64,000 nt of DNA from Candidatus Latescibacterota bacterium (GCA_965116885.1 OZ220741.1:3872001-3936000), one strand, 5' to 3'. Counted from the stretch's first letter, positions 1-64,000 are shown. A program made the numbers and translations. Notes: a model not told the origin generated them from the sequence alone.

Positions 1-1243
1 CATCTACTATTACCCTTCCCGAATCCGGGTCGTATAGCCGGAGAAGCAGGTTCGCTACCGTGGTTTTGCCCGATCCACTGTGTCCCACCAGGGCGATTTT
101 TTGACCTGCCTGAACGGTGAAGCTCAGATTGCGCAGGATCGGTGTGCCATCCTCATAAGAAAAGGAAACATTGTCAAAGACGACATCGCCCCTGACAGGT
201 GGCATTGCCGATGCATTGGGACGGTCTGTAACAGCGGGAACCTGATCCAGTGTTTCGAGAATGCGCTCGGCGGGAACCATTGCAATGCGAACTTGCTGAA
301 AATACCGAATCAGGACTTGAATGGGATTGGATAGGCGGTTCGAATAGGAGAAAATGGGGAAGACGGACCCATAGGAGAGGTTGCCTAAAATAACTTCTCT
401 GAGGAAGTACAGTCTTATCAGTTGATTTTTAGCCCAGGGGAGCAAGCCGCTATTGCCCGCGATTTCTCGTTCGATGGTACGCATATAAAACAGGCGCATC
501 GCGGCGCGATAGCCTTCGATGGTGAGATTAACATATCGCTTTACTTCGTGCCGGCGCCGACCAAATGTCTGTACGACAGCTACCCCGGCAACGCCTTCTT
601 GAAGCCCGGCGTCGCGCGCTTGCCATCTTTCTCTTACGCGGCGATCGAATCTGCGCTGTATGGTCGCGATCTTCTGGGCGATCATTCCATAAGGGATTGA
701 GTAAATCAGAATGACCAGCGAGACTCGCCAGTCCAACCAGGTGGTGAAGATGAGTATGAGTATGAACTCATAGACCGCCCGCAATGTCGCTGGCAAGATG
801 TCCGTAATCATGCGCATTACGGCCCCCGTATCTGCACTGGCGCGATACATGTGCTCGCCAATACCACGACTCTCGTAGAAGGTCATGGAGAGACGCTGGA
901 GGTGGGTGAAGAAGTGGGTTTTGAGGGCTAAGCTCACGCGTAGATCTACGTAGTGATTGAGTATGGTTGACATGGTGCCGACCAATCTCTGAATCAGAAC
1001 AAGCACGACATAGGCGACAAAGATGCTGTAGAACAGGTTCCAATCCTGATTTGGAAAAGCATCATCGACGAGGAACTTGCTCAGCCACGGATTCACAACC
1101 CGAAACGTGCTGACTACGATCGTGCCCATTACGACGAGCAGCGCCTTATCCCAGACTGGGATCATCAATCTGAGAAAACGCAGAAAGACTCTTATGAGCG
1201 ACTGTTTTGCTCCCTTGCGGGGAGGTGGAAAATAGTTGAACAT
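1..1243 (-). CDS. ABC exporter (TMD + NBD), 3' end runs off the window
   Basis: Not in the ORF track because it has no stop in the window. Manual translation from ATG 1243 is open to base 1: MFNYFPPPRKGAKQSLIRVFLRFLRL...IGEHMYRASAD...VVFDNVSFSY...Walker A GHSGSGKTT. Confidence 0.92.
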   Translation of the reverse strand, partial: MFNYFPPPRKGAKQSLIRVFLRFLRLMIPVWDKALLVVMGTIVVSTFRVVNPWLSKFLVDDAFPNQDWNLFYSIFVAYVVLVLIQRLVGTMSTILNHYVDLRVSLALKTHFFTHLQRLSMTFYESRGIGEHMYRASADTGAVMRMITDILPATLRAVYEFILILIFTTWLDWRVSLVILIYSIPYGMIAQKIATIQRRFDRRVRERWQARDAGLQEGVAGVAVVQTFGRRRHEVKRYVNLTIEGYRAAMRLFYMRTIEREIAGNSGLLPWAKNQLIRLYFLREVILGNLSYGSVFPIFSYSNRLSNPIQVLIRYFQQVRIAMVPAERILETLDQVPAVTDRPNASAMPPVRGDVVFDNVSFSYEDGTPILRNLSFTVQAGQKIALVGHSGSGKTTVANLLLRLYDPDSGRVIVD

Positions 1244-1305
1244 CGTCCGGCCTTAGTCCTGTCGAAATACAGGCGTGGAGGCTATTTCTACGAAAGACAC
1301 CAAAC

Positions 1306-1349
1306 CGCTTAAATTAGGCGAAGATATGTTCGAATGTCAATTGGATTCT
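1306..1349 (-). promoter_or_regulatory. Duplicated sigma70-like promoter module, copy 1 (TTGACA-N18-TAATTT)
   Basis: 41/44 nt identical to 11298-11341. Lies upstream of the minus-strand ABC gene. Confidence 0.7.
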
Positions 1350-1457
1350 CGGGTTTGTGGGAGAACAGAAAACAATTGCGTCTGACAGAAAATCCACTTT
1401 TTTATACAGTAGTCTATATGTTGTGACACATTCATTGCATCTGCAGGAGACTCTTTC

Positions 1458-3908
1458 ATGTTTAACCTGATCGGAAATTACGCCAAAATTGCTATCAGGA
1501 ATTTGATGCGGAACAAAGTGTATTCCGCGCTCAACATCCTCGGCTTGGGCATCGCCATGTCCTGTTGTCTTTTGATTGTGTTGTTTTTACAACGCGAACT
1601 GCAATACGATCACAGATATGAAAAGGGAGATCGCATCTACAAGGTCGTGCGAGAAATAAATATCCAGGGCGGGTCGCGCAATTTTTCCTGGGGTACGTCG
1701 GGATCACTGGGACCCGCGTTGCAACGCGATTTCCCCGAAGTGGAATCCGCCGTTCGGATATGGCCCTGGAATGTGAAGGTCGAACGCGAGAATATTTTGT
1801 TTCCCACACGGCTCAATCGCGTTGACAAACACGTATTTGACGTATTTGAAGCCGAATTTGTTCAGGGCAGCGCACAGACGGCTTTTGAAGACCCAACGAG
1901 TATTGTGATTACCGAGCGCATGGCGAATGTTATCTACGGCGAGGAAAACCCGATGGGCAAGGTGCTCACCGTTGTCAATTCGATCTTTGGCGGAGATTAT
2001 ATTGTGCGGGGTGTGTTGAAAGATCGCCTTGAGCCTACGACAATCCCATTTAATATGTTCGTATCGAGAGATGCCAATGCCCAATGGAGAAACAAATTGC
2101 ACAGCTGGGATCCGGCTGCGGGTTTTCGACCGGTACAAACCTATATTTTGCTTCAAGAAGGGGTTTCTCCCAAAACACTGGAGCAAAAATTTCCAGATTT
2201 TATAACGCGCTATATGGGCGCGGAAATCCAAAAATACAATGCGTATCATCTTCAACCCCTGCATCGGGTCTATTTGCATTCGCGTGCAGATTACGATATC
2301 AGGAGCTTCGGCGATATCGATCAACTCTATACGATGTGTGTGATTGCCGCATTTATTCTGATCATTGCCTGCGTGAACTTTATGAATCTGGCGACAGCCC
2401 AATCAGTCCGGCGCGCAAGAGAGGTGGGCTTGCGAAAAGTGGTCGGTGCCAGTCGCGGTCAGTTGATCCAGCAATTTCTGGGAGAATCCCTGATTGTCGC
2501 CTGTCTCGCGTCGTTGCTTGCAATTATTGTCGCCCGGGCGATGCTGCCCGTGTTTAATGATTTGATCCAGCAAAATCTGGTATTAGATCTCAAGGCTTAT
2601 ATGACTTTGATCCCGGCGTTGATCGGCGTGGTATTGGTATCCGGGATACTCGCCGGGGGTTATCCCGCCTTTGTTTTATCCGCCTGGCAACCGATTGATA
2701 CATTGAAGAGCCAGGTTCAATCCAGATCGGGTGGTTCGTGGTTCTGGAAGGGACTGGTAATATTCCAATTTTCAATTTCGATTTTTTTAATTGTGGGCAC
2801 GCTGGTCGTGCGCAACCAGATCTCTTATATGCTGGATCGGGATCTGGGGGTTGATACAGAACACCTGGTCATGTTACCCATTTTTACTTCGAGCCGAGAG
2901 GCGCATTTTGTTCACGCCAACCGCCTGTCGTCGCGATACAGTACTGTGAAGCAGTCGTTTTTGAGGCATCCCAATGTGGTGGGGGCAACGGCATCTCAGT
3001 ATCGCGCCTTCCCCAGCGGGGGTGGCTCGCGGCGCAAGCCCATTCGACCAGAGGATTTGCCGGGGGATGACTGGTGGATTCTGATTAACGAGGTCGATGG
3101 GGATTTTGTAAAAACAATGGGTATTGAGCTGGTTGCTGGCAAAAACTTCACCCCGGGCAAGGGCAATCCCCTCAGGGGATGGACGCGCGAATTTCTGATC
3201 AATGAGTCGGCAGCCAAATTATTTGGCTGGGACAATCCCATCGGCAAACAAATTCAGAAGCTGGATGGGGGCGGCGGCACGGGTACTGTTGTGGGCGTGT
3301 TTAAGGATTACCATTTTGATTCCTTAAAGGAAAAAATCGCGCCCCTCGCATTTGTCCAGTGGGCCAGGCTATATGCGTATTTAACGCTTAAAATAAAGGG
3401 CGGGCAGTTTGTAGAGACGATGGATTTTTTGGAAGAGGAATGGTATAAATTCGTGCCCAACGAAGCGTTTAATCCCATTTTTATGGACGATGGATTTGCC
3501 TCTGCGTACCGGAATGAACTTCGTCTGAGAAGAATTGCTGGCATTTCTTCATTGCTGGCGATCGTGGTGTGTTGTTTGGGTCTGTTCGGTTTGGCCGCTA
3601 TTTCTGCCCAACGGCGCACAAAGGAGATTGGGGTGCGCAAGGTGCTCGGTGCGTCTGCCGGGCAAATTGTGACGATGTTTTCAGCCGAATTTGTCAAGCT
3701 GGTCGCGTTTGCCAGTCTCATAGCCTGGCCCCTGGCTTATTACATGCTCGATGACTGGTTAGCCGATTTTGCCTACCGCATTGGTCTGGATGTCTCAGTA
3801 TTTGTATTGAGTAGTGTACTGGCTATCGCCATTGCCCTGATTACAGTGAGTTACCAGGCATGGAAAGCGGCGCAGACCAATCCGATTGAGGCGCTTAAAT
3901 ACGAATGA
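1458..3908 (+). CDS. MacB/FtsX-like ABC permease (two-repeat, ~800 aa type)
   Basis: Motifs IACVNFMNLATA, REVGLRKVVGA and RTKEIGVRKVLGAS; ends NPIEALKYE; RBS CAGGAG. No cognate ATPase gene adjacent. Confidence 0.93.
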   Translation: MFNLIGNYAKIAIRNLMRNKVYSALNILGLGIAMSCCLLIVLFLQRELQYDHRYEKGDRIYKVVREINIQGGSRNFSWGTSGSLGPALQRDFPEVESAVRIWPWNVKVERENILFPTRLNRVDKHVFDVFEAEFVQGSAQTAFEDPTSIVITERMANVIYGEENPMGKVLTVVNSIFGGDYIVRGVLKDRLEPTTIPFNMFVSRDANAQWRNKLHSWDPAAGFRPVQTYILLQEGVSPKTLEQKFPDFITRYMGAEIQKYNAYHLQPLHRVYLHSRADYDIRSFGDIDQLYTMCVIAAFILIIACVNFMNLATAQSVRRAREVGLRKVVGASRGQLIQQFLGESLIVACLASLLAIIVARAMLPVFNDLIQQNLVLDLKAYMTLIPALIGVVLVSGILAGGYPAFVLSAWQPIDTLKSQVQSRSGGSWFWKGLVIFQFSISIFLIVGTLVVRNQISYMLDRDLGVDTEHLVMLPIFTSSREAHFVHANRLSSRYSTVKQSFLRHPNVVGATASQYRAFPSGGGSRRKPIRPEDLPGDDWWILINEVDGDFVKTMGIELVAGKNFTPGKGNPLRGWTREFLINESAAKLFGWDNPIGKQIQKLDGGGGTGTVVGVFKDYHFDSLKEKIAPLAFVQWARLYAYLTLKIKGGQFVETMDFLEEEWYKFVPNEAFNPIFMDDGFASAYRNELRLRRIAGISSLLAIVVCCLGLFGLAAISAQRRTKEIGVRKVLGASAGQIVTMFSAEFVKLVAFASLIAWPLAYYMLDDWLADFAYRIGLDVSVFVLSSVLAIAIALITVSYQAWKAAQTNPIEALKYE

Positions 3909-3912
3909 GGTC

Positions 3913-5766
3913 TCAGTCGGCTGCATCGACGTCTGTGCCCAACTGCATCTGCTCATCCCATATTCTGCGGTAGAGACCGTTTGCTGATAGCAAGTCGTCG
4001 TGTGTACCGTTTTCGACAATTCTGCCCTGATCCAAAACGTATATTCGGTCTGCTTTTTGAACTGTCATGAGCCTGTGAGAAACCATCACGGTGGTTCGCC
4101 CTTCCGATACGTTCCAGATTGTGTCCATGACGTGTTCTTCCGATCGAGAATCCAGGTTTGAGGTCGCTTCATCCAGAATGAAAACCGCGGGATCTCTGAT
4201 CAGGGCGCGGGCAATACCTATTCTTTGCTTTTGTCCGCCGGATAATCTCGTTCCCTCTCCAAGATCTCTTTCAAATCCCTCCGGGTGGGCGATGACGGCA
4301 TCGTAAAGCGCGGCCATGCGGGCGGCTTCCTCCACGTCTGCATCCGAAGCCTTTAGATTTCCATACCGGATATTCTCGCGGACAGTTCCGGAAAATAAGA
4401 AGGTGTCTTGCAGCACGACGCCGAGTTGATTGCGGTAGCTCAAGAGTCGGACGTCTTTCAAGTCGCGTCCATCTACGAGAACCGATCCGGTGGTGGGATC
4501 GTAAAGCCTCAAGATGAGGTATAGCATCGAGGTCTTGCCCGAGCCACTCGGGCCCACGAATGCGACGCGCTCCCCAGGACGGATTGTGATGTTGATATTT
4601 TCCAGAACGGGCTGTCCCGATACGTATTCGAATCCCACATTTCTGAATTCGATTGTGCCGCTGAGGGGCGGCATGGTGCTCGCATCGGGCGCATCGCTTA
4701 TCTGGGGGCGAACGTCAAGGGTTTGCAGGACGCGTTCGGCCTGGACGAGTTGAAGGCGAATGCTCTGGATCAGCTTGATCATTCTCTCCATTGGGCCTTC
4801 AAATTGCCGGGCGAGGAAAAACACAACACTGAATTCTCCGATGCTCAACTCCCCGGTCATGGTGTGGTAACCCACGTAGAGCCACAGCAATTTTTCAACG
4901 CCCTCAGAGAGAAACCACAGAACGCCCTGGTGGGTAAAGATATGTAGAACGCGGTACTTGATCCAGTATCTGCGGTTTTCGATAAAAGTCGATGCATATC
5001 GACGGGCAGACCAGCGCATGCGACCAAAACCTTTGACGGTCTTGGTCGCGGCTATACCGTCTCTCAAGATCGTCCTCAGGTACTGTGCCTGCATTCTCAT
5101 GTCCCAGCGGACTCTCTGAAGGCGCGTGTAGAAGTAGTGGGATAGGGCTGTGTAGGGAAAGGAGTAGAGAAAAATCAGCACTGTGAGATAGGGATCGACC
5201 AGACTGAGGATGATGCCCGTCCAGATAATCCGGTAGGCTATGGTGATCGCATTGGGAACATCGTCGGTGATCATGGTGATCAGGCCACCTCCGACGTCAG
5301 CGGTGCTGCGATACATGTGTTCGCCGATGGGCCGACTCTGAAGAAAGCCCAGGGATAGTTTGTGGAGGTGGTCGTAGAAGATCGTGCGCAGGTGGATGGT
5401 GACTTTCATGTCGATATACCACCCGAGGATACGCCGTGTTATCTGAGAGACATTCGAGATGACATACATCAGGAACTTGATACCAAAGACAATAAATAAA
5501 AGCTGCAAGCGGCGATCTACTGGCAGGTCGAAGTTCAAGATGACGTCATCGACCAGATATCGATTCACAAAAACGCTTATCTCACGGAGCGGAACGCCTA
5601 CCATGATGAATAGCATCCCGAGGATGACTTTTGTCTTATGGGGATACAGGTACTTAAAAAATCGCCAGAAGGTTTCCCATTCGCGGTTTGCCCGTTCCTG
5701 TTCTGGAGACCAGGCGGGACCGCGCCATACTTCGGGCTTTCTCTGTCGGATGTCGAGAAGTCTCAT
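3913..5766 (-). CDS. ABC exporter, fused TMD-NBD
   Basis: Walker A GPSGSGKT, signature LSGGQKQR, Walker B ILDEATS, H-loop SHR. Confidence 0.95.
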   Translation of the reverse strand: MRLLDIRQRKPEVWRGPAWSPEQERANREWETFWRFFKYLYPHKTKVILGMLFIMVGVPLREISVFVNRYLVDDVILNFDLPVDRRLQLLFIVFGIKFLMYVISNVSQITRRILGWYIDMKVTIHLRTIFYDHLHKLSLGFLQSRPIGEHMYRSTADVGGGLITMITDDVPNAITIAYRIIWTGIILSLVDPYLTVLIFLYSFPYTALSHYFYTRLQRVRWDMRMQAQYLRTILRDGIAATKTVKGFGRMRWSARRYASTFIENRRYWIKYRVLHIFTHQGVLWFLSEGVEKLLWLYVGYHTMTGELSIGEFSVVFFLARQFEGPMERMIKLIQSIRLQLVQAERVLQTLDVRPQISDAPDASTMPPLSGTIEFRNVGFEYVSGQPVLENINITIRPGERVAFVGPSGSGKTSMLYLILRLYDPTTGSVLVDGRDLKDVRLLSYRNQLGVVLQDTFLFSGTVRENIRYGNLKASDADVEEAARMAALYDAVIAHPEGFERDLGEGTRLSGGQKQRIGIARALIRDPAVFILDEATSNLDSRSEEHVMDTIWNVSEGRTTVMVSHRLMTVQKADRIYVLDQGRIVENGTHDDLLSANGLYRRIWDEQMQLGTDVDAAD

Positions 5767-5789
5767 TGCATCCTCAGGTCTTGTGAGAC
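5681..5789 (-). repeat. ~110 bp direct repeat, copy A (RBS plus first ~29 codons of the ABC gene)
   Basis: Aligns with 7829-7938, including the upstream GTCTCAC..CCTGAGGAT segment. Confidence 0.9.
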
Positions 5790-5850
5790 CTTTGTAAAAT
5801 CAACATTGACGCGTAAATTTATGAATATTCCGGATAATCCGCTACCTAAT

Positions 5851-7806
5851 TTAGTATAGCGCGAGTGAATGCCCGTCATCGGGAAACCAGATCATGTCAA
5901 CGACAAACGAAATCCCGACACCAACGAAATACCCCAGCATCATACCAAAGAAGAAGGGTGAGGCTTTGCGATACAGGCTGATGCCACCGATGCGGAGGAT
6001 GGCGGCTTTGGCGAACCAGGCGAAGAAAATCGAGAATATCGTGCGATTGGCAGGGTATGAGGTTGCCGAGACCAGGCCGATGGGGTGCAGCGGAAAAGCC
6101 GGATAGATATAGCGGAGAATCATATTGGCTGCGGTGACTGCAACGCCGATCAGTCCCCAATAGGCGAGATATCGCTTCATTGCGAAGGGGTCGCGGATGT
6201 AGCCGACGCCTCTATCAAATACGGCCTGCACGGATCCCGCGTAGATGCTGCCGTAGTTGTATGCGCCCGTCTGGTAGCCGGAAGCGATCGCGTAATAGGC
6301 GCTGCCTCCCACAACAACGACAACGGCAATCGCGACTGCGAGAATCATTCTTCCCCGGTCTTCGCGGACATCGTCAAAGAGTTTCGTGGCGTTGGCCATC
6401 GGAGCCATCAGGACAGTTTTCAGGTCGCGGTGCCAGGTGTAGGTCAACGCCAATGCCACAATGCTCTGCGGGTTCATGTTTGTGAGCCCAACGATATGGT
6501 AGGTCGCAAACTGCGCGTGTATGATGCGAGAGCTGATCAGCCCCGTTTCGATGCTGATCTTTGAGATCCCAAGCCAGACCACAATGACAAGGGCGACGAA
6601 GACAAACGCCACATATACGGTCATTCCCGATGCGACGCACCACGCGCAGATGAATATCGCACTGAGGATGAGTCCGAATATTGCTGAACGGTAGGAGAGC
6701 ATCTCCCGAGTATCGTCTATCGTCGGGTCCTTTGCAAATGCCTTTCTGACGACATCTCTCAAATGGCCGCGGGCTGCCCACAGACCCCAGGGAATCAGGA
6801 CGAGAAGTGCGCCAAGTCCTTGCCAGTTTTCAAAATCGGAAGTGTCTCCACGCGCTGGACCGGTTTCGAATCCAAATCTTCTGAACACACCAATCTGAAA
6901 CGTCAGGAACAGGAAGTAGATGATGATGCTTCCGGATACTTCGAGCTCAACGAAGTATGAGGCACCGATGATCAGTGGATAGAAGCGGGTTTCGATGGGT
7001 GGAAAGTCTCGACCCAGTTGGATAAGCCCGAAATCTCTTGGAATGGTCGGAAAAAGGGGTGTGAAGTATCCGATCATATTCCACATAATCGGGAAGATCG
7101 CGAAAGCAAAGCCGATCCAGAAAACAGGCTGGTTCATGAACCCGGCGGTGAAAAACCCACGAGGTTCCTCGTCCGCCATGTTCATCGGCAGCTTCATCAG
7201 GGGGAAGGAGAGCCGCTCGTTCTCGACCCACTGTTTCCGGAAGATCGCAACCATACAATAGCAGAAGCAGGCGACTGCGCCTACGAGCGATAGGCGCCAG
7301 GTCAACGGTATGAGCCAGGCTTCCCACGGGATCGAAGCGCCGCGGGGGAGTCCTTCGTAGAACCATTTGGCTGCCGTAATATCCGTTACGACTGCCCAAT
7401 CGACGAGATACGGATGCAGTTCGGTCGCCCAACCGTTCTCGGATGATGGAAAGTAATAAGGCGCACCGATGTTCGCGATCATGTGCGCCATGAAGTAGCT
7501 GGGCAGAGCGGATCCGATCAGGGCCATTGCAAAGATGACGAGAAGCTCGGCTCTTGTGAGCATGGCCTTCGGTCGGACGGTCTGGATGACTTTGTTGAGG
7601 ATAACAGCGATGATGAAGAAGGGAACCATCACGCCCCAGGGGAGATGGTCCTGCGCCATTTTGGTCGTATGACCGATGTGACGCGTGTAGTGACCGCCCC
7701 AGGCCATGAAAGTCACACACAGCGTACCCAGCGCAATGGATCGAGCCGTTATGGCGTGCCGAAGGGGACGAATTTCCGGTTTAGCGATGGGTTGTACCTC
7801 GGCCAA
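5851..7806 (-). CDS. Polytopic membrane protein, DUF6785/DUF6784-like (putative transporter)
   Basis: 651 aa with many TM segments; motifs RKQWVENERLSFP and FPLHPIG; TTG start with GGAGG RBS. Confidence 0.8.
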   Translation of the reverse strand: MAEVQPIAKPEIRPLRHAITARSIALGTLCVTFMAWGGHYTRHIGHTTKMAQDHLPWGVMVPFFIIAVILNKVIQTVRPKAMLTRAELLVIFAMALIGSALPSYFMAHMIANIGAPYYFPSSENGWATELHPYLVDWAVVTDITAAKWFYEGLPRGASIPWEAWLIPLTWRLSLVGAVACFCYCMVAIFRKQWVENERLSFPLMKLPMNMADEEPRGFFTAGFMNQPVFWIGFAFAIFPIMWNMIGYFTPLFPTIPRDFGLIQLGRDFPPIETRFYPLIIGASYFVELEVSGSIIIYFLFLTFQIGVFRRFGFETGPARGDTSDFENWQGLGALLVLIPWGLWAARGHLRDVVRKAFAKDPTIDDTREMLSYRSAIFGLILSAIFICAWCVASGMTVYVAFVFVALVIVVWLGISKISIETGLISSRIIHAQFATYHIVGLTNMNPQSIVALALTYTWHRDLKTVLMAPMANATKLFDDVREDRGRMILAVAIAVVVVVGGSAYYAIASGYQTGAYNYGSIYAGSVQAVFDRGVGYIRDPFAMKRYLAYWGLIGVAVTAANMILRYIYPAFPLHPIGLVSATSYPANRTIFSIFFAWFAKAAILRIGGISLYRKASPFFFGMMLGYFVGVGISFVVDMIWFPDDGHSLALY

Positions 7807-7821
7807 TCAGAGCCTCCAGAT

Positions 7822-7914
7822 CTATTGGTCGCGGCTTGCCCGTTCCCGATCCGCAGACCATGCGGGACCTCGCCATACCTCGGGCTTTCTCTGTCGGATG
7901 TCGAGAATTCTCAT
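7822..7914 (-). other. 30-aa sORF MRILDIRQRKPEVWRGPAWSADRERASRDQ: truncated copy of the ABC exporter N-terminus (repeat copy B, 7829-7938)
   Basis: Manual translation; GAGGA RBS; TAG at 7822-7824; near-identical to the N-terminus of 3913-5766. Confidence 0.8.
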
Positions 7915-7939
7915 TGTTATCCTCAGGCCTCGTGAGACT

Positions 7940-9331
7940 TTAATTTTTATTTCTATTCTCGTGATCTGGATACACAGCATTGAACACACGCGTTACCACA
8001 TCGGGCGATGTCCGATTCTCAAAAGCCTCCAAAACTGGATCATTGGTTTCCCGCATTTGAGCCTGTAGAATCGTCCGTATTTCATCCGCTTTTGCACTGT
8101 ATTCCGGGTCGTCAATCAAGTTTTTCAAACAATTGGGGTCCTGCTCCAAATCGTATAACTCTTCCGGTATGCGATACCGAAACATCCGCACCCGTTCCGC
8201 TATATCTGGATTGCCCGGTGCAGCCTCCTCCATTGCGTGCATCGTCAACCCTTCATTGTTATTGCGGTACCGATAGTCATCTCGCACCCACATATTAAAG
8301 ATGTATCCAAACTGATGATCTTGCACACACCGCATCGGTGTTGCTGCGCCACCAGCCTTAGAATCGATCTGCGTAAAAACATGCTCTCGACCCTCTTGCT
8401 TTTCGCCTCTCAGCAACGGCACAAAAGATTGCCCATCCACACCATCCAAAGCAGGTAGCCCAATCGCATCTAATGCGGTTGGCAAGAAGTCAATGCCCGA
8501 CATCAGTTCACGACATGTTGTACCCTCTTTTGCAACACCGGGCCACCGCACCAGCCAGGGTGTGCGCGTACTCGCCAGATAGACATTACACTTGGCAAAC
8601 GGCACAGCCATCCCGTTATCCGACAAAAAAGCGACCAGTGTATTGTCTTTCAATCCCGACTCTTCCAGAGCATTCATCACCGCCCCAAATGTATCATCCA
8701 GGCGTCTCACCGAATTGTAATACCACGAAAGTTCTTTGCGAATCAATGGAAGATCAGGCAAAAATCCGGGCACTTCAATTTCATCGGGGCTATACAACCG
8801 CGATGGCACCTCAGCACCACCCTTTGGTCCTTCATCTGGGTTGTAAAACGGTCGATGAGGATCATGGGAGTTCACCATAAAATAAAAGGGTTTGTCGGCA
8901 CTTTTACAGTTCTCGAAGAATTCCTTACAATACGCCCCATACTTCTGCGGGCTACGGCCAAAACCCAGGTCTTCTTGATCCCGACTAAAATCCCATGTAA
9001 TCGACTCTTTTGGCGTTGAATGATTCACTTTTCCGAGAAGGCCAGTCATATACCCCGCATCGCTCAATATTTCGATGATTGTCGGTGTGTCCTCAAATGT
9101 ATGAAAAAACCCCATTCCGCCATTGTTATAACTATAGCGCCCGGTGTTCAACACATTGCGACTTGGCATACAAATGGCAACATTCACATGCCCATGACTG
9201 AACCGCACACCCTCTGCGGCAAATGCATCCAGGTTGGGGGAGATATCTGGCACGTTTGATCCAAAACAACCGAGTGAATCGCAACCCAAATCATCTGCTG
9301 TGAACAGCAGGATATTTAATTTGTCTGTCAT
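7940..9331 (-). CDS. Sulfatase (Cys-type, sulfamidase-like)
   Basis: NILLFTADD, CMPSR, LSDNG, ELYDL. Start moved to ATG 9331 after GAGGGG. Confidence 0.93.
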   Translation of the reverse strand: MTDKLNILLFTADDLGCDSLGCFGSNVPDISPNLDAFAAEGVRFSHGHVNVAICMPSRNVLNTGRYSYNNGGMGFFHTFEDTPTIIEILSDAGYMTGLLGKVNHSTPKESITWDFSRDQEDLGFGRSPQKYGAYCKEFFENCKSADKPFYFMVNSHDPHRPFYNPDEGPKGGAEVPSRLYSPDEIEVPGFLPDLPLIRKELSWYYNSVRRLDDTFGAVMNALEESGLKDNTLVAFLSDNGMAVPFAKCNVYLASTRTPWLVRWPGVAKEGTTCRELMSGIDFLPTALDAIGLPALDGVDGQSFVPLLRGEKQEGREHVFTQIDSKAGGAATPMRCVQDHQFGYIFNMWVRDDYRYRNNNEGLTMHAMEEAAPGNPDIAERVRMFRYRIPEELYDLEQDPNCLKNLIDDPEYSAKADEIRTILQAQMRETNDPVLEAFENRTSPDVVTRVFNAVYPDHENRNKN

Positions 9332-9351
9332 AAGCCCCTCACTTCCTCCTA

Positions 9352-10503
9352 TCAATTTATCCGATACTTTTCCAGTGCATCCTCATCGAGTTCACATCCA
9401 AGTCCCGGTTTTGTTGGAACAATGGCTTCGCCTTTTTCAAATTGGATGCCATCCACGACCAGGTCATCTTCCCGCGTCCAACTTCCGACAAAATCACTGG
9501 GCATAACGCAATTTCGCGGCACACTTGCCGCGTGCAGATAGGCCATTTCCATTATGCCGAGGTCATTTCCAGATCCATGCCAGCAGGGGATGCCCGCGGC
9601 ATCGGCAATAGCCGCGTTGTAGATAAATTGCCACATGCTGCCCCCCAGATTGAAAATATCTACTGCTTCTACCTTGATTGCGTTGATGATGTCGTGGGGA
9701 TTCGCCAGGTGCAATGCGACCGGGATTGTGGTTGCCGCTCTTAGTTGGCAATACCAATCCAGGTTCCATTTCGCCATGGGATCTTCGAGCACGCCGACAT
9801 TGCCGACTGCTTCGAATTGTTTTGCCAATGCAATGGCTTCTGCCGGGCGATAAAATCTCTGATTCGGATCGATTGTGCATTTGAATGACGCATCTGTGGC
9901 CTCCAGGATTGCCTGCACGCGAGCGACCATTGGTTCATCAGAGGTACATTTCATTTTTACACCGTGAAATCCGCGTTCGTAACCGAGCCGCGCATTGAGA
10001 GCTGAGTCTTCGGGCGTTTGATGGCCGATCCAGTAATCCGCTGGCACGCGGTCTCTGTACGCACCGCCGAGCAGTTCGTGGACGGGACAGTTTCGGATTT
10101 TGCCCACGATATCAAAAACGGCCATTTCAAAAGCTTCATAACCCGCGCCAGTTCCCCAGCCATTCAGACTCTCCCAATCGCGCGTTCCGGCGCCATCTTC
10201 AGATACAACGGGATCTCTGAAGGGCATGACTGTGTTGCGGTGCGTGGCGGTGTCTCTGAATACATTTTGCAGGCTCAGTTTGAGAGGGTCTCTTCCTTTG
10301 AGTTGGTTAAATCCCTGCAGAATTGCTTCTTCAGGCGTCCCGCGCGAGGTTTCTCCCAGTCCGTAAATCCCTTCATCGGTATTTAGCCTGATGATGTGTT
10401 TGGGGACCTGATCCCAGCCCGCAGGACCAAATGATGCGCTGTGTACACGGCCGGGTATGGTTGGAACAACGACTGTCATGATGTCGATGGATGCGATTTT
10501 CAT
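9352..10503 (-). CDS. Enolase superfamily (muconate cycloisomerase-like) protein
   Basis: KMK motif, DPNQ, EDP, C-terminal PGLGCELD. Confidence 0.88.
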   Translation of the reverse strand: MKIASIDIMTVVVPTIPGRVHSASFGPAGWDQVPKHIIRLNTDEGIYGLGETSRGTPEEAILQGFNQLKGRDPLKLSLQNVFRDTATHRNTVMPFRDPVVSEDGAGTRDWESLNGWGTGAGYEAFEMAVFDIVGKIRNCPVHELLGGAYRDRVPADYWIGHQTPEDSALNARLGYERGFHGVKMKCTSDEPMVARVQAILEATDASFKCTIDPNQRFYRPAEAIALAKQFEAVGNVGVLEDPMAKWNLDWYCQLRAATTIPVALHLANPHDIINAIKVEAVDIFNLGGSMWQFIYNAAIADAAGIPCWHGSGNDLGIMEMAYLHAASVPRNCVMPSDFVGSWTREDDLVVDGIQFEKGEAIVPTKPGLGCELDEDALEKYRIN

Positions 10504-10525
10504 GGCGTTTTTCTCATAGTGATGC

Positions 10526-11269
10526 CTATATGCTCCGCCCGCCATCTACAATGAGGTTTTCCCCTGTGACAAAGGGGCTGAGAATGAGTCCGAGGATGGC
10601 GTCGGCACAGTCTTCGCCGGTTGCGACGCGGCCCATTGGCGTGGCTTCCAGATGGAGTTTGCGGAAGGCGTCCCAGCCGATTCCCCAGCGCGTATCGACA
10701 AAGCCCGGGGAGATGGCGTTGACCTGAATATCGGGTGCTTGACTGGTTGCCAGAGAATTCGTCAGGCAGATCAGCGCGGCTTTGGACGCGGAATAGGCAA
10801 TTGAACTGCCTTTTCCAGAGATACCGGAGATTGAAGCGACGTTGACGATGCTTCCACCGCCACTTTCTTTCATTTTTGGGATTGCTGCCCTGGCTGCGAA
10901 GAAGGCGCCCTTTACGTTGACGGCCATCGCGCGATCCCAATCGTCCTCTGTCAGGTTTTCCAGATCCTCCAGCGGCACGAACCGCGTCATGCCCGCGCTG
11001 TTGACGAGAATGTCGAGGCGGCCGAGTTCATCGACCACGCGATCTACCATTTCCCGAACGGCTGAGTCGTCCGATACGTCTGCTTTGACGGCGATGGCTT
11101 TGCGCCCCAGCGCTTCGATATCCGCACAGGTTTTGTTGGCGTCATCTTCAGATCGGCTGTAGTTGACGGCGACGTCTGCGCCTTCTGTGGCGAATAGCAG
11201 CGACGCCGCGCGACCGATGCCCGTTCCTCCACCAGTGACAAGTGCTACTTTGCCATCGAGTTTTCCCAT
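10526..11269 (-). CDS. SDR family oxidoreductase
   Basis: TGGGTGIG, NSAG, YSASK. Confidence 0.95.
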   Translation of the reverse strand: MGKLDGKVALVTGGGTGIGRAASLLFATEGADVAVNYSRSEDDANKTCADIEALGRKAIAVKADVSDDSAVREMVDRVVDELGRLDILVNSAGMTRFVPLEDLENLTEDDWDRAMAVNVKGAFFAARAAIPKMKESGGGSIVNVASISGISGKGSSIAYSASKAALICLTNSLATSQAPDIQVNAISPGFVDTRWGIGWDAFRKLHLEATPMGRVATGEDCADAILGLILSPFVTGENLIVDGGRSI

Positions 11270-11297
11270 GGTGACTCCCTTCAATAGTGTGTAAAAT

Positions 11298-11341
11298 CGC
11301 TTAAATTAGGCGAAGATATGTCCAAATGTCAATTGGGTTCT
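11298..11341 (-). promoter_or_regulatory. Duplicated sigma70-like promoter module, copy 2
   Basis: 41/44 identity to 1306-1349; directly upstream of the SDR-led operon. Confidence 0.7.
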
Positions 11342-11496
11342 TAATGATCCCGATATTTGATAGTATATGCGAAAAGGTGAGTATATTAAAGCGGAAATTG
11401 ATGCTGTTCGATTCTGATGCGGCGTTTTTTTTTGTTTTATTTTTTAAATTTGATACCATATTGAGATTACAAGACAAGATCACAGGAGATTCGGTT

Positions 11497-12276
11497 ATGA
11501 CCCCCGAAGAAAAATTTATGTTTGACCTCGAAGGTTATCTGGTCGTCAGAAATGTGCTCTCCAAAGAGGAAGTTGATCAATGCAATGAAGTTGCAGACCG
11601 CATCGCGCGCGACCAGTTTGAAATCTATCGAGACGATGGGCTAAAACTCGCTCGGAATATCACGCTGTGGGATCCCTGCGTTCAGAGTCTCATGGACCAT
11701 CCCAAAATTATCCCTTATTTGATCGAACTTTTGGGACCGAGTATCCACTTTGATCAGGATTATTGCATTTTTTTGGATAAAGGCGGTTCCAAAGGTCCGC
11801 TGCACGCCGGCACGATGAAATCGAAAACGGAATTATTCCCATTCTTTTACACGTATCACGACGGCATCATGCGCAATGGTTTGACAACACTGGTCTATGC
11901 GCTCACGCCCGTGCGAAAGGGCGATGGTGGTTTTTGCTGTATTCCAGGCTCGCACAAGTCCAACTTTCAACTCGACATCCCCGAGGATGTTATGTATTTC
12001 AGACGGCCCGCCCATTACGTCGTACAACCCGAATTGGAGCCGGGTGATCTGATCATTTTTACGGAGGCGACAGTACACGGTACTATGCCCTGGACAGCCA
12101 ATCACGAACGCAGGTCATTTCTCTTTAAATACAATCCCGGGAATACGATTTCATGGGCGAATTATTACAATATAGATGATTACGATCACTTGACTGAGAA
12201 CCAAAAGCGCATGATGTCGCCGCCGGGGGGCCAGGGGCCAACGAAGCCTCCAAGGGCCAATGTCATTGCGCCATGA
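11497..12276 (+). CDS. PhyH-family Fe(II)/2-oxoglutarate enzyme (HxG variant)
   Basis: FDLEGYLVV, IPGSHK, GDLIIF...HG..PW, RRS. Start at ATG 11497 after CAGGAG. Confidence 0.88.
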   Translation: MTPEEKFMFDLEGYLVVRNVLSKEEVDQCNEVADRIARDQFEIYRDDGLKLARNITLWDPCVQSLMDHPKIIPYLIELLGPSIHFDQDYCIFLDKGGSKGPLHAGTMKSKTELFPFFYTYHDGIMRNGLTTLVYALTPVRKGDGGFCCIPGSHKSNFQLDIPEDVMYFRRPAHYVVQPELEPGDLIIFTEATVHGTMPWTANHERRSFLFKYNPGNTISWANYYNIDDYDHLTENQKRMMSPPGGQGPTKPPRANVIAP

Positions 12277-12294
12277 TACACAAGGGAGGTGGCG

Positions 12295-13287
12295 ATGAAA
12301 GCAGCTATTTATTGCGGTCCGCATGATATTCAGATGGCAGACGTGCCTGAGCCTGAGATCAATGCAAATGAGATTCTGGTAAGGGTGAAGGCGTGTGGGA
12401 TTTGTGGGTCGGATCTGCACGCTTATCGCATCGGGCTGTTTGAAGATTCTTTGGGACGTCCGATAGAAAAGGGCCTCATCATGGGTCACGAGTTTAGCGG
12501 TGAGGTTGTGGAAACGGGGCGAGATGTGCAGCGGTTTCGGATAGGCGACCACATTTCTGGCGGGGGATTGGGCGGGTTTGCCGAATATCTTCCCCTGGAA
12601 GTCAATCCCAATCGTCCCTATAAGTTGCCCAAAACCATCAGCTTTGAAGAAGGCGCGATGATGGAGCCTCTCGCCACGTCGATACACGCAGTGGGTCTGG
12701 CAAAACCCATTGAGGGAGAAACAGTTGTTATTCTGGGCGTTGGAATTATTGGTTTGGGATGTATTCAGGTCATTCGGGCAACGGCGGGCGGGCGCATTAT
12801 CGCGGTTGATACGTCGCCAAAAAGGTTGGCTATGGCGCGCCAATTGGGTGCAGATGAGATCGTGAATTTGACAGAGGTCGATCCTGTAGATGCTGTTATC
12901 GAACTCACGGGTGGTGAGAGACCTGTGGAAAGATTCGGTGCGCGAGGAGGAAATGCCGATGTGGTTATTGATTCTGCTGGCGCGAAAGCCTCGCCGAATC
13001 AGGGGTTGACGATGCTAAAACAACAAAACGGTCGCCTCGTTCCCGTCGCATTATTTGAAGATCAACCCGAACTCGATTTTAACCAGGTGGTGCGCAAGCA
13101 AGTCACGCTTCAAGGGTCATGGTCCTGGACCCCCGATGACTACAGGTGGGGAATTGAACTCGTCAGGAGTGGGAAAATTGATCGGAAACCACTCGTTTCC
13201 CACGCCTTTCCTCTCGATCAAGCACCCGAAGCGTTTGCGACACAGGCCAAACCAGGTGCTGCGATCAAAACCTTGATAAAACCTTGA
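12295..13287 (+). CDS. Zn-dependent MDR alcohol/polyol dehydrogenase
   Basis: CGICGSD, GHE, GVGIIG. Confidence 0.93.
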   Translation: MKAAIYCGPHDIQMADVPEPEINANEILVRVKACGICGSDLHAYRIGLFEDSLGRPIEKGLIMGHEFSGEVVETGRDVQRFRIGDHISGGGLGGFAEYLPLEVNPNRPYKLPKTISFEEGAMMEPLATSIHAVGLAKPIEGETVVILGVGIIGLGCIQVIRATAGGRIIAVDTSPKRLAMARQLGADEIVNLTEVDPVDAVIELTGGERPVERFGARGGNADVVIDSAGAKASPNQGLTMLKQQNGRLVPVALFEDQPELDFNQVVRKQVTLQGSWSWTPDDYRWGIELVRSGKIDRKPLVSHAFPLDQAPEAFATQAKPGAAIKTLIKP

Positions 13288-13995
13288 TTAGATGAGTTCA
13301 ATATCGCGTAAGATCCAGGACAGTAGCGTAAATGTGACAAAGACGGGTCGTCTTTGTGTATCGAATACATAGTGGATGGGTAATGTGCCCTGTCCTGTGT
13401 GGCAAAAAGAGAAGAGGGATTGGCCGTTGGATTCGATTTGTTCGGGCCCGTGAAGTAGCTGACCTGTTTTGCAGTACGTGAGTTCGTCGATGGTTGTAAA
13501 TGTTTCGTCCAGGGGGGTGGTCCGATTGGCGAGCGCGAGGGGGAGGATCCATTGGCACGATATGGGTGTATCCGCCGAGAGGTGCTTTTTACCGGCTGTG
13601 CCATTTATTTCTATGATCGCGTCCCGAACCGTGCCATTGATGAGCAGGCGTTTATCCGGTGTTTCTGCCTGGTACCAGGCGAGTTTCCAGTCCTGAATTG
13701 ATTCTCCAATGCACTCATCCTGCGCTGTTGTGACGGTTGCTTCGTAAATTTCCCGCCCGCCGCCATTGCGTTTTTCAACGATCAGGTACTCTGCACCGTT
13801 CTCTTTGTTGTAGCGCGAGATTTCCACTGTTCCTATTGGCCTGTCATCAGTCAATCCGTCGGGATGTGTGTTTGTCCACTGCAGAATTTCGTAGGTCAAT
13901 TTGCAATCGGAATCCAATTGAACGGTTTGTTCTGGGGCATCGTAGTTTTGCAATTGCCCGGCGATTGTGTTGAGTTCGGCTGGTATGATGTTCAT
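13288..13995 (-). CDS. Hypothetical protein
   Basis: GGAGGT RBS; ATGA overlap with the upstream sulfatase stop; no recognised motif. Confidence 0.75.
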   Translation of the reverse strand: MNIIPAELNTIAGQLQNYDAPEQTVQLDSDCKLTYEILQWTNTHPDGLTDDRPIGTVEISRYNKENGAEYLIVEKRNGGGREIYEATVTTAQDECIGESIQDWKLAWYQAETPDKRLLINGTVRDAIIEINGTAGKKHLSADTPISCQWILPLALANRTTPLDETFTTIDELTYCKTGQLLHGPEQIESNGQSLFSFCHTGQGTLPIHYVFDTQRRPVFVTFTLLSWILRDIELI

Positions 13996-15302
13996 GATCC
14001 CACCTCCTCTGTCCATCCATTTCCACGTTTGAGATTTGCCATTCTCTCTTCTCTTATTCTATCTCTTTCCCCCGTTTTATCGGGTCCGCTGTAGGGTGTG
14101 ACGATGTTTGCGTATTCGGCGAGGTATGTGGCGTGCCTGTGTTTGACGTCGTCAAAGCCGGGTTCTGATGCGAGATTCTGTTTTTCCAGGGGATCGTTTG
14201 ACAAATCGTAGAGGGTGTGTTGTCCCGAGTCGTAGAGGATGGATTTGTACTGGTTGTCGCGAATGGCGATTGCACTTGCGTTTTCTCCTATGACGCTTTC
14301 TCGCCAGGTAATATCGTCTTTTCCTTCGAGAAGTGGGCGCAAGCTATTTGCATACGTGGTGTCGGGCAGGGGAGGTGCGCCGGCGTAATCGCAGATTGTG
14401 GCGGGGATATCCACGCCCGATATGAAGTGCGAATCGTTTTGCCTATTGGGGATGCTGCCGCGTTGTGAAATGACGAGTGGGACTGCCCAGGCTTCTTCTT
14501 CAAAAAAGCCTTTCAATACTCTTCTGTGGTGCCCAGAGCCTTCGCCGTGGTCGGCTGTAAAGATGATGAGGGTGTTTTCAATGAGGCCATTGTTTTCCAA
14601 TGTGTCGTAGATCAATCCGATCTGGGCGTCAACGGTTTCTACCATTCGGTAACACTGATAGATGTAATATCGCCAGTCTGTTTCTGACCAGTGGCCGACC
14701 CGGTGCTTCTGGTTTGGCGGCATGAGACTGATTTCGAAGTTGCCGGGTAAATCGGGTAGGTCGGGCAACTGAGGCTCCATGCCGTATTTTCCCACGGGTC
14801 CGCTGACGCCGCAGACATAACAGCAGTCGTGCGGGTTTAAAAGACCGACTGATAAAAAGAAGGGACGGTCATCATTTGCGTGGTCGGAGATATATTGTGC
14901 TGCTGCTCTGGCAGAGCCGGAGTCTTGCAGTTCTCCGTAGGGATGTCTGTCGTAGATCACGTCAAAGCTGTTGGCAACATTTCGTCCCGTGACATGCCAC
15001 TTGCCAGAATACACACAGTTGTAATCGGTGTGTTTGGTCAACCACTGGCCGAGGTCGGGCAGGTTGGGGTCGATGGGGAACGGATTGCTGATAACGCCGT
15101 GTTCGACAGACATGCGCCCGGTGTACCAACTCGCGCGTGCAGGACAACAGACGGGGTTGGCGCTGTAGGATCGTCTGAAAGATATGCCTTCTGCGATCAG
15201 GCGATCCATGTTGGGCGTTGATACATCTTTATTTCCATAGGCGGATATCGCGAGGTGATGTTGTTGATCCGTGTGGATGAATACAATATTGGGTTGGCTC
15301 AT
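13992..15302 (-). CDS. Sulfatase (Cys-type)
   Basis: PNIVFIHTDQ, CCPAR, GKWH, ADHG. Confidence 0.94.
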   Translation of the reverse strand: MSQPNIVFIHTDQQHHLAISAYGNKDVSTPNMDRLIAEGISFRRSYSANPVCCPARASWYTGRMSVEHGVISNPFPIDPNLPDLGQWLTKHTDYNCVYSGKWHVTGRNVANSFDVIYDRHPYGELQDSGSARAAAQYISDHANDDRPFFLSVGLLNPHDCCYVCGVSGPVGKYGMEPQLPDLPDLPGNFEISLMPPNQKHRVGHWSETDWRYYIYQCYRMVETVDAQIGLIYDTLENNGLIENTLIIFTADHGEGSGHHRRVLKGFFEEEAWAVPLVISQRGSIPNRQNDSHFISGVDIPATICDYAGAPPLPDTTYANSLRPLLEGKDDITWRESVIGENASAIAIRDNQYKSILYDSGQHTLYDLSNDPLEKQNLASEPGFDDVKHRHATYLAEYANIVTPYSGPDKTGERDRIREERMANLKRGNGWTEEVGS

Positions 15303-15320
15303 TTTTTCTCCTATTTTTTT

Positions 15321-16544
15321 CTACAGAGCGGCGAAGGGCAGTGCCGTCACGCCGGGACCGAGTGGAAGATGTACGTCACCGGGATGCACGACGTATCCCG
15401 GCATCGCTGTGCTCTCCATGTCTTTTTGGAATGTCTTGAGGGCCGCGGCCATGGCAGGGCGTGGCGTAGCAGATAGCTTTACCTCTATCGGTACGAGCTT
15501 TCCACCGATCTCGATTACAAAATCTACTTCGGTTCCCGCCATCGTCCTCCAAAAGTAGATCTGCGGATCGATTCCCCGATGCGTCAATGTCCGGACGATT
15601 TCGGAGAGCACTGCCGTTTCCATGATAGCACCTCCCATGGGACCTGAGGCGGCATGCTCGGGGTCTTTGAGGCCCGCGAGGTAGCAGAGCGTGCTGACAT
15701 CTGTAAAATACACTTTTGGGGTCTTGACGAGCCGCTTCCCAACGTTCGCAAAATAAGGGCGTAGCACGATTATCTGGTAGGTGGCTTCGAGCACGGAGAG
15801 CCAGGCTTTGATTGTGTTGACCGCCACGCCGAGATCTCGGGCGACATCTGTCAGATTCAGGAGTTGGGCACTTCTGCTGGCCAGGATTCGGAGGAAATTT
15901 TGATACTGGGTCAGGTCTCCAACCTGTCGCAGCGTACGCACGTCCCGTTCGAGATAGGTCTGGATATAGCTGGCTTGCCAAAGGGATGCATCGCGGTTGG
16001 GTTGTGTCGCGAGTTCTGGGTACCCTCCCCGGAGGAAGCCCTGCCACAGTTTGCCAAAGGCGTTTGATGTTTTTAAAGGCAACGATTGCTGCTCGCGCTC
16101 CCACGGAAGGGCAAGCTGCGGACGCCCCTCCATTTCCCGTCTGGAAAGCGGCAACAGGCGAAGCATTGCCGCGCGACCTGCCAAAGATTCGGTTACTTTC
16201 TCTGCGAGCAACAAATTCTGTGAACCTGTCAATAGATATTGGCCGCTTTCGCTTCGATTCGCATCTATCCTCTCTTTGATATAGGGTAGCAACTCAGGGG
16301 CGTACTGTACCTCATCAAAGATAACAGGAGGCGGATACATTTCCAGGAAACTGCGCGGGTCTTGCAGGGCGGACGCCTGAATGTCCAGAGGCTCCAGAGA
16401 GGTATATCTGCAACGCCTGCCAAAGAGATGCTGGAGGAGTGTTGTCTTTCCAGACTGACGCGGTCCGGTCAATACGACGGCGGGAAATTCGGAAGCAGCC
16501 CTCGTGAGGATGGGTTCCAACGAACGTTTGATGTAATTTTGCAT
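15321..16544 (-). CDS. AAA+ ATPase with DUF4143 C-terminal domain
   Basis: GPRQSGKTT, FDEVQ, LTGS, GGYP, TYLERD, EVDFV...PIEVK. Start at ATG 16544. Confidence 0.92.
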   Translation of the reverse strand: MQNYIKRSLEPILTRAASEFPAVVLTGPRQSGKTTLLQHLFGRRCRYTSLEPLDIQASALQDPRSFLEMYPPPVIFDEVQYAPELLPYIKERIDANRSESGQYLLTGSQNLLLAEKVTESLAGRAAMLRLLPLSRREMEGRPQLALPWEREQQSLPLKTSNAFGKLWQGFLRGGYPELATQPNRDASLWQASYIQTYLERDVRTLRQVGDLTQYQNFLRILASRSAQLLNLTDVARDLGVAVNTIKAWLSVLEATYQIIVLRPYFANVGKRLVKTPKVYFTDVSTLCYLAGLKDPEHAASGPMGGAIMETAVLSEIVRTLTHRGIDPQIYFWRTMAGTEVDFVIEIGGKLVPIEVKLSATPRPAMAAALKTFQKDMESTAMPGYVVHPGDVHLPLGPGVTALPFAAL

Positions 16545-16598
16545 ATCGCGGCTTCCTATCTCCGCATCAGATTGCGTTTGTGACGGTCCTTTGGGTCG

Positions 16599-16628
16599 AT
16601 AATATGCATTCCAAATGCATATTGTCAA
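16599..16628 (-). promoter_or_regulatory. Promoter TTGACA-N18-TATTAT with overlapping perfect palindrome AATATGCATT-cca-AATGCATATT
   Basis: 10-bp inverted repeat at 16601-16623 fills the -35/-10 spacer. Confidence 0.65.
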
Positions 16629-16722
16629 CTTAAAACGAGACAACTTGTGATTATTTTTTGTCTGACAGATCAATTTCGGTTGTGTATTTTGTGCTGACTA
16701 CCCATAACATGAGAAATTTGAG

Positions 16723-16929
16723 ATGAGTTATCGAGAACCTCTTGTAACTGTTATTACCGCGACAAATCCCGGTTTGCTCGCGGTGATCAAATCCGTGCTC
16801 GACGATGCTGAGATCCCCTGTATCACCCGGGGCGAGGGATTTCAAACCCTGTACGCGGCGGGACATGTTGACGTGCTGGTATTTGAAAGCGATGCCGAAG
16901 AAGCCAGGGCACTGTTGAAAAATCTGTAA
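16723..16929 (+). CDS. DUF2007-like small protein
   Basis: IKSVLDDAEIPC...VLVFESDAEEARALL pattern; heads the plus-strand run. Confidence 0.8.
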   Translation: MSYREPLVTVITATNPGLLAVIKSVLDDAEIPCITRGEGFQTLYAAGHVDVLVFESDAEEARALLKNL

Positions 16930-16942
16930 ATAAGGATTTTAT

Positions 16943-18688
16943 ATGCAGAATATCCTGAAGTTGATGGGTTATATGCGGCCCTATTGGAAGCAGGCGACTA
17001 TCGCTCCGCTGCTGAAATTGATTGAGGTGATGCTGGAGTTGATGCATCCCCGGTTGGTGCAGCGGATTGTAGATGAGGGGATTGCCCAGGGAGATCTGGA
17101 TCTGGTGATTGAGACCGGGCTGTGGATGCTGGGTCTGGCCATTGGGGGCGTTTTATTTGGGATTGGCAATGCCTGGTTTGGCGTGTGGGTGGCGCAGCGG
17201 GTGGAGACCGATGTGCGAAGTGCGCTTTTTGGCAAAATACAGTCGCTGTCGTTTGGCAATCTGGATAAGCTGTCAACGGGGCATCTGATTACGCGGCTGA
17301 CCAATGATGTGCGGCAGGTGGGAGAGGTGGCGCGTTTGATATTGCGCATTCTGTCGCGTATGCCGATGGCGATGGTGGGCGGTCTGGTGATGGCGATTGT
17401 GACCAGTCCTCGCCTGGGGTTGATGTTTATCGGGCTGGCTCCTGTGATTCTGGGGACTCTTATTCTGGTGTTTCGAAAAGCCAATGCGATGTTTGGCGAA
17501 GTGCAGAACCGCCTGGATCGGGTGAATCAGGTGACGCAGGAAAATCTGGCAGGTGTGCGCGTGGTGAAGGCTTTTTTGAGGGCTGACCACGAGATCGAAC
17601 GGTTTGGAACGGCCAATGACAGATTGATGGAACAGACGATTCGGGTGACGCAACTGGTGGCTCTGGTGATGCCGTTTATGATGCTGCTATTGAATCTGGG
17701 CGTTGTGGGGGTGATCTGGTTTGGGGGGATTGCCGTAACCCAAGGCGGGATGAAGCTGGGTGAGATTATTGCGTTTATCAATTATCTGTTGCTTTTCTTG
17801 CAGTCTCTGATGATAGGTAGTATGGTGCTTATCCGGATGTCCCGAGCAGAGGCTTCTGCCGAGCGCATTGTCGAGGTGCTGAATAGCGAGCCCGAGTTAC
17901 AGGATCGGGCAGATGCAAAGCGGGATGTGGTATTGGAGGGGCAGGTTGCGTTTGAAAATGTGACGTTCAGCTATAATGAGACAGCGGACGATCCGGTATT
18001 GCGGAATCTGAATTTTGTCGCCGAACCGGGGCAGAAAGTGGCGATTTTGGGTTCGACAGGGGCGGGCAAGTCGTCGCTGGTGAATCTTATCCCGCGGTTT
18101 TACGATGTGGATGCAGGGCGGGTGATGGTGGATGGGATGGATGTGCGCGATGTGGATCAGGGAACACTGCGACAGCAAATCGGGATGGCGCTCCAGGAGT
18201 CGGTCCTTTTTTCGGGTACGATTCGGTACAATATTCGGTACGGGCGGCCCGATGCGACCGATGAAGAGGTTGAGGCCGCTGCCAGGGCAGCTATGGCGCA
18301 CGATTTTATTTTTCAGTTTCCGGATAAGTACGAGACGCTACTGGGGCAGCGCGGCGTGAATTTGTCGGGGGGACAGAGGCAGCGGATAGCGATAGCCCGG
18401 GCGTTGATCTCCCGGCCAAAGGTGTTGATTTTAGACGATAGTACCAGTGCGGTAGATCTGGAGACAGAGGCCAGGATCCACGATGCGCTCGAACAGATGG
18501 CCGGGTGTACGAGTTTTCTGGTGGCGCAGCGCATCAGTACGGTGTTGAAGGCAGATAAGATTCTGGTGCTGGACGATGGGATACTGGTTGCCGAGGGCAC
18601 GCACCAGGAGTTGATGGCGTCCAGTTCAGTATATCAGGAGATTTACGATTCACAACTCGGAGAGGGAAACGGATATGGCGGAAGTTGA
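16943..18688 (+). CDS. Heterodimeric ABC exporter subunit (TM287-like, degenerate NBD)
   Basis: GSTGAGKS, LSGGQ; degenerate Walker B ILDDSTS and Q in place of the H-loop His (VAQR). Confidence 0.94.
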   Translation: MQNILKLMGYMRPYWKQATIAPLLKLIEVMLELMHPRLVQRIVDEGIAQGDLDLVIETGLWMLGLAIGGVLFGIGNAWFGVWVAQRVETDVRSALFGKIQSLSFGNLDKLSTGHLITRLTNDVRQVGEVARLILRILSRMPMAMVGGLVMAIVTSPRLGLMFIGLAPVILGTLILVFRKANAMFGEVQNRLDRVNQVTQENLAGVRVVKAFLRADHEIERFGTANDRLMEQTIRVTQLVALVMPFMMLLLNLGVVGVIWFGGIAVTQGGMKLGEIIAFINYLLLFLQSLMIGSMVLIRMSRAEASAERIVEVLNSEPELQDRADAKRDVVLEGQVAFENVTFSYNETADDPVLRNLNFVAEPGQKVAILGSTGAGKSSLVNLIPRFYDVDAGRVMVDGMDVRDVDQGTLRQQIGMALQESVLFSGTIRYNIRYGRPDATDEEVEAAARAAMAHDFIFQFPDKYETLLGQRGVNLSGGQRQRIAIARALISRPKVLILDDSTSAVDLETEARIHDALEQMAGCTSFLVAQRISTVLKADKILVLDDGILVAEGTHQELMASSSVYQEIYDSQLGEGNGYGGS

Positions 18689-20522
18689 TCGACAGCGCGA
18701 CGGTGAACAGCGAGGTCCGGGCGGAATGATGATGGGGGGGCGCCGCCGGATGATGATGGGAGATGACGAGCGGGCGCGAGATATTCGGGGAACTACCCGC
18801 CGTTTGCTGGGGTATATGAGGCGCTACAGGGGGACTTTGGTCGGGGTGATAGGGTTGGTGGTGATCACAACGGGGTTGGAGGTGGCAGGTCCGTATTTGA
18901 TGGCGCGTGCGATTGATGAGTATATCGCCTATAGCGACTTGCCGGGACTTTTCCAAATTACCCTGTTGTTGGCGGGGGTATATGTGGCGATGGCACTGAC
19001 GACCTGGCTACAGACGTTTATTATGGCGCGGGTATCTCAAAGCTCTGTGCGAGATTTGAGACAGGATATCTTTAATCATTTGCAGGTGCTTCCGCTGCGG
19101 TTCTTCGACCGGCGTGCCAGTGGTGATATCATGAGCCGGGTGACCAACGATGTGGATAATATCAGCAGTGTGTTGTCGGAGAGTGTGACGCAATTGATTA
19201 ATAGCGTGTTGACCCTGGTAGGCGTGTCGGCCATGATGTTCTGGATGGATTGGCCGCTGGCGTTGATTAGTTTGCTTACCTTTCCGCTGATGACGTCTTT
19301 GACCGGGCAGGTCGCCAAACGCGCGCGACGAGGATTTCGAGAGCAGCAGGCGGCATTGGGTGCGCTCAATGGGATGATTGAGGAGACGATTGCAGCGGAA
19401 CAGGTGGTGAAAGCTTATGGCCGCGAACAGGCGTCGATTGAGGCGTTTGAAAAGTTCAATAACAGGTTGAAATACGCCGGTACGCGCGCGCAGTTTTTCG
19501 GGACGCTGATGCCGCCTTTGACGTTTTTTATCAACAATATGGGTCTGGTGATTGTGGCTTTTGCGGGTGGCTATATGGCGATTCAGGGCGATGTGACAAT
19601 CGGTGTGATTGCCGCTTTTATCAGTTATGTGCGGCAGTTTGGACGACCTTTGGGGCAGGTTGCCAATTTGTACAATTCGATACAGTCTGCACTGGCCGGG
19701 GCAGAGCGGGTTTTTGAGACTATTGACGAGTTTCCCGAAGTGCCCGATATGCCAGATGCGGTCGCGTTAGAACAGGTTCGGGGCGATGTGGTTTTTGATC
19801 GGGTGTGTTTTGGGTATGAAAAAGATGTGCCGGTGCTCAAAGAGGTGAGTTTGCACGCCAGGCCGGGTGAGAAGATTGCGCTGGTAGGGCCGACGGGAGC
19901 GGGGAAGACGACCATTGTGAATTTGCTGACCCGGTTTTACGATATCGATAGTGGGGCGATCTATATCGACGGCCATGATATTCGGCAGGTGAAACGGGGA
20001 GCGTTGCGGCGGAAACTGGGTATTGTGTTGCAGGATACTTTTTTGCTGTCTGATACTGTGCGGGAAAATATCCTTTATGGGAGGCTCGATGCTTCGGATG
20101 AGGAGGTGGTTGATGCGGCCAAATTGGCCAATGCAGATCCCTTTATTCACCGTTTGCCCCAGGGCTATGATACGGTGCTTTCGGAACGCGGCGGCAATTT
20201 GAGCCAGGGACAGCGGCAGATGCTGGCCATTGCGAGAGCCGCGCTGGCCGATCCGTCGATTCTCATTTTAGATGAGGCGACGTCCAGTGTGGATACGCGG
20301 ACGGAAATGCGGATTCAACAGGCGCTTTTAAGGCTGATGGAGGGGCGAACGAGCTTTATTATTGCCCACCGGTTGAGTACGATTCGCAATGTGGATGAGA
20401 TTCTGGTTATTGATGACGGGCAGATTATTGAGCGCGGGTCGCATCGGGCGTTGTTGGAGGCGGAGGGATTTTATTACAATTTGTATATGAGTCAGTTCAA
20501 GGGAGAGGTCACTTTTGTTTAG
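18675..20522 (+). CDS. Heterodimeric ABC exporter subunit (TM288-like)
   Basis: GPTGAGKT, LSQGQ, ILDEATS, AHR; overlaps its partner gene. Confidence 0.94.
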   Translation: MAEVDRQRDGEQRGPGGMMMGGRRRMMMGDDERARDIRGTTRRLLGYMRRYRGTLVGVIGLVVITTGLEVAGPYLMARAIDEYIAYSDLPGLFQITLLLAGVYVAMALTTWLQTFIMARVSQSSVRDLRQDIFNHLQVLPLRFFDRRASGDIMSRVTNDVDNISSVLSESVTQLINSVLTLVGVSAMMFWMDWPLALISLLTFPLMTSLTGQVAKRARRGFREQQAALGALNGMIEETIAAEQVVKAYGREQASIEAFEKFNNRLKYAGTRAQFFGTLMPPLTFFINNMGLVIVAFAGGYMAIQGDVTIGVIAAFISYVRQFGRPLGQVANLYNSIQSALAGAERVFETIDEFPEVPDMPDAVALEQVRGDVVFDRVCFGYEKDVPVLKEVSLHARPGEKIALVGPTGAGKTTIVNLLTRFYDIDSGAIYIDGHDIRQVKRGALRRKLGIVLQDTFLLSDTVRENILYGRLDASDEEVVDAAKLANADPFIHRLPQGYDTVLSERGGNLSQGQRQMLAIARAALADPSILILDEATSSVDTRTEMRIQQALLRLMEGRTSFIIAHRLSTIRNVDEILVIDDGQIIERGSHRALLEAEGFYYNLYMSQFKGEVTFV

Positions 20523-20534
20523 GATGGAGGAAAA

Positions 20535-21266
20535 ATGTCCTATCATCTGACGCCAGAAGATGTGCGGTTTTTTCACGACGAGGGGTATCTCGGGCCTTAT
20601 GTGATGCATTCGCCGGAAGAAATGGATCAGATTCGGCCTGTTGTCGAGCGTGAAATTTTTGAAGCCGAAGGTCCGTTTCACGTCAGTCGGCAAAAATCGC
20701 GGCATCTCGACAACCGAACGATTTACGATCTGTGTACACATCCGACAATTATGGATCGGATAGAAGGCATCCTCGGTCCGGATATCGTGCTCTGGCAGTC
20801 CAACTTTTTTAACAAACCCCCCGGTGCCAAAGAAATTCCCTGGCATCAGGATATGAATTTCTGGTCCACCGAAATAGAACCGGGTATCAATGTTTCTGCC
20901 TGGTTAGCCATTGACGATACAGATGTCACCAATAGTTGTGTGCAACTCATGCCGGGGTCGCACCGAAAGATGATTCCGCACATAAAAGCAACACCTGAAC
21001 AGGCTTTTCGCCAACAGGGCGATCCCGATCACATCGGTGTTGACCCGGATCGCGTTGTGAAAATGAAAATGAAAGCCGGACAATTTTTTCTTTTTACCGA
21101 GCGCATGCTCCACTACTCAGCAGCCAACACGTCTGATCGACGACGCCTGGGATTGGCGATACGCATTACCATTCCGATTGTGCGCTGTTACAAAAGGCAT
21201 CACGTTCATCTGGTGCGCGGTGAGGATCGGATGGGGTTTAATGTGTATGGAGACGCGCCTGAATGA
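20535..21266 (+). CDS. PhyH-family dioxygenase
   Basis: WHQD, PGSH, LHYSAANTS. Confidence 0.92.
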   Translation: MSYHLTPEDVRFFHDEGYLGPYVMHSPEEMDQIRPVVEREIFEAEGPFHVSRQKSRHLDNRTIYDLCTHPTIMDRIEGILGPDIVLWQSNFFNKPPGAKEIPWHQDMNFWSTEIEPGINVSAWLAIDDTDVTNSCVQLMPGSHRKMIPHIKATPEQAFRQQGDPDHIGVDPDRVVKMKMKAGQFFLFTERMLHYSAANTSDRRRLGLAIRITIPIVRCYKRHHVHLVRGEDRMGFNVYGDAPE

Positions 21267-21307
21267 TCGGGATTACTAAAGGACAATATCGAAAACGGTG
21301 AAAACTT

Positions 21308-22315
21308 ATGAAAAAAGCCATACTCCACGGTCCGCGAGACCTTCGCATTGAAGAGCATCCTCTTGATACGAGCGCGCTTGATGCTGATGAGGTCTGGGTT
21401 GAGACGCAGATCAGTGCGTTTAAGATCGGGACAGATCGGGGCAATTTTGAAGGTGCTGATCGCGTACCGGGTGCGCCGGACTATCCGCGATTCGTTGGCG
21501 ATAGCAATCTGGGTATTGTTCGCGGTATTGGTGCCGGGGTCACGCGCTTTGAGGTCGGTGATCGCGTTGTGGCCACTCAGCCTCACCAGTCTGAATACAT
21601 CATAAACCAGTTTGGTGACATCTTCAAAATACCCCCTGATGCCGATGATGAAGATGCTGTGTATGCACATCTCTATGCACTCAGCGCACATTGTTATCAC
21701 AAAGCATTATTTAGACCCGGCGAAAATGTCGCTGTTGTTGGTCTGGGTGTTCTCGGTCTGGGGGCAGTCGCTTTGGGGCCTCTGTTTGGTGCCCGCGTCG
21801 TTGGGCTTGGAAATAGTTCCATCAGGTTAGATATGGCAAAGCGCATGGGTGCTCACGCGGCTTATTTATCAGACGATCCAGGCCTTGAAGCAAAACTCGA
21901 CGCTTTTACAAATGGAAGAGGTATTGACCTGGTTATTCTCACGGCGAATCCCTGGCCGGCTTTCAGAACATCTGTTGAAATTGTGAGGCCAAATGGTCGG
22001 GTCTCTATTGTCAGCCTTATGGGACGAGGCGAACCACCGCTCGATTTTAATCCTCTGGCAATGGAATGGTTTTACGCCAAGGGGATATCTCTGATTGCCG
22101 TGCATGGAGAAGATGCCCAATTATATCCGCATGCCGATGCTTCGGGCCATTTGGGTCATTGCGATCACGTTCTTGCTCTTATGGCAGAAAAAAAACTTCA
22201 GCCCAGCCGTCTAATTACGCACCGTTTGCATTATACGGAAATGGTTCAGGCTTATGAAATGGCATACGCGCGTGAAAAATCTATGCTGGGTGTCATATTT
22301 AACTGGCGGGAATAG
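21308..22315 (+). CDS. MDR-family dehydrogenase lacking canonical Zn ligands
   Basis: GroES-like N-terminus and GLGVLG; CGSD/GHE replaced by KIGTD/GDS. Confidence 0.85.
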   Translation: MKKAILHGPRDLRIEEHPLDTSALDADEVWVETQISAFKIGTDRGNFEGADRVPGAPDYPRFVGDSNLGIVRGIGAGVTRFEVGDRVVATQPHQSEYIINQFGDIFKIPPDADDEDAVYAHLYALSAHCYHKALFRPGENVAVVGLGVLGLGAVALGPLFGARVVGLGNSSIRLDMAKRMGAHAAYLSDDPGLEAKLDAFTNGRGIDLVILTANPWPAFRTSVEIVRPNGRVSIVSLMGRGEPPLDFNPLAMEWFYAKGISLIAVHGEDAQLYPHADASGHLGHCDHVLALMAEKKLQPSRLITHRLHYTEMVQAYEMAYAREKSMLGVIFNWRE

Positions 22316-22317
22316 CC

Positions 22318-23649
22318 ATGTCACACGATGTCACGAGATCGTTAGAACTGTATGAGAAAGCGGGAGAACGCATTCCGGGGTGGACACAGCTCATCAGCCG
22401 GAGAGCTGACCGGGTAGCAAATGGGGTTAGTCCTCTCTATGTCGCGCGATCAAAAGGCGCGCGATTTGTCGATGTTGATGGCAACGAGTATATCGATTGG
22501 ATCCGCGCTTTGGGGGCTATTATTTTGGGTTATGCAGATCCCGTTGTCGATGGCGCTGTAAAAAAGCAGATCGATCTGGGCAGCCTGCATTCCATGAATA
22601 GTGCGCTCGAAATTGAACTGGCGGATGAGTTGATCAATACCATACCGAGTGCTGAAATGGTGCGCTATACAAAGGGGGGAGGGGAAGCCTGTGCGGTGGC
22701 TGCGCGTATTGCTCGGGGTACGACCAATCGAGATGTCATTCTTTTTTGCGGTTATCACGGGTGGCACGATTGGTATCAATCGGCAAATTATCTCGTCGAT
22801 CCCGAGAGTGGCGAATATCCCTTTGCCGGTATTGAGCCGATTGGCGTGCCGCGTGCGCTGGCGGGAACGGCGATTCCATTTACCTATGGTGATCTCGACA
22901 TGCTCGGTCGTTTGTTGACCGAATATCAGAGCGAGGTCGCCGCGGTTATGATGGAACCCGCCCGGTCTGAGTGGCCCGAACAGGGGTATCTCGAAGGGGT
23001 CAAAGAACTCGCTCGCAGGCATGGCGCTTTGCTCGTCTTCGACGAAGTCTCCTGTGGCTGGCGCGAGTCTCTTGGCGGTATGCAGAAGTATCTGGGCGTT
23101 ACGCCAGATATCACGGTGATTGCCAAAGGCATGTCCAATGGGTATCCGATGGGGGCTGTTGTTGGATCGCGCGAGGCGATGGAACCCGCCAAAGCGATGT
23201 TTATTTCCAGTTCGTATTGGAGCGATAATATCGGTCCTGTTGCATCACTTACGACCATCCGCGAACTCAAAAGGCGAGATAGCGAGACACACCTATCCGA
23301 AATGGGCCAAAAAGTAGCCAGAGCAATTGACGATGCCGTCTCGTCTGCTGGTCTTTCGGGATCTTGCAAAGGGTTTCCCGCAACGCCTAATCTGGTGCTC
23401 GATTTGCCCGATGAGGCATTGCGCGGCAAGGTTCAGACGCTTTTTATTCAGGAGATGGCCCGTCGGGGCGTGCATTGTTACATGGGGTTTGGGCCTACGC
23501 TTGCACATACCGAAGAAGATGTGCGTATTACTGCTGATGCGGTTGAAGCCTCTTTGCGCGTTATCAAACAGGGGCTTGAAAATGATTCTATCGATGATCT
23601 GCTCATTTGCGATCTGCACTCGGAACCCTTCCGCCGGATTGTTCGATAA
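22318..23649 (+). CDS. Class III PLP aminotransferase (GSA aminomutase-like)
   Basis: DVDGNEYID, GYHG, VFDEV, AKGMSNG. Confidence 0.92.
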   Translation: MSHDVTRSLELYEKAGERIPGWTQLISRRADRVANGVSPLYVARSKGARFVDVDGNEYIDWIRALGAIILGYADPVVDGAVKKQIDLGSLHSMNSALEIELADELINTIPSAEMVRYTKGGGEACAVAARIARGTTNRDVILFCGYHGWHDWYQSANYLVDPESGEYPFAGIEPIGVPRALAGTAIPFTYGDLDMLGRLLTEYQSEVAAVMMEPARSEWPEQGYLEGVKELARRHGALLVFDEVSCGWRESLGGMQKYLGVTPDITVIAKGMSNGYPMGAVVGSREAMEPAKAMFISSSYWSDNIGPVASLTTIRELKRRDSETHLSEMGQKVARAIDDAVSSAGLSGSCKGFPATPNLVLDLPDEALRGKVQTLFIQEMARRGVHCYMGFGPTLAHTEEDVRITADAVEASLRVIKQGLENDSIDDLLICDLHSEPFRRIVR

Positions 23650-23659
23650 AGGAGAAAAA

Positions 23660-25957
23660 ATGGCATTGACAATTGACGAAAGACCTGCGGGACCGGGAGA
23701 ATGGGGATTTAGACCGGAAAATGTGACGACAGAGGAGACACCGCCGGCATTTGTGTGGCGCCCGCAGGAGAATGCTGCGAGCTATGATATCCAGTGTGCG
23801 CGGGTCGCGGATTTTTCAAAGGTCGCATACGAGGCGAGGGGCGTGACATATACGGTTCACCGCGCAGCAGAGGTGTTTGAATCGGGACAGTGGTACTGGC
23901 GGTTCCGATTTGTCGATGGGTGTGGAAAGGTGTCTGATTGGAGTTCGGGACGCGCTTTTGTGATTGACGAGAATGCAAATGCATTGCCCTTGCCCAAACG
24001 CGGTGAATTGATTGGGCGCATCCCAAAGCGCCATCCGCGTCTGTTTGTGCGTCCAGAGGACCTGGATGGCTTGCGCGCACGGGCACGAGGCGATCTGAAA
24101 CCGATTTACGACGATCTGGTCGCAACATGCGAAGATATTTTGGCCGATATGCCATCTACTAAGGAACCGCCCTTGTATCCCGAGGGGACGGTTGTTCTGA
24201 GTGAGGAGTGGCGGGAGATCTGGTGGGGAAATCGGATGTACACGATTCGCGTGTTAAATAGCGCGGCGACGCTGGCTTTTACGCGGCTTTTGGGTGGACA
24301 GGATCACTACGGCGAGAAGGCGAAAGAACTGCTGCTGGCGTGTGCCAGATGGGATCCCCTGGGGGCGACCGGGTATCGATATAATGATGAAGCGGGTATG
24401 CCCTACAATTACTATTTTTGTCGCACCTATACGTTTGTGAACGATTTGTTGAGCGAAGAAGAGCGCGAGATATGCCGCGCGGTGATGAAGGTGCAGGGGC
24501 AGGAGATGTACGATCATCTGGCGATTCAGATGCGCTATTTGTGGCATCCTTATGGCAGCCATGCCGGTCGCGCCTGGCATTTTTTAGGTGAGATTGGCGT
24601 GGCGTTTTTGGATGAGATTCCCGAGGCAGAGGAGTGGGTGTGGTTCGCTATGAATGTGTTTGGGGCCGTGTATCCCGCGTGGTGCGATGAGGATGGGGGG
24701 TGGCACCAGGGATTGCAATACTGGGACAGTTATGTTCAGCGCTTTACGTGGTGGGCAGATATCATGCAGGCAGCAATGGGGATTGATGCGTATTGCAAAC
24801 CGTATTTTGCACGCGCTGGCGATTATCCGATGTATTTTCAGCCTCCCGGTACGCGAGGGGGTGGCGTGGGCGATTTGACGACGACGAGAACATCGGATCA
24901 GAATTGCAGTTTGATGCGTACGCTGGCGGCTCAGGCGCGCAATCCATACTGGAAGTGGTATGTGGATATGCACCCTGAGACAGTGAAAGAAAAGACGAGC
25001 GCGCGCCGGTTGGATGCCGTGGGTGCCGGGCGGTCGCTCTATATCGATTTTGTGCGGGGAGCATTGCCAGAAGTACACGCAAAAGCACCGGTGGATTTGC
25101 CTTCTTCAAAATGTTTTCGCGGTACGGGGTTGGTGGCGATGAATTCGGATTTGACGGATGGGAAAAACAATGTGTCGGTCATTTTTAAGAGCAGTCCATT
25201 GGGGTCGCAGAGTCACGGTTTTGACGCGCAAAATTCATTTTCGCTATTTGCTTTTGGCGAGCGTTTGTTGATTCACACGGGGCAGCGCGATATTCACGGC
25301 AGTGACCACCACAAGAACTGGATGCACCATACAAGATCAACCAATTGCATTGGGGTAAACGGCGAGAGTCAGCTGCGCAACCAGGCTGCGGCAATGGGTG
25401 AAATTCTGGATTTTCAAACGTCGGATGTATTTGATTATGTGGCTGGCGAAGCCGCCCCGGCATACGGGGGAATGCTGAAGAAATTTACGCGGCAGATTTT
25501 GTTTGCAAAGCCCGATGTGGTGGTAATTTGCGATACGGTGGTGGCACAAGAGTCTTCGATATTTCAGTATTATTTGCACGCTGAAACAGAAATGGATATC
25601 GAGGGGCAGACGCTAAAAATCACAACGGGTGATGCGGGCTGTGTGGTGTCTCTGCTGCATCCGACAAATTTGAAAATCAGTCAGACCGATCAGTTTGATC
25701 CACCGCCGAGGGAGCGCGTTCAACTCAGAGAATATCATGTGACAGCAGAAACGGTGATACCGCGTGAAGATGCGGCATTTATTGCGGTATTGCGACCGCA
25801 CAGAACGGGAGATGCGCCCGAAGGTGATCCGGTGCTGATGGATGATGGAACGCTGATGGTGCCGTTGCCCAATGGCGAGTTGAAGGTTTGGGTGGGAGAT
25901 ACATTGCGCGCGGAAAAAAGGGATCAGAACGGTGTTTTAGTAGCAACGTCAGGTTGA
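23660..25957 (+). CDS. DUF4962/heparinase II-III-like polysaccharide lyase
   Basis: HPRLF, DGGWHQG..YW, SHG..QNSF. Start at ATG 23660 after AAGGAG, not the 23327 start in the track. Confidence 0.82.
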   Translation: MALTIDERPAGPGEWGFRPENVTTEETPPAFVWRPQENAASYDIQCARVADFSKVAYEARGVTYTVHRAAEVFESGQWYWRFRFVDGCGKVSDWSSGRAFVIDENANALPLPKRGELIGRIPKRHPRLFVRPEDLDGLRARARGDLKPIYDDLVATCEDILADMPSTKEPPLYPEGTVVLSEEWREIWWGNRMYTIRVLNSAATLAFTRLLGGQDHYGEKAKELLLACARWDPLGATGYRYNDEAGMPYNYYFCRTYTFVNDLLSEEEREICRAVMKVQGQEMYDHLAIQMRYLWHPYGSHAGRAWHFLGEIGVAFLDEIPEAEEWVWFAMNVFGAVYPAWCDEDGGWHQGLQYWDSYVQRFTWWADIMQAAMGIDAYCKPYFARAGDYPMYFQPPGTRGGGVGDLTTTRTSDQNCSLMRTLAAQARNPYWKWYVDMHPETVKEKTSARRLDAVGAGRSLYIDFVRGALPEVHAKAPVDLPSSKCFRGTGLVAMNSDLTDGKNNVSVIFKSSPLGSQSHGFDAQNSFSLFAFGERLLIHTGQRDIHGSDHHKNWMHHTRSTNCIGVNGESQLRNQAAAMGEILDFQTSDVFDYVAGEAAPAYGGMLKKFTRQILFAKPDVVVICDTVVAQESSIFQYYLHAETEMDIEGQTLKITTGDAGCVVSLLHPTNLKISQTDQFDPPPRERVQLREYHVTAETVIPREDAAFIAVLRPHRTGDAPEGDPVLMDDGTLMVPLPNGELKVWVGDTLRAEKRDQNGVLVATSG

Positions 25958-25984
25958 ATCTGATCCCACGAGAGGTGTTCGGAG

Positions 25985-27160
25985 ATGGATGAAATACGCA
26001 TTGGTATTGCCGGGTTGGGCCGACGTTCCCAGCACTGGATCCGTACCTTGCTAAAGATACCGGGCTACCGCATTACGGCACTCTACGACTGGATTGAACC
26101 GCTGCACGAGCGGGCGCTGTCTCTGATCGATTACCGAAACGATGTCGCGGTGTTCAGCGATTACGAGGAATTCCTGTCCTATGAGGGTATGGACGCGGTT
26201 GGTCTGGTCGTCCGCAGGAAGGACCAGGGAGCGATGGCGGCACAGGCTCTGGAGGCGGGAAAGCATGTGAATATGGAGGTTCCCGCTGCGCATACAATGG
26301 CGGATTGCTGGCGGATTGTGACTGCGGCAGAACGCACGGGGCGGGTTTATCAGCTTGCGGAACAGACGCGCTACTGGGGATTTGTGGAGGCATGGCGGGA
26401 CCTGGTAGCAGGGGGACGGTTGGGGCGGGTGACCTATTGCGAGGGGCAGTATATCGGCTATTACGGTACGCGCCAGTTTTTTCAGGACTACAAGACGGGC
26501 GAGCAGTACAGAGTGGAAGAGCTTTCGGCGCACCCGGATGCAGAACCGACCTGGCTGCATGTGATGCCGCCGATTCACTATCTTCCGCACGAGTTGAGTC
26601 CGATGCTGAAGGTATTAGATGACCGGGTAATTGAAGTAACGGCGATGAGCACTGGGTCGCCCAGCTATTCGCATCCAGAGATCGATCAACCGGATATTCA
26701 GGTCGCCTTGATGAAGACGGAGAAGGACAGGCTGTTGCGGATGGCGACCGGATTTACGCAGAAGATTCCGAGCCGCAGGGGACATCACTGGTATCAGATC
26801 ATTGGGACGAGGGGGTGCGTGGAGTGGAAGCGGTCGAAAAAGGGACACCCCCTGATGTGGCAGGCAGATTCTCAGATGCACGATCTGGCTGAAGTAGATT
26901 GGAAGTTTGAGCGTACGGATGCGCCTTTAGAAGCGCAAGGCAGCGGTCACGGGGATGCAGACTATTACGTCCACACCGCTTTTTGGAATGCCGTAGTTGG
27001 AAATAAGCCTCTGGAGTTCGATGTTTACAGGGCAATGGAGACGGCGGCACCTGCGGTTCTGGCCGCGGAGTCCATCGCACGGGGAACCGAGCTGATGAAA
27101 GTTCCCGATTTTCGTCCGAATGAGACGCGACCTTCAGGGCAGATGCCGGAAGGAGATTGA
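25985..27160 (+). CDS. Gfo/Idh/MocA oxidoreductase
   Basis: IGIAGLGRR, GKHVNMEVP, GHGDAD. Confidence 0.9.
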   Translation: MDEIRIGIAGLGRRSQHWIRTLLKIPGYRITALYDWIEPLHERALSLIDYRNDVAVFSDYEEFLSYEGMDAVGLVVRRKDQGAMAAQALEAGKHVNMEVPAAHTMADCWRIVTAAERTGRVYQLAEQTRYWGFVEAWRDLVAGGRLGRVTYCEGQYIGYYGTRQFFQDYKTGEQYRVEELSAHPDAEPTWLHVMPPIHYLPHELSPMLKVLDDRVIEVTAMSTGSPSYSHPEIDQPDIQVALMKTEKDRLLRMATGFTQKIPSRRGHHWYQIIGTRGCVEWKRSKKGHPLMWQADSQMHDLAEVDWKFERTDAPLEAQGSGHGDADYYVHTAFWNAVVGNKPLEFDVYRAMETAAPAVLAAESIARGTELMKVPDFRPNETRPSGQMPEGD

Positions 27161-27162
27161 GC

Positions 27163-28869
27163 ATGCGTGTCGCCATTTTATCCAACGGACCTGATCTTTC
27201 GCCTTACTTGGAAGAGATGTTCAGGATGTGGGGATTGGTCCTGTGCGAGATGGTGGGACCGGACCAGATTTCGGATATGGATCCCGAAGATATGCCAGTG
27301 GTGGTTTGCCCTGCGTCTCAAGGTAGTCAATCTCTGGTTGATTTCGCACGCCGGGGTGGGACGGTGATCTGCTTTCTGCCTGAAGGACCTCTGGCTGAGG
27401 CAGCCGGGCTTGTGTATGAGGGGGAAAAGGAAGTGCCACTGCGGTTGCGTATTACCGCGTACCAGGCTTCAGGCATAGCGGGGGAGCGATTTCCAATTGT
27501 GGGGCGTGCGAATAACTATAGCCCGGCACCTGAGGTTCGGGTGTTGGGCCATTTTTCATATACAGACCGCTATGAAGGAGAAAGCGTCGGGATTACAGAA
27601 ACTATGGTCGGGCGAGGGCGGATCGTGGCGTTCGCGTTTGATCTGGCTCTTTGTGTCCTGTTGCTGCGGCAGGGCGATCCGAACCGCGCCGAGGTGATTC
27701 CCGAGAGCACCGGGTGCGCTCGCCCGTCCAGCATGGCGATTGATATCGGGCCTTCGGACTCCGGCTGGATCCCCTTTGCCGACCTGCTTTCCAGGCTGTT
27801 TGTGGATATGGTGCGTCGTTACCTGCCGGGACCTGTGCCGCTCCTGTCGCATCTGCCGGGGACGGCACCCGGCATCCTCCTTTACTCCGGTGACGAAGAC
27901 AATGCGGACGTGGCGAGCAATGATGCGGAATTCGGGGCTGTGGCAGCCGCAGGTGGGCGCATGAATCTCTACATTATTCCGAACCGGACCCAATCTACGG
28001 CGCTGGATGTGGAGCGATACCGCGTCCAGCACGATGTGGGGCCGCATCCGAATCTTCGGTCGCTGGACGGATACTCTATATCGGAACGTCTCACGGAATT
28101 CGAGCGGCAGATCCGGATGTTTCAGGACCAATTCGATACGCCCGCACGATCCCTGCGAAATCACTGCACAGCATGGGCCGGGTATCTGGAACCTGTGGAG
28201 GTTATGGAGAAACTGGGTATGGGTATGGATGGGAATTATTTTTCCGGGACGTATGGGTATAGCCGAGAAGATGCGCCGTATGCCGCGTTTGGAGGCGCTA
28301 TGCCGATGCGTTTCTGCTAGCCAGATGGTCGGGTGCTCAATGTTTTCCAACAGCATACGCAGCTTGCAGACGATATTATGTTCGGGACAGCAGACTATTC
28401 CTATCGGCTATCGCCACAGGTCTTTGCCGGTGTGCTGGACCGGATTTTCGCGGATATCGAGACCCGCTTTCACACGCCCTACGGGGTGTGCATCCATCCC
28501 GGTAACTGGGTGAGGTTCTCTCGGCCTCAAGGACGGGAACTGCTCCGCCAGGCGAATGAGAGACGATTCCCAATCTGGTCTTTTGACCAGTGGCTGACAT
28601 TTTGGGAGGCGCGCGATACATGGCGGTTTAATGGAATGGTCCGGCAAGGATGTAGGCTACAATTCGCGCTTGAGGGTGAACGATCACACGATGCGCTCTG
28701 TCTTGCGATCCCAGAGAAAGACTCGGAGACATCTCTTGCTGAGGTGATGCTGGACGGGGAGCGTGCAGAGTGGCAGACGGTCCGGCGCTACGGTGAGGAT
28801 CTCGCGCTTGTGTCTGTACCGGCTGGAAGAAAAGCGGTGTCGGTTAGCGTTATGTATGGGAGTGGATGA
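27163..28869 (+). pseudogene. Glutamine-amidotransferase-like plus polysaccharide-deacetylase-like protein interrupted by an in-frame TAG (28318-28320)
   Basis: Frame continues straight through: ...PMRFC*PDGRVLNVFQQHT... Contains SGDED, PHP and RNH motifs. Confidence 0.75.
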
Positions 28870-28911
28870 AGCGTGGCAGACAACTCAGGAGTTATTTAAA
28901 GAGGAAATCAC

Positions 28912-30168
28912 ATGCGTTTTGGAATTGCCTGTCGGGATATCGTTCCTCCGTTTCGCACAAAGATGTACGGGTATGGTGCGCGGGTGGACCTCTACGAAGA
29001 TGTCAACGACCCGTTGACGTTCACGGCCATTGTGCTGGAAGAGGGGAACCGCCGTGCGTTGTTGGGCGCTGCGGATCTGGGTACATTTCCGAGGCTCGAT
29101 GAGTTGTCCGGCTTTATGGACCAGCTCGGAGAGATCGTTGGGTGTCCGAGAGACCATATCATGCTGAACTGCTCGCACTCTCACGGGGCTGCGACAGTGT
29201 CAGATGAGCGATACAGAGAGTGGTTGTACGAAAAGGTCCGCGAAGCTGTTCAGGAGGCTTCGGAGAACGTGAATGAAGGGACGTTGTGGTACGGCGAAGG
29301 CAAGACGAGTTTGCCGTTGAACCGCCGCCCAGAGCGGGATGGGCAGGTCGTGAATGCGCCCAATCCGGGGGGTACGGTAGATGATCGTATGCGGCTCCTG
29401 GTCTTCAGGAAACCGACGGGAGAGATCGCTGCGCTCGGGATGTCCGTGGCGTGTCATCCGGTTGCTACGGGGGCACAGCATCTGCTGACAGCGGAGTATC
29501 CCGGGGCCTGGAGAACCGCCTTCTCCAGAGCGTTTGGTCCGGATGTGACGCCGTTTTTCCTTCAGGGAGCGGGCGGAGATATACGGCCCCGATATGTAGC
29601 CGAAGGAGATCACTGGCGGGCGATGAAGCACGCTGAGCTTCCCAGCATGGGACGGGAACTTTTGAGGGAGATGTTGAAGATTCTCCTGGAGGCGAACTTC
29701 AAACAGATCGACAATCTGACACTTGTAGGCAAGATCAATCGGGTTGAGGCGCCCTGCCAGAGGCTTTATACCGCGCGCGAGGAGCTCGAGTTGTTGAGGG
29801 ATCGGGATGGAAGATTTGGTTCTTATGCGGAGAAATGCCTGCAGCATCTCGATGCAGGAGAAGAAGTTCCGGATCGTGCGGAATTTCACGTTCAGACCCT
29901 CTGGTTAAACCGGGATTTCGCCCTGATCGGCCTCGACGCCGAGCCACTCCACGCTCTGGGCCGGGCCATAGAGGATTCCGTGTCTCCCAGGCAGGCGTTG
30001 TTCCTGGGATATACGAATGGCTGTATTGGCTATGCAATGGATGGAAAGGAGACAGAACGCGGCGGTGGCACGGAGATCGGTACCTATCTTTTCAGGGGAT
30101 GGTCGGGGCCTCCTGAACCTGGCCTTGAGAAGTTCCTGGCTGACGCTGTGGTGAAAGAGTCTGGATGA
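28912..30168 (+). CDS. Neutral/alkaline ceramidase N-terminal-domain-like hydrolase, paralog 1
   Basis: MYGYGAR, SHSHG, NRR, ACHP, FLQGAGGD, GYTNG. Confidence 0.82.
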   Translation: MRFGIACRDIVPPFRTKMYGYGARVDLYEDVNDPLTFTAIVLEEGNRRALLGAADLGTFPRLDELSGFMDQLGEIVGCPRDHIMLNCSHSHGAATVSDERYREWLYEKVREAVQEASENVNEGTLWYGEGKTSLPLNRRPERDGQVVNAPNPGGTVDDRMRLLVFRKPTGEIAALGMSVACHPVATGAQHLLTAEYPGAWRTAFSRAFGPDVTPFFLQGAGGDIRPRYVAEGDHWRAMKHAELPSMGRELLREMLKILLEANFKQIDNLTLVGKINRVEAPCQRLYTAREELELLRDRDGRFGSYAEKCLQHLDAGEEVPDRAEFHVQTLWLNRDFALIGLDAEPLHALGRAIEDSVSPRQALFLGYTNGCIGYAMDGKETERGGGTEIGTYLFRGWSGPPEPGLEKFLADAVVKESG

Positions 30169-30190
30169 CAATACACAAGGAGAAAATGCC

Positions 30191-31486
30191 ATGCGTTTTG
30201 GTATTGGCCGCAGGGAGATCACCCCGCCGCTTTACACTTATATGCACGGGTACGCGGCAAGGCGAGATACGAACGATGGGGTGAACGATCCTCTGACGTT
30301 TACAGCGATTGTGATGGAAGAGGGAGAACAGCGTGCACTATTGGGTGCTGCAGATATATGCACATTTCCGAATGACGGAAGTGTGTCGGGTTTTCTGGAG
30401 CAGGTTGGAAAGGCGATTGGCTGTCCGGCGGACAACGTGATGCTCAATGCCTCGCATACCCACGGGGGACCGAGGATACCGGGTTCTTCTCTGTATTGGA
30501 GAGACTTTTCTTCGCGAACGGTAGAGGAGTACAGGGATCAGCTTTACGCGCAGGTACTGGAGGCCGCCCGCGAGGCTGCGGACAATCTGATGGAAGGGAG
30601 CCTCTGGTATGGGGAGGGGAAGACGCGGGTACCGATGAACCGGCGTCCGGATCGGGATGGTCGGGTTGTAAATGCGCCGAATCCTGATGGTCCGGTAGAT
30701 GATCGGATGCAGCTTCTGCTTTTCAGAAAGGCCACGGGGGAAGCGGCGGCAGTGGGAGTCAAGGTGTCGTGTCATCCCGTTGCCACAGGTGCGCAACACC
30801 TGATCACTGCAGATTGGCCGGGGGCATGGCGTGCAGCATTTTCCAGTGTATTTGGTCCGGATGTGATACCGTTTTTCTTGCAAGGGGCAGGCGCGGATGC
30901 GCGTCCCCGGCATGTGGCCGAAGGGGATCACTGGCGGGCGATGAAGCACGCCGAACTCACTGAGATTGGCGATGAACTGCTGGCTGAGACTCTGGCGATT
31001 CTCACGGGAACGAATCTCCGTCCGGTAGATAATCTGACGCTGGAAGGGAAGATTAATACTGTACAGGCTCCCTGTGAGAGGCAATATACCACCCGGGAAC
31101 AGCTCGAATCTTTGAAGGGCGAAGGCAGACTCCTGCAGCAGTATGCGAAAGTGGGTCTGGAGCGTCTGGATATGGGAGAAGCGATTCCCGATCAGGTGGC
31201 GTTTCAGGTTCAGACGCTGTGGTTGAACCGGGATCTGGCTCTGATCGGTCTGGATGTAGAGCCGCTTTGTGGCCTGGCAAAGACGGTTGGGGAGGCGGTT
31301 GCACCAGCACAGGCGATCCTTATGGGATATACGAATGGCTGTATCGGCTATACCCCCGATACAGAGGAGATGAAACGCGGGGGGTACGAGACCGGTAGCT
31401 ATCTGCCCAAGTTATGGTCCGGACCATTGAAGCCGGGTCTTGAAGACCTGTTTGCGAGTGCTGTTGTTCTCCATGCGGAAAGTTAG
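30191..31486 (+). CDS. Neutral/alkaline ceramidase N-terminal-domain-like hydrolase, paralog 2
   Basis: Same motifs (SHTHG, SCHP, GGYE); tandem paralog of 28912-30168. Confidence 0.82.
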   Translation: MRFGIGRREITPPLYTYMHGYAARRDTNDGVNDPLTFTAIVMEEGEQRALLGAADICTFPNDGSVSGFLEQVGKAIGCPADNVMLNASHTHGGPRIPGSSLYWRDFSSRTVEEYRDQLYAQVLEAAREAADNLMEGSLWYGEGKTRVPMNRRPDRDGRVVNAPNPDGPVDDRMQLLLFRKATGEAAAVGVKVSCHPVATGAQHLITADWPGAWRAAFSSVFGPDVIPFFLQGAGADARPRHVAEGDHWRAMKHAELTEIGDELLAETLAILTGTNLRPVDNLTLEGKINTVQAPCERQYTTREQLESLKGEGRLLQQYAKVGLERLDMGEAIPDQVAFQVQTLWLNRDLALIGLDVEPLCGLAKTVGEAVAPAQAILMGYTNGCIGYTPDTEEMKRGGYETGSYLPKLWSGPLKPGLEDLFASAVVLHAES

Positions 31487-31515
31487 AAACCTGTGTCAGA
31501 TAGGAGAAATGACCG

Positions 31516-32682
31516 ATGAAGATCACTGAGGTGGAACCCATCCTGCTCACGGTTGATATGCCGGAAGAGCATCCTTTGCGATGGTCGGGGGGAGAAGCTG
31601 CCAGCGTAAATTGCGCGCTGGTGCGGGTGCATACCGATGGAGGCATCACCGGTCTGGGAGATTGCTATGGGTCCGGGTTTGTCGCGGGTGAGGCCACAGC
31701 TGAGTTGTTTCGTCTGTTCGGGCAGTTTCTCCAGGGCAAAGACCCACGAGATGTGGCCGGATGTTACGAGATGATGTACCGCCGCATCCTGTACTGGGGT
31801 CGGTCCGGGCTGGCAGTAGCAGCGGCCAGTGCGGTCGAGAACGCCCTGTGGGATATTGCGGGAAAAGCGGCCAGTGTACCGGTATATCGCCTGCTGGGAG
31901 GGTTGTGCCACGAGAAACTGCCGATTTATGCCAGCGGCGGTCTGGAACAGCCTCTGGAGGATCTGAAAGCAGAGATGAGAGCGCATCGTGAAGCGGGATT
32001 TCGAGCCGTGAAGATGCGGATTGGCGTGAACCGGGAACACGACCTGGAACGGGTAGCCGCATGCCGGGAGGTGCTGGGGTCTGAGGTGAAGCTAATGGCG
32101 GACGCGGTGATGGGACACAATCCGGATCCATGGACAGCGGCGGATGCGGTGCGGGTAGCGAAGGCTTTAGAGCCGTACGATTTATTCTGGCTGGAGGAGC
32201 CTTGTTTTGCGGCGGACTACGAGGGCTATGCCCACGTCCGCCGAAATACCTGTATTCCCATTTCGGGCGGTGAGAGTTCGTGCATGCGGTATGAGTTCAA
32301 ACATTTTTTTGAGCGGCAGGCACTGGACGTGGCCCAGCCGGATGCATGCCAGGCAGGGGGCATCTTAGAGTGTATAAAGATAGCTGCAATGGCCGATGCG
32401 TGTGGTGTAAAAGTGGCACCCCATGCCTGGGGGACTTCGATTACGGTCGCTGCCAACCTGGCCTGGGCATTTGTCACGCCCAATACCGTGCTTGCCGAGT
32501 ATCCAACCTGGCATTTCCCGCTCACAGACGCGCTATTTGTGGAAAAACCGCGGATTGAAGATGGGATGGTTTATCCTCCAACAACGCCTGGACTGGGAGT
32601 GGAACTTCCAAAAGAACTGGAAGAAGAGTACCGGTACCGACCAGAATCATCCAGACTGGATATGCGGAGAGAAAGAGAATGA
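31516..32682 (+). CDS. Mandelate racemase/MLE-family enzyme
   Basis: ALWDIAGK, KMR, WLEEP, GGE, QPD, PH, PGLG. Confidence 0.93.
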   Translation: MKITEVEPILLTVDMPEEHPLRWSGGEAASVNCALVRVHTDGGITGLGDCYGSGFVAGEATAELFRLFGQFLQGKDPRDVAGCYEMMYRRILYWGRSGLAVAAASAVENALWDIAGKAASVPVYRLLGGLCHEKLPIYASGGLEQPLEDLKAEMRAHREAGFRAVKMRIGVNREHDLERVAACREVLGSEVKLMADAVMGHNPDPWTAADAVRVAKALEPYDLFWLEEPCFAADYEGYAHVRRNTCIPISGGESSCMRYEFKHFFERQALDVAQPDACQAGGILECIKIAAMADACGVKVAPHAWGTSITVAANLAWAFVTPNTVLAEYPTWHFPLTDALFVEKPRIEDGMVYPPTTPGLGVELPKELEEEYRYRPESSRLDMRRERE

Positions 32683-33233
32683 AATTCGGTACGGATGAAG
32701 GACGTGTGATCGAGCAATGGAGCGTTGATGGCGGGGAATACGTGATGCGCACAGCACGCTGGAGCGATCTGGCATCCTACGGAGCGATGCACCGCGAGTT
32801 GTATCAGGAGCGGGTGATGGCGAGTCCGAAAAACGCCGATACCCGGGTCGCAGGAGAAGAACTCGGCAGGAGACTTACGGACATGGCCTGTGGTGTGGGT
32901 GTGCTACTGGTCGTGGATACAGATGGGCGGATCGTGGGAGAGGGAACGCTTCAGCGCTCTAACGGGGACGGTTCGATTACCCTGGGGCTGCTGATTCTCA
33001 AAGATTTTCGAGATAAGGGGATCGGCAGGCGGCTGATGGGTGCGTTAGAGAGCGAGGCGCGCCGACTCGGCAAACGGCGGATTGATCTGACGGTCTGGAG
33101 TGCCAACGAACGCGGTTACCACCTCTATACCAGCATGGGCTATCGGGAAATCGGGCGGTTTCCGGATTGGATCCGCTCGGATATTGCGCCGGATGGGACA
33201 TCCGACCTGGTGTGGATGTTGAAGGATCTGTAG
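32679..33233 (+). CDS. GNAT N-acetyltransferase
   Basis: FRDKGIGRRL motif A and N...LY..MGY. Confidence 0.88.
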   Translation: MKFGTDEGRVIEQWSVDGGEYVMRTARWSDLASYGAMHRELYQERVMASPKNADTRVAGEELGRRLTDMACGVGVLLVVDTDGRIVGEGTLQRSNGDGSITLGLLILKDFRDKGIGRRLMGALESEARRLGKRRIDLTVWSANERGYHLYTSMGYREIGRFPDWIRSDIAPDGTSDLVWMLKDL

Positions 33234-33277
33234 ATTTGCAGGATTAGAAAATCGTAGATAAACAAAAAGGGGAGGCA

Positions 33278-34147
33278 ATGTCTAAGAAAGGCTATCGGGT
33301 AGATTGTCACACACACCTCTGGCGCTATCCGGGTGAGTTGACCGATGAATTGGCACGCGAGACTTTTATTATGCGCAATCAAGAGGTGGATCTGGATATT
33401 ACACCCGATATGCACACGGCAGCCGTGGCAGAGGTGGATTGCGCTATCGTGTTCGGGTTGCGGGCACCGCTGACTGGTTTTTTTACTGTTAATGATACGG
33501 TTGCTGATTACGTGAGAGATCATCCGGAAAAGCTGATCGGTTTTGCTGCGATCTGCCCGACTGAGGACAACGCGCTTGAGGAGGTTGAGCGCGCGGTCAA
33601 AGAGCTGGGATTGCGGGGCCTGAAGATGAGTCCGATCTACGGTGGGTGGGACCCATTGGATGCGAATGCGCTGGCTATTTTTGCCAGGGCGGAGGAGTAC
33701 GGATTGCCCATTATGTTCCACCAGGGAGCGACTTTTCCGCGCAGGGCACCGCTGAAGTACGCGAATCCCGTTCTGCTGGAGGATATCGCGCTCCGGTTTC
33801 CAGATCTGAAGATGATAATCGCCCATCTGGGACATCCCTGGGAGGCGGAGACCATTGTCCTGATCCGGAAGCAGCCAAACGTGTTTTCGGATATTTCGGG
33901 GCTGTTCTACCGGCCCTGGCAGTTTTATAACTCGCTGCGGCTGGCGGTTGAGTACGGGGTTGTGGATAAACTGCTCTTTGGAACAGATTATCCTGTGGCT
34001 ACTTTTGAGGAAACAGTGGAAGGGTTGCACCATGTGGTCCGGCTTTCCCAGGAGATGCGGTTGCCTCCGCTTCCAGAAGACCTGCCGGATCAGATTCTGT
34101 ACCGCGATACTCTGGGATTGTTGGGGCTTTCTGATACTGTGACCTGA
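33278..34147 (+). CDS. Amidohydrolase_2 family protein
   Basis: DCHTH, FHQG, AHLG, FGTDYP. Confidence 0.92.
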   Translation: MSKKGYRVDCHTHLWRYPGELTDELARETFIMRNQEVDLDITPDMHTAAVAEVDCAIVFGLRAPLTGFFTVNDTVADYVRDHPEKLIGFAAICPTEDNALEEVERAVKELGLRGLKMSPIYGGWDPLDANALAIFARAEEYGLPIMFHQGATFPRRAPLKYANPVLLEDIALRFPDLKMIIAHLGHPWEAETIVLIRKQPNVFSDISGLFYRPWQFYNSLRLAVEYGVVDKLLFGTDYPVATFEETVEGLHHVVRLSQEMRLPPLPEDLPDQILYRDTLGLLGLSDTVT

Positions 34148-34181
34148 CGCTCGCGTTTCAGCGTATTGAAAGGAGATGTTG

Positions 34182-35489
34182 ATGGGAAAGCTGGCATTGA
34201 CGGGGGGACCTGAGGCGGTAAGGCTCGACAGAAGGAAATTCGCGGTTCCCCCTGTGAGTGAGGAGGCGATTGCAGCGGTGGTGGGACTGATGCGTAAGGG
34301 CGAGACTTCCATTTCACCATCGGTTGCAGAGTTCGAACGCGAGTTCGCCGATTACGTCGGCTGTGAATACGGGCTGGCACTTACCAGCGGTACGGCGGCA
34401 CTTCAAACGGCCCTGTTTGCGGTGGGGGTGGAGCCAGGCGATGAGGTTATTGTTCCTTCCTTTACATTTCTTACCACAGCGACGACTGTGCCAGCTATGG
34501 GGGGCGTCACTATTTTTGCCGATGTAGATCGCGATACGATGACTCTGGATCCCGCCGACATAGAGCGGAAGATTACAGAGCGGACCCGTGCGATTGTCGT
34601 TTGCCACGTCTGGGGTAATCCTGCGGATATGGAATCGATTTTGAAACTGGCACGCCCGCGGAGGATCGCCGTGATTGAGGACTGTTCGCACGCCCACGGG
34701 GCGACCTGGCAGGGAAAGAAAGTCGGTTCTGTAGGCGATGTCGGATGTTTCAGTTGCCAGGGGTCCAAGCTAATTGCAGCGGGGGAGGGCGGTGTACTCA
34801 CGACAAACGACCGCGACCTGTACGAGCGGGCTATTGTGCTGGGTCGTCCGGAAAAGCGTGCCGAAATTCGAGAGGATTCATGGATAAAACGCTTTGCCTT
34901 CACGGGGTTGGGTTTCAAATACCGTCCCCACCCGCTGGGCATTGCAATCGCCCGCGAGCAACTTCATCACCTGGATGAGATGAACAAAATCCGAGACCGC
35001 AATGGTGCTGTCCTGGACACCGGGCTGGCAGATGTGGCAGATGTGGTGCCTCAGCGAGTGCTTCCGGGTTGCCGGCGCGTTTACAATAGCCACTGTATGC
35101 GGTATGATCCGGATAGGCTCGGAGGTGTTTCAATCGAGACCTTCCTGCGGGCGCTCTCAGCAGAAGGGGTGAGTATCGGCAGAATGAGATACGGACATTT
35201 GCACGGGAATCCGATTTTTACAGAGGGATTTCCCTATGGTACGAGGGGTGTGACGTTGAGCGCACGGGGACATGATGCATCGGATTTTTCAAATGGTCCG
35301 CTTCCGGTGACAGAACATCTCAGAAAGTATGCTTTTCGTGCGGCTCCCCGGCTCGAAACGGAGTGTCGGGAACTGATCAACCAGTATCTGGATGCCTACC
35401 ACAAGGTGGCATCGGCCGTCGATGAACTCCTAACTTACGAGAGGGAGCACAAATCAGAGGCTCAGGAGAGACACGGAGGTGTGTTATGA
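34182..35489 (+). CDS. DegT/DnrJ/EryC1/StrS PLP aminotransferase
   Basis: SGTAAL, EDCSHAHG, S..GSK...GEGG. Confidence 0.93.
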   Translation: MGKLALTGGPEAVRLDRRKFAVPPVSEEAIAAVVGLMRKGETSISPSVAEFEREFADYVGCEYGLALTSGTAALQTALFAVGVEPGDEVIVPSFTFLTTATTVPAMGGVTIFADVDRDTMTLDPADIERKITERTRAIVVCHVWGNPADMESILKLARPRRIAVIEDCSHAHGATWQGKKVGSVGDVGCFSCQGSKLIAAGEGGVLTTNDRDLYERAIVLGRPEKRAEIREDSWIKRFAFTGLGFKYRPHPLGIAIAREQLHHLDEMNKIRDRNGAVLDTGLADVADVVPQRVLPGCRRVYNSHCMRYDPDRLGGVSIETFLRALSAEGVSIGRMRYGHLHGNPIFTEGFPYGTRGVTLSARGHDASDFSNGPLPVTEHLRKYAFRAAPRLETECRELINQYLDAYHKVASAVDELLTYEREHKSEAQERHGGVL

Positions 35490-36766
35490 TACCCAAAGAG
35501 ATAACAAATTCCGTTCCGGCGTTGACAGACGAGACATTTGAGGCGTTGTTCGAAGCCTGTCGTCCTCAAAAGGAACGGTGGACAGATATCCCCTGGATCG
35601 GAGGACTGTGGGAGGGGCGACAGAAGGCGGCGCGCGAGGAGAAGCCACTGTTCATCTGGGCGATGAACGGTCATCCTCTGGGGTGTACGTGAAATAACGG
35701 GGTTACGGGCCGTGCGCTCGTTTTTTCAGATCCGCGTGTGATCGAGTTTTTGAATGAATGGTTTATCCCGGTGGCTGTGAACAATACCCGGTTGCAGCGA
35801 CAAGTCGATGATGAAGGCCGGTTTTTGCGCCTGATCTCCTGGCAGGGAAGGTACGGGTATTCTTTTGAGGAAGCACAGGCCAGGTTGGAGGATATCGATC
35901 ACGGGCTGAACCATCAGGGTTTGTATGCTGTGACGACGGAGGGAGAGGTGTTGGGTAGCCGCAACAGGCTGTTTCCGGGAGGCAAGGACTCGGTCCATGG
36001 TGTGGGTAGCGATCCAGACCGGTTTTTGTGGATGTTGAGACGGGCGCTGGAGAACTGGGATAACCGCAAGACCCAGCGCGAGACATTGGAAATCGAAGAT
36101 CTGGCGTATCGAGATCCTACATTTAGCTGGACGGGGTATCCTGAAGATGGATTGGTTTTACACCTGAGCGTTCGGGATCTGCCCCGGGAGGTGGATACGC
36201 GACCTGCGGGAATGAAGCGAGAGGCGCACAATCAGGATTACGTCTGGTTCCGACGGGAAGAAGTGCTGTCTATGGTTCCACTGGATGCGGCTGTAGGCAA
36301 TGTCGTTCCCATGTCCGATGGGCTGGTCAGACGGCTGGTGCGTTATCATCTGGCGGATTATGTTCGAGGGGAAACGTCTTCCTGGCCGTCCGAGGCGATC
36401 CGGGATGCGGCTATAAAGTTGACGGTGATGGAGGATACGCCGGAATGGGTTGATTTAAGGCTTTCCGGATCCGCACAGCTGTTCTCGGAGGGGAGTTGGT
36501 ACGAGGGCGTGTGTCGGGAACGGGGGCTGGATGCATCGCTGTTGGGTTATCTCCGTTTTGATCGGCGGACGGAACAGTTCGTGAGATTCGATGTTGTGGC
36601 GGTGGGATCGCGGTGGGGCGGCACGGACTACAACGTACGACAGGACGATTTGGAGCCTGCACCTATCGGGGTTGCGATGACGATTGCCGGGCGGGAAGCG
36701 AGGGATCGTACTGCGCCGCATGCGTGCCAGAGGCGGGGTGGCCTGGGGTGGTATTTTAATGCGTGA
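35486..36766 (+). CDS. Putative selenoprotein (426 aa) with thioredoxin/SelN-like N-terminal domain; Sec at TGA 35690-35692
   Basis: Track ORFs 35486-35692 and 35738-36766 are in the same frame, separated only by TGA: KPLFIWAMNGHPLGCT-U-NNGVTGRALVFSDPRVIEFLNEWFIPVAV. GGAGGT RBS at the first start; SECIS-like hairpin at the UGA. Confidence 0.8.
35690..35728 (+). promoter_or_regulatory. Bacterial SECIS-like stem-loop
   Basis: Manual fold: UGAAA/UUUCA, AACGGG/CUCGUU, upper stem UACG/CGUG, G-containing apical loop about 15 nt after the UGA. Confidence 0.7.
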
Positions 36767-36808
36767 TTTGATAGTTGGGATGTGTTTTGTCGCATTTTGG
36801 GAGAACCG

Positions 36809-37735
36809 ATGATACGGTGTGAACGGAGAGCGGAACTCGAGATAGAAACACCGCATCTTTGTGCAACTGTGCGGACTGAGGGATACGTGAGCGGGATCAA
36901 AAGCAGGTCGTTTGTAGATAAACGGACGGGCGCGACCGATCTGGGTTCGGGTCTGCACATTATGGACTTCTTGCTCGTACCGGGGTGGGGAGATGCAGAA
37001 CCAAATCGGATCTACGACGGGAATCTACCCAAGCGCGTCGTGGAAGGTCCCCAGATCTGTACGCGGGCACGGCAGTTGGACTATGAGGTCATCCAGAGCG
37101 AAACGTTTCTGGCTGTGCGGCAGTGGTTTACGTTTACGGATGTGGTTGAAGGTTTTCAGGCCGGGTCGCGGTGGGAACAGACACTGCTATTTCTACCGGA
37201 CACGCGGTACGTACTTTCGTGCGAACGGATTTATTGTGTCAACAGCGCGGATTGTCTGTTCTACCGGATCGACATGCCCGGCCACTTGCACCACAAGGGC
37301 GGAGACTCCTTTACACGGATTTACTTGAGCTATCACGGGTATATTGAATCTTCAGAGTTCCTGGCGGATTTCCCTCCTGACGAGGGTTTTCTCTACCAGC
37401 GAAAAGAGGGCGATATTCCCGATCGGATTATCCGGGCATACGAACAACGACAAGAGGATGGCACATCCGTGTGGCTGGCTGGGATGACGCTGGATCCGGC
37501 GGATGTGTACGAGGCATGGTGTCATCAACGGGGTTATGTCTGCTTCATCCAGGAACTGCACGGTCGAAAGGTGGCGGCTGGGGACACGATTGGAGCCGCA
37601 TACGTGGTGGGGTATTTCGATTCGGTGGATGAGATGAATGCGGTTTACGACCAGTATCGGGGGGTGCGCTCAATTGCGATAGATGAGAAGGGATATACAC
37701 TGCTGGACGAAGTTGAGAAAGCCGATGAAACTTAG
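36809..37735 (+). CDS. Conserved hypothetical protein
   Basis: Long ORF with GGGAG RBS; aromatic, beta-rich sequence (EAWCHQRGYVCFIQE); function not recognised. Confidence 0.8.
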   Translation: MIRCERRAELEIETPHLCATVRTEGYVSGIKSRSFVDKRTGATDLGSGLHIMDFLLVPGWGDAEPNRIYDGNLPKRVVEGPQICTRARQLDYEVIQSETFLAVRQWFTFTDVVEGFQAGSRWEQTLLFLPDTRYVLSCERIYCVNSADCLFYRIDMPGHLHHKGGDSFTRIYLSYHGYIESSEFLADFPPDEGFLYQRKEGDIPDRIIRAYEQRQEDGTSVWLAGMTLDPADVYEAWCHQRGYVCFIQELHGRKVAAGDTIGAAYVVGYFDSVDEMNAVYDQYRGVRSIAIDEKGYTLLDEVEKADET

Positions 37736-37746
37736 AACCCATCGGC

Positions 37747-37842
37747 TCAGCCACTCTCAATAAACTCACCACCTATATCCGTAGCAATCTGCGTCCAGAT
37801 TTCGTCCTTGGAAGGTCCGAAAACAGATCTGAGCATACCCAT
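37747..37842 (-). pseudogene. 31-codon N-terminal gene remnant MGMLRSVFGPSKDEIWTQIATDIGGEFIESG
   Basis: GGAG RBS plus ATG; reads like the start of a conserved hypothetical protein but stops at the junction with the convergent operon. Confidence 0.55.
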
Positions 37843-37889
37843 TTTTTACTCCATGGTTTTGACGCTTGATAATCCTCATAAATCGCGTT

Positions 37890-38063
37890 CTACTTCAATT
37901 CTTCCTCTATCCAATCCATCCACTTCATAAGCCGCGAAAGGTATCTTGATACCCTCTCGTTTGAAGAGCGTGTCAGGTGGATATACAATTCTCGGGTCTC
38001 ATCGAGAAAGTCAGTCCACTGTGGATATGACGCCTTTAGCACCGGTATTGTGTCAATGCTTTT
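37890..38063 (-). pseudogene. C-terminal gene remnant (...YPQWTDFLDETRELY...MKWMDWIEEELK*)
   Basis: 57 open codons with protein-like composition and no clear RBS or start. Confidence 0.35.
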
Positions 38064-38072
38064 TTAGATTAC

Positions 38073-38093
38073 AAATATATGCAAATCAAGTTT
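38073..38093. promoter_or_regulatory. Shared intergenic motif AAATATATG(C/T)AAATCAAGTTT, copy 1
   Basis: 20/21 identical to 60286-60306; reverse strand reads TTGATT-N17-TAAAAA. Confidence 0.55.
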
Positions 38094-38182
38094 TCAATAG
38101 GGATGAGGGAACGCCCCACCAGAGATACAGGTCTAATGATTCAGAACCGAGGAGAGTAACCAATCCACCGAATAGATGAAAA

Positions 38183-39751
38183 ATGACCAGAGACTCACAT
38201 AAATCGCCTGTGTCTATTGATCGAAGGGATTTTATTCACCTGGCCGGTCTTGGCGCAATGGGCGCGCTTGTTCTGGGGCTGGATGTTCCTGTTGGCGCAC
38301 AAAAACAACCCAATTTTATCTTTATGGTTTCTGACGATCAGGGGTGGGATGGCCTTTCGGTGCAGATGCACGATGCGATTTTCGGTTCAAAGAGCGATTT
38401 TTACCAGACGCCCAATCTCGAGAAGCTCGCACAGCAGGGCATGCGTTTTTCGGCAGCTTATTCGCCTTCGCCTGTCTGTTCACCCACGCGATGTAGCCTT
38501 CAAACGGGTAAAAGTCCGGCACAGAACCACTGGACAAAGGCGTCCCCTATTCTGACCGCCAGAGATGGCCGTAAACTCATCCCACCAATGCATGGCAGAG
38601 ATCTCTCCAGTGGTGAGATAACCATTGCTGAGATGTTGAAACAGGCCGGTTATACCACAGCACATTATGGCAAATGGCATCTCGGTGGCGGTGGACCAGG
38701 ACGTCACGGGTATGACGTACACGATGGGAATACGGGTAACAGGGATGCGGCTCGTCATGTCGATCCCAATCCTGTAGATATATTCGGTATGTCCCGGCGT
38801 GCCAATGCGTTTATGGAGGAGAATACAGAAGCGGGCAAGCCGTTCTTTATCCAGTTGTCTTACTATGCTCTGCACTATCCCCGGAATGCGCTGGAGAGTA
38901 CGCGGCAGGCATACGAAAATCGACCGAGGGGGCGCGTCCATCGAAATGTCAATCGCGCGGCGATTACTGAAGACCTGGATACGGGGGTGGGTATGATCAT
39001 GGACCAAGTTGAGAAACTCGGTATTGGCGGTCACACGTATCTGATTTACATGTCGGATAATGGGGCTGTTGGAGGCGGTCTGGGTGTGTTGCGCGGGTCG
39101 AAGGGATCACTGTGGGAGGGAGGTATTCGCGTGCCGTTGATTATCCAGGGACCTGGTATAGAGCCAAATACGTTTTGTGATGAACGCGTGGTCGGTGTTG
39201 ATCTGTTTCCCACGCTTTGCGAACTGGGCGGTGTAAGTCAGCCGTTGCCATCGGGTATTGAGGGAGGGAGTATCGCGTCGTTATTATCTGGTGGGTCGGG
39301 TGCGGTTGTGAGACCTCGGGAGGAGCTTGTGTTTCATTTTCCGCATTATCAAAGTGAAGATGATGGACCGCATTCGGCAATTATATTGGGCGATTACAAG
39401 TTGCTCAAGTTTTACGAGACCGATGAGGTGCGGTTGTATGATTTAGCCAATGATATTGGTGAGCAGAATGATTTGTCCAAAGATATGGGAGAAGAGGCGA
39501 TGCGTCTGCGCGAACGTCTCGAACAGTATCTCGATTCCGTTGACGCTCAGATGCCAGTGCCCAATCCCAATTATGGGCCAAGCAAATCAAGTGATTTTAA
39601 TGGCGATGGACAAATCAATTTCCAAGATTTTCTGGAATTTGCCAGAGCTTATGGGTCGGAGGAGACTCGGTTTGATCTGGATAATAGCGGGCGTGTGGAT
39701 TTTGCCGATTTTTTGAGGTTTGTACAAGATTTTGGAAGCGCCGGGAATTAA
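38183..39751 (+). CDS. Tat-exported arylsulfatase with C-terminal dockerin-like/EF-hand pair
   Basis: DRRDFI Tat motif, CSPTR, GKWHLG; tail DFNGDGQINFQDFL...DLDNSGRVDFADFL. Confidence 0.92.
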   Translation: MTRDSHKSPVSIDRRDFIHLAGLGAMGALVLGLDVPVGAQKQPNFIFMVSDDQGWDGLSVQMHDAIFGSKSDFYQTPNLEKLAQQGMRFSAAYSPSPVCSPTRCSLQTGKSPAQNHWTKASPILTARDGRKLIPPMHGRDLSSGEITIAEMLKQAGYTTAHYGKWHLGGGGPGRHGYDVHDGNTGNRDAARHVDPNPVDIFGMSRRANAFMEENTEAGKPFFIQLSYYALHYPRNALESTRQAYENRPRGRVHRNVNRAAITEDLDTGVGMIMDQVEKLGIGGHTYLIYMSDNGAVGGGLGVLRGSKGSLWEGGIRVPLIIQGPGIEPNTFCDERVVGVDLFPTLCELGGVSQPLPSGIEGGSIASLLSGGSGAVVRPREELVFHFPHYQSEDDGPHSAIILGDYKLLKFYETDEVRLYDLANDIGEQNDLSKDMGEEAMRLRERLEQYLDSVDAQMPVPNPNYGPSKSSDFNGDGQINFQDFLEFARAYGSEETRFDLDNSGRVDFADFLRFVQDFGSAGN

Positions 39752-39783
39752 CAAATTCAATTGTTTATACAGGAGTTTATCCC

Positions 39784-41097
39784 ATGAAGATTGTCGGATT
39801 TGCGATTGTCGCATGTTTGTTAGGCGCTTTGGAAGCGAATGCGTGTAGTGCGGATTTGGATAAGGATGGCGAGGTAGGGTTTTCTGACTTTCTAGTTTTG
39901 GCTGCTCAATTCGGTCAAACGTGTCCACCTGAAATGCCGGATACTCTGAGCGCGATATCCGTAGAGGCTGGCTACGGTCGGATTGTGCTTCCGGGTACAC
40001 AGGTGGATCTCAATGCCACACTTACCAATGGTCCGGGTGCCCGTGTTGTGTGGCGGCAAGTGCAAGGGGCGTCGGCGGCGATCAGTTCGCCCAATGCGCT
40101 CCAGACGACGGTTAGCGTTCCTGTCAATGTCAGCGGTGCGGAGACCTTGCTATTTGAAGTGCGTGCCGAGATGGAATCGGGACAACAAGCATCGGATACG
40201 GTTTGGATCGAGGTGTACGTACCCGAACAGAATCCAGCCGACCTGACGCTTGTGGCAGATTTTTCGCCGAAAGTTGGTTGGGAGTGTAACCAGGACCCCG
40301 TAGAGGTTCCAGAGGTTCAGACCCGCGTTCTGGAAAATACCATCGAATATACGTCCAACGGCATTCCCGCCCATGCGACAGGGTTGTTTCCCAATCGGGG
40401 AAATCCGAACATGATTTGGTCAGTGCCGCAAACCTGGCGCATTCCCCGCTATCCCGAAAAGACGGACACGCCTACTGAAATGGCTGTATTTGGCATCACG
40501 CTCGAGGGCATCAAACTCGAACGCGATACTGCGGAGAGTTATCGCAACCAGCGGCAGTGGAATTACGAGGCGCTGACCCCGGGTATGGCGCGTCGATTGA
40601 GCGGCAATGCGCGGTTTGAATGGCTGGGTACAGATTGCAATAACGCACACGTTCAGCCGACGGGTATTTACCACTACCACGGCGTGCCGCATAGCTTGAT
40701 AAATGAACTCGCCGGTGGGATGGAGAGCGAGGAAATGGTATTGGTCGGATATGCTGCCGACGGTTTTCCGATCTATGTCGCCAGCGGGCCCAATGCTCCT
40801 GAGGGAAGTTGGGAATTGCGCTCGGGGACGCGAGAAAGTGGACCCGGGGGAGAATACGATGGCACGTTTCGGGAAGATTGGCAATTTGTCGAGGGATCGG
40901 GTGACCTCGACCAGTGCAATGGGCGATTTGGGATGACGCCCGAGTTCCCGGAAGGAATCTACCATTACTATCTTACCGAAGACTACCCGTACATGCCCCG
41001 CTGTGTATGGGGGACGCCAGATCCTTCGTTCAGGCAACGTCGGGCTGGTGGTCCTGGCGGCCCAGGTTTTAGAAGGCGTCCACCGAGCCGTTATTGA
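39784..41097 (+). CDS. Secreted YHYH-domain protein with a dockerin-like motif and PKD-like domain
   Basis: Signal peptide, DLDKDGEVGFSDFL, W.QVQG PKD-like segment, HVQPTGIYHYHG, GYAADGFPIY, DLDQCNG. Confidence 0.88.
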   Translation: MKIVGFAIVACLLGALEANACSADLDKDGEVGFSDFLVLAAQFGQTCPPEMPDTLSAISVEAGYGRIVLPGTQVDLNATLTNGPGARVVWRQVQGASAAISSPNALQTTVSVPVNVSGAETLLFEVRAEMESGQQASDTVWIEVYVPEQNPADLTLVADFSPKVGWECNQDPVEVPEVQTRVLENTIEYTSNGIPAHATGLFPNRGNPNMIWSVPQTWRIPRYPEKTDTPTEMAVFGITLEGIKLERDTAESYRNQRQWNYEALTPGMARRLSGNARFEWLGTDCNNAHVQPTGIYHYHGVPHSLINELAGGMESEEMVLVGYAADGFPIYVASGPNAPEGSWELRSGTRESGPGGEYDGTFREDWQFVEGSGDLDQCNGRFGMTPEFPEGIYHYYLTEDYPYMPRCVWGTPDPSFRQRRAGGPGGPGFRRRPPSRY

Positions 41098-41145
41098 TCT
41101 GGTATTCATAGATTGAAAATATCCGTGCGGAGGACGACAGACATC

Positions 41146-42303
41146 ATGTTCTTAAAATTATTAAAACCAAAATGGGTGCTGGGTGTGATCTTCGCTTTAT
41201 TTTGTATTTTTAGCCCAATCACTTTGAAAGCGTCACTGACCGATTTTGATGGCAATGGCAAAGTCGATTTTGCCGATTTTCTACTTTTTGTAGCTGTATT
41301 TGGGCAATCGGCTGCTGGGCAAAATGCGATTTTCGATCTGGACACAAGTGGCAAAGTCGATTTTGGAGATTTTTTAATTTTTGCCAGTGCTTTTGGGCAA
41401 CCCGCCTCTGATCCTGTTCGCGGTGTTAGCACTCAGGGTTTTGCAACGCAAACAATTTCCAATCTGCTCGATTGTCCCGGGGGGCGTATAAGTCGTGTGG
41501 GGACCATTACATCTGACGATGGCAATGTGTGGATTATGCCCGCCGAGACGCTATACACAACCGCAAGACATGCATCGGATATGTATAACCAATGCACAGG
41601 TGTTTTCACTTCCAGTAGCAGTGCTCTCAATTTGTCGGCTGTGCCAGTTGTAGAGATCGATAGAGATGGTGAGACGATTACGGGATATATCTTTGCTGAC
41701 AATTACTTTGAGTTGTATGTGAACGGTATCTTGATCGCAGTTGATTCAGTTCCGTTCACACCGTTTAATTCGAGCATGGTTCGGTTTAAGGTTAAGCGAC
41801 CATTTACGATTGCAATGAAGTTGGTCGATTGGGAAGAGAATCTGGGGCTTGGCACAGAAGCTAATCGCAATTTTTTACACCATCCTGGAGATGGTGGTTT
41901 GGTAGCGAGTTTTCACGATGCCAATGGAAATACGGTTGCAATTACAAATGGTCAATGGAAAGCGCAGACTTTCTATATTGCACCCATTAGAGATTTGAGC
42001 TGTATTGTTGAGAAGGAGACCGAGCATTTGTCCGGCGACTGTGACACGCGGGGTACAAATGATGGGAGTCAATTTTACGCAATGCACTATCCCGTCCCAT
42101 CTAACTGGTCTGAAAGCGACTTTGATGATTCGGCCTGGCCACGGGCATATACTTATACAAATGCGACAGTTGGTGTGAACAACAAACCCGCATATACTAA
42201 TTTTACGGATCTATTTGATGATCCTGAGCACGATGCACAATTTATATGGTCATCGAATCTCATTTTGGACAATGAAGTGATTGTGCGATATACCGTAAAG
42301 TAG
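41146..42303 (+). CDS. Secreted dockerin-like-tagged protein with an uncharacterised beta domain
   Basis: Signal peptide, DFDGNGKVDFADFL and DLDTSGKVDFGDFL, then YIFADNYFELYVNG. Start at ATG 41146 after GGAGG. Confidence 0.85.
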   Translation: MFLKLLKPKWVLGVIFALFCIFSPITLKASLTDFDGNGKVDFADFLLFVAVFGQSAAGQNAIFDLDTSGKVDFGDFLIFASAFGQPASDPVRGVSTQGFATQTISNLLDCPGGRISRVGTITSDDGNVWIMPAETLYTTARHASDMYNQCTGVFTSSSSALNLSAVPVVEIDRDGETITGYIFADNYFELYVNGILIAVDSVPFTPFNSSMVRFKVKRPFTIAMKLVDWEENLGLGTEANRNFLHHPGDGGLVASFHDANGNTVAITNGQWKAQTFYIAPIRDLSCIVEKETEHLSGDCDTRGTNDGSQFYAMHYPVPSNWSESDFDDSAWPRAYTYTNATVGVNNKPAYTNFTDLFDDPEHDAQFIWSSNLILDNEVIVRYTVK

Positions 42304-42338
42304 TGTTATGCTAAGTCGATATTTGATTGGGAATTGTG

Positions 42339-42938
42339 ATGGCAGAACGAAATCTCTATAAAGAAAATCAAGACGAAGACTTTGATTTTAAGATACTTGT
42401 GGATCAATACCAGGAGCGTGTATTGAATTTGTGCTATCGGTTTGTCAACCATCGGGAAGATGCTGAAGATGTGGCGCAGGATGTATTTGTGGAAATCTAT
42501 CGCTCAATTGGAAATTTTCGGAACGATGCGAAGTTAAGTACCTGGATTCACCGTATTGCCGTTAATAAGTCGCTGGATTTTGTGCGAAAGAAAAATCGCA
42601 AAAAGCGCTTTGGACAGGTCAAATATTTCCTTGGGCTTGAGGAAGTGGAGAATCAGTTGCGCGCTTCTCCAGACTCTCAACCCGAGGTTGTGCTGGAGAC
42701 AAAGGAATGTGCTGCGATTTTGAGACAGGCTGTGGCGTCTTTGTCAAAAAAACAACGGACTGCTATAATTTTAAATAAGTTTGAGGGATTCAGCTATGCA
42801 GAAGTAGCCGATGTTATGGAGACAACTGTTTCGGCTGTTGATTCCCTCATTCAACGAGGCCTGAAGAATTTGCGAAAGAAACTATACAGATATTATGAGG
42901 AAGATTTTAAAAATAAAAAAATGCGAAGGGATCTATAA
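42339..42938 (+). CDS. ECF RNA polymerase sigma factor
   Basis: DAEDVAQDVF, STWIHRIAVN, region 4 GFSYAEVAD. Confidence 0.95.
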   Translation: MAERNLYKENQDEDFDFKILVDQYQERVLNLCYRFVNHREDAEDVAQDVFVEIYRSIGNFRNDAKLSTWIHRIAVNKSLDFVRKKNRKKRFGQVKYFLGLEEVENQLRASPDSQPEVVLETKECAAILRQAVASLSKKQRTAIILNKFEGFSYAEVADVMETTVSAVDSLIQRGLKNLRKKLYRYYEEDFKNKKMRRDL

Positions 42939-42952
42939 AAAATCACGTCTAA
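42924..42952 (+). promoter_or_regulatory. Putative ECF promoter CGAAGG-N16-CGTCTAA
   Basis: Same boxes and spacing as 43889-43917; directly upstream of the anti-sigma gene. Confidence 0.65.
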
Positions 42953-42975
42953 CTATAGATGAGGAAAGAAAGTCT

Positions 42976-43287
42976 ATGAGCCGGGAACGAAAAATAGAAG
43001 AAGCAGTTGAGCAAACGCTTCAGAGCTTTGAGTCTGCCGACAGACTGCAACCCTCGCCCTTTTTTTATACAAGGCTTCGGGCAAGGATTGAGGGGCTGCA
43101 TCGAGGTGCGACTCAACGGTATCGATTCGCATTTGGTGTGTTGAGATTCGTTTCTCTCTCGCTACTACTTATTTGGAATATTGTGACGGTGACCTACCTT
43201 ATTGGAAGCGATCAAACAGAAGCCTATGATCGAAGTGAGATGATTAGTGTATTTGCTGAACTTTATGTGCTTGAGGGAGACGAATAA
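42976..43287 (+). CDS. Putative single-TM anti-sigma factor
   Basis: Follows the ECF gene; PSPFFYTRLRARI followed by one TM helix. Confidence 0.75.
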   Translation: MSRERKIEEAVEQTLQSFESADRLQPSPFFYTRLRARIEGLHRGATQRYRFAFGVLRFVSLSLLLIWNIVTVTYLIGSDQTEAYDRSEMISVFAELYVLEGDE

Positions 43288-43299
43288 AAGGGTGCTTAT

Positions 43300-43833
43300 A
43301 TGAGCAACTTCTGGCAAAAGGGATTTGGTGCGTGGGCTATCGCATTGCTTCTTATTTTTAATATCTCTACACTGTCTCTATTGTGGTACAAAGAAATCAA
43401 CAAACCAACGCGACCGGTGAGAGGCCCTGCTAATGCGTTAGATAATAGGGAGAGAATGCTGCGATTTATTGAACGCGAACTCGATTTGAGTAAGGAACAA
43501 GCTCGAGAATTTAGAAAGCTACACAGTGTATATCTTCAGCAGAGCAAGGTGTTACGGGATGAAATTCGGGATTTGAAGCGAAATCAATTGCAAGTAGAGA
43601 TGTTTACAAGCAAGGCAGATACGCTCAAGATAAATCAGGCGGCCAGACGGATTGCCGATAAACAATTTGAATTTGAGAAACAGACCTTCTTACATTTTCA
43701 AAAATTGAAAGCCTTGATTGGCGAAGATCAGGAAGAGAGTTTGAAAGCCTTATTAGATGAAGTATTTATGAAGCAGGGCAATAGTCGTCCCCCAAGTCGT
43801 GGGCGATCTCGTCCTCCCAATAACGGCTCATAA
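43300..43833 (+). CDS. Spy/CpxP-like periplasmic (heavy-metal sensor-type) protein
   Basis: N-terminal membrane anchor, LDLSKEQ (LTxxQ-like), helical, HF..L..LI..DQ. Confidence 0.8.
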   Translation: MSNFWQKGFGAWAIALLLIFNISTLSLLWYKEINKPTRPVRGPANALDNRERMLRFIERELDLSKEQAREFRKLHSVYLQQSKVLRDEIRDLKRNQLQVEMFTSKADTLKINQAARRIADKQFEFEKQTFLHFQKLKALIGEDQEESLKALLDEVFMKQGNSRPPSRGRSRPPNNGS

Positions 43834-43849
43834 AATACAGTCCTTTTTG

Positions 43850-43885
43850 CAAAAAACTTGGCACTTGCCGAGTTTTTTGTTTTTT
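43850..43885 (+). terminator. Intrinsic terminator
   Basis: CAAAAAACTTGGC-actt-GCCGAGTTTTTTG followed by a T run. Confidence 0.75.
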
Positions 43886-43888
43886 GCC

Positions 43889-43917
43889 CGCAGGTTTTCT
43901 TCCTATCTGCCGTCTAA
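43889..43917 (+). promoter_or_regulatory. Putative ECF promoter CGCAGG-N16-CGTCTAA
   Basis: Second copy; immediately after the terminator and 43 nt before the 43961 start. Confidence 0.65.
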
Positions 43918-43960
43918 GCCTATAAGCCAGGGATAAATTGGAGACTACAGGAGGTGGCAA

Positions 43961-46555
43961 ATGATGAGGCAACAATTGAGGATGTTCGGATTGGTTTTTT
44001 GCATGATGAGTGTGTTGTGTACCAGTTATGCAGAAGGGCATATGCTCTACAGTGATGAAAGTGATGTGACAGATTTCAATGACGACGGAAAAACGGACTT
44101 CATTGATTTTGTCATGTTCGCGGCTGCATTTGGTTCGCAACAGATACAATTCGATTTAAATCAGAATGGTCTGGTGGATTTTCCCGACTTTCTTGTGTTT
44201 ATATCTGCATTTGGACAGCCCGGGTCTGGATCTTCTGGTGGCACGGATGGCGATGCCCCTGTGAGCGCACAAGCATTCCAGCATTTTGCGGATCGGCTAA
44301 ATATTCGGTGGGATGATGATTTTTTATATATCGAGTCCGACGCTTTTCCCGATCACCGCATGATGGTGGGGATTACAGCTTGGAATCAGCAGGTGCCTTT
44401 GCCGCAGCCTTATCAGGGCGATAATGCATGGCAGATTCCACTGAAACCCGCGGTTGCCGATGTGCCAGTTTATGCAAGCCAGACGCTGTTTCGGGGGGCT
44501 ATTGGTCTGGCTATTAACGGCGTGCCCATTTTTAATCCCATCAAACAGAATGGCCGCACCGACACGTATTTGGCTGGGGAGTTAGATGAATTTGGGGGGC
44601 ATGCCGGTCGTGCGGACGACTATCACTACCATATCGCGCCGTTGTTTCTTACAGAAAAAGTGGGCGATGCCGTACCTATTGCGTATGCCCTGGATGGGTA
44701 CCCGATGTATGGACTCAATGAACCCGATGGTACTCCGGCGAAAGATCTGGACGATTTGAACGGACATTTTGATGCAAATGGAAATTATCACTATCACAGC
44801 ACGCTGGATTATCCCTATGTCAATGGCGGATTTAAGGGTGTTATTGAACTTTTCAGAGGAGAAGAAGTCGCAAATCAACCCCGTACAAGGCCCGTTCGCC
44901 CTTCTGGGACGGGTATGAGGGCGAATATCACAGATTTTGTGAAAGGAACAGATGGCTGGTATCGGCTTACGTATGAGGCAAACGGTGGAATACACGCGAT
45001 TGCCTATTTTCTCAGACCAGATGGGGATTATGATTTTCAATTTATAGATGCCAGTGGCAATATCACGCGACAGACTTACCGCTCCAATGGGAGTGTTGAG
45101 GTAGAAGGCGATGCGGGAACGTCAGGCCAGAGCGGTGGGTCTGATGATTCAGGCCCCCAAACAGTAACCGATCCACCCGATACGGATTCCGATTCTTTGT
45201 TTGTTGCGTCCGAGTTGTTGGGACGACCAACCGATAGGTCCATAACTGTCAATGTGGTTCCATCAGCAGACCTGGAAATTTATCTGGAATACGGAACAGA
45301 ATCAGGTGTTTACACAAAGCAGACATCCGTGGTGGTGGGGACACGAAATACACCGATTGAAATTGCGATGGATGGGTTGCTTTCTAACACGCGGTATTAT
45401 TATCGAACGCGCTACCGGCGCGCAGGAGAAACAGAGTTCAAAAGGCGGGGCGAATATACGTTTCACACATATCGTTCACCGGGTACAACATTCACTTTTT
45501 CAATTCAGGCCTGCGCACATTTAGATGGTCGATCCAGTCTGGAACTCTATCATCGCTCGCTGGAAAATGTCGCAGCATATCAGTCCGATTTTCTCATTGA
45601 TCTCGGTGATACATTTATGTGCAACAAACACTCAGAACCACTTACGGCGACTGTAAGACCCGCACCCGATTACGCAACCGTTGAGCGTCGGTATTTGTAC
45701 GAGCGTGGAAATTTTGGAAAGATTACGCATTCTATTCCGCTGTTTCTCGTCAATGGCAACCACGATGGGGAAGAGGGGTGGTCCTTGAATGGTACGCCGA
45801 ACAATGTGGCTGTTTGGGCTACATTGGCGCGTAAAAAATATTATACGAATCCCGTACCAGATGTGTTCTACTCCGGAGGTTCCGATGAAGAGCCGTTTGT
45901 TGGCGTGAGAGAGAGTTATTATTCGTGGTCGTGGGGAGATGCGCTATTTGTTGTGATTGACCCTTATTGGTACACGACGACAAAGCCCAAACGCGGCGGC
46001 GTATCGGATAACTGGCGCTGGACCCTTGGCGAAAAGCAATATCAGTGGCTTCGACAAGTGCTGGAGGCGAGTGATGCGACCTTTAAATTTATCTTTTCAC
46101 ATCACCTGGTGGGGGGTATTCATACAGGAGAAGGACGCGGCGGTATTGAGATGGCTCCGTATTACGAATGGGGTGGTAAGAACAGAGACGACAGTTGGGG
46201 GTTTGACACAAAACGCGCGGGATGGGGCAAGCCTATTCATCAACTGATGGTGGAGAACAATGTGTCGGCTTTTTTTCACGGTCATGACCATGTGTTTGTG
46301 AAGCAGGAGTTAGATGGGGTGGTGTATCAAGTGTTGCCACAACCGAGTAACACCAATTATCGGAATGGTGACAAAATAGCTGCTGAAGGGGGATATTTTA
46401 GTGGTACTGTCCTGGGAAATTCTGGGCATTTGCGTGTAACTGTTTCTCCTGATGATGTTGTGGTAGAATACATCAGAGCTTATCTGCCAGGAGATGAAGG
46501 TGCTGGACGGGCAAATGGCGAGGTGAGCTATTCTTATCGGATAGAGAAAAAATGA
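43961..46555 (+). CDS. Secreted dockerin-like + YHYH + metallophosphoesterase fusion protein
   Basis: DFNDDGKTDFIDF/DLNQNGLVDFPDFL; GHAGRADDYHYH and NYHYH; Gly/Ser linker; DLGD, GNHD, FSHH, GHDH. Confidence 0.88.
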   Translation: MMRQQLRMFGLVFCMMSVLCTSYAEGHMLYSDESDVTDFNDDGKTDFIDFVMFAAAFGSQQIQFDLNQNGLVDFPDFLVFISAFGQPGSGSSGGTDGDAPVSAQAFQHFADRLNIRWDDDFLYIESDAFPDHRMMVGITAWNQQVPLPQPYQGDNAWQIPLKPAVADVPVYASQTLFRGAIGLAINGVPIFNPIKQNGRTDTYLAGELDEFGGHAGRADDYHYHIAPLFLTEKVGDAVPIAYALDGYPMYGLNEPDGTPAKDLDDLNGHFDANGNYHYHSTLDYPYVNGGFKGVIELFRGEEVANQPRTRPVRPSGTGMRANITDFVKGTDGWYRLTYEANGGIHAIAYFLRPDGDYDFQFIDASGNITRQTYRSNGSVEVEGDAGTSGQSGGSDDSGPQTVTDPPDTDSDSLFVASELLGRPTDRSITVNVVPSADLEIYLEYGTESGVYTKQTSVVVGTRNTPIEIAMDGLLSNTRYYYRTRYRRAGETEFKRRGEYTFHTYRSPGTTFTFSIQACAHLDGRSSLELYHRSLENVAAYQSDFLIDLGDTFMCNKHSEPLTATVRPAPDYATVERRYLYERGNFGKITHSIPLFLVNGNHDGEEGWSLNGTPNNVAVWATLARKKYYTNPVPDVFYSGGSDEEPFVGVRESYYSWSWGDALFVVIDPYWYTTTKPKRGGVSDNWRWTLGEKQYQWLRQVLEASDATFKFIFSHHLVGGIHTGEGRGGIEMAPYYEWGGKNRDDSWGFDTKRAGWGKPIHQLMVENNVSAFFHGHDHVFVKQELDGVVYQVLPQPSNTNYRNGDKIAAEGGYFSGTVLGNSGHLRVTVSPDDVVVEYIRAYLPGDEGAGRANGEVSYSYRIEKK

Positions 46556-47913
46556 CCAGATACACACAATGGGCTTTGGGTGCGGTCTTCGCTTTATTTT
46601 GCATTTTTAGCCCAATTACTTTGAAAGCGTCACAGCCTGATTTTGATGGAAATGGCAAGGTCGATTTTGCCGATTTTCTCGCCTTTGCTGGTGCTTTTGG
46701 CACCGATCAAGTCAAATTTGATCTCAATCAAAATGGGCAGGTAGATTTTCCTGACTTTCTAATATTTGTTAGAGCATATGGTGCGAATGGTGACACATCC
46801 TTACCCGAGCCGTCTGCATTTTACAAGCTACCAGATGATTGGCAGGTTGTACCTATAGAACAACAAAATTGTGCAAAAGAGGATCTTGTTGGTGTTGATC
46901 ATGTTTATGTTGAAACGGCATCAAAATTGTTGGTGTGGCTTACCGGCACGGTTGAAGATGCACATTATGAACCCATTGGTGAGGTGGCAAATTATTTTGG
47001 TTTTGCAGCACTCAGGAACGAGATTCGGGAACGCGATGGGAACAATGCAGATACCTCTTTTCGAGGTGCAGTCTATAAGGAAGTCCTGGAGCTTTTGGAT
47101 GATACTCAACGGTCGTTGTTATATGAATTATTGGCCGAACATCGAACGGCAATCAACGGATTTTTGGAAGACCGTGTTTTGTTGGTCGATGAATTGTGGC
47201 GTTTAAAAAATAACGTTACAATGGACTATGTTCGTGTGATGAACTTGATACAATCAATTGGGGAATACGAAGGTACCATTACGGTCATAACGGCCCAATA
47301 CTATGCAAAATTACTACCTCTTTTGAGCGCTGAACAGGTGCAATACTTAGAAAATATTCGTCGTGGCGTTGTCACCGTAGATCAGATGCAAAATACCTCA
47401 TTGCCATATGCTGCAGAAGCAAAAACTCAATTTAACGCACTTAGCCGTGATGATGCTACATTGATGCAGGAAGTGTCGAGCAAGTTCGTTGCCTGGGCAA
47501 CGGGTGATTTATATGACGCGCTCTTTTTGCCAAGAGGTAAAATTGGCAACTATTTTGGGTTTTCAAGCTTTCGGTATGTGGATCGAACATCAGTGAGTCG
47601 TGGGGGGGCTGCGGATTTGATCGACCAGGTATTAACCCCAGATCAACAAGCCATTCTTTGTGGTCTCTCGACTAATGTTGTGGGTTATACCCAGGATTAT
47701 GTTAATGGCCGAGCGACTTTGATCACGAAATTGGATGCTCTCAAAAAAGATCCTACGCTGCCAGTAGATCATCTTGTAACGGACTATGCTGACCTGGCTG
47801 GCCAGGGTGAGGGCCGCAGGGTAGTGGTAGAAGCATTAACATATCATCTCATAGAGTCTATGATGAGTGCAGAACAAATCCAAAGTCTTAAAGCACTTAG
47901 AGTCACAAATTAA
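46552..47913 (+). CDS. Secreted dockerin-like-tagged protein with a tandemly duplicated Spy/CpxP-like helical domain
   Basis: Signal peptide plus DFDGNGKVDFADFL; two internal repeats, each with NYFGF and LTxxQ-like motifs. Confidence 0.82.
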   Translation: MTRYTQWALGAVFALFCIFSPITLKASQPDFDGNGKVDFADFLAFAGAFGTDQVKFDLNQNGQVDFPDFLIFVRAYGANGDTSLPEPSAFYKLPDDWQVVPIEQQNCAKEDLVGVDHVYVETASKLLVWLTGTVEDAHYEPIGEVANYFGFAALRNEIRERDGNNADTSFRGAVYKEVLELLDDTQRSLLYELLAEHRTAINGFLEDRVLLVDELWRLKNNVTMDYVRVMNLIQSIGEYEGTITVITAQYYAKLLPLLSAEQVQYLENIRRGVVTVDQMQNTSLPYAAEAKTQFNALSRDDATLMQEVSSKFVAWATGDLYDALFLPRGKIGNYFGFSSFRYVDRTSVSRGGAADLIDQVLTPDQQAILCGLSTNVVGYTQDYVNGRATLITKLDALKKDPTLPVDHLVTDYADLAGQGEGRRVVVEALTYHLIESMMSAEQIQSLKALRVTN

Positions 47914-47952
47914 ACGATTCAGCTCAAATTTTTCTTTTATAGATTGGCAAAA

Positions 47953-48325
47953 GAACAACAAATCCGCATATACGAATTTTACAGATCTATTTGGTGCTCC
48001 AGAACGCGATGCACTCGTTTTTCATTTTCCACATTACGATATGGATCTCGCAGGGCCTGCATCGGCAATCATGTTGGGTGATTACAAGCTGATCAAGTTT
48101 TATGAGACCAATAAATTGCATCTGTTTGATCTGAGTAAGGATATAGGTGAGGAGAATGATCTGGCAGGTCGTAAACCCGAGGTTGTTGCGAAATTACATG
48201 GCCGACTGAATGAATATTTAGCATCCGTTGATGCCCAAATGCCCCGGCCCAATCCAAATTACGATCCGAGTAGTCCGGTCGGTGGGCGAAGGGAGAGAAA
48301 TAATCGGAGGCGAAGAACGCAGTAA
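47953..48325 (+). pseudogene. Chimeric remnant: 62 bp copy of 42177-42238 fused in frame to a sulfatase C-terminus
   Basis: NNKSAYTNFTDLFGAPERDA matches 41146-42303; LVFHFPHY...GDYKLIKFYET...SVDAQMPRPNPNY matches the 38183 sulfatase. Confidence 0.8.
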
Positions 48326-48608
48326 TCTTTGTCCCTGCGGCGGACAGATGGGCAAGTGGTACATATTTTTCACATAACCGCCCATTCATCGCTCAAAATG
48401 TACAGAGATTGTTCTGCGCCAAATAGACAATCCTTAAATTCAAGTTGAAAAAAAGGACGCAATACGGCATATTGAAGGCAAAATAAGGATATTTGATGCT
48501 GTCCATACCATTTGTCGTGCGATTCTGTGACATTGGCCCGATATTTGCTGGGGTTCTGACTGTTGCGTTTGTCCAAAATACGACCAACCCTCAGACCAAG
48601 CATTTCAC

Positions 48609-48990
48609 ATGGCAGAATTCGATACGATATCCAAACACCTGATTCAGAAATATCCCGACGACTTCTGATATCATATTGAAGGAGGGCATCATGGATCTGA
48701 TCCGCGAATCATCACTTTTTCAATCCCTTACTCAGCAAAGCAGAGACGAAAGTTTTGAACAGGGCAGAGAGGAAGGCAGAGAGGAGGGCATTGAGCAAGG
48801 GGGTAGAGAACGCGCTATTGAGGATATTCTCGACGTGCTGGAGATTCGATTTGATCTCCGTCAGACAGATCCCTTATCTGCTCGCATTTCAGCTATTGAA
48901 GATTTACAACGCCTCAAGCAGTTGCACCGTGTGGCCATACAGGTTTCCAATCTTGATGAATTTGAACGCATGTTAGATTCAACGGTGTGA
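48609..48990 (+). pseudogene. Rpn/YhgA-like gene with the nuclease core deleted; C-terminal part 48691-48990 intact with its own RBS
   Basis: MAEFDTISKHLIQKYPDDF* then, in another frame, AAGGAGG-ATG MDLIRESS...EQGREEGREEGIEQG...LEIRF. Confidence 0.7.
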
Positions 48991-48991
48991 T

Positions 48992-49240
48992 ATGAAAAAA
49001 ATATCATCATCCATCCCAATTTATACCATCGGTTACGGTAGCCGTTCCATTGAGCAATTCATCGAAGTACTACAACAACATGAAATTGCCTACCTTATCG
49101 ATGTGCGTTCAGCTCCTTATTCTCGCTATAAACCCGAATTTTCCAAAGAGGCACTGGAGGCGAAGCTGCAACAACACCGGATTCGGTATGTGTTCATGGG
49201 CGATACGTTGGGCGGGCACCCCGATGACGAAACTTGTTAT
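48992..49240 (+). pseudogene. DUF488-family gene, 5' fragment truncated by the IS
   Basis: IYTIGYG...LIDVRSAPYSRYKPEF...LGGHPDDETCY, then IS sequence. Confidence 0.85.
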
Positions 49241-50698
49241 CTTACAGCCCGTAAGACCCACTCGCAGAGAGCTTTAGCGTTGGGAAGCAGACGCGAGTTA
49301 GCGAGCGTTATTTTGCAAGGGCTTCCGAATTTATGGTGCGGTGCTTTAGCATGGTGGCACATTGCTCAAGGCAATGTGGGCGGTGGAGCGGTGTACAAGT
49401 GCGCCAGCACTTCATCAACCAAAATCATCCGTTCACTGACTACATAAAAATTGCATAAATTACTGTTTTTATGTATATTTATACTATGGAATACTTAACA
49501 TACAAATACAAAATGTATAGTCTCTGTGACCGCAATAAGTATCTGCACTATGAGATAGACGCTTTTGCTGAGGTGTATAATCATTTCATTGCCTTGCACA
49601 AGCGATACTATCGGCGTTTTGGCAAATATCCGAGTAAGTTCACAATGATTAACCATTTGGCAAAGCTGAAAAGAACAACACGCTTTGCACATTGGCGTTT
49701 GTTGCCGAGCCAGGCATTGCAAAATGTGGTTGAGCGTATAGACCTTGGCTATCAGAAATTCTTTGCCAGAGACAACAAGCGTCCGCCCACATTCAGGTCT
49801 CGCTTTCGGTATCAGTCCTATACGCTGAAGCAAGCAGGATACAAATTCCTCGAGCGTAACAAGGTGCGTATTGGCAAGCGTATATTCAGATACCATAAGA
49901 GCAGAAAGTTCGATGTAGAGCGTATCAAGACGGTCACAATCAAACGTGACCGTGTAGGCGATTTGTGGCTATGTGTTGTTGCAAAGGCTGAGGGTATCAA
50001 GTCATTCATGATCAAGAACGGTAAAACCGCAGGTTTTGATTTTGGCTTGCAAACATATCTAACAGCCTCAGACAGCACAAGGACACAATCGCCATTGTTC
50101 TTTAATCGTAATTCAAGGAAAGTCAAAAAGGCTAATCGCAATCTTTCTCGTAAAAAGAAAGGTAGCAACAATCGTCACAGGGCAAGCGTAAATCATGCCA
50201 GAGTGCATAGGCGCGTTGCTAATCAGCGCAGAGACTATCACTGGCGACTTGCCCATCAACTGTGTAAAGACTATGACGTTATGTTCTTTGAGACTTTGAA
50301 CATTGACGCCATGAAAGCGTTGTGGGGCAGAAAGATTAGCGATTTGGGCTTTTCAAACTTCTTGTCCATCCTCAAGTATGTGGCAAAAAAGACTGGCAAA
50401 GTTGTCAAACAAATCGACAAATGGCTACCCACGTCAAAGACCTGCTCTGCTTGTGGCACAGTCAAAGAGGACCTCGAATTGCGAGAAAGAACATTCCATT
50501 GTTGCGAATGTGGTCTTGAGATAGACAGAGACCTCAACGCGGCGATAAACATTCACAGGTGGGGGCGTCCACCTATGGCGGAGGTAGCGTAAGACTTGCC
50601 GAACTTCGGGGAAGCAAGCAACTACTGTTGATCCCACAATCCCTGCTGAAGCAACAAGGTTTTAGAATCCCAATGCTTTAGATTTGAGAGTACGTCAA
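49241..50698 (+). mobile_element. Non-autonomous IS200/IS605-family (tnpB-only) element
   Basis: Left end follows TTAT and contains CTTAC/GTAAG and CCCA..GCTTTAGCGTTGGG hairpins; right end AGAATCCCAATGCTTTAG...GAGTACGTCAA; no intact tnpA. Confidence 0.85.
49486..50592 (+). CDS. tnpB: RNA-guided endonuclease TnpB
   Basis: RuvC-I GFDFGL, RuvC-II FETLNI, Zn finger CSAC...CCEC, RuvC-III DRDLNAAINI; promoter TTGCAT-N17-TATATT. Confidence 0.93.
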   Translation: MEYLTYKYKMYSLCDRNKYLHYEIDAFAEVYNHFIALHKRYYRRFGKYPSKFTMINHLAKLKRTTRFAHWRLLPSQALQNVVERIDLGYQKFFARDNKRPPTFRSRFRYQSYTLKQAGYKFLERNKVRIGKRIFRYHKSRKFDVERIKTVTIKRDRVGDLWLCVVAKAEGIKSFMIKNGKTAGFDFGLQTYLTASDSTRTQSPLFFNRNSRKVKKANRNLSRKKKGSNNRHRASVNHARVHRRVANQRRDYHWRLAHQLCKDYDVMFFETLNIDAMKALWGRKISDLGFSNFLSILKYVAKKTGKVVKQIDKWLPTSKTCSACGTVKEDLELRERTFHCCECGLEIDRDLNAAINIHRWGRPPMAEVA

Positions 50699-50714
50699 CA
50701 ATGTCTTACTCGGT
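50500..50714 (+). ncRNA. Putative omega/reRNA (scaffold to 50698, guide from the 3' flank); 5' boundary approximate
   Basis: Inferred from known TnpB locus architecture; local hairpin CCGAAC/TTCGG and the right-end hairpin. Confidence 0.5.
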
Positions 50715-51233
50715 TCAAAAGCAAAGAAGGTTCTTAAGAACCGGCACCACCAACTCTCCTCCTATGGCACTGGCAGGGAATATGACAAAACACAGTGGAA
50801 ACACCTGGTACTGCAATTCCTCCAACATGGGCTTCTCAATCGAGATCTACAACACGGCAGTCTCAAGCTGAGGCCTGATGGGCGTGAGGTGGTTAGAGGC
50901 AAAATGCAGTTTTGGGGATTTCCAGTGGAATCGGCAGATCATATAACTGAAGAACCTGTTCATGATACGACATCCGAAGAATCAAACGAATATAGTCATG
51001 AACTTTTCGAGCAACTTCGCACCAAACGCAGAGAACTATCGGAGGCTGAACATGTACCAGCGTTCGTTGTTTTTCACGACAGGACGTTGCGAGCAATGGC
51101 TGCCCAATTACCACAATCGGTGGAAGCATTCGGGCAGGTTTCCGGTGTCGGTCCTGTGAAACTTGAGAAATATGCCGATGTCTTTTTGCCTATCATTTGT
51201 GATTATTGCGAAAAACACGGGCGAAATTTTTAG
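50700..51233 (+). pseudogene. recQ: RecQ helicase 3' fragment (RQC + HRDC)
   Basis: NVLLGSKAKKVLKNRHHQLSSYGTG...W...GLL...GSLKL...LFEQLRTKRRELS...VPAFVVFHDRTL...GVGPVKLEKY; begins at the IS right end. Confidence 0.85.
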
Positions 51234-51299
51234 GCCCAAAGGCAGGGATAATTGGATTCTGGTTCACCTGCCCGGGACTGCTTCCGAAGTTATTTGGTT

Positions 51300-52916
51300 T
51301 CATGAATCGCTCCCCGCAGACCATGTATTGCCTCCTGCCCGGACGGTACCTTCTGCTTTTAGAAACTCCGCGCAGTGAATCCCGCCGCCAAGACTGTTGA
51401 CCCGTGTGATTTCGTGGCCCATTTCGATCAATCCATTCACAATATCATCGGGCAAGGCACGGGTCACACTGACCGGCTCGTGGGTTTGTACATGCATCCT
51501 CGGTCCACTGACAGCCTCGAAGGATGTTGCGCCGTAATCGACAATTTTTTGGGCGGCACGCGCGTTCACAGAGATGATGCGCCTGCCGCCTGGCATTCCG
51601 ATCGCTACATCCCGACCTGGAAGCTGAATGATGAGTGGAACTGTATTGTTCAGCGGTCGCTTGCGCGAAGCCACGGAATTTTTGCGCCCGGGTCTGGGAT
51701 CTAATCTGCACATCCCATGTCCCAGAATGATGCCTGTTTCGGGTACTGTAACAAGGGAGCCGAAAGCGCCGCCTTGAGAAATTGTTACGGCCGCCACATT
51801 CCCTTCGACATCTGCGGAAGAGACGTGGAGTGTACCATCATTTGAATCACCCATTGGCGGTGGCACAAGCTGATCTACCGCATTGGGAAACTGGCGCAGT
51901 GTTTCCACGCGACCGGCTGCATAATCTTTGCTCAGCAGTCGCTCGATCGGTACATCCACATGGTTTGGATCTGCGAGATGGAGAAGGCGATCCCGCCAGA
52001 CCAGCTTGAGAAGCTCGGCGAATCGGTGCCAGTACTCGACCGTGTCTTCTGGCAGGGGACCGAAGCATTCCCACATGTTGAGCAGTTGCAAGCTGGACAA
52101 TCCGCCGTTGGGCAAAATCGCACCATGCACGGATGCCTCGCGGTAGGTCGTGGTATATGGTTCGGTCACGCCTGGTTTGAAGGCCGCCATGTCTTCCATT
52201 GTCAAAATACCGCCAGTGGCTTGAACGTGATCCACTATTTTGCGGCCGATTTCTCCCGTGTAGAAATCTTGCCATCCGGCTTCTGAAACTCTTGCAAGGG
52301 TTTTTTCCATATCGCGGCGGTGCCAAATATCATCTGGTGTCGGGACACGTCCTTCGGGCATCAGGTGTTTTTCTGTTGCTTCAAATCTGCGGATCACCTT
52401 CTGCTGATTTTTGATCGCCCCTGCAGTAGAACCAAAGGGAAAGCCATCTTCGAGTAGCTTCAGCGATGGTGCTACCACATCGGACCATTTGAGTTTTCCC
52501 CACTTTTCCCAAATGGTGCCCATGCCTGCCATCATACCCGGGGGACCAATGGCGAGAGGGCCATGGACGTTGGCATTGTCCTTTACGCTGCAGTTGTATT
52601 CCTTTTCATTGATGCCACCAGAGGTACGCGCGGGCAGGATGGTGTACATGTGTTCGTGAGCCGCTTTGGGCGAAATTGAATTGGCGTCTATCGACCAGAC
52701 TTTGCCCGTGGCGCCTTCCAGGATCACGGCACACAGGACATAACCACCCACACCCGTGGATTGGGGCTGTAACATGCAGCATGCCATACTGGTCGCCACT
52801 GCTGCATCAAAGGCATTGCCGCCCTGTTCGAGTATTCTCGCACCGACTCTTGCCGCCTCTGGAGGCCCGGCTGCTACTGCTCCTGTTGTGCTGGTAACTT
52901 CTTGTCCCTCAGTCAT
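51300..52916 (-). CDS. Gamma-glutamyltransferase family (Ntn hydrolase)
   Basis: GGNAFDAAVA, GVGG, nucleophile GTLHVSSAD, GMPGG. Confidence 0.92.
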   Translation of the reverse strand: MTEGQEVTSTTGAVAAGPPEAARVGARILEQGGNAFDAAVATSMACCMLQPQSTGVGGYVLCAVILEGATGKVWSIDANSISPKAAHEHMYTILPARTSGGINEKEYNCSVKDNANVHGPLAIGPPGMMAGMGTIWEKWGKLKWSDVVAPSLKLLEDGFPFGSTAGAIKNQQKVIRRFEATEKHLMPEGRVPTPDDIWHRRDMEKTLARVSEAGWQDFYTGEIGRKIVDHVQATGGILTMEDMAAFKPGVTEPYTTTYREASVHGAILPNGGLSSLQLLNMWECFGPLPEDTVEYWHRFAELLKLVWRDRLLHLADPNHVDVPIERLLSKDYAAGRVETLRQFPNAVDQLVPPPMGDSNDGTLHVSSADVEGNVAAVTISQGGAFGSLVTVPETGIILGHGMCRLDPRPGRKNSVASRKRPLNNTVPLIIQLPGRDVAIGMPGGRRIISVNARAAQKIVDYGATSFEAVSGPRMHVQTHEPVSVTRALPDDIVNGLIEMGHEITRVNSLGGGIHCAEFLKAEGTVRAGGNTWSAGSDS

Positions 52917-52932
52917 ATTCAATTTTCCTGTG

Positions 52933-53694
52933 TTATTTTGCTGCATATTGATTTGCGCCAACATTACTCGGCGTTCGTTGATTGGCGCACATAAGGTGGC
53001 GTACTAAGTCAGAAGGGTTTTCTAACTCTGCCAGTTGGCCGCGCATGTCTTCTTGCGGGATGAACCAGGGGCGCATATACATGCCGAGGAGTACAGACCG
53101 AATTTCAGCGGTTTGGTTTGGCCGCGCTGTATGCCAGCAGGCACCGTGCATGACAATGGCGCTTCCGCGTTTGCCGGTGAGGATTTTACCGCCTTTGATC
53201 CATTGGCTTTTGAGTTCTGGCGGTGGTGGTTCGCCTTTGAGGTGGCTTTGGGGCAGCATGGCGGTTGCGCCGTTTTCTTTGGTGAGATCGTTCAAAAGCC
53301 AGATGGTTTGTCCTGCGAGACGGCCGGGTGGCCAGGGCGGTTGCACAGACCAATAAGGGTAGTCTGAATGCCAGCCAAAACTGTCTGCGCCCGGATAGAC
53401 CGTATTGCCAGACCAGGTGGAGCAGACCATGTCGTCACCGAGGTATTTGCGCCACAGGGTTACGATGGTCGGGTGGGACATGAGTTCGAGAAAGATGGGG
53501 TGTTTGACGGCGATGCGCCCTACGCGCTGCGTTTTGGCTGCAAGCGATTGCTCGGTGGCTTCTTCTTTGAGGAGTTGCTCAAGAATACCGCGTGCTTCAT
53601 CGGCTTTTTTTTCTGGGATGACCGAAGGAATGATGTGGAAACCCACTTCATCGAGATCGGTCATGATTTTTTTATAATCGAGATTTGTTGGCAT
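52933..53694 (-). CDS. PhyH-family dioxygenase
   Basis: WHSD, NGAT..LPQSH, WHTARPN. Confidence 0.9.
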   Translation of the reverse strand: MPTNLDYKKIMTDLDEVGFHIIPSVIPEKKADEARGILEQLLKEEATEQSLAAKTQRVGRIAVKHPIFLELMSHPTIVTLWRKYLGDDMVCSTWSGNTVYPGADSFGWHSDYPYWSVQPPWPPGRLAGQTIWLLNDLTKENGATAMLPQSHLKGEPPPPELKSQWIKGGKILTGKRGSAIVMHGACWHTARPNQTAEIRSVLLGMYMRPWFIPQEDMRGQLAELENPSDLVRHLMCANQRTPSNVGANQYAAK

Positions 53695-53707
53695 TTTTGC
53701 TCCTGTT

Positions 53708-54874
53708 TTATTTCACTGCGTACTGCATTAATTTTTTTTCATCGATTTCAATGCCCAGTCCCGGACGGTTGGGCAGTTCGAGATAGCTGCCATTTCGGGT
53801 GAGGGAGTGTTTCAGGATCTGGTCGCTTTTTAGCTGGAAGCTCTGGTCGAAGTGTTCCATGATGACAAAGTTGAGAATGCCTGCCGAGAGCTGGAGTTGC
53901 GCGGCGGTGGAGAGGACGTTGCCTGCGCCAACTGCTGGGGCGAGTGGGATGTCGAAGGTTTCGGCGAGGTGGGCGATGCGCTGGCTACCCGTGATGCCTG
54001 TTCGCGCGAGGTCGGGCAGAAGAATGTCGGCGGCATGTGCTTCCAGAACAGCGCGGAATTGATAGGCGTTGTAATATTCCTGGCCGATGCAGATGGGTAG
54101 GGTGAGGTCGCGCGGTACTTCGGCATGGCGGCGGAGGTCTTCGCTGGGCACGGGCGATTCGAGCCAGAAGACGTCGAATTTTTCGAGTTCTTTACCCAGG
54201 GCAATTGCACCGGGTACGTCGTAATGCCAGGTGAGATCGACGAGGATATCGACGCTGGGACCAACGGCTTCGCGTGTGGCCTCTACGACGGCAACGGCAT
54301 TTTTTAAGGGCCGATTGAGGTGATATTTGACCGCGTCGTAACCCATTTCAACGGCTTTGAGGGCTTGCTCAACGCCGATTTCGGGCGTGGGACCCTGAAT
54401 GTTGTTGTAGATGCGCACTTTGTCGCGGTAGGGGCCACCGAGGAGGACGTAGCAGGGTACGTCGAGGTATTTGCCCGATAGATCCCAGAGGGCATTGTTG
54501 ATGCCCGCAAGGGCTGCCGCGAGATAACCCGAGCGGTAACCGCGACCGCGCATGGTGCCGTAGGTCATGTCGTAGAGTTTTTCGCGAGCGAGCGGATTTT
54601 CGCCGATGAGAATGGGGGCAAACAGGCGATCTACGACTGCTTTGGTGGCTTCGGGAACGAGCAGGGATTGGCCTTCGCCCCATCCGACAAGGCCATTGTC
54701 GGCGGTGATTTTGACAAAGAGGGCTTCGGCATAGCGCGCGGCTGCCATGTCGTCGATGGGAGGCGTTGTGTCATAGGAGAGAGATTTGCGAGGGCGCACA
54801 TAATCGGGAATATTTTCAGCGATATTGGGACGGGGTAATTTGACGACATAGGCGTCGATTTGTTCTATTCGCAT
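53708..54874 (-). CDS. Mandelate racemase/MLE-family enzyme
   Basis: GWGEG, ALWDLSGK, WLESP, GQE, LPD, PGLGIE. Confidence 0.92.
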   Translation of the reverse strand: MRIEQIDAYVVKLPRPNIAENIPDYVRPRKSLSYDTTPPIDDMAAARYAEALFVKITADNGLVGWGEGQSLLVPEATKAVVDRLFAPILIGENPLAREKLYDMTYGTMRGRGYRSGYLAAALAGINNALWDLSGKYLDVPCYVLLGGPYRDKVRIYNNIQGPTPEIGVEQALKAVEMGYDAVKYHLNRPLKNAVAVVEATREAVGPSVDILVDLTWHYDVPGAIALGKELEKFDVFWLESPVPSEDLRRHAEVPRDLTLPICIGQEYYNAYQFRAVLEAHAADILLPDLARTGITGSQRIAHLAETFDIPLAPAVGAGNVLSTAAQLQLSAGILNFVIMEHFDQSFQLKSDQILKHSLTRNGSYLELPNRPGLGIEIDEKKLMQYAVK

Positions 54875-54901
54875 TTGTGATTCCTTTCTACCATTTGTCA
54901 A

Positions 54902-56332
54902 TTATGCAACGCCCCAGCCAGGATACTTATCCGGATCCGCAAACTCCTGTCCCAATTCCAAAAAGCCACGGGGGCCACGCCTGCCGTATTCAAATGGATC
55001 TTTTGTACCTTCCATCCAACGGTGCAATCTTTCTTCCATTTCTTGAAGTGCTGGCCGCGCTTCAGCAGAATTCGCCAGGTTAACCATTTCGAGCGGATCT
55101 TCCTGCCGGTCAAACAGATAGGGACCTCGCTCATTGGCAAACCAACGCGCATACGTATAGCGTTCGGTACGCACACCTCGCCAGCGCCCAACCCAACCGT
55201 CGCGATTGGGCCAACCGTGTGCCATATTCTGCAAATAGACAGACTCCGATCCACCAGGCGTTAACTCCGTATCTGCAGGTGCTTCACCACCACGCCACAC
55301 GCTCGAAATATCTCGCCCTTGCAGACCGTCTGGCAACGGCACGCCACAAGCACCCAGCAATGTAGGTACAATATCAATCGCACCAAAGAAAGCATCCGTT
55401 CGCGTACCAGCTTCAGTAGCATCGGGCCAACGCACCACAAACGGCACATGGCAAGATTCTTCATAAGGTGTTGCTTTTGAAGCCCGCATCGACTCGTCCA
55501 ACCAGCGACTACTGGGTTTGCCATATCCATGGCTTGAAAGGTGATCTCCATGATCTGATGTATAACAGACAATTGTATTGTCTTTGATCCCCAGGCGATC
55601 CAGGGCTTCCAACAATCGCCCCATCTCTGCATCAAGTCCTGTACAACACCCGTAATAGTCTGCAAGTTCCTCATGTGCCCATGCTTTCATCTCGTCTGGT
55701 ACATTGCCCGGCACATCCATGTCCGCAGGATTATAAATATTATATTCGTCGGGATACTGCTTATATGGCCAGTGAGGAGGTCGCCAGGACACAAAGACGG
55801 CAAATGGATCGTCTGTTCGAGCATTCAGGTGTTTTTCAATAAATTGAATAGCCAAATCCGTTTCGTTCGTGGGCGTCCAGCCTCTGTAAAAGTTCGGGCC
55901 CTCATCATTTTCGTAATAGGTTCTGTCGTAGTAGGCGCCCCGCCCTCTCCCGCCTGCAAGCGCTGCAAGATAATCCAGCCCGTACCGATTGTCGTCGCCA
56001 TACGGCCCTTTACCCAGGTGCCATGTACCCACGTGCGCAGTGCCATACCCATGCTCGCGCAAAGTGCCTGGCAGGGTTGGGATATCTCGTCGCGGACTGT
56101 ACTCATTATCAATTACCAAATTTTGCCAACCATACCGACCGGTTAGCAAAATTGCTCGATAAGGCGAACACAGCGGGTGGTTGGAAAACATATTGTCACA
56201 CACCATTCCTTCGGCTGCCATCGCATCCAAAACAGGCGTTTGGATTATGTCATTGCCATTCGCTCCCAGCGCGCTATAACGCTGCTGGTCAGAAAACACG
56301 AACAGAATATTTGGGCGTTTCTCATTACTCAT
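54902..56332 (-). CDS. Sulfatase (Cys-type)
   Basis: PNILFVFSDQ, CSPYR, PPH, TSDHG. Start at ATG 56332. Confidence 0.93.
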   Translation of the reverse strand: MSNEKRPNILFVFSDQQRYSALGANGNDIIQTPVLDAMAAEGMVCDNMFSNHPLCSPYRAILLTGRYGWQNLVIDNEYSPRRDIPTLPGTLREHGYGTAHVGTWHLGKGPYGDDNRYGLDYLAALAGGRGRGAYYDRTYYENDEGPNFYRGWTPTNETDLAIQFIEKHLNARTDDPFAVFVSWRPPHWPYKQYPDEYNIYNPADMDVPGNVPDEMKAWAHEELADYYGCCTGLDAEMGRLLEALDRLGIKDNTIVCYTSDHGDHLSSHGYGKPSSRWLDESMRASKATPYEESCHVPFVVRWPDATEAGTRTDAFFGAIDIVPTLLGACGVPLPDGLQGRDISSVWRGGEAPADTELTPGGSESVYLQNMAHGWPNRDGWVGRWRGVRTERYTYARWFANERGPYLFDRQEDPLEMVNLANSAEARPALQEMEERLHRWMEGTKDPFEYGRRGPRGFLELGQEFADPDKYPGWGVA

Positions 56333-56352
56333 GGGGATTCCTTTCATAATGG

Positions 56353-59187
56353 TTACAGGAGGGTTTTGAGCAGGTTGCTCAGTAAACGATCCGCTACCGG
56401 GTCTGTGCCCAGGTTTTCGACAATGCGATGTGTGCATAGAATGTATTTGCCATTGCCGTAAGCGATTTGTGTGAGGTCAGCGCCGTGGAAGGCTTCGGTG
56501 ACGCCGATGTAGTTTTGTTTGTGTTTGAGGCCCGCATACCAGTCGTAGGTGATGTTGCCACATATCCAATCGGTTTTTGGTTCTAAAATGGACCACTGGG
56601 AGGAGATGTTTTGATATTCCTGTCCCATCAGGCAATTTGAGGGCAAGCCATCGTAGAAGGGGTGGTCTTTGACGACATGACTACAGGGCGTCCATAATCC
56701 TTTGCCGGAGTACAGAGATAGTGAGAATGGGAAGAAAATGTCTTTTTCAATGTAGCGAGACATACGGCTTTTTCCTGGTGCCATTTTGAGAAGGTGCATG
56801 GCTGGCAGGTTGAGGAAGAGTGCTGTGCCGCCGTTTTCAACCCATGTAGCGAGATCGGCGAAGCGGGTATCGGATTTGCCGTTCCAGCCCTGGAGGTTGA
56901 TGAGTGCGAGTTGGTCTGTGGGGGAGTGAGTGGAGAAGGCGGTTGTGTTGGAAAGGTATCTACCGAGTGCGCCGTTGAGGTCGATTGTCGCTATGGGTAC
57001 ATCTGGAATGGCGGATTTGTTTTTGTCCAGGACGTAGATGCTGGACTGGTTTTTGATGGGGTCTGCATCAGATGTGAATGTCAATTCGATCTGGCATAGC
57101 CCTTCAATACCACGGGTGTTAACTTCATAAGTCGCCAGGTCTGTGATGTCGGTGGGTATTGTTATTTGTTCGTTTATGTCGAGAAGATTTTGTCCATCGT
57201 TTGTGGTGACGCGGAGGGAGAGTGTGCCCGATAGATCGTTTTTGTCATTGACGGTGGTGAGCAGGATTTGGACGGATTCGCCTGCATAGACATTTTGTTT
57301 GTCGGGGCGAATGGCGACATAACGGTCGGCGAATACTTCTTTGATGGCGTAATAGGGCTTTTTGGGATTTCGGAAGTTGTCGATTAAGCCAGCCCCGATG
57401 ACCCAGTCGCCGTCGTTGAGCGCGTGGATGCCGATACCCGCGATGTCGGGATTGATGCGGCAGGCTTCGGTCATGAGTTTGTTGCCAGTGGCGTGGATTT
57501 CCTGGCAGGCCTGTACAAAGGCGTGGAAGCTGGGAAAGATCTGGTCTGTTCCGGTTTCGTGGAACACAGAGAGATAAGAATTGAGGAGGCGTTCGTGCAT
57601 GCGGTAATCCGGTGTGATGGGATTGCCTTCTGTTTTGTATTGTTCAAAATTTGCTTCGAGATCGGGGATACTGCCATACCCGAGTTCTGAGATATTGGTA
57701 AGCAAGTCGGGTTTGATTTTGCTGTTGGTGAACTGGGCGATTTCCAATCCCATTTCTTTTAGTTGCGCCTCGGTTTTGCCGAGTGCGAGCAAATTGTCGT
57801 AACTGCTTTGGGCAAAGGGTGTGCCGGGATAGTTGTGTACATCGTTGATGACAATGGGTTCGTAGGATCCGGGAAGGTAAATACTGCATCCATCAGCAAA
57901 TCCGCCTGCTTCGTCGATGATCATGCGGGTGTGGTCGCATTCACGCGCTTTTAAGGATACGCTGTGTTTGAGGCGTTTGAGACCGTTGCGCATGATTTCA
58001 TTAAACATTTCCCAGATGACGATGGAGGGGTGGTTGCGGTCTCGTTTGACCATTTCCGTGGCTTCATTTTCGATGCGTTGTTGGGTATATGGGGTGATCT
58101 GGGGCCAGTTGTCCATGCATTCGACGGGGAGTGCGCCCACAAATAGGACACCCATTTCGTCTGCGAGATCATAGACGATTGGCGGTTGGGGTTTGCGCCA
58201 CGGGCGGATCATGTTGATGTTGCCGTCTTTGATGAGTTCGAATTCTTTTTTTAGAAGATTGAGGTCGCGCGGGTATGCGAGGGCGTGTGGATAGAAGGCT
58301 TCGTTGAAGGTGGTTTTGAGGATGATTTTTTCGCCGTTTAAGTAGAAGTTTTTGCCTCTGGCTGTAAATTCTCGGAAGCCGAAGCGCGTTTTTTCAATAT
58401 CTGAGGTTTCGTTCCCAAGGGCGACTGTGGTGGTGGCGACATAGAGATTGGGTTCGTCGAGTTGCCAGAGTTTGTGGTTTGCGATGGCGAGTATTTCTTC
58501 GCGGTGACTTGTGCCGGGGTTCAGGTCGAGTGTTTCTTGCCCAGAGGCGACCTGTGTCTCGCTTTTGTATTCTGTGATCGACCAGGTGATGGTCGCGGAT
58601 TGTATTTTCAAATCCCGATTTTGAAATGTGCTGGCGATGTTGACTTCGCCCGTGTGGATGTCGGATATAACGAATGTGTCCTCAACGTACACAGGACCCG
58701 TAGCGATGAGGGAAACCGATTGCCATATACCACCGGCGATTGCACCGCGCCAATGGGGCATGTCATCGCGGCCTATGCCATCGATGACCACGTCTTGGAG
58801 AATGAGGGGCGTGATGACGCGAACGGCGATGAAGTTTTCGCCTTCGGTTAAGAGGTCGTCGATCAAGAGTTCAAAGCCGATGTATCCGCCTTCGTGCGCG
58901 CCAGCGGCTTCGCCATTGACCCAGATTTCTGCGCGGTAGTTGACGGCTCCAAAATGCAGGCGGATGATTTTGTTTTCCCAGTCGGAGGGAAGGGTAAACG
59001 TTTTGCCGTACCAGGCGACGCCTTCGTAATCTTGTTTGAATTCTTCGAGACATGCGGGGACGGTTATTTGCTCTAAGTCTGCGCAGGCATAGAAATTTTC
59101 GCGATGCTGTAAGTTGAGCGTGCGGCCCTTGTTGTCGTGATCGTAAATAACTTGCCAGGTTCCGTCGAGTGAGTGGGTTTGTTTCAT
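56353..59187 (-). CDS. Glycoside hydrolase family 2 protein
   Basis: GVAWY, LHFGAVNY, GFREF, RDRNHPSIVIWEMFNE, SELG. Alternative GTG start at 59220. Confidence 0.9.
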   Translation of the reverse strand: MKQTHSLDGTWQVIYDHDNKGRTLNLQHRENFYACADLEQITVPACLEEFKQDYEGVAWYGKTFTLPSDWENKIIRLHFGAVNYRAEIWVNGEAAGAHEGGYIGFELLIDDLLTEGENFIAVRVITPLILQDVVIDGIGRDDMPHWRGAIAGGIWQSVSLIATGPVYVEDTFVISDIHTGEVNIASTFQNRDLKIQSATITWSITEYKSETQVASGQETLDLNPGTSHREEILAIANHKLWQLDEPNLYVATTTVALGNETSDIEKTRFGFREFTARGKNFYLNGEKIILKTTFNEAFYPHALAYPRDLNLLKKEFELIKDGNINMIRPWRKPQPPIVYDLADEMGVLFVGALPVECMDNWPQITPYTQQRIENEATEMVKRDRNHPSIVIWEMFNEIMRNGLKRLKHSVSLKARECDHTRMIIDEAGGFADGCSIYLPGSYEPIVINDVHNYPGTPFAQSSYDNLLALGKTEAQLKEMGLEIAQFTNSKIKPDLLTNISELGYGSIPDLEANFEQYKTEGNPITPDYRMHERLLNSYLSVFHETGTDQIFPSFHAFVQACQEIHATGNKLMTEACRINPDIAGIGIHALNDGDWVIGAGLIDNFRNPKKPYYAIKEVFADRYVAIRPDKQNVYAGESVQILLTTVNDKNDLSGTLSLRVTTNDGQNLLDINEQITIPTDITDLATYEVNTRGIEGLCQIELTFTSDADPIKNQSSIYVLDKNKSAIPDVPIATIDLNGALGRYLSNTTAFSTHSPTDQLALINLQGWNGKSDTRFADLATWVENGGTALFLNLPAMHLLKMAPGKSRMSRYIEKDIFFPFSLSLYSGKGLWTPCSHVVKDHPFYDGLPSNCLMGQEYQNISSQWSILEPKTDWICGNITYDWYAGLKHKQNYIGVTEAFHGADLTQIAYGNGKYILCTHRIVENLGTDPVADRLLSNLLKTLL

Positions 59188-59216
59188 ATGTTGAAAAGTT
59201 CCTTTTCCATAAGAGT

Positions 59217-60224
59217 TCACGAACTACGCGGCCGAAACCGGTTTATTGCATCGTCTGCCCGCGCGTGATTTGCATCAATCGTGCGCCCGGCATTGTGCGG
59301 TGTGTGAACCACATTGTGGCGGCCAAGCAGTGGAGAATCCAAACGCACCGGTTCAATGTCCCAGACGTCTGCGGCCAGGGCGAGTTCGTCATTGAGGACC
59401 CGTTGATACAATGTTTCGGTGTCGCAGATCGCTGCGCGTGTCACCAGAACGACGAGCGATTGATGCGGCAATGTGCGAATGGCCTCCGGGCCAACCAGCC
59501 CACGCGTATCGTCCTTCAGGGGGACTATCGGCGCAAAGATATCGGCGTCTTTCACGAGTTCTGAGAGATCGAAGCATCGCCTGACACCGGCGAGCGTAAA
59601 CGATGCCTCCGGTGCAAATGGATCCCAGACGGCTACATCTGCTCCCATGTTCGAACACCATGAAGCGTACCGTCCTCCAATATTACCAATGCCAACGACG
59701 CGTACTCGCTTCCCCGCAATGGTGCCGCTCACAAAGCGTGGGTCGTCGCCAAATTGGACACCCCTTTGTCCGGGTTTGCCAACGTCTGGTTTGTATTGCC
59801 AGGTCTCGTGGCTCTCCATCATTTCCACGTAGGTCTGCGGTATCCGTCGCAATGCACTTATTGTGAGCCCGAGTGCAAACTCGGCAACCGTTTGTCCCCA
59901 TTGAATGGTACCACGAGGGCGAATTATGTTCACCCCACGGGCGTGTGCGGCATCGAGGCCAGCGTTTGATTGGCCTGCTGCATCGTGGTAGAGTTCCTCA
60001 AGACCGGAAAATGGCTCGAGATCCTCAGTGTCAGCCGGAAGGCCAAGGAGGACGAGCCGATGTACCGATGAAGGATTCTCCACCATCTGTGGTGCTCGAG
60101 CCTCAGATGCCTCGGTGCGATAGAGTTCGCAGTCTCCTGATTCCTGCCAGCGGCGTTTCCAGTGGTCGGCCACAAAGGGCCAACTGGCGTCAAAGCGTTC
60201 GTGAACACAGATTACTGATCTCAT
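59217..60224 (-). CDS. D-2-hydroxyacid dehydrogenase-like NAD-binding protein
   Basis: GIGNIG, TRA, DVWDIEP, TPHNAG. Confidence 0.88.
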   Translation of the reverse strand: MRSVICVHERFDASWPFVADHWKRRWQESGDCELYRTEASEARAPQMVENPSSVHRLVLLGLPADTEDLEPFSGLEELYHDAAGQSNAGLDAAHARGVNIIRPRGTIQWGQTVAEFALGLTISALRRIPQTYVEMMESHETWQYKPDVGKPGQRGVQFGDDPRFVSGTIAGKRVRVVGIGNIGGRYASWCSNMGADVAVWDPFAPEASFTLAGVRRCFDLSELVKDADIFAPIVPLKDDTRGLVGPEAIRTLPHQSLVVLVTRAAICDTETLYQRVLNDELALAADVWDIEPVRLDSPLLGRHNVVHTPHNAGRTIDANHARADDAINRFRPRSS

Positions 60225-60285
60225 TATCTTCTCCTTAAAAATTATCTGTCAGTGCGATATAGTGATAAGATGCAATTTAGTGCAG

Positions 60286-60306
60286 AAATATATGTAAATC
60301 AAGTTT
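60286..60306. promoter_or_regulatory. Shared intergenic motif, copy 2 (reverse strand TTGATT-N17-TAAATT)
   Basis: 20/21 identity to 38073-38093; divergent intergenic region. Confidence 0.55.
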
Positions 60307-60421
60307 GCAGAGACATTGCCGATTATTTGTTCTGAGCATTCTCCTTGACACGCCCTCTCGAAGATCGTAGATAAGACCGATAGATCGAATGTCGGCAAAA
60401 GCCCATACGACAGGAGGAATT

Positions 60422-61807
60422 ATGGCACCTAATATTGTTTTGTTTCTTACGGATCAGTTGAGACGCGATGCGTTGGGGTGTTATGGCAATGAGATTTGTC
60501 AGACGCCCAATCTGGATCGACTCGCAGAGGAGGGTGTGCGATTTGATCAGGCATATACCACAAGTCCCGTTTGTTCACCTGCACGCGCTTCTTTGATGAG
60601 CGGTCTTTATCCTCACAATCACGGGGTGATGCTCAATACGCATATTGCGCCTGCGTGGAATAGGGGATTGTCAACAGATGTGCCGACGTTTAGCCGTTTG
60701 CTCAAAGAGGCGGGGTATGTGCTGGACTATGCGGGTAAGTGGCATGTCCATCAGGATATGGGACCTGAGGAATATGGCTTTGATCGGCATGAGATGGGGA
60801 GGGGAGGGCGTGGGCAAATAGTCCCTGGTACAGAATTGACGGTTGAGTTTCCCGGAAGTTCTTTTCCCGTGGCGGGTACAGGTGAGATGTCGCCAGAAGA
60901 GTACAAAACGTGGCAGGTAACGGATTGTGGAATCGAGATGTTGCGCGAACGGGCAGGAGGAGACAAGCCGTTTTTTTTGCGAATTGATGCAACAGCACCT
61001 CATTTTGCCAATATTGTGCCGGAGCCTTATGCATCGATGTACGACCCTGTATCCATTCCGCCCTGGCCAAATTTTGACGAGTCCTTTGAGGGCAAACCCG
61101 CGGCTCATTTGCGCAAACATCGAGAATGGAATCTTCAAGATAAAGATTGGGCGTGGTGGCGACAGGTGGTTGCCAAATATTACGGCGATGTGTCTCTGAT
61201 TGATACATGCGTGGGGCGCATGCTGGATGCGATACGGGAATGTGGGATTGAGGATAATACGATATTTCTTTTCAGTACAGATCACGGTGATGCCACGGGC
61301 AGTCACAAGCATTTTGAAAAATCCGGTACAATGTACGATGAAGTGTTTCGGATTCCATTGCTGATGAAAGTGCCAGGGGGCGTGAGTCGCAATGTGTCGC
61401 AATTTGTTCGGCTGATGGATTTGATGCCTACATTTGTCGAATGGGGGGGTGGAAAATTGCCCGAGGGATTGGATGCGAGGAGTTTGGTACCGCTTGTAAA
61501 TGGCGATGATCCCGACGATTGGGCAGATAGTGTGTATTGCGAAAGCCACGGTGAAGTGTGGGGCTATAGCTCGCAGCGAATGGTGCGGACAGAGAAATGG
61601 AAATACGTATATACACCTCACGACCTGGATGAATTATACGATCTCGAATCCGATCCCGCGGAGATGAAGAATCGGATTGATGACCCGATGTGCGCCGATG
61701 TGTTAGAGAATATGAAAGGTCGTTTGTTGGGATGGAATGACGCGACCAATGATATGTTTCAGTGGCATTGGGTGAGATTCAATTTTCCCGAGCCGATCGC
61801 GCCGTAA
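60422..61807 (+). CDS. Sulfatase (Cys-type)
   Basis: PNIVLFLTDQ, CSPAR, GKWH, STDHG; RBS AGGAGG. Confidence 0.94.
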   Translation: MAPNIVLFLTDQLRRDALGCYGNEICQTPNLDRLAEEGVRFDQAYTTSPVCSPARASLMSGLYPHNHGVMLNTHIAPAWNRGLSTDVPTFSRLLKEAGYVLDYAGKWHVHQDMGPEEYGFDRHEMGRGGRGQIVPGTELTVEFPGSSFPVAGTGEMSPEEYKTWQVTDCGIEMLRERAGGDKPFFLRIDATAPHFANIVPEPYASMYDPVSIPPWPNFDESFEGKPAAHLRKHREWNLQDKDWAWWRQVVAKYYGDVSLIDTCVGRMLDAIRECGIEDNTIFLFSTDHGDATGSHKHFEKSGTMYDEVFRIPLLMKVPGGVSRNVSQFVRLMDLMPTFVEWGGGKLPEGLDARSLVPLVNGDDPDDWADSVYCESHGEVWGYSSQRMVRTEKWKYVYTPHDLDELYDLESDPAEMKNRIDDPMCADVLENMKGRLLGWNDATNDMFQWHWVRFNFPEPIAP

Positions 61808-61830
61808 ATAATGGAAAACAAGGGTAAGAC

Positions 61831-62760
61831 ATGGAATATCGAGAGTTGGGAAAAACGGGTTTAAAAGTCTCTGTGCTGAGTTATGGGGCATCTGGTTTGG
61901 GTAGTATTTATGGAACGCCCGATGAAGCTCGGGGAATCAAAGCTGTACACACAGCAATTGACTGTGGGATCAATTTGATTGATACCTCGCCGCTTTACGG
62001 TGGGACAAAATCGGAGCGCGCGCTGGGGAAGGCTTTGAAGGAGATCCCTCGAGACAAATATTACCTGGCAACCAAAGTTGGGCGTTATGCCGGTGGGGTG
62101 TCCGATTTTTCAGCCGGACGAATTGTGGAAAGTATGGATGAAAGTCTTATGCGGCTGGGGTTGGATTATGTGGATATTTTCCAGTGTCACGATATCGATT
62201 TTGTCTCGCTGGATCAGATCATAGAAGAGGCACTTCCCACTTTGAGGCGGTTGCAAGAGCAGGGTAAGACCAGGTTTGTGGGCATCACTGGATTTCCGTT
62301 AAAAGTCTATCGACATGTGCTCGATCGGACGGATGTGGATACGGTGCTGTCGTTTTGCCACTATATGCTACATGACACGTCCTTTGAAATGTTGGTGCCT
62401 TATTTAAGGAAAAAGGGCGTGGGCATGATCAATGCTTCACCTTTGGGGATGGGGCTGTTCACTGAACGCGGACCAGCGCCAGGGCATCCTGCCACCGAAA
62501 AGATCAAGCGGGTTTGTGCAAAAGCTGTGGCGTTTTGCAAGCAGAAAGGCGAGAACATTTCTAAGCTGGCTATGCAATTTGGATTGGCCAGCCCAGATTT
62601 TGCAACGACGCTGGTCGGTACAACACGGCCTGAACATTTGAAAGAGAATATCGAGTGGTTAGAATCGCCGATTGATGAAGCATTACTTGCTGAGGTACTT
62701 GAGATCCTGAAGCCGATACGAAATACAACATGGACGCGTGGACTACCCGAGAACAATTGA
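61831..62760 (+). CDS. Aldo/keto reductase (L-galactose dehydrogenase-like)
   Basis: GINLIDTSPLYG, ATKVGRY, QCHD, NASPL. Confidence 0.92.
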   Translation: MEYRELGKTGLKVSVLSYGASGLGSIYGTPDEARGIKAVHTAIDCGINLIDTSPLYGGTKSERALGKALKEIPRDKYYLATKVGRYAGGVSDFSAGRIVESMDESLMRLGLDYVDIFQCHDIDFVSLDQIIEEALPTLRRLQEQGKTRFVGITGFPLKVYRHVLDRTDVDTVLSFCHYMLHDTSFEMLVPYLRKKGVGMINASPLGMGLFTERGPAPGHPATEKIKRVCAKAVAFCKQKGENISKLAMQFGLASPDFATTLVGTTRPEHLKENIEWLESPIDEALLAEVLEILKPIRNTTWTRGLPENN

Positions 62761-62800
62761 AATATAAGCGCTGAGCGGGCGCAATATGAATTTCTGGGCA

Positions 62801-62838
62801 TTGACATTCAGTGCCATTTTTATAATAATATTGTTATA
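62801..62838 (+). promoter_or_regulatory. Promoter/operator: TTGACA plus near-perfect palindrome TATAATAATATTGTTATA
   Basis: Palindrome at 62821-62838 upstream of the HTH gene. Confidence 0.6.
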
Positions 62839-62898
62839 TTGACCTGAACCGTTAAGAGGCAAATCCTGATCAGCATTTGTTTGAAGGAGACGTGACCA

Positions 62899-63219
62899 AT
62901 GGCTAAGACTCGAGATGCAAATCGAATCCTGGATGAGGTGACAGGGGATGATGAAGAATTGCGGCAAATGATTGCTGAGGAGACTGTCAATGCAGAAGTT
63001 GCTCGCTTGATCTATAAAGTTAGAAAGACGGCAGGCTTGACACAGGCTGAATTGGCGGAATTAATTGGATCAAAACAGCCAGTTATTGCACGTCTTGAAG
63101 ATGCGGATTACGAAGGGCATTCACTTACGATGCTTCAGCGAATCGCGATCGCGTTGAACCAAAGACTTGAGATTAATTTTGTGCCAGCGAAAGGCCAGCA
63201 GGAGAATGTTTTAATATAA
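62899..63219 (+). CDS. XRE-family HTH protein (HigA-like antitoxin), orphan
   Basis: RKTAGLTQAELAELIGSKQPVIARLEDADYEGHSL. Confidence 0.9.
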   Translation: MAKTRDANRILDEVTGDDEELRQMIAEETVNAEVARLIYKVRKTAGLTQAELAELIGSKQPVIARLEDADYEGHSLTMLQRIAIALNQRLEINFVPAKGQQENVLI

Positions 63220-63249
63220 AAGACGTTCCAGCAAGTGATTCTTGTTGAT

Positions 63250-64000
63250 CTATACTGCGTATTGCTTCACGGCCTCGGGGTCCAGTTCCAGGCCCAGACC
63301 GGGTTTGTCGGGGTTGGGCGACCAGACGCCATTGACCGGCTCGGAAAATTCTGTGTAGGTTATCCGGTCGGATTCTTCTATCGTGCCGAGGTATTCCACA
63401 ATTCGTAGATTCGGAGTCGCGCAAGATAGATGCAGGTGGATGAGCTGGTAGGCGTGGGGCGCAACGGGCAGGTTGAAGGCGTGGGCCAAATGCGCTACTT
63501 TCATCCATTCGGTGATGCCGCCGACCCGGCCCACATCGGGTTGGACGATATCCGCGCCGCCCCGGGCGATGAGGTCTTTAAAGCCGTATTTGGTGTACTC
63601 GTGTTCGCCCGTTGCGATGGGAATTGTGGTGGCACGGGCAATGGCGGCCAGGCCTTCGATGTCATCAGCCAGCACGGGTTCTTCAAACCAGCCGATGTTG
63701 TATTCCTCAAACGCCTGAGCCATGCGAATGGCTTGTTTGGCGTAGTATCCATTATTTGCGTCAATGAGAATCTCCACGTCATCGCCCAGTGCTTTCCGCA
63801 CCGCAGATAGTCGCGCCACATCTTCAGCTTCACTTTGGCCAAAATCTTTGCCGACCTTCATTTTGACGGACTTCATGCCGCGTTCTACATAGCTGGCCTG
63901 TTCGGCAATTAATTCATCTACGCTGAAGTGGGTCCAACCGCCACTACCGTAAACCGGGACGGTGTCCGTATAAGGACCGAGCAGTTTGTAGAGGGGGGTT
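63250..64000 (-). CDS. Mandelate racemase/MLE-family enzyme, 5' end outside the window
   Basis: Frame is open to the window end (PLYKLLG...VYGSGG); KMK, DAN, WFEEP, TGE, QPD, PH. Confidence 0.92.
   Translation of the reverse strand, partial: TPLYKLLGPYTDTVPVYGSGGWTHFSVDELIAEQASYVERGMKSVKMKVGKDFGQSEAEDVARLSAVRKALGDDVEILIDANNGYYAKQAIRMAQAFEEYNIGWFEEPVLADDIEGLAAIARATTIPIATGEHEYTKYGFKDLIARGGADIVQPDVGRVGGITEWMKVAHLAHAFNLPVAPHAYQLIHLHLSCATPNLRIVEYLGTIEESDRITYTEFSEPVNGVWSPNPDKPGLGLELDPEAVKQYAV

Follow-up and report, generated by a model that had tools for sequence, protein, structure and literature searches.

A putative selenium-containing redox protein, split at an in-frame UGA in gene calls, from a large and apparently undescribed bacterial family

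The window, by which we mean the whole 64-kb stretch of Latescibacterota DNA analysed, carries on its forward strand an aminotransferase gene followed by a reading frame of 426 codons (Table 1). This frame holds a single in-frame TGA, at codon 69 (35690-35692), in the context GHPLGCT-U-NNG, and a table-11 ORF listing returns it as two pieces, one of 68 aa (35486..35692) and one of 342 aa with a GTG start (35738..36766). A sequence-only reading of this DNA had taken the two ORFs for one frame split by one TGA, the first ATG being coupled to the aminotransferase gene and the second fragment lacking an obvious ribosome-binding site. These points were borne out: the frame stays open over 426 residues to the TGA at 36764-36766, the ATG at 35486 and the TGA ending the upstream ORF (35487-35489) overlap as ATGA, and inspection of the sequence revealed no GGAGG-like stretch ahead of the GTG at 35738. 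The two called ORFs are very probably one gene, encoding a selenoprotein of 426 residues. The ORF listing taken by itself would fit a genuine stop at codon 69, leading either to a 68-aa peptide and a separate protein of about 340 aa from two adjacent genes, or to a pseudogene; the lack of a Shine-Dalgarno-like stretch before the second ORF argues against it.

Table 1. Features of the selenoprotein locus, in window coordinates.
Feature	Position	Strand	Basis or remark
DegT/DnrJ/EryC1-type PLP aminotransferase gene, upstream	34176..35489	+	PF01041, E 2.3e-83
Shine-Dalgarno-like GGAGG	35475..35479	+	read from sequence, 6 nt before ATG; putative function
Selenoprotein gene, full (probable)	35486..36766	+	426 codons and TGA terminator, Sec at codon 69
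N-terminal thioredoxin-like domain (predicted), about residues 17-195	35534..36070	+	AlphaFold2 model, Foldseek, weak profile matches in relatives
Redox motif (putative) Cys67-Thr68-Sec69 (TGT ACG TGA)	35684..35692	+	Sec-UGA at 35690-35692
SECIS-type stem-loop	35705..35721	+	RNAalifold consensus, pair counts against controls; starts 12 nt after UGA
C-terminal beta-rich domain (predicted), residues 200-426	36083..36763	+	domain model
Terminal TGA, true terminator	36764..36766	+	sequence reading

Within the window, TGA also serves as a regular terminator. It ends 20 of the 47 large ORFs, the upstream neighbour and the selenoprotein gene included, so that the organism is not on code 4 or 25. This counts against a read-through of UGA-69 without selenocysteine, be it by an alternative code (TGA as Trp or Gly) or by near-cognate decoding as Trp, Cys or Arg, which we hold to be very unlikely. 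The absence of selA, selB, selC and selD from the 64-kb window, where no tRNA gene is present either, would be in keeping with such a read-through, and counts against the selenoprotein explanation. A survey of the window for other in-frame TGA candidates gave 25 same-frame TGA junctions; a Cys-adjacent, redox-like context was seen only at 35690.

The gene had also been placed in a catabolic operon. An aminotransferase gene does adjoin it locally, but this neighbour is not kept in most of 27 related loci: it immediately precedes the gene only in the window and in two of the 27 (L001 and L015). No synteny was seen in loci L012-L027, and a conserved neighbourhood was not found beyond close relatives.

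The UGA codon among related loci and proteins

The 27 related genome loci were drawn from four to five phyla, with protein identity going down to 28-30%. One of them (L015) was left out owing to an in-frame deletion, and the other 26 keep the TGA region. In all 26, the codon is TGA, never TAA or TAG, although the real terminators of these loci are more varied (TGA in 20, TAA in 4 and TAG in 2). Codons beside the TGA wobble synonymously among loci (GGG/GGA/GGT/GGC, TGT/TGC, AAT/AAC), and the motif reads C-T-U or C-V-U in every case. Since the same codon is found at 26 of 26 loci, the in-frame TGA at codon 69 is far beyond chance. The protein is conserved on both sides of it: in a 19-sequence alignment (A2), the block spanning the TGA is the best conserved of the whole protein, with K53, P54, W58, A59, M60, N61, G62, P64, C67, N70, N71, G72 and R76 invariant. 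A genuine stop is extremely improbable in view of the frame and exact codon kept at every one of these loci.

A profile search retrieved 3331 cluster representatives at E<=1e-3. The family is very large and unnamed, and spans Latescibacterota, Gemmatimonadota, Verrucomicrobiota/Kiritimatiellia and Planctomycetota. Among 268 relatives examined, 245 begin after the Sec column and are truncated gene calls, 208 of them starting at profile positions 70-99. The Sec form is common in the family, far outnumbering the Cys form in this sample, and annotation systematically records it as a truncated hypothetical protein of about 340 aa. That only the downstream piece is on record for so many relatives could be read in favour of a genuine stop. 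However, the starts of the truncated calls are scattered from profile position 70 to 110, the downstream start codons not being conserved, and in the remaining 23 relatives one polypeptide runs through the site.

Residue counts at the Sec column rest on these 23 full-length relatives. Cys is present in nine, seven of which have C-x-C, so that relatives with TGA or Cys at this column, which the sequence-only reading had proposed to look for, are both found. The other 14 show some residue other than Sec or Cys there (W 2, A 2, S 3, G 2, D 2, R 1, N 1, E 1). Trp, Arg and Gly, which had been named beforehand as residues that would speak against a selenoprotein, do therefore occur, in two, one and two of the 23 proteins; we argue that the selenoprotein reading is not refuted by them. 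The two W forms (P0050 and P0048) and one of the G forms (P0144, in which G follows the conserved Cys as C-T-G) could be taken to favour read-through by another amino acid. Against this, it is Cys rather than Trp that stands in the column in 9 of the 23. Moreover, both W forms have exact Sec-type flanks (C-V-W-N-N-G) and were called automatically from metagenomes, a procedure in which table 4 can be applied. Being known from protein records alone, they may also carry a true TGG.

A stem-loop downstream of the UGA

In the window, the stem-loop shortly after the UGA has a 6-bp stem, ACGGGC/GCUCGU, formed by 35705-35710 and 35716-35721, for a total of 17 nt. Its apical loop, CGUGC (35711-35715), takes the form CGUG[C/A] in the family, and the G's are invariant. 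RNAalifold, run on 25 sequences, found this same helix independently, with six pairs, none broken, and compensatory changes in five of the six. By pair counts, all six pairs hold in each of 21 distinct rows, and changes on both sides affect five of them. The covariation score was 0.377, as compared to 0.200 +/- 0.020 in shuffles, of which 0 of 500 reached the observed value; slid partners scored 0.127 at most. Synonymous variation among 12 close relatives was zero in codons 72-78, versus a gene mean of 0.194. Simple leakiness of the stop codon needs no covarying stem-loop at SECIS distance, another point against read-through without selenocysteine.

A different hairpin, of 39 nt (35690-35728), had been put forward in the sequence-only reading as the SECIS-like element. 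It is indeed the minimum-energy fold of the segment from the UGA to +45 in the window (-13.6 kcal/mol), but its pairing is not conserved: 75.6% of cells are paired in the 21 distinct sequences, a value reached by 496 of 500 column shuffles, and a compensatory change occurs in only 1 of 15 pairs. The 39-nt hairpin and the one at 35705-35721 are mutually exclusive. What stands of the claim is a covarying, SECIS-like stem-loop downstream of the UGA; the element concerned is the 17-nt one. A lower stem of 4 bp, in which alignment columns 13-16 would pair with 38-41, was considered as well. Its pairs are unpaired in 5, 7, 5 and 1 of 21 rows, without any compensatory change, and given this weakness we do not claim it. 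With the hairpin and the operon amended in this way, the observations of the sequence-only reading were, as a whole, partly confirmed.

The 6-bp hairpin is short (-7.0 kcal/mol in context). Folding of an 81-nt region gave z = -0.08, and 82 of 200 shuffles folded as well; this unremarkable single-sequence statistic is what a genuine stop would lead one to expect. Rfam returned nothing at gathering scores in the window, and between 35640 and 35790 only chance-level matches (E about 5).

The E. coli fdhF-type SECIS has an upper stem-loop of about 17 nt, some 11 nt after the UGA, that is recognised by SelB. The stem-loop described here, 17 nt long and 12 nt after the UGA, is similar; its binding by SelB is only predicted, its CGUG[C/A] loop differs from that of fdhF, and no bulged U was identified. 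A small apical loop with a guanosine, placed just downstream of the UGA, is a hallmark of bacterial SECIS elements according to PMC1088965, and the element at 35705-35721 has such a loop in such a place.

Predicted fold and putative chemistry

The AlphaFold2 model of the whole protein (pLDDT 82.9, pTM 0.84) bears out the thioredoxin-like fold that had been proposed from the sequence. Its N-terminal core consists of a strand (55-60), the active-site loop, a helix (83-92), a strand (94-99), a helix (109-121), two strands (145-149 and 155-158) and a helix (177-192), which is the beta-alpha-beta-alpha-beta-beta-alpha order of thioredoxins. The best N-terminal structural neighbours found by Foldseek were 3f9u_A (E 8.5e-3, probability 1.00, TM on target 0.55) and 3ph9_B (probability 0.90, TM 0.57), with 14-16% identity. 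The C-x-U motif sits after strand 55-60 and before helix 83-92, with a spacing that is not that of CxxC. Residues 70-75 of this loop have pLDDT below 50, and the Cys67-Sec69 geometry is therefore not fixed by the model. A stop at codon 69 would cut the thioredoxin fold between its first strand and its first helix, which again disfavours a genuine terminator.

Sequence profiles were less informative. Pfam gave no family at E<=1 for the window protein, and hence no thioredoxin-type match at gathering score. Weak matches, below gathering scores, were obtained with relatives: PF03190 in 5 of 21 (best 2.3e-3) and PF13899 in 3 of 21 (best 0.02). PF13192 matched neither the window protein at E<=1 nor the 21 relatives at E<=0.1, and a sequence-profile search of the PDB produced one chance match (AccD1, E 0.18).

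The large C-terminal domain, claimed beforehand to be uncharacterised, is predicted with confidence (pLDDT 90.9, pTM 0.87) and has neither a PDB nor a Pfam match. Foldseek returned no PDB match at E<=0.001, the best having a probability of 0.44 and TM values being 0.31 at most. Weak neighbours were ligand-binding barrels, for instance a haemophore and the CERT START domain, all with probability 0.25 or less. In four long relatives (P0125, P0132, P0149 and P0172), the same module follows a Ser/Thr protein kinase domain on its C-terminal side, and another relative (P0200) ends with a C-terminal EF-hand. The window protein has no kinase partner, no signal peptide and no hydrophobic N-terminal segment.

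These fusions bring up the possibility that the module serves mainly to sense a ligand or signal, instead of being a turnover oxidoreductase. Its Cys/Sec pair would then bind a metal, an electrophile or a partner that the beta domain holds, or react with it a single time. The four kinase fusions place the module where an extracytoplasmic sensor usually sits, and the weak beta-domain neighbours, although not significant, are ligand-binding barrels. In addition, 12 of the 23 full-length relatives have neither Sec, Cys nor W at the column, and several of these are also devoid of Cys67, so the scaffold could work without redox chemistry. We nevertheless consider a sensor unlikely. The C-x-U block is the best conserved part in the Sec forms, and the window protein itself has neither the kinase nor the signal peptide. 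Moreover, Sec is costly, and is typically kept where catalytic efficiency matters.

Most likely, then, the gene product is a selenium-containing redox protein. The central proposal of the sequence-only reading, a thioredoxin-like C-x-U selenoprotein of about 426 aa that gene callers split, is supported by TGA in 26 of 26 loci, Cys in 9 of 23 full-length relatives, 245 truncated records of 268, the predicted fold and the covarying stem-loop. From the anatomy of the site, a ribosome reaching UGA-69 would meet the stem-loop bound by SelB carrying Sec-tRNA(Sec), and selenocysteine would be inserted in place of termination. In the model, Sec69 would lie in the loop that joins strand 1 to helix 1, two residues past the invariant Cys67; this is where thiol-disulfide oxidoreductases have their CxxC. 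It may act as the attacking nucleophile on a disulfide, a peroxide or another electrophilic substrate; Cys67 would then resolve the intermediate as an intramolecular selenenylsulfide, which a cellular thiol system would reduce again. Binding of a substrate or partner may be the part played by the beta domain at the C-terminus.

Known thioredoxin-fold families and selenoprotein N

Thioredoxin-fold bacterial selenoproteins are listed in Table 1 of PMC13188914, for example as selenoprotein thioredoxin, Prx-like, DsbA-like and Trx-like families. They resemble the present protein in their in-frame UGA, their Cys homologues, a redox motif where the first helix begins, and a G-loop stem-loop a few nt after the UGA. 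It differs from them in its one-residue spacer (C-x-U instead of UxxC or CxxU), in the extra 227-residue beta domain without structural relative, and in the excess of Sec over Cys forms among the relatives examined; no Pfam or NCBIfam model of these families was matched at cut-off by the window protein. In the Thioredoxin_7, DsbH (DUF255), DsbD C-terminal-type and AGR/ERp18-type proteins (PF13899, PF03190), to which the best structural neighbours 3f9u and 3ph9 belong, the motif is CxxC, whereas here C-x-U is found and the domain is fused to an unrelated C-terminal one.

The only curated model with a signal, and the single sub-threshold family in the NCBIfam search, was NF041383 (VPGUxxT family thioredoxin-like (seleno)protein, type 2; 'hypothetical protein OS_HP5'). 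It aligned with residues 35-102 of the window protein, across the Sec site (E 0.0081, about 64 of 287 profile positions), at 15.8 bits versus a cut-off of 275, and matched 5 of 21 relatives (best E 1.7e-4). It is likewise a thioredoxin-like selenoprotein, but its motif is V-P-G-U-x-x-T, and the window protein, with G-C-T-U-N-N-G, has neither this motif nor a score of at least 275 bits. At most, NF041383 is distantly related to the N-terminal domain.

Going by the domain IDs and motifs listed, no corresponding family was apparent in an inventory from 2026, which covers 119 prokaryotic selenoprotein families, nor was it among the NCBI selenoprotein models searched through NCBIfam. The text of BSepDB made no mention of the four phylum names, of 'CxU' or of 'new selenoprotein', and our literature search found no report of selenoproteins in Latescibacterota and nothing relevant on bacterial proteins similar to selenoprotein N.

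The family is possibly related to human selenoprotein N (SELENON, SelN), a resemblance to which had been proposed in the sequence-only reading. As a tentative refinement of the selenoprotein explanation, which it does not exclude, it would be the bacterial counterpart of the eukaryotic protein, with a homologous Sec-bearing thioredoxin-like domain and possibly a homologous second domain. This is only a lead, coming from one language-model feature look-up. In an ESM-Atlas feature search with a Cys-form relative (P0206), the first match was a 'Selenoprotein N' cluster of 55 members, 98% Eukaryota and mostly Chordata, with a score of 0.91 and 196 of 256 features shared; this is as high as for the bacterial family clusters of P0206 itself (0.90, 195-197 features). 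However, the Atlas score comes without alignment or E-value, a score of 0.9 is also attained by shuffled proteins (4-10 of 100), and the top three for P0003, a truncated relative of the Sec form, were all bacterial family clusters.

In PMC7474598 and PMC12839072, SelN is described with its Sec inside a thioredoxin domain, an EF-hand and an N-terminal membrane anchor. The Sec within a thioredoxin domain (PMC7474598), accompanied by an adjacent or nearby Cys, is a trait shared with the window protein, and the EF-hand (PMC7474598) recalls the one at the C-terminus of relative P0200. On the other hand, the SelN motif is S-C-U-G, with the Cys adjacent to Sec and Sec near residue 458-462, according to PMC12839072, as opposed to C-x-U at residue 69 here; the domain order thus differs. 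S-C-U-G was found at none of the 26 loci, and the window protein has no Pfam EF-hand and no membrane anchor, and so lacks the arrangement of anchor and EF-hand before the redox domain. PDB profile and fold searches with the window protein did not return SelN, and SelN is absent from the families shared by prokaryotes and eukaryotes (SelD, GPX, deiodinase-like, SELENOW-like and MsrA) in the portion of the 2026 review available (PMC13188914).

As a selenoprotein, this family would add one with an uncommon C-x-U motif, and would extend selenium use to Latescibacterota. Thousands of database entries are apparently cut at the Sec codon, a fault that one profile together with a SECIS rule would put right. 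The C-terminal domain, although predicted with confidence, has no solved relative, and it is reused in kinase fusions. Should the doubtful kinship with SelN prove true, this would be the first recognised bacterial counterpart of that protein, dominated by Sec forms, spread over at least four phyla, and made of a thioredoxin-like domain homologous to the SELENON catalytic domain joined to a beta domain of unseen fold that is reused as part of Ser/Thr kinase sensors. It would then point to a bacterial origin for SelN, and would offer a soluble, tractable bacterial model for a human muscle-disease protein whose substrate chemistry is still unclear.

A reading frame split at a conserved TGA

Comparative sequence evidence marks the locus as most likely a genuine selenoprotein gene that annotation has missed, with selenocysteine (Sec) putatively inserted at codon 69. 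The sequence-only reading had proposed a read-through selenoprotein with a C-x-U motif that gene callers split, and this is borne out by the conserved TGA, the Cys-containing relatives, a covarying hairpin and the late starts of database relatives. As that reading saw, one plus-strand frame holds a sole in-frame TGA, in the context G-H-P-L-G-C-T-[TGA]-N-N-G, past which 357 open codons lead to the terminal TGA; the table 11 ORF listing splits the gene in two. The ATG overlaps the stop TGA of the upstream aminotransferase ORF (ATGA) and has GGAGG 6 nt 5' of it, whereas inspection of the sequence revealed no GGAGG-like stretch upstream of the GTG of the second fragment, so that the claimed coupling and the absence of an obvious ribosome binding site both held. 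TGA is the normal terminator of 20 of the 47 large ORFs in the window.

A locus scan with one genome per species yielded 27 related loci (L001-L027). Judged by record title, these are mostly from Latescibacterota, with three from Gemmatimonadota (L019, L022, L024) and single loci from Verrucomicrobiales (L025), Kiritimatiellia (L026) and Isosphaeraceae (L027). At the protein level, identity falls from 92% to 28-30% in the most distant. Of the six peptide patterns behind the scan, one (FIWAMNGH) is N-terminal and favours loci retaining that part, with no preference for any codon at position 69. TGA was found at the homologous codon in 26 of the 27 loci, the exception (L015) having lost the Sec site by an in-frame deletion of about residues 17-198. 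Codons around the TGA wobble at the third position (GGG/GGA/GGT/GGC, TGT/TGC, AAT/AAC) and vary further by site (ACG/ACC/GTT/GTC/GTG); the TGA itself is invariant in the 26 loci. A genuine stop at codon 69 should vary like the true terminators of the same genes (TGA 20, TAA 4, TAG 2), and it never does. The conservation peak of the whole protein alignment (19 sequences) spans the site, with K53, P54, W58, A59, M60, N61, G62, P64, C67, N70, N71, G72 and R76 invariant. Thus homologues have TGA at this column with conservation on both sides, as the sequence-only reading had anticipated.

L015, a close relative with the same neighbours as the window, joins the first ~16 residues to about residue 199 (locus positions 6001-6684, plus about 90 nt upstream). 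Its product keeps the C-terminal domain but loses the thioredoxin/Sec domain entirely. Decay of the copy or an error of assembly could account for this. Paralogue pairs, about 60% identical, were seen in L011/L012 (OZ244960.1, about 23 kb apart) and L009/L014 (OZ253501.1, about 18 kb apart), and another, L020/L021, within one MAG; in each pair the in-frame TGA and the hairpin occur in both copies.

Word-seeded searching found 219 relatives; among the best 120 of these, two cover at least 90% of the query, and the rest are about 340 aa long with about 80% coverage. The full profile search covered 1.84 billion cluster representatives and matched 3331 of them at E<=1e-3; 1928 passed E<=1e-10 and 524 passed E<=1e-30, the best 150 being listed. 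When 268 database relatives were aligned to the family profile, 245 began past the Sec column, the alignment position of codon 69 (208 within profile positions 70-99), which is the pattern expected of a gene caller restarting after a stop. The other 23 span the column. Nine have Cys there (seven C-x-C, one S-x-C, one Q-x-C), so that Sec/Cys pairs, the classical criterion, exist. Two have W (P0050, P0048) and 12 have other residues (A 2, S 3, G 2, D 2, R 1, N 1, E 1); more than half of these full-length forms have neither Sec nor Cys. The expected Cys is thus present in homologues. Trp, Gly and Arg, which the sequence-only reading took as contrary evidence, also occur, but in our view do not overturn the reading. 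The 12 other forms are mostly without the flanking N-N-G and often without Cys67, some are fused to kinases, and by sequence they look like redox-inactive paralogues. In the two W forms, which are automatic metagenome gene calls, the W lies within exact Sec-type flanks (C-V-W-N-N-G), and we suspect a TGA translated under table 4 by the gene caller.

A covarying hairpin 3' of the TGA

The 39-nt SECIS-like hairpin with the UGA at its base, put forward from the sequence alone, is the minimum-energy fold in the window sequence (-13.6 kcal/mol); the 81-nt region is no more stable than its shuffles (z -0.08). As a conserved element this hairpin was rejected: it is paired in 75.6% of cells, not above column shuffles (21 distinct rows), with compensatory change in only 1 of 15 pairs.

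It is another hairpin, mutually exclusive with the first, that is conserved (ACGGGC-CGUGC-GCUCGU). It begins 12 nt 3' of the UGA, with an apical loop of 5 nt that reads CGUG[C/A]. Of the 27 available sequences, 25 were aligned; L002, which matches L001 exactly over this stretch, and L007, which matches the window exactly, were left out, and the site is missing from L015. No row breaks any of the six pairs, and five of the six show changes on both sides, as in the stem variants ACGGGC/GCUCGU, GUGGGC/GCUCAC, AUCGAC/GUCGAU, CUGGAC/GUCCAG and GUGCGC/GCGCAC. The covariation score, weak lower stem included, was 0.377 versus 0.200 +/- 0.020 for shuffles (0/500 reach it) and at most 0.127 in a slid-partner control, and RNAalifold independently predicted the same six pairs. 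Several compensations require paired residue changes, T-G, V-G, I-D, L-D or V-R with A-L-V, A-L-T, A/E-S-I, A-S-S or E-R-T on the partner side. Such coordinated changes across the stem are difficult to account for unless the RNA itself is under selection.

In a set of 12 close relatives, codons 72-78 showed no synonymous variation, versus a gene-wide mean of 0.194, and codons 72-83 ranked fourth lowest of 369 windows. Codons 171-186, in the same relatives, lie below the SECIS region (0.0185 versus the same mean). In E. coli fdhF, the minimal element is a similarly short stem-loop (about 17 nt) lying some 11 nt past the UGA, and the window hairpin is like it in size and distance. It also shares a small G-containing apical loop with bacterial SECIS elements, which are described as having such a loop just 3' of the UGA (PMC1088965). 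Rfam had no match in the window or around the hairpin.

Genomic neighbourhood

The window is rich in genes for sulfated-sugar breakdown, which suggests a region for the use of sulfated polysaccharides; it also holds oxidoreductases.

Features of the window and their positions
Feature	Position (strand)	Remark
Putative selenoprotein gene	35486-36766 (+)	426 residues; ATG 35486
In-frame TGA	35690-35692	codon 69
Terminal TGA	36764-36766	
First listed ORF	35486..35692	68 aa
Second listed ORF	35738..36766	342 aa, GTG start
39-nt hairpin	35690-35728	rejected as conserved element
Conserved hairpin	35705-35721	
Codons 171-186	35996-36043	low synonymous variation
DegT/DnrJ/EryC1-type aminotransferase	34176..35489	PF01041, E 2.3e-83
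317-aa ORF	36782-37732 (+)	starts 16 nt after selenoprotein stop
Sulfatase	7943-9355 (-)	
Sulfatase	13995-15302 (-)	
Sulfatase	38183-39748 (+)	EF-hand at end
Sulfatase	54905-56437 (-)	
Sulfatase	60389-61804 (+)	
Enolase-superfamily sugar-acid dehydratase	9355-10545 (-)	
Enolase-superfamily sugar-acid dehydratase	31516-32679 (+)	
Enolase-superfamily sugar-acid dehydratase	53711-54901 (-)	
Enolase-superfamily sugar-acid dehydratase	63253-63876 (-)	
GH2-type glycosidase	56356-59220 (-)	
ORF matching RNA-guided endonuclease TnpB of IS200/IS605 elements	49471-50589 (+)	NF040570, E 3e-67

The proposed catabolic operon is a local context, the link being shallow and absent beyond close relatives. Immediately 5' of the gene, the aminotransferase occurs in the window, L001 and L015 only; five close relatives have it about 5 kb away, and three others have an amidohydrolase as the next gene upstream. 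L012-L027 have no neighbours in common with the window, with few exceptions (in three loci a downstream DegT-like gene at 37% identity, non-flanking neighbours in L014, one 31% enolase-type match in L022). Therefore no function was inferred from neighbours. The 317-aa ORF, which had no Pfam or NCBIfam match, has a counterpart directly downstream in L002, L004, L006, L009 and L011 (91-95% identity), not conserved there in L001 or more distant loci. In L025 (1648-5453) and L026 (7988-11378) the gene is near a planctomycete-type DUF1552 (HXXSHH) and PSCyt/PSD multi-domain gene pair, a neighbourhood that could be conserved in the PVC-group clade.

Protein fold, proposed mechanism and family

An AlphaFold2 model from the 19-sequence alignment (pLDDT 82.9, pTM 0.84) gave residues about 17-195 a thioredoxin-type fold (strand 55-60, helix 83-92, strand 94-99, helix 109-121, strands 145-149 and 155-158, helix 177-192). 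Cys67 and Sec69 are in the loop that joins the first strand to the first helix, where residues 70-75 fall below pLDDT 50. Foldseek against the PDB matched 3f9u_A, a DsbD-like C-terminal thioredoxin domain (E 8.5e-3, prob 1.00), and AGR3 (3ph9_B, prob 0.90), in agreement with the fold first suspected. The window protein had no Pfam match and scored 15.8 bits against NF041383 (VPGUxxT thioredoxin-like selenoprotein type 2; cut-off 275). Weak matches, far below cut-offs, were found among 21 relatives to PF03190 (DsbH/DUF255; 5), PF13899 (Thioredoxin_7; 3) and NF041383 (5). The large uncharacterised C-terminal domain noted earlier is also predicted: residues 200-426, modelled alone on 45 sequences, form a confident beta-rich domain (pLDDT 90.9, pTM 0.87), with 0 PDB matches at E<=0.001 (best prob 0.44, TM 0.31 or below).

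The family seems, by sequence, to act on both sides of the membrane, because the orthologues from the PVC group (L025-L027), like several Cys forms, have a hydrophobic N-terminus, which the window protein lacks. Among the matches listed, the module is C-terminal to a Ser/Thr protein kinase domain in four long relatives (P0125, P0132, P0149, P0172; Cys67/Sec69 columns TxD, CxA, CxC, CxS), and other fusions (P0200, P0133, P0247) have a C-terminal EF-hand, PQQ-type beta-propeller or SecDF P1-head domain.

We propose that SelB bound to the conserved stem-loop would recode UGA-69 to Sec in a two-domain protein. Sec69 as nucleophile and Cys67 as resolving residue would pair as a selenenylsulfide redox couple within an active site of thioredoxin type, and the C-terminal domain may bind a substrate or partner. 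Genes for Sec machinery were absent from the 64-kb window, and we found no literature report on Sec use in Latescibacterota; full Sec-insertion gene sets are reported for Isosphaera pallida, of the Isosphaeraceae (PMC4807772).

Likeness to eukaryotic selenoprotein N (SelN) had also been suggested. In an ESM-Atlas language-model feature search, the first match of the Cys-form relative P0206 was a eukaryotic 'Selenoprotein N' cluster (score 0.91, 196/256 features common), level with its own family clusters; for the truncated relative P0003 the top three were family clusters only. SelN has an S-C-U-G motif with Sec near residue 458-462, unlike the C-x-U at residue 69 here (PMC12839072), and a membrane anchor and EF-hand (PMC12839072, PMC7474598), unlike the window protein. 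Sequence-profile and fold searches of the PDB brought up no SelN entry, and the connection is a tentative lead drawn from the feature match.

By domain IDs and motifs we compared the protein with the 119 prokaryotic selenoprotein families of a 2026 review (PMC13188914); direct model comparison was confined to families with IDs other than cd or PANTHER alone. Models of its listed C-x-U families (rhodanese form 3, UshA-like, ferredoxin-thioredoxin reductase, PF13192 thioredoxin-like protein; PMC13188914) gave no match here. Judged by the listed domain IDs and motifs, this is apparently a large undescribed family. It would belong to a known kind, the thioredoxin-fold selenoproteins with a bacterial SECIS, within which it has an unusual C-x-U motif and a C-terminal domain whose fold had no PDB match.
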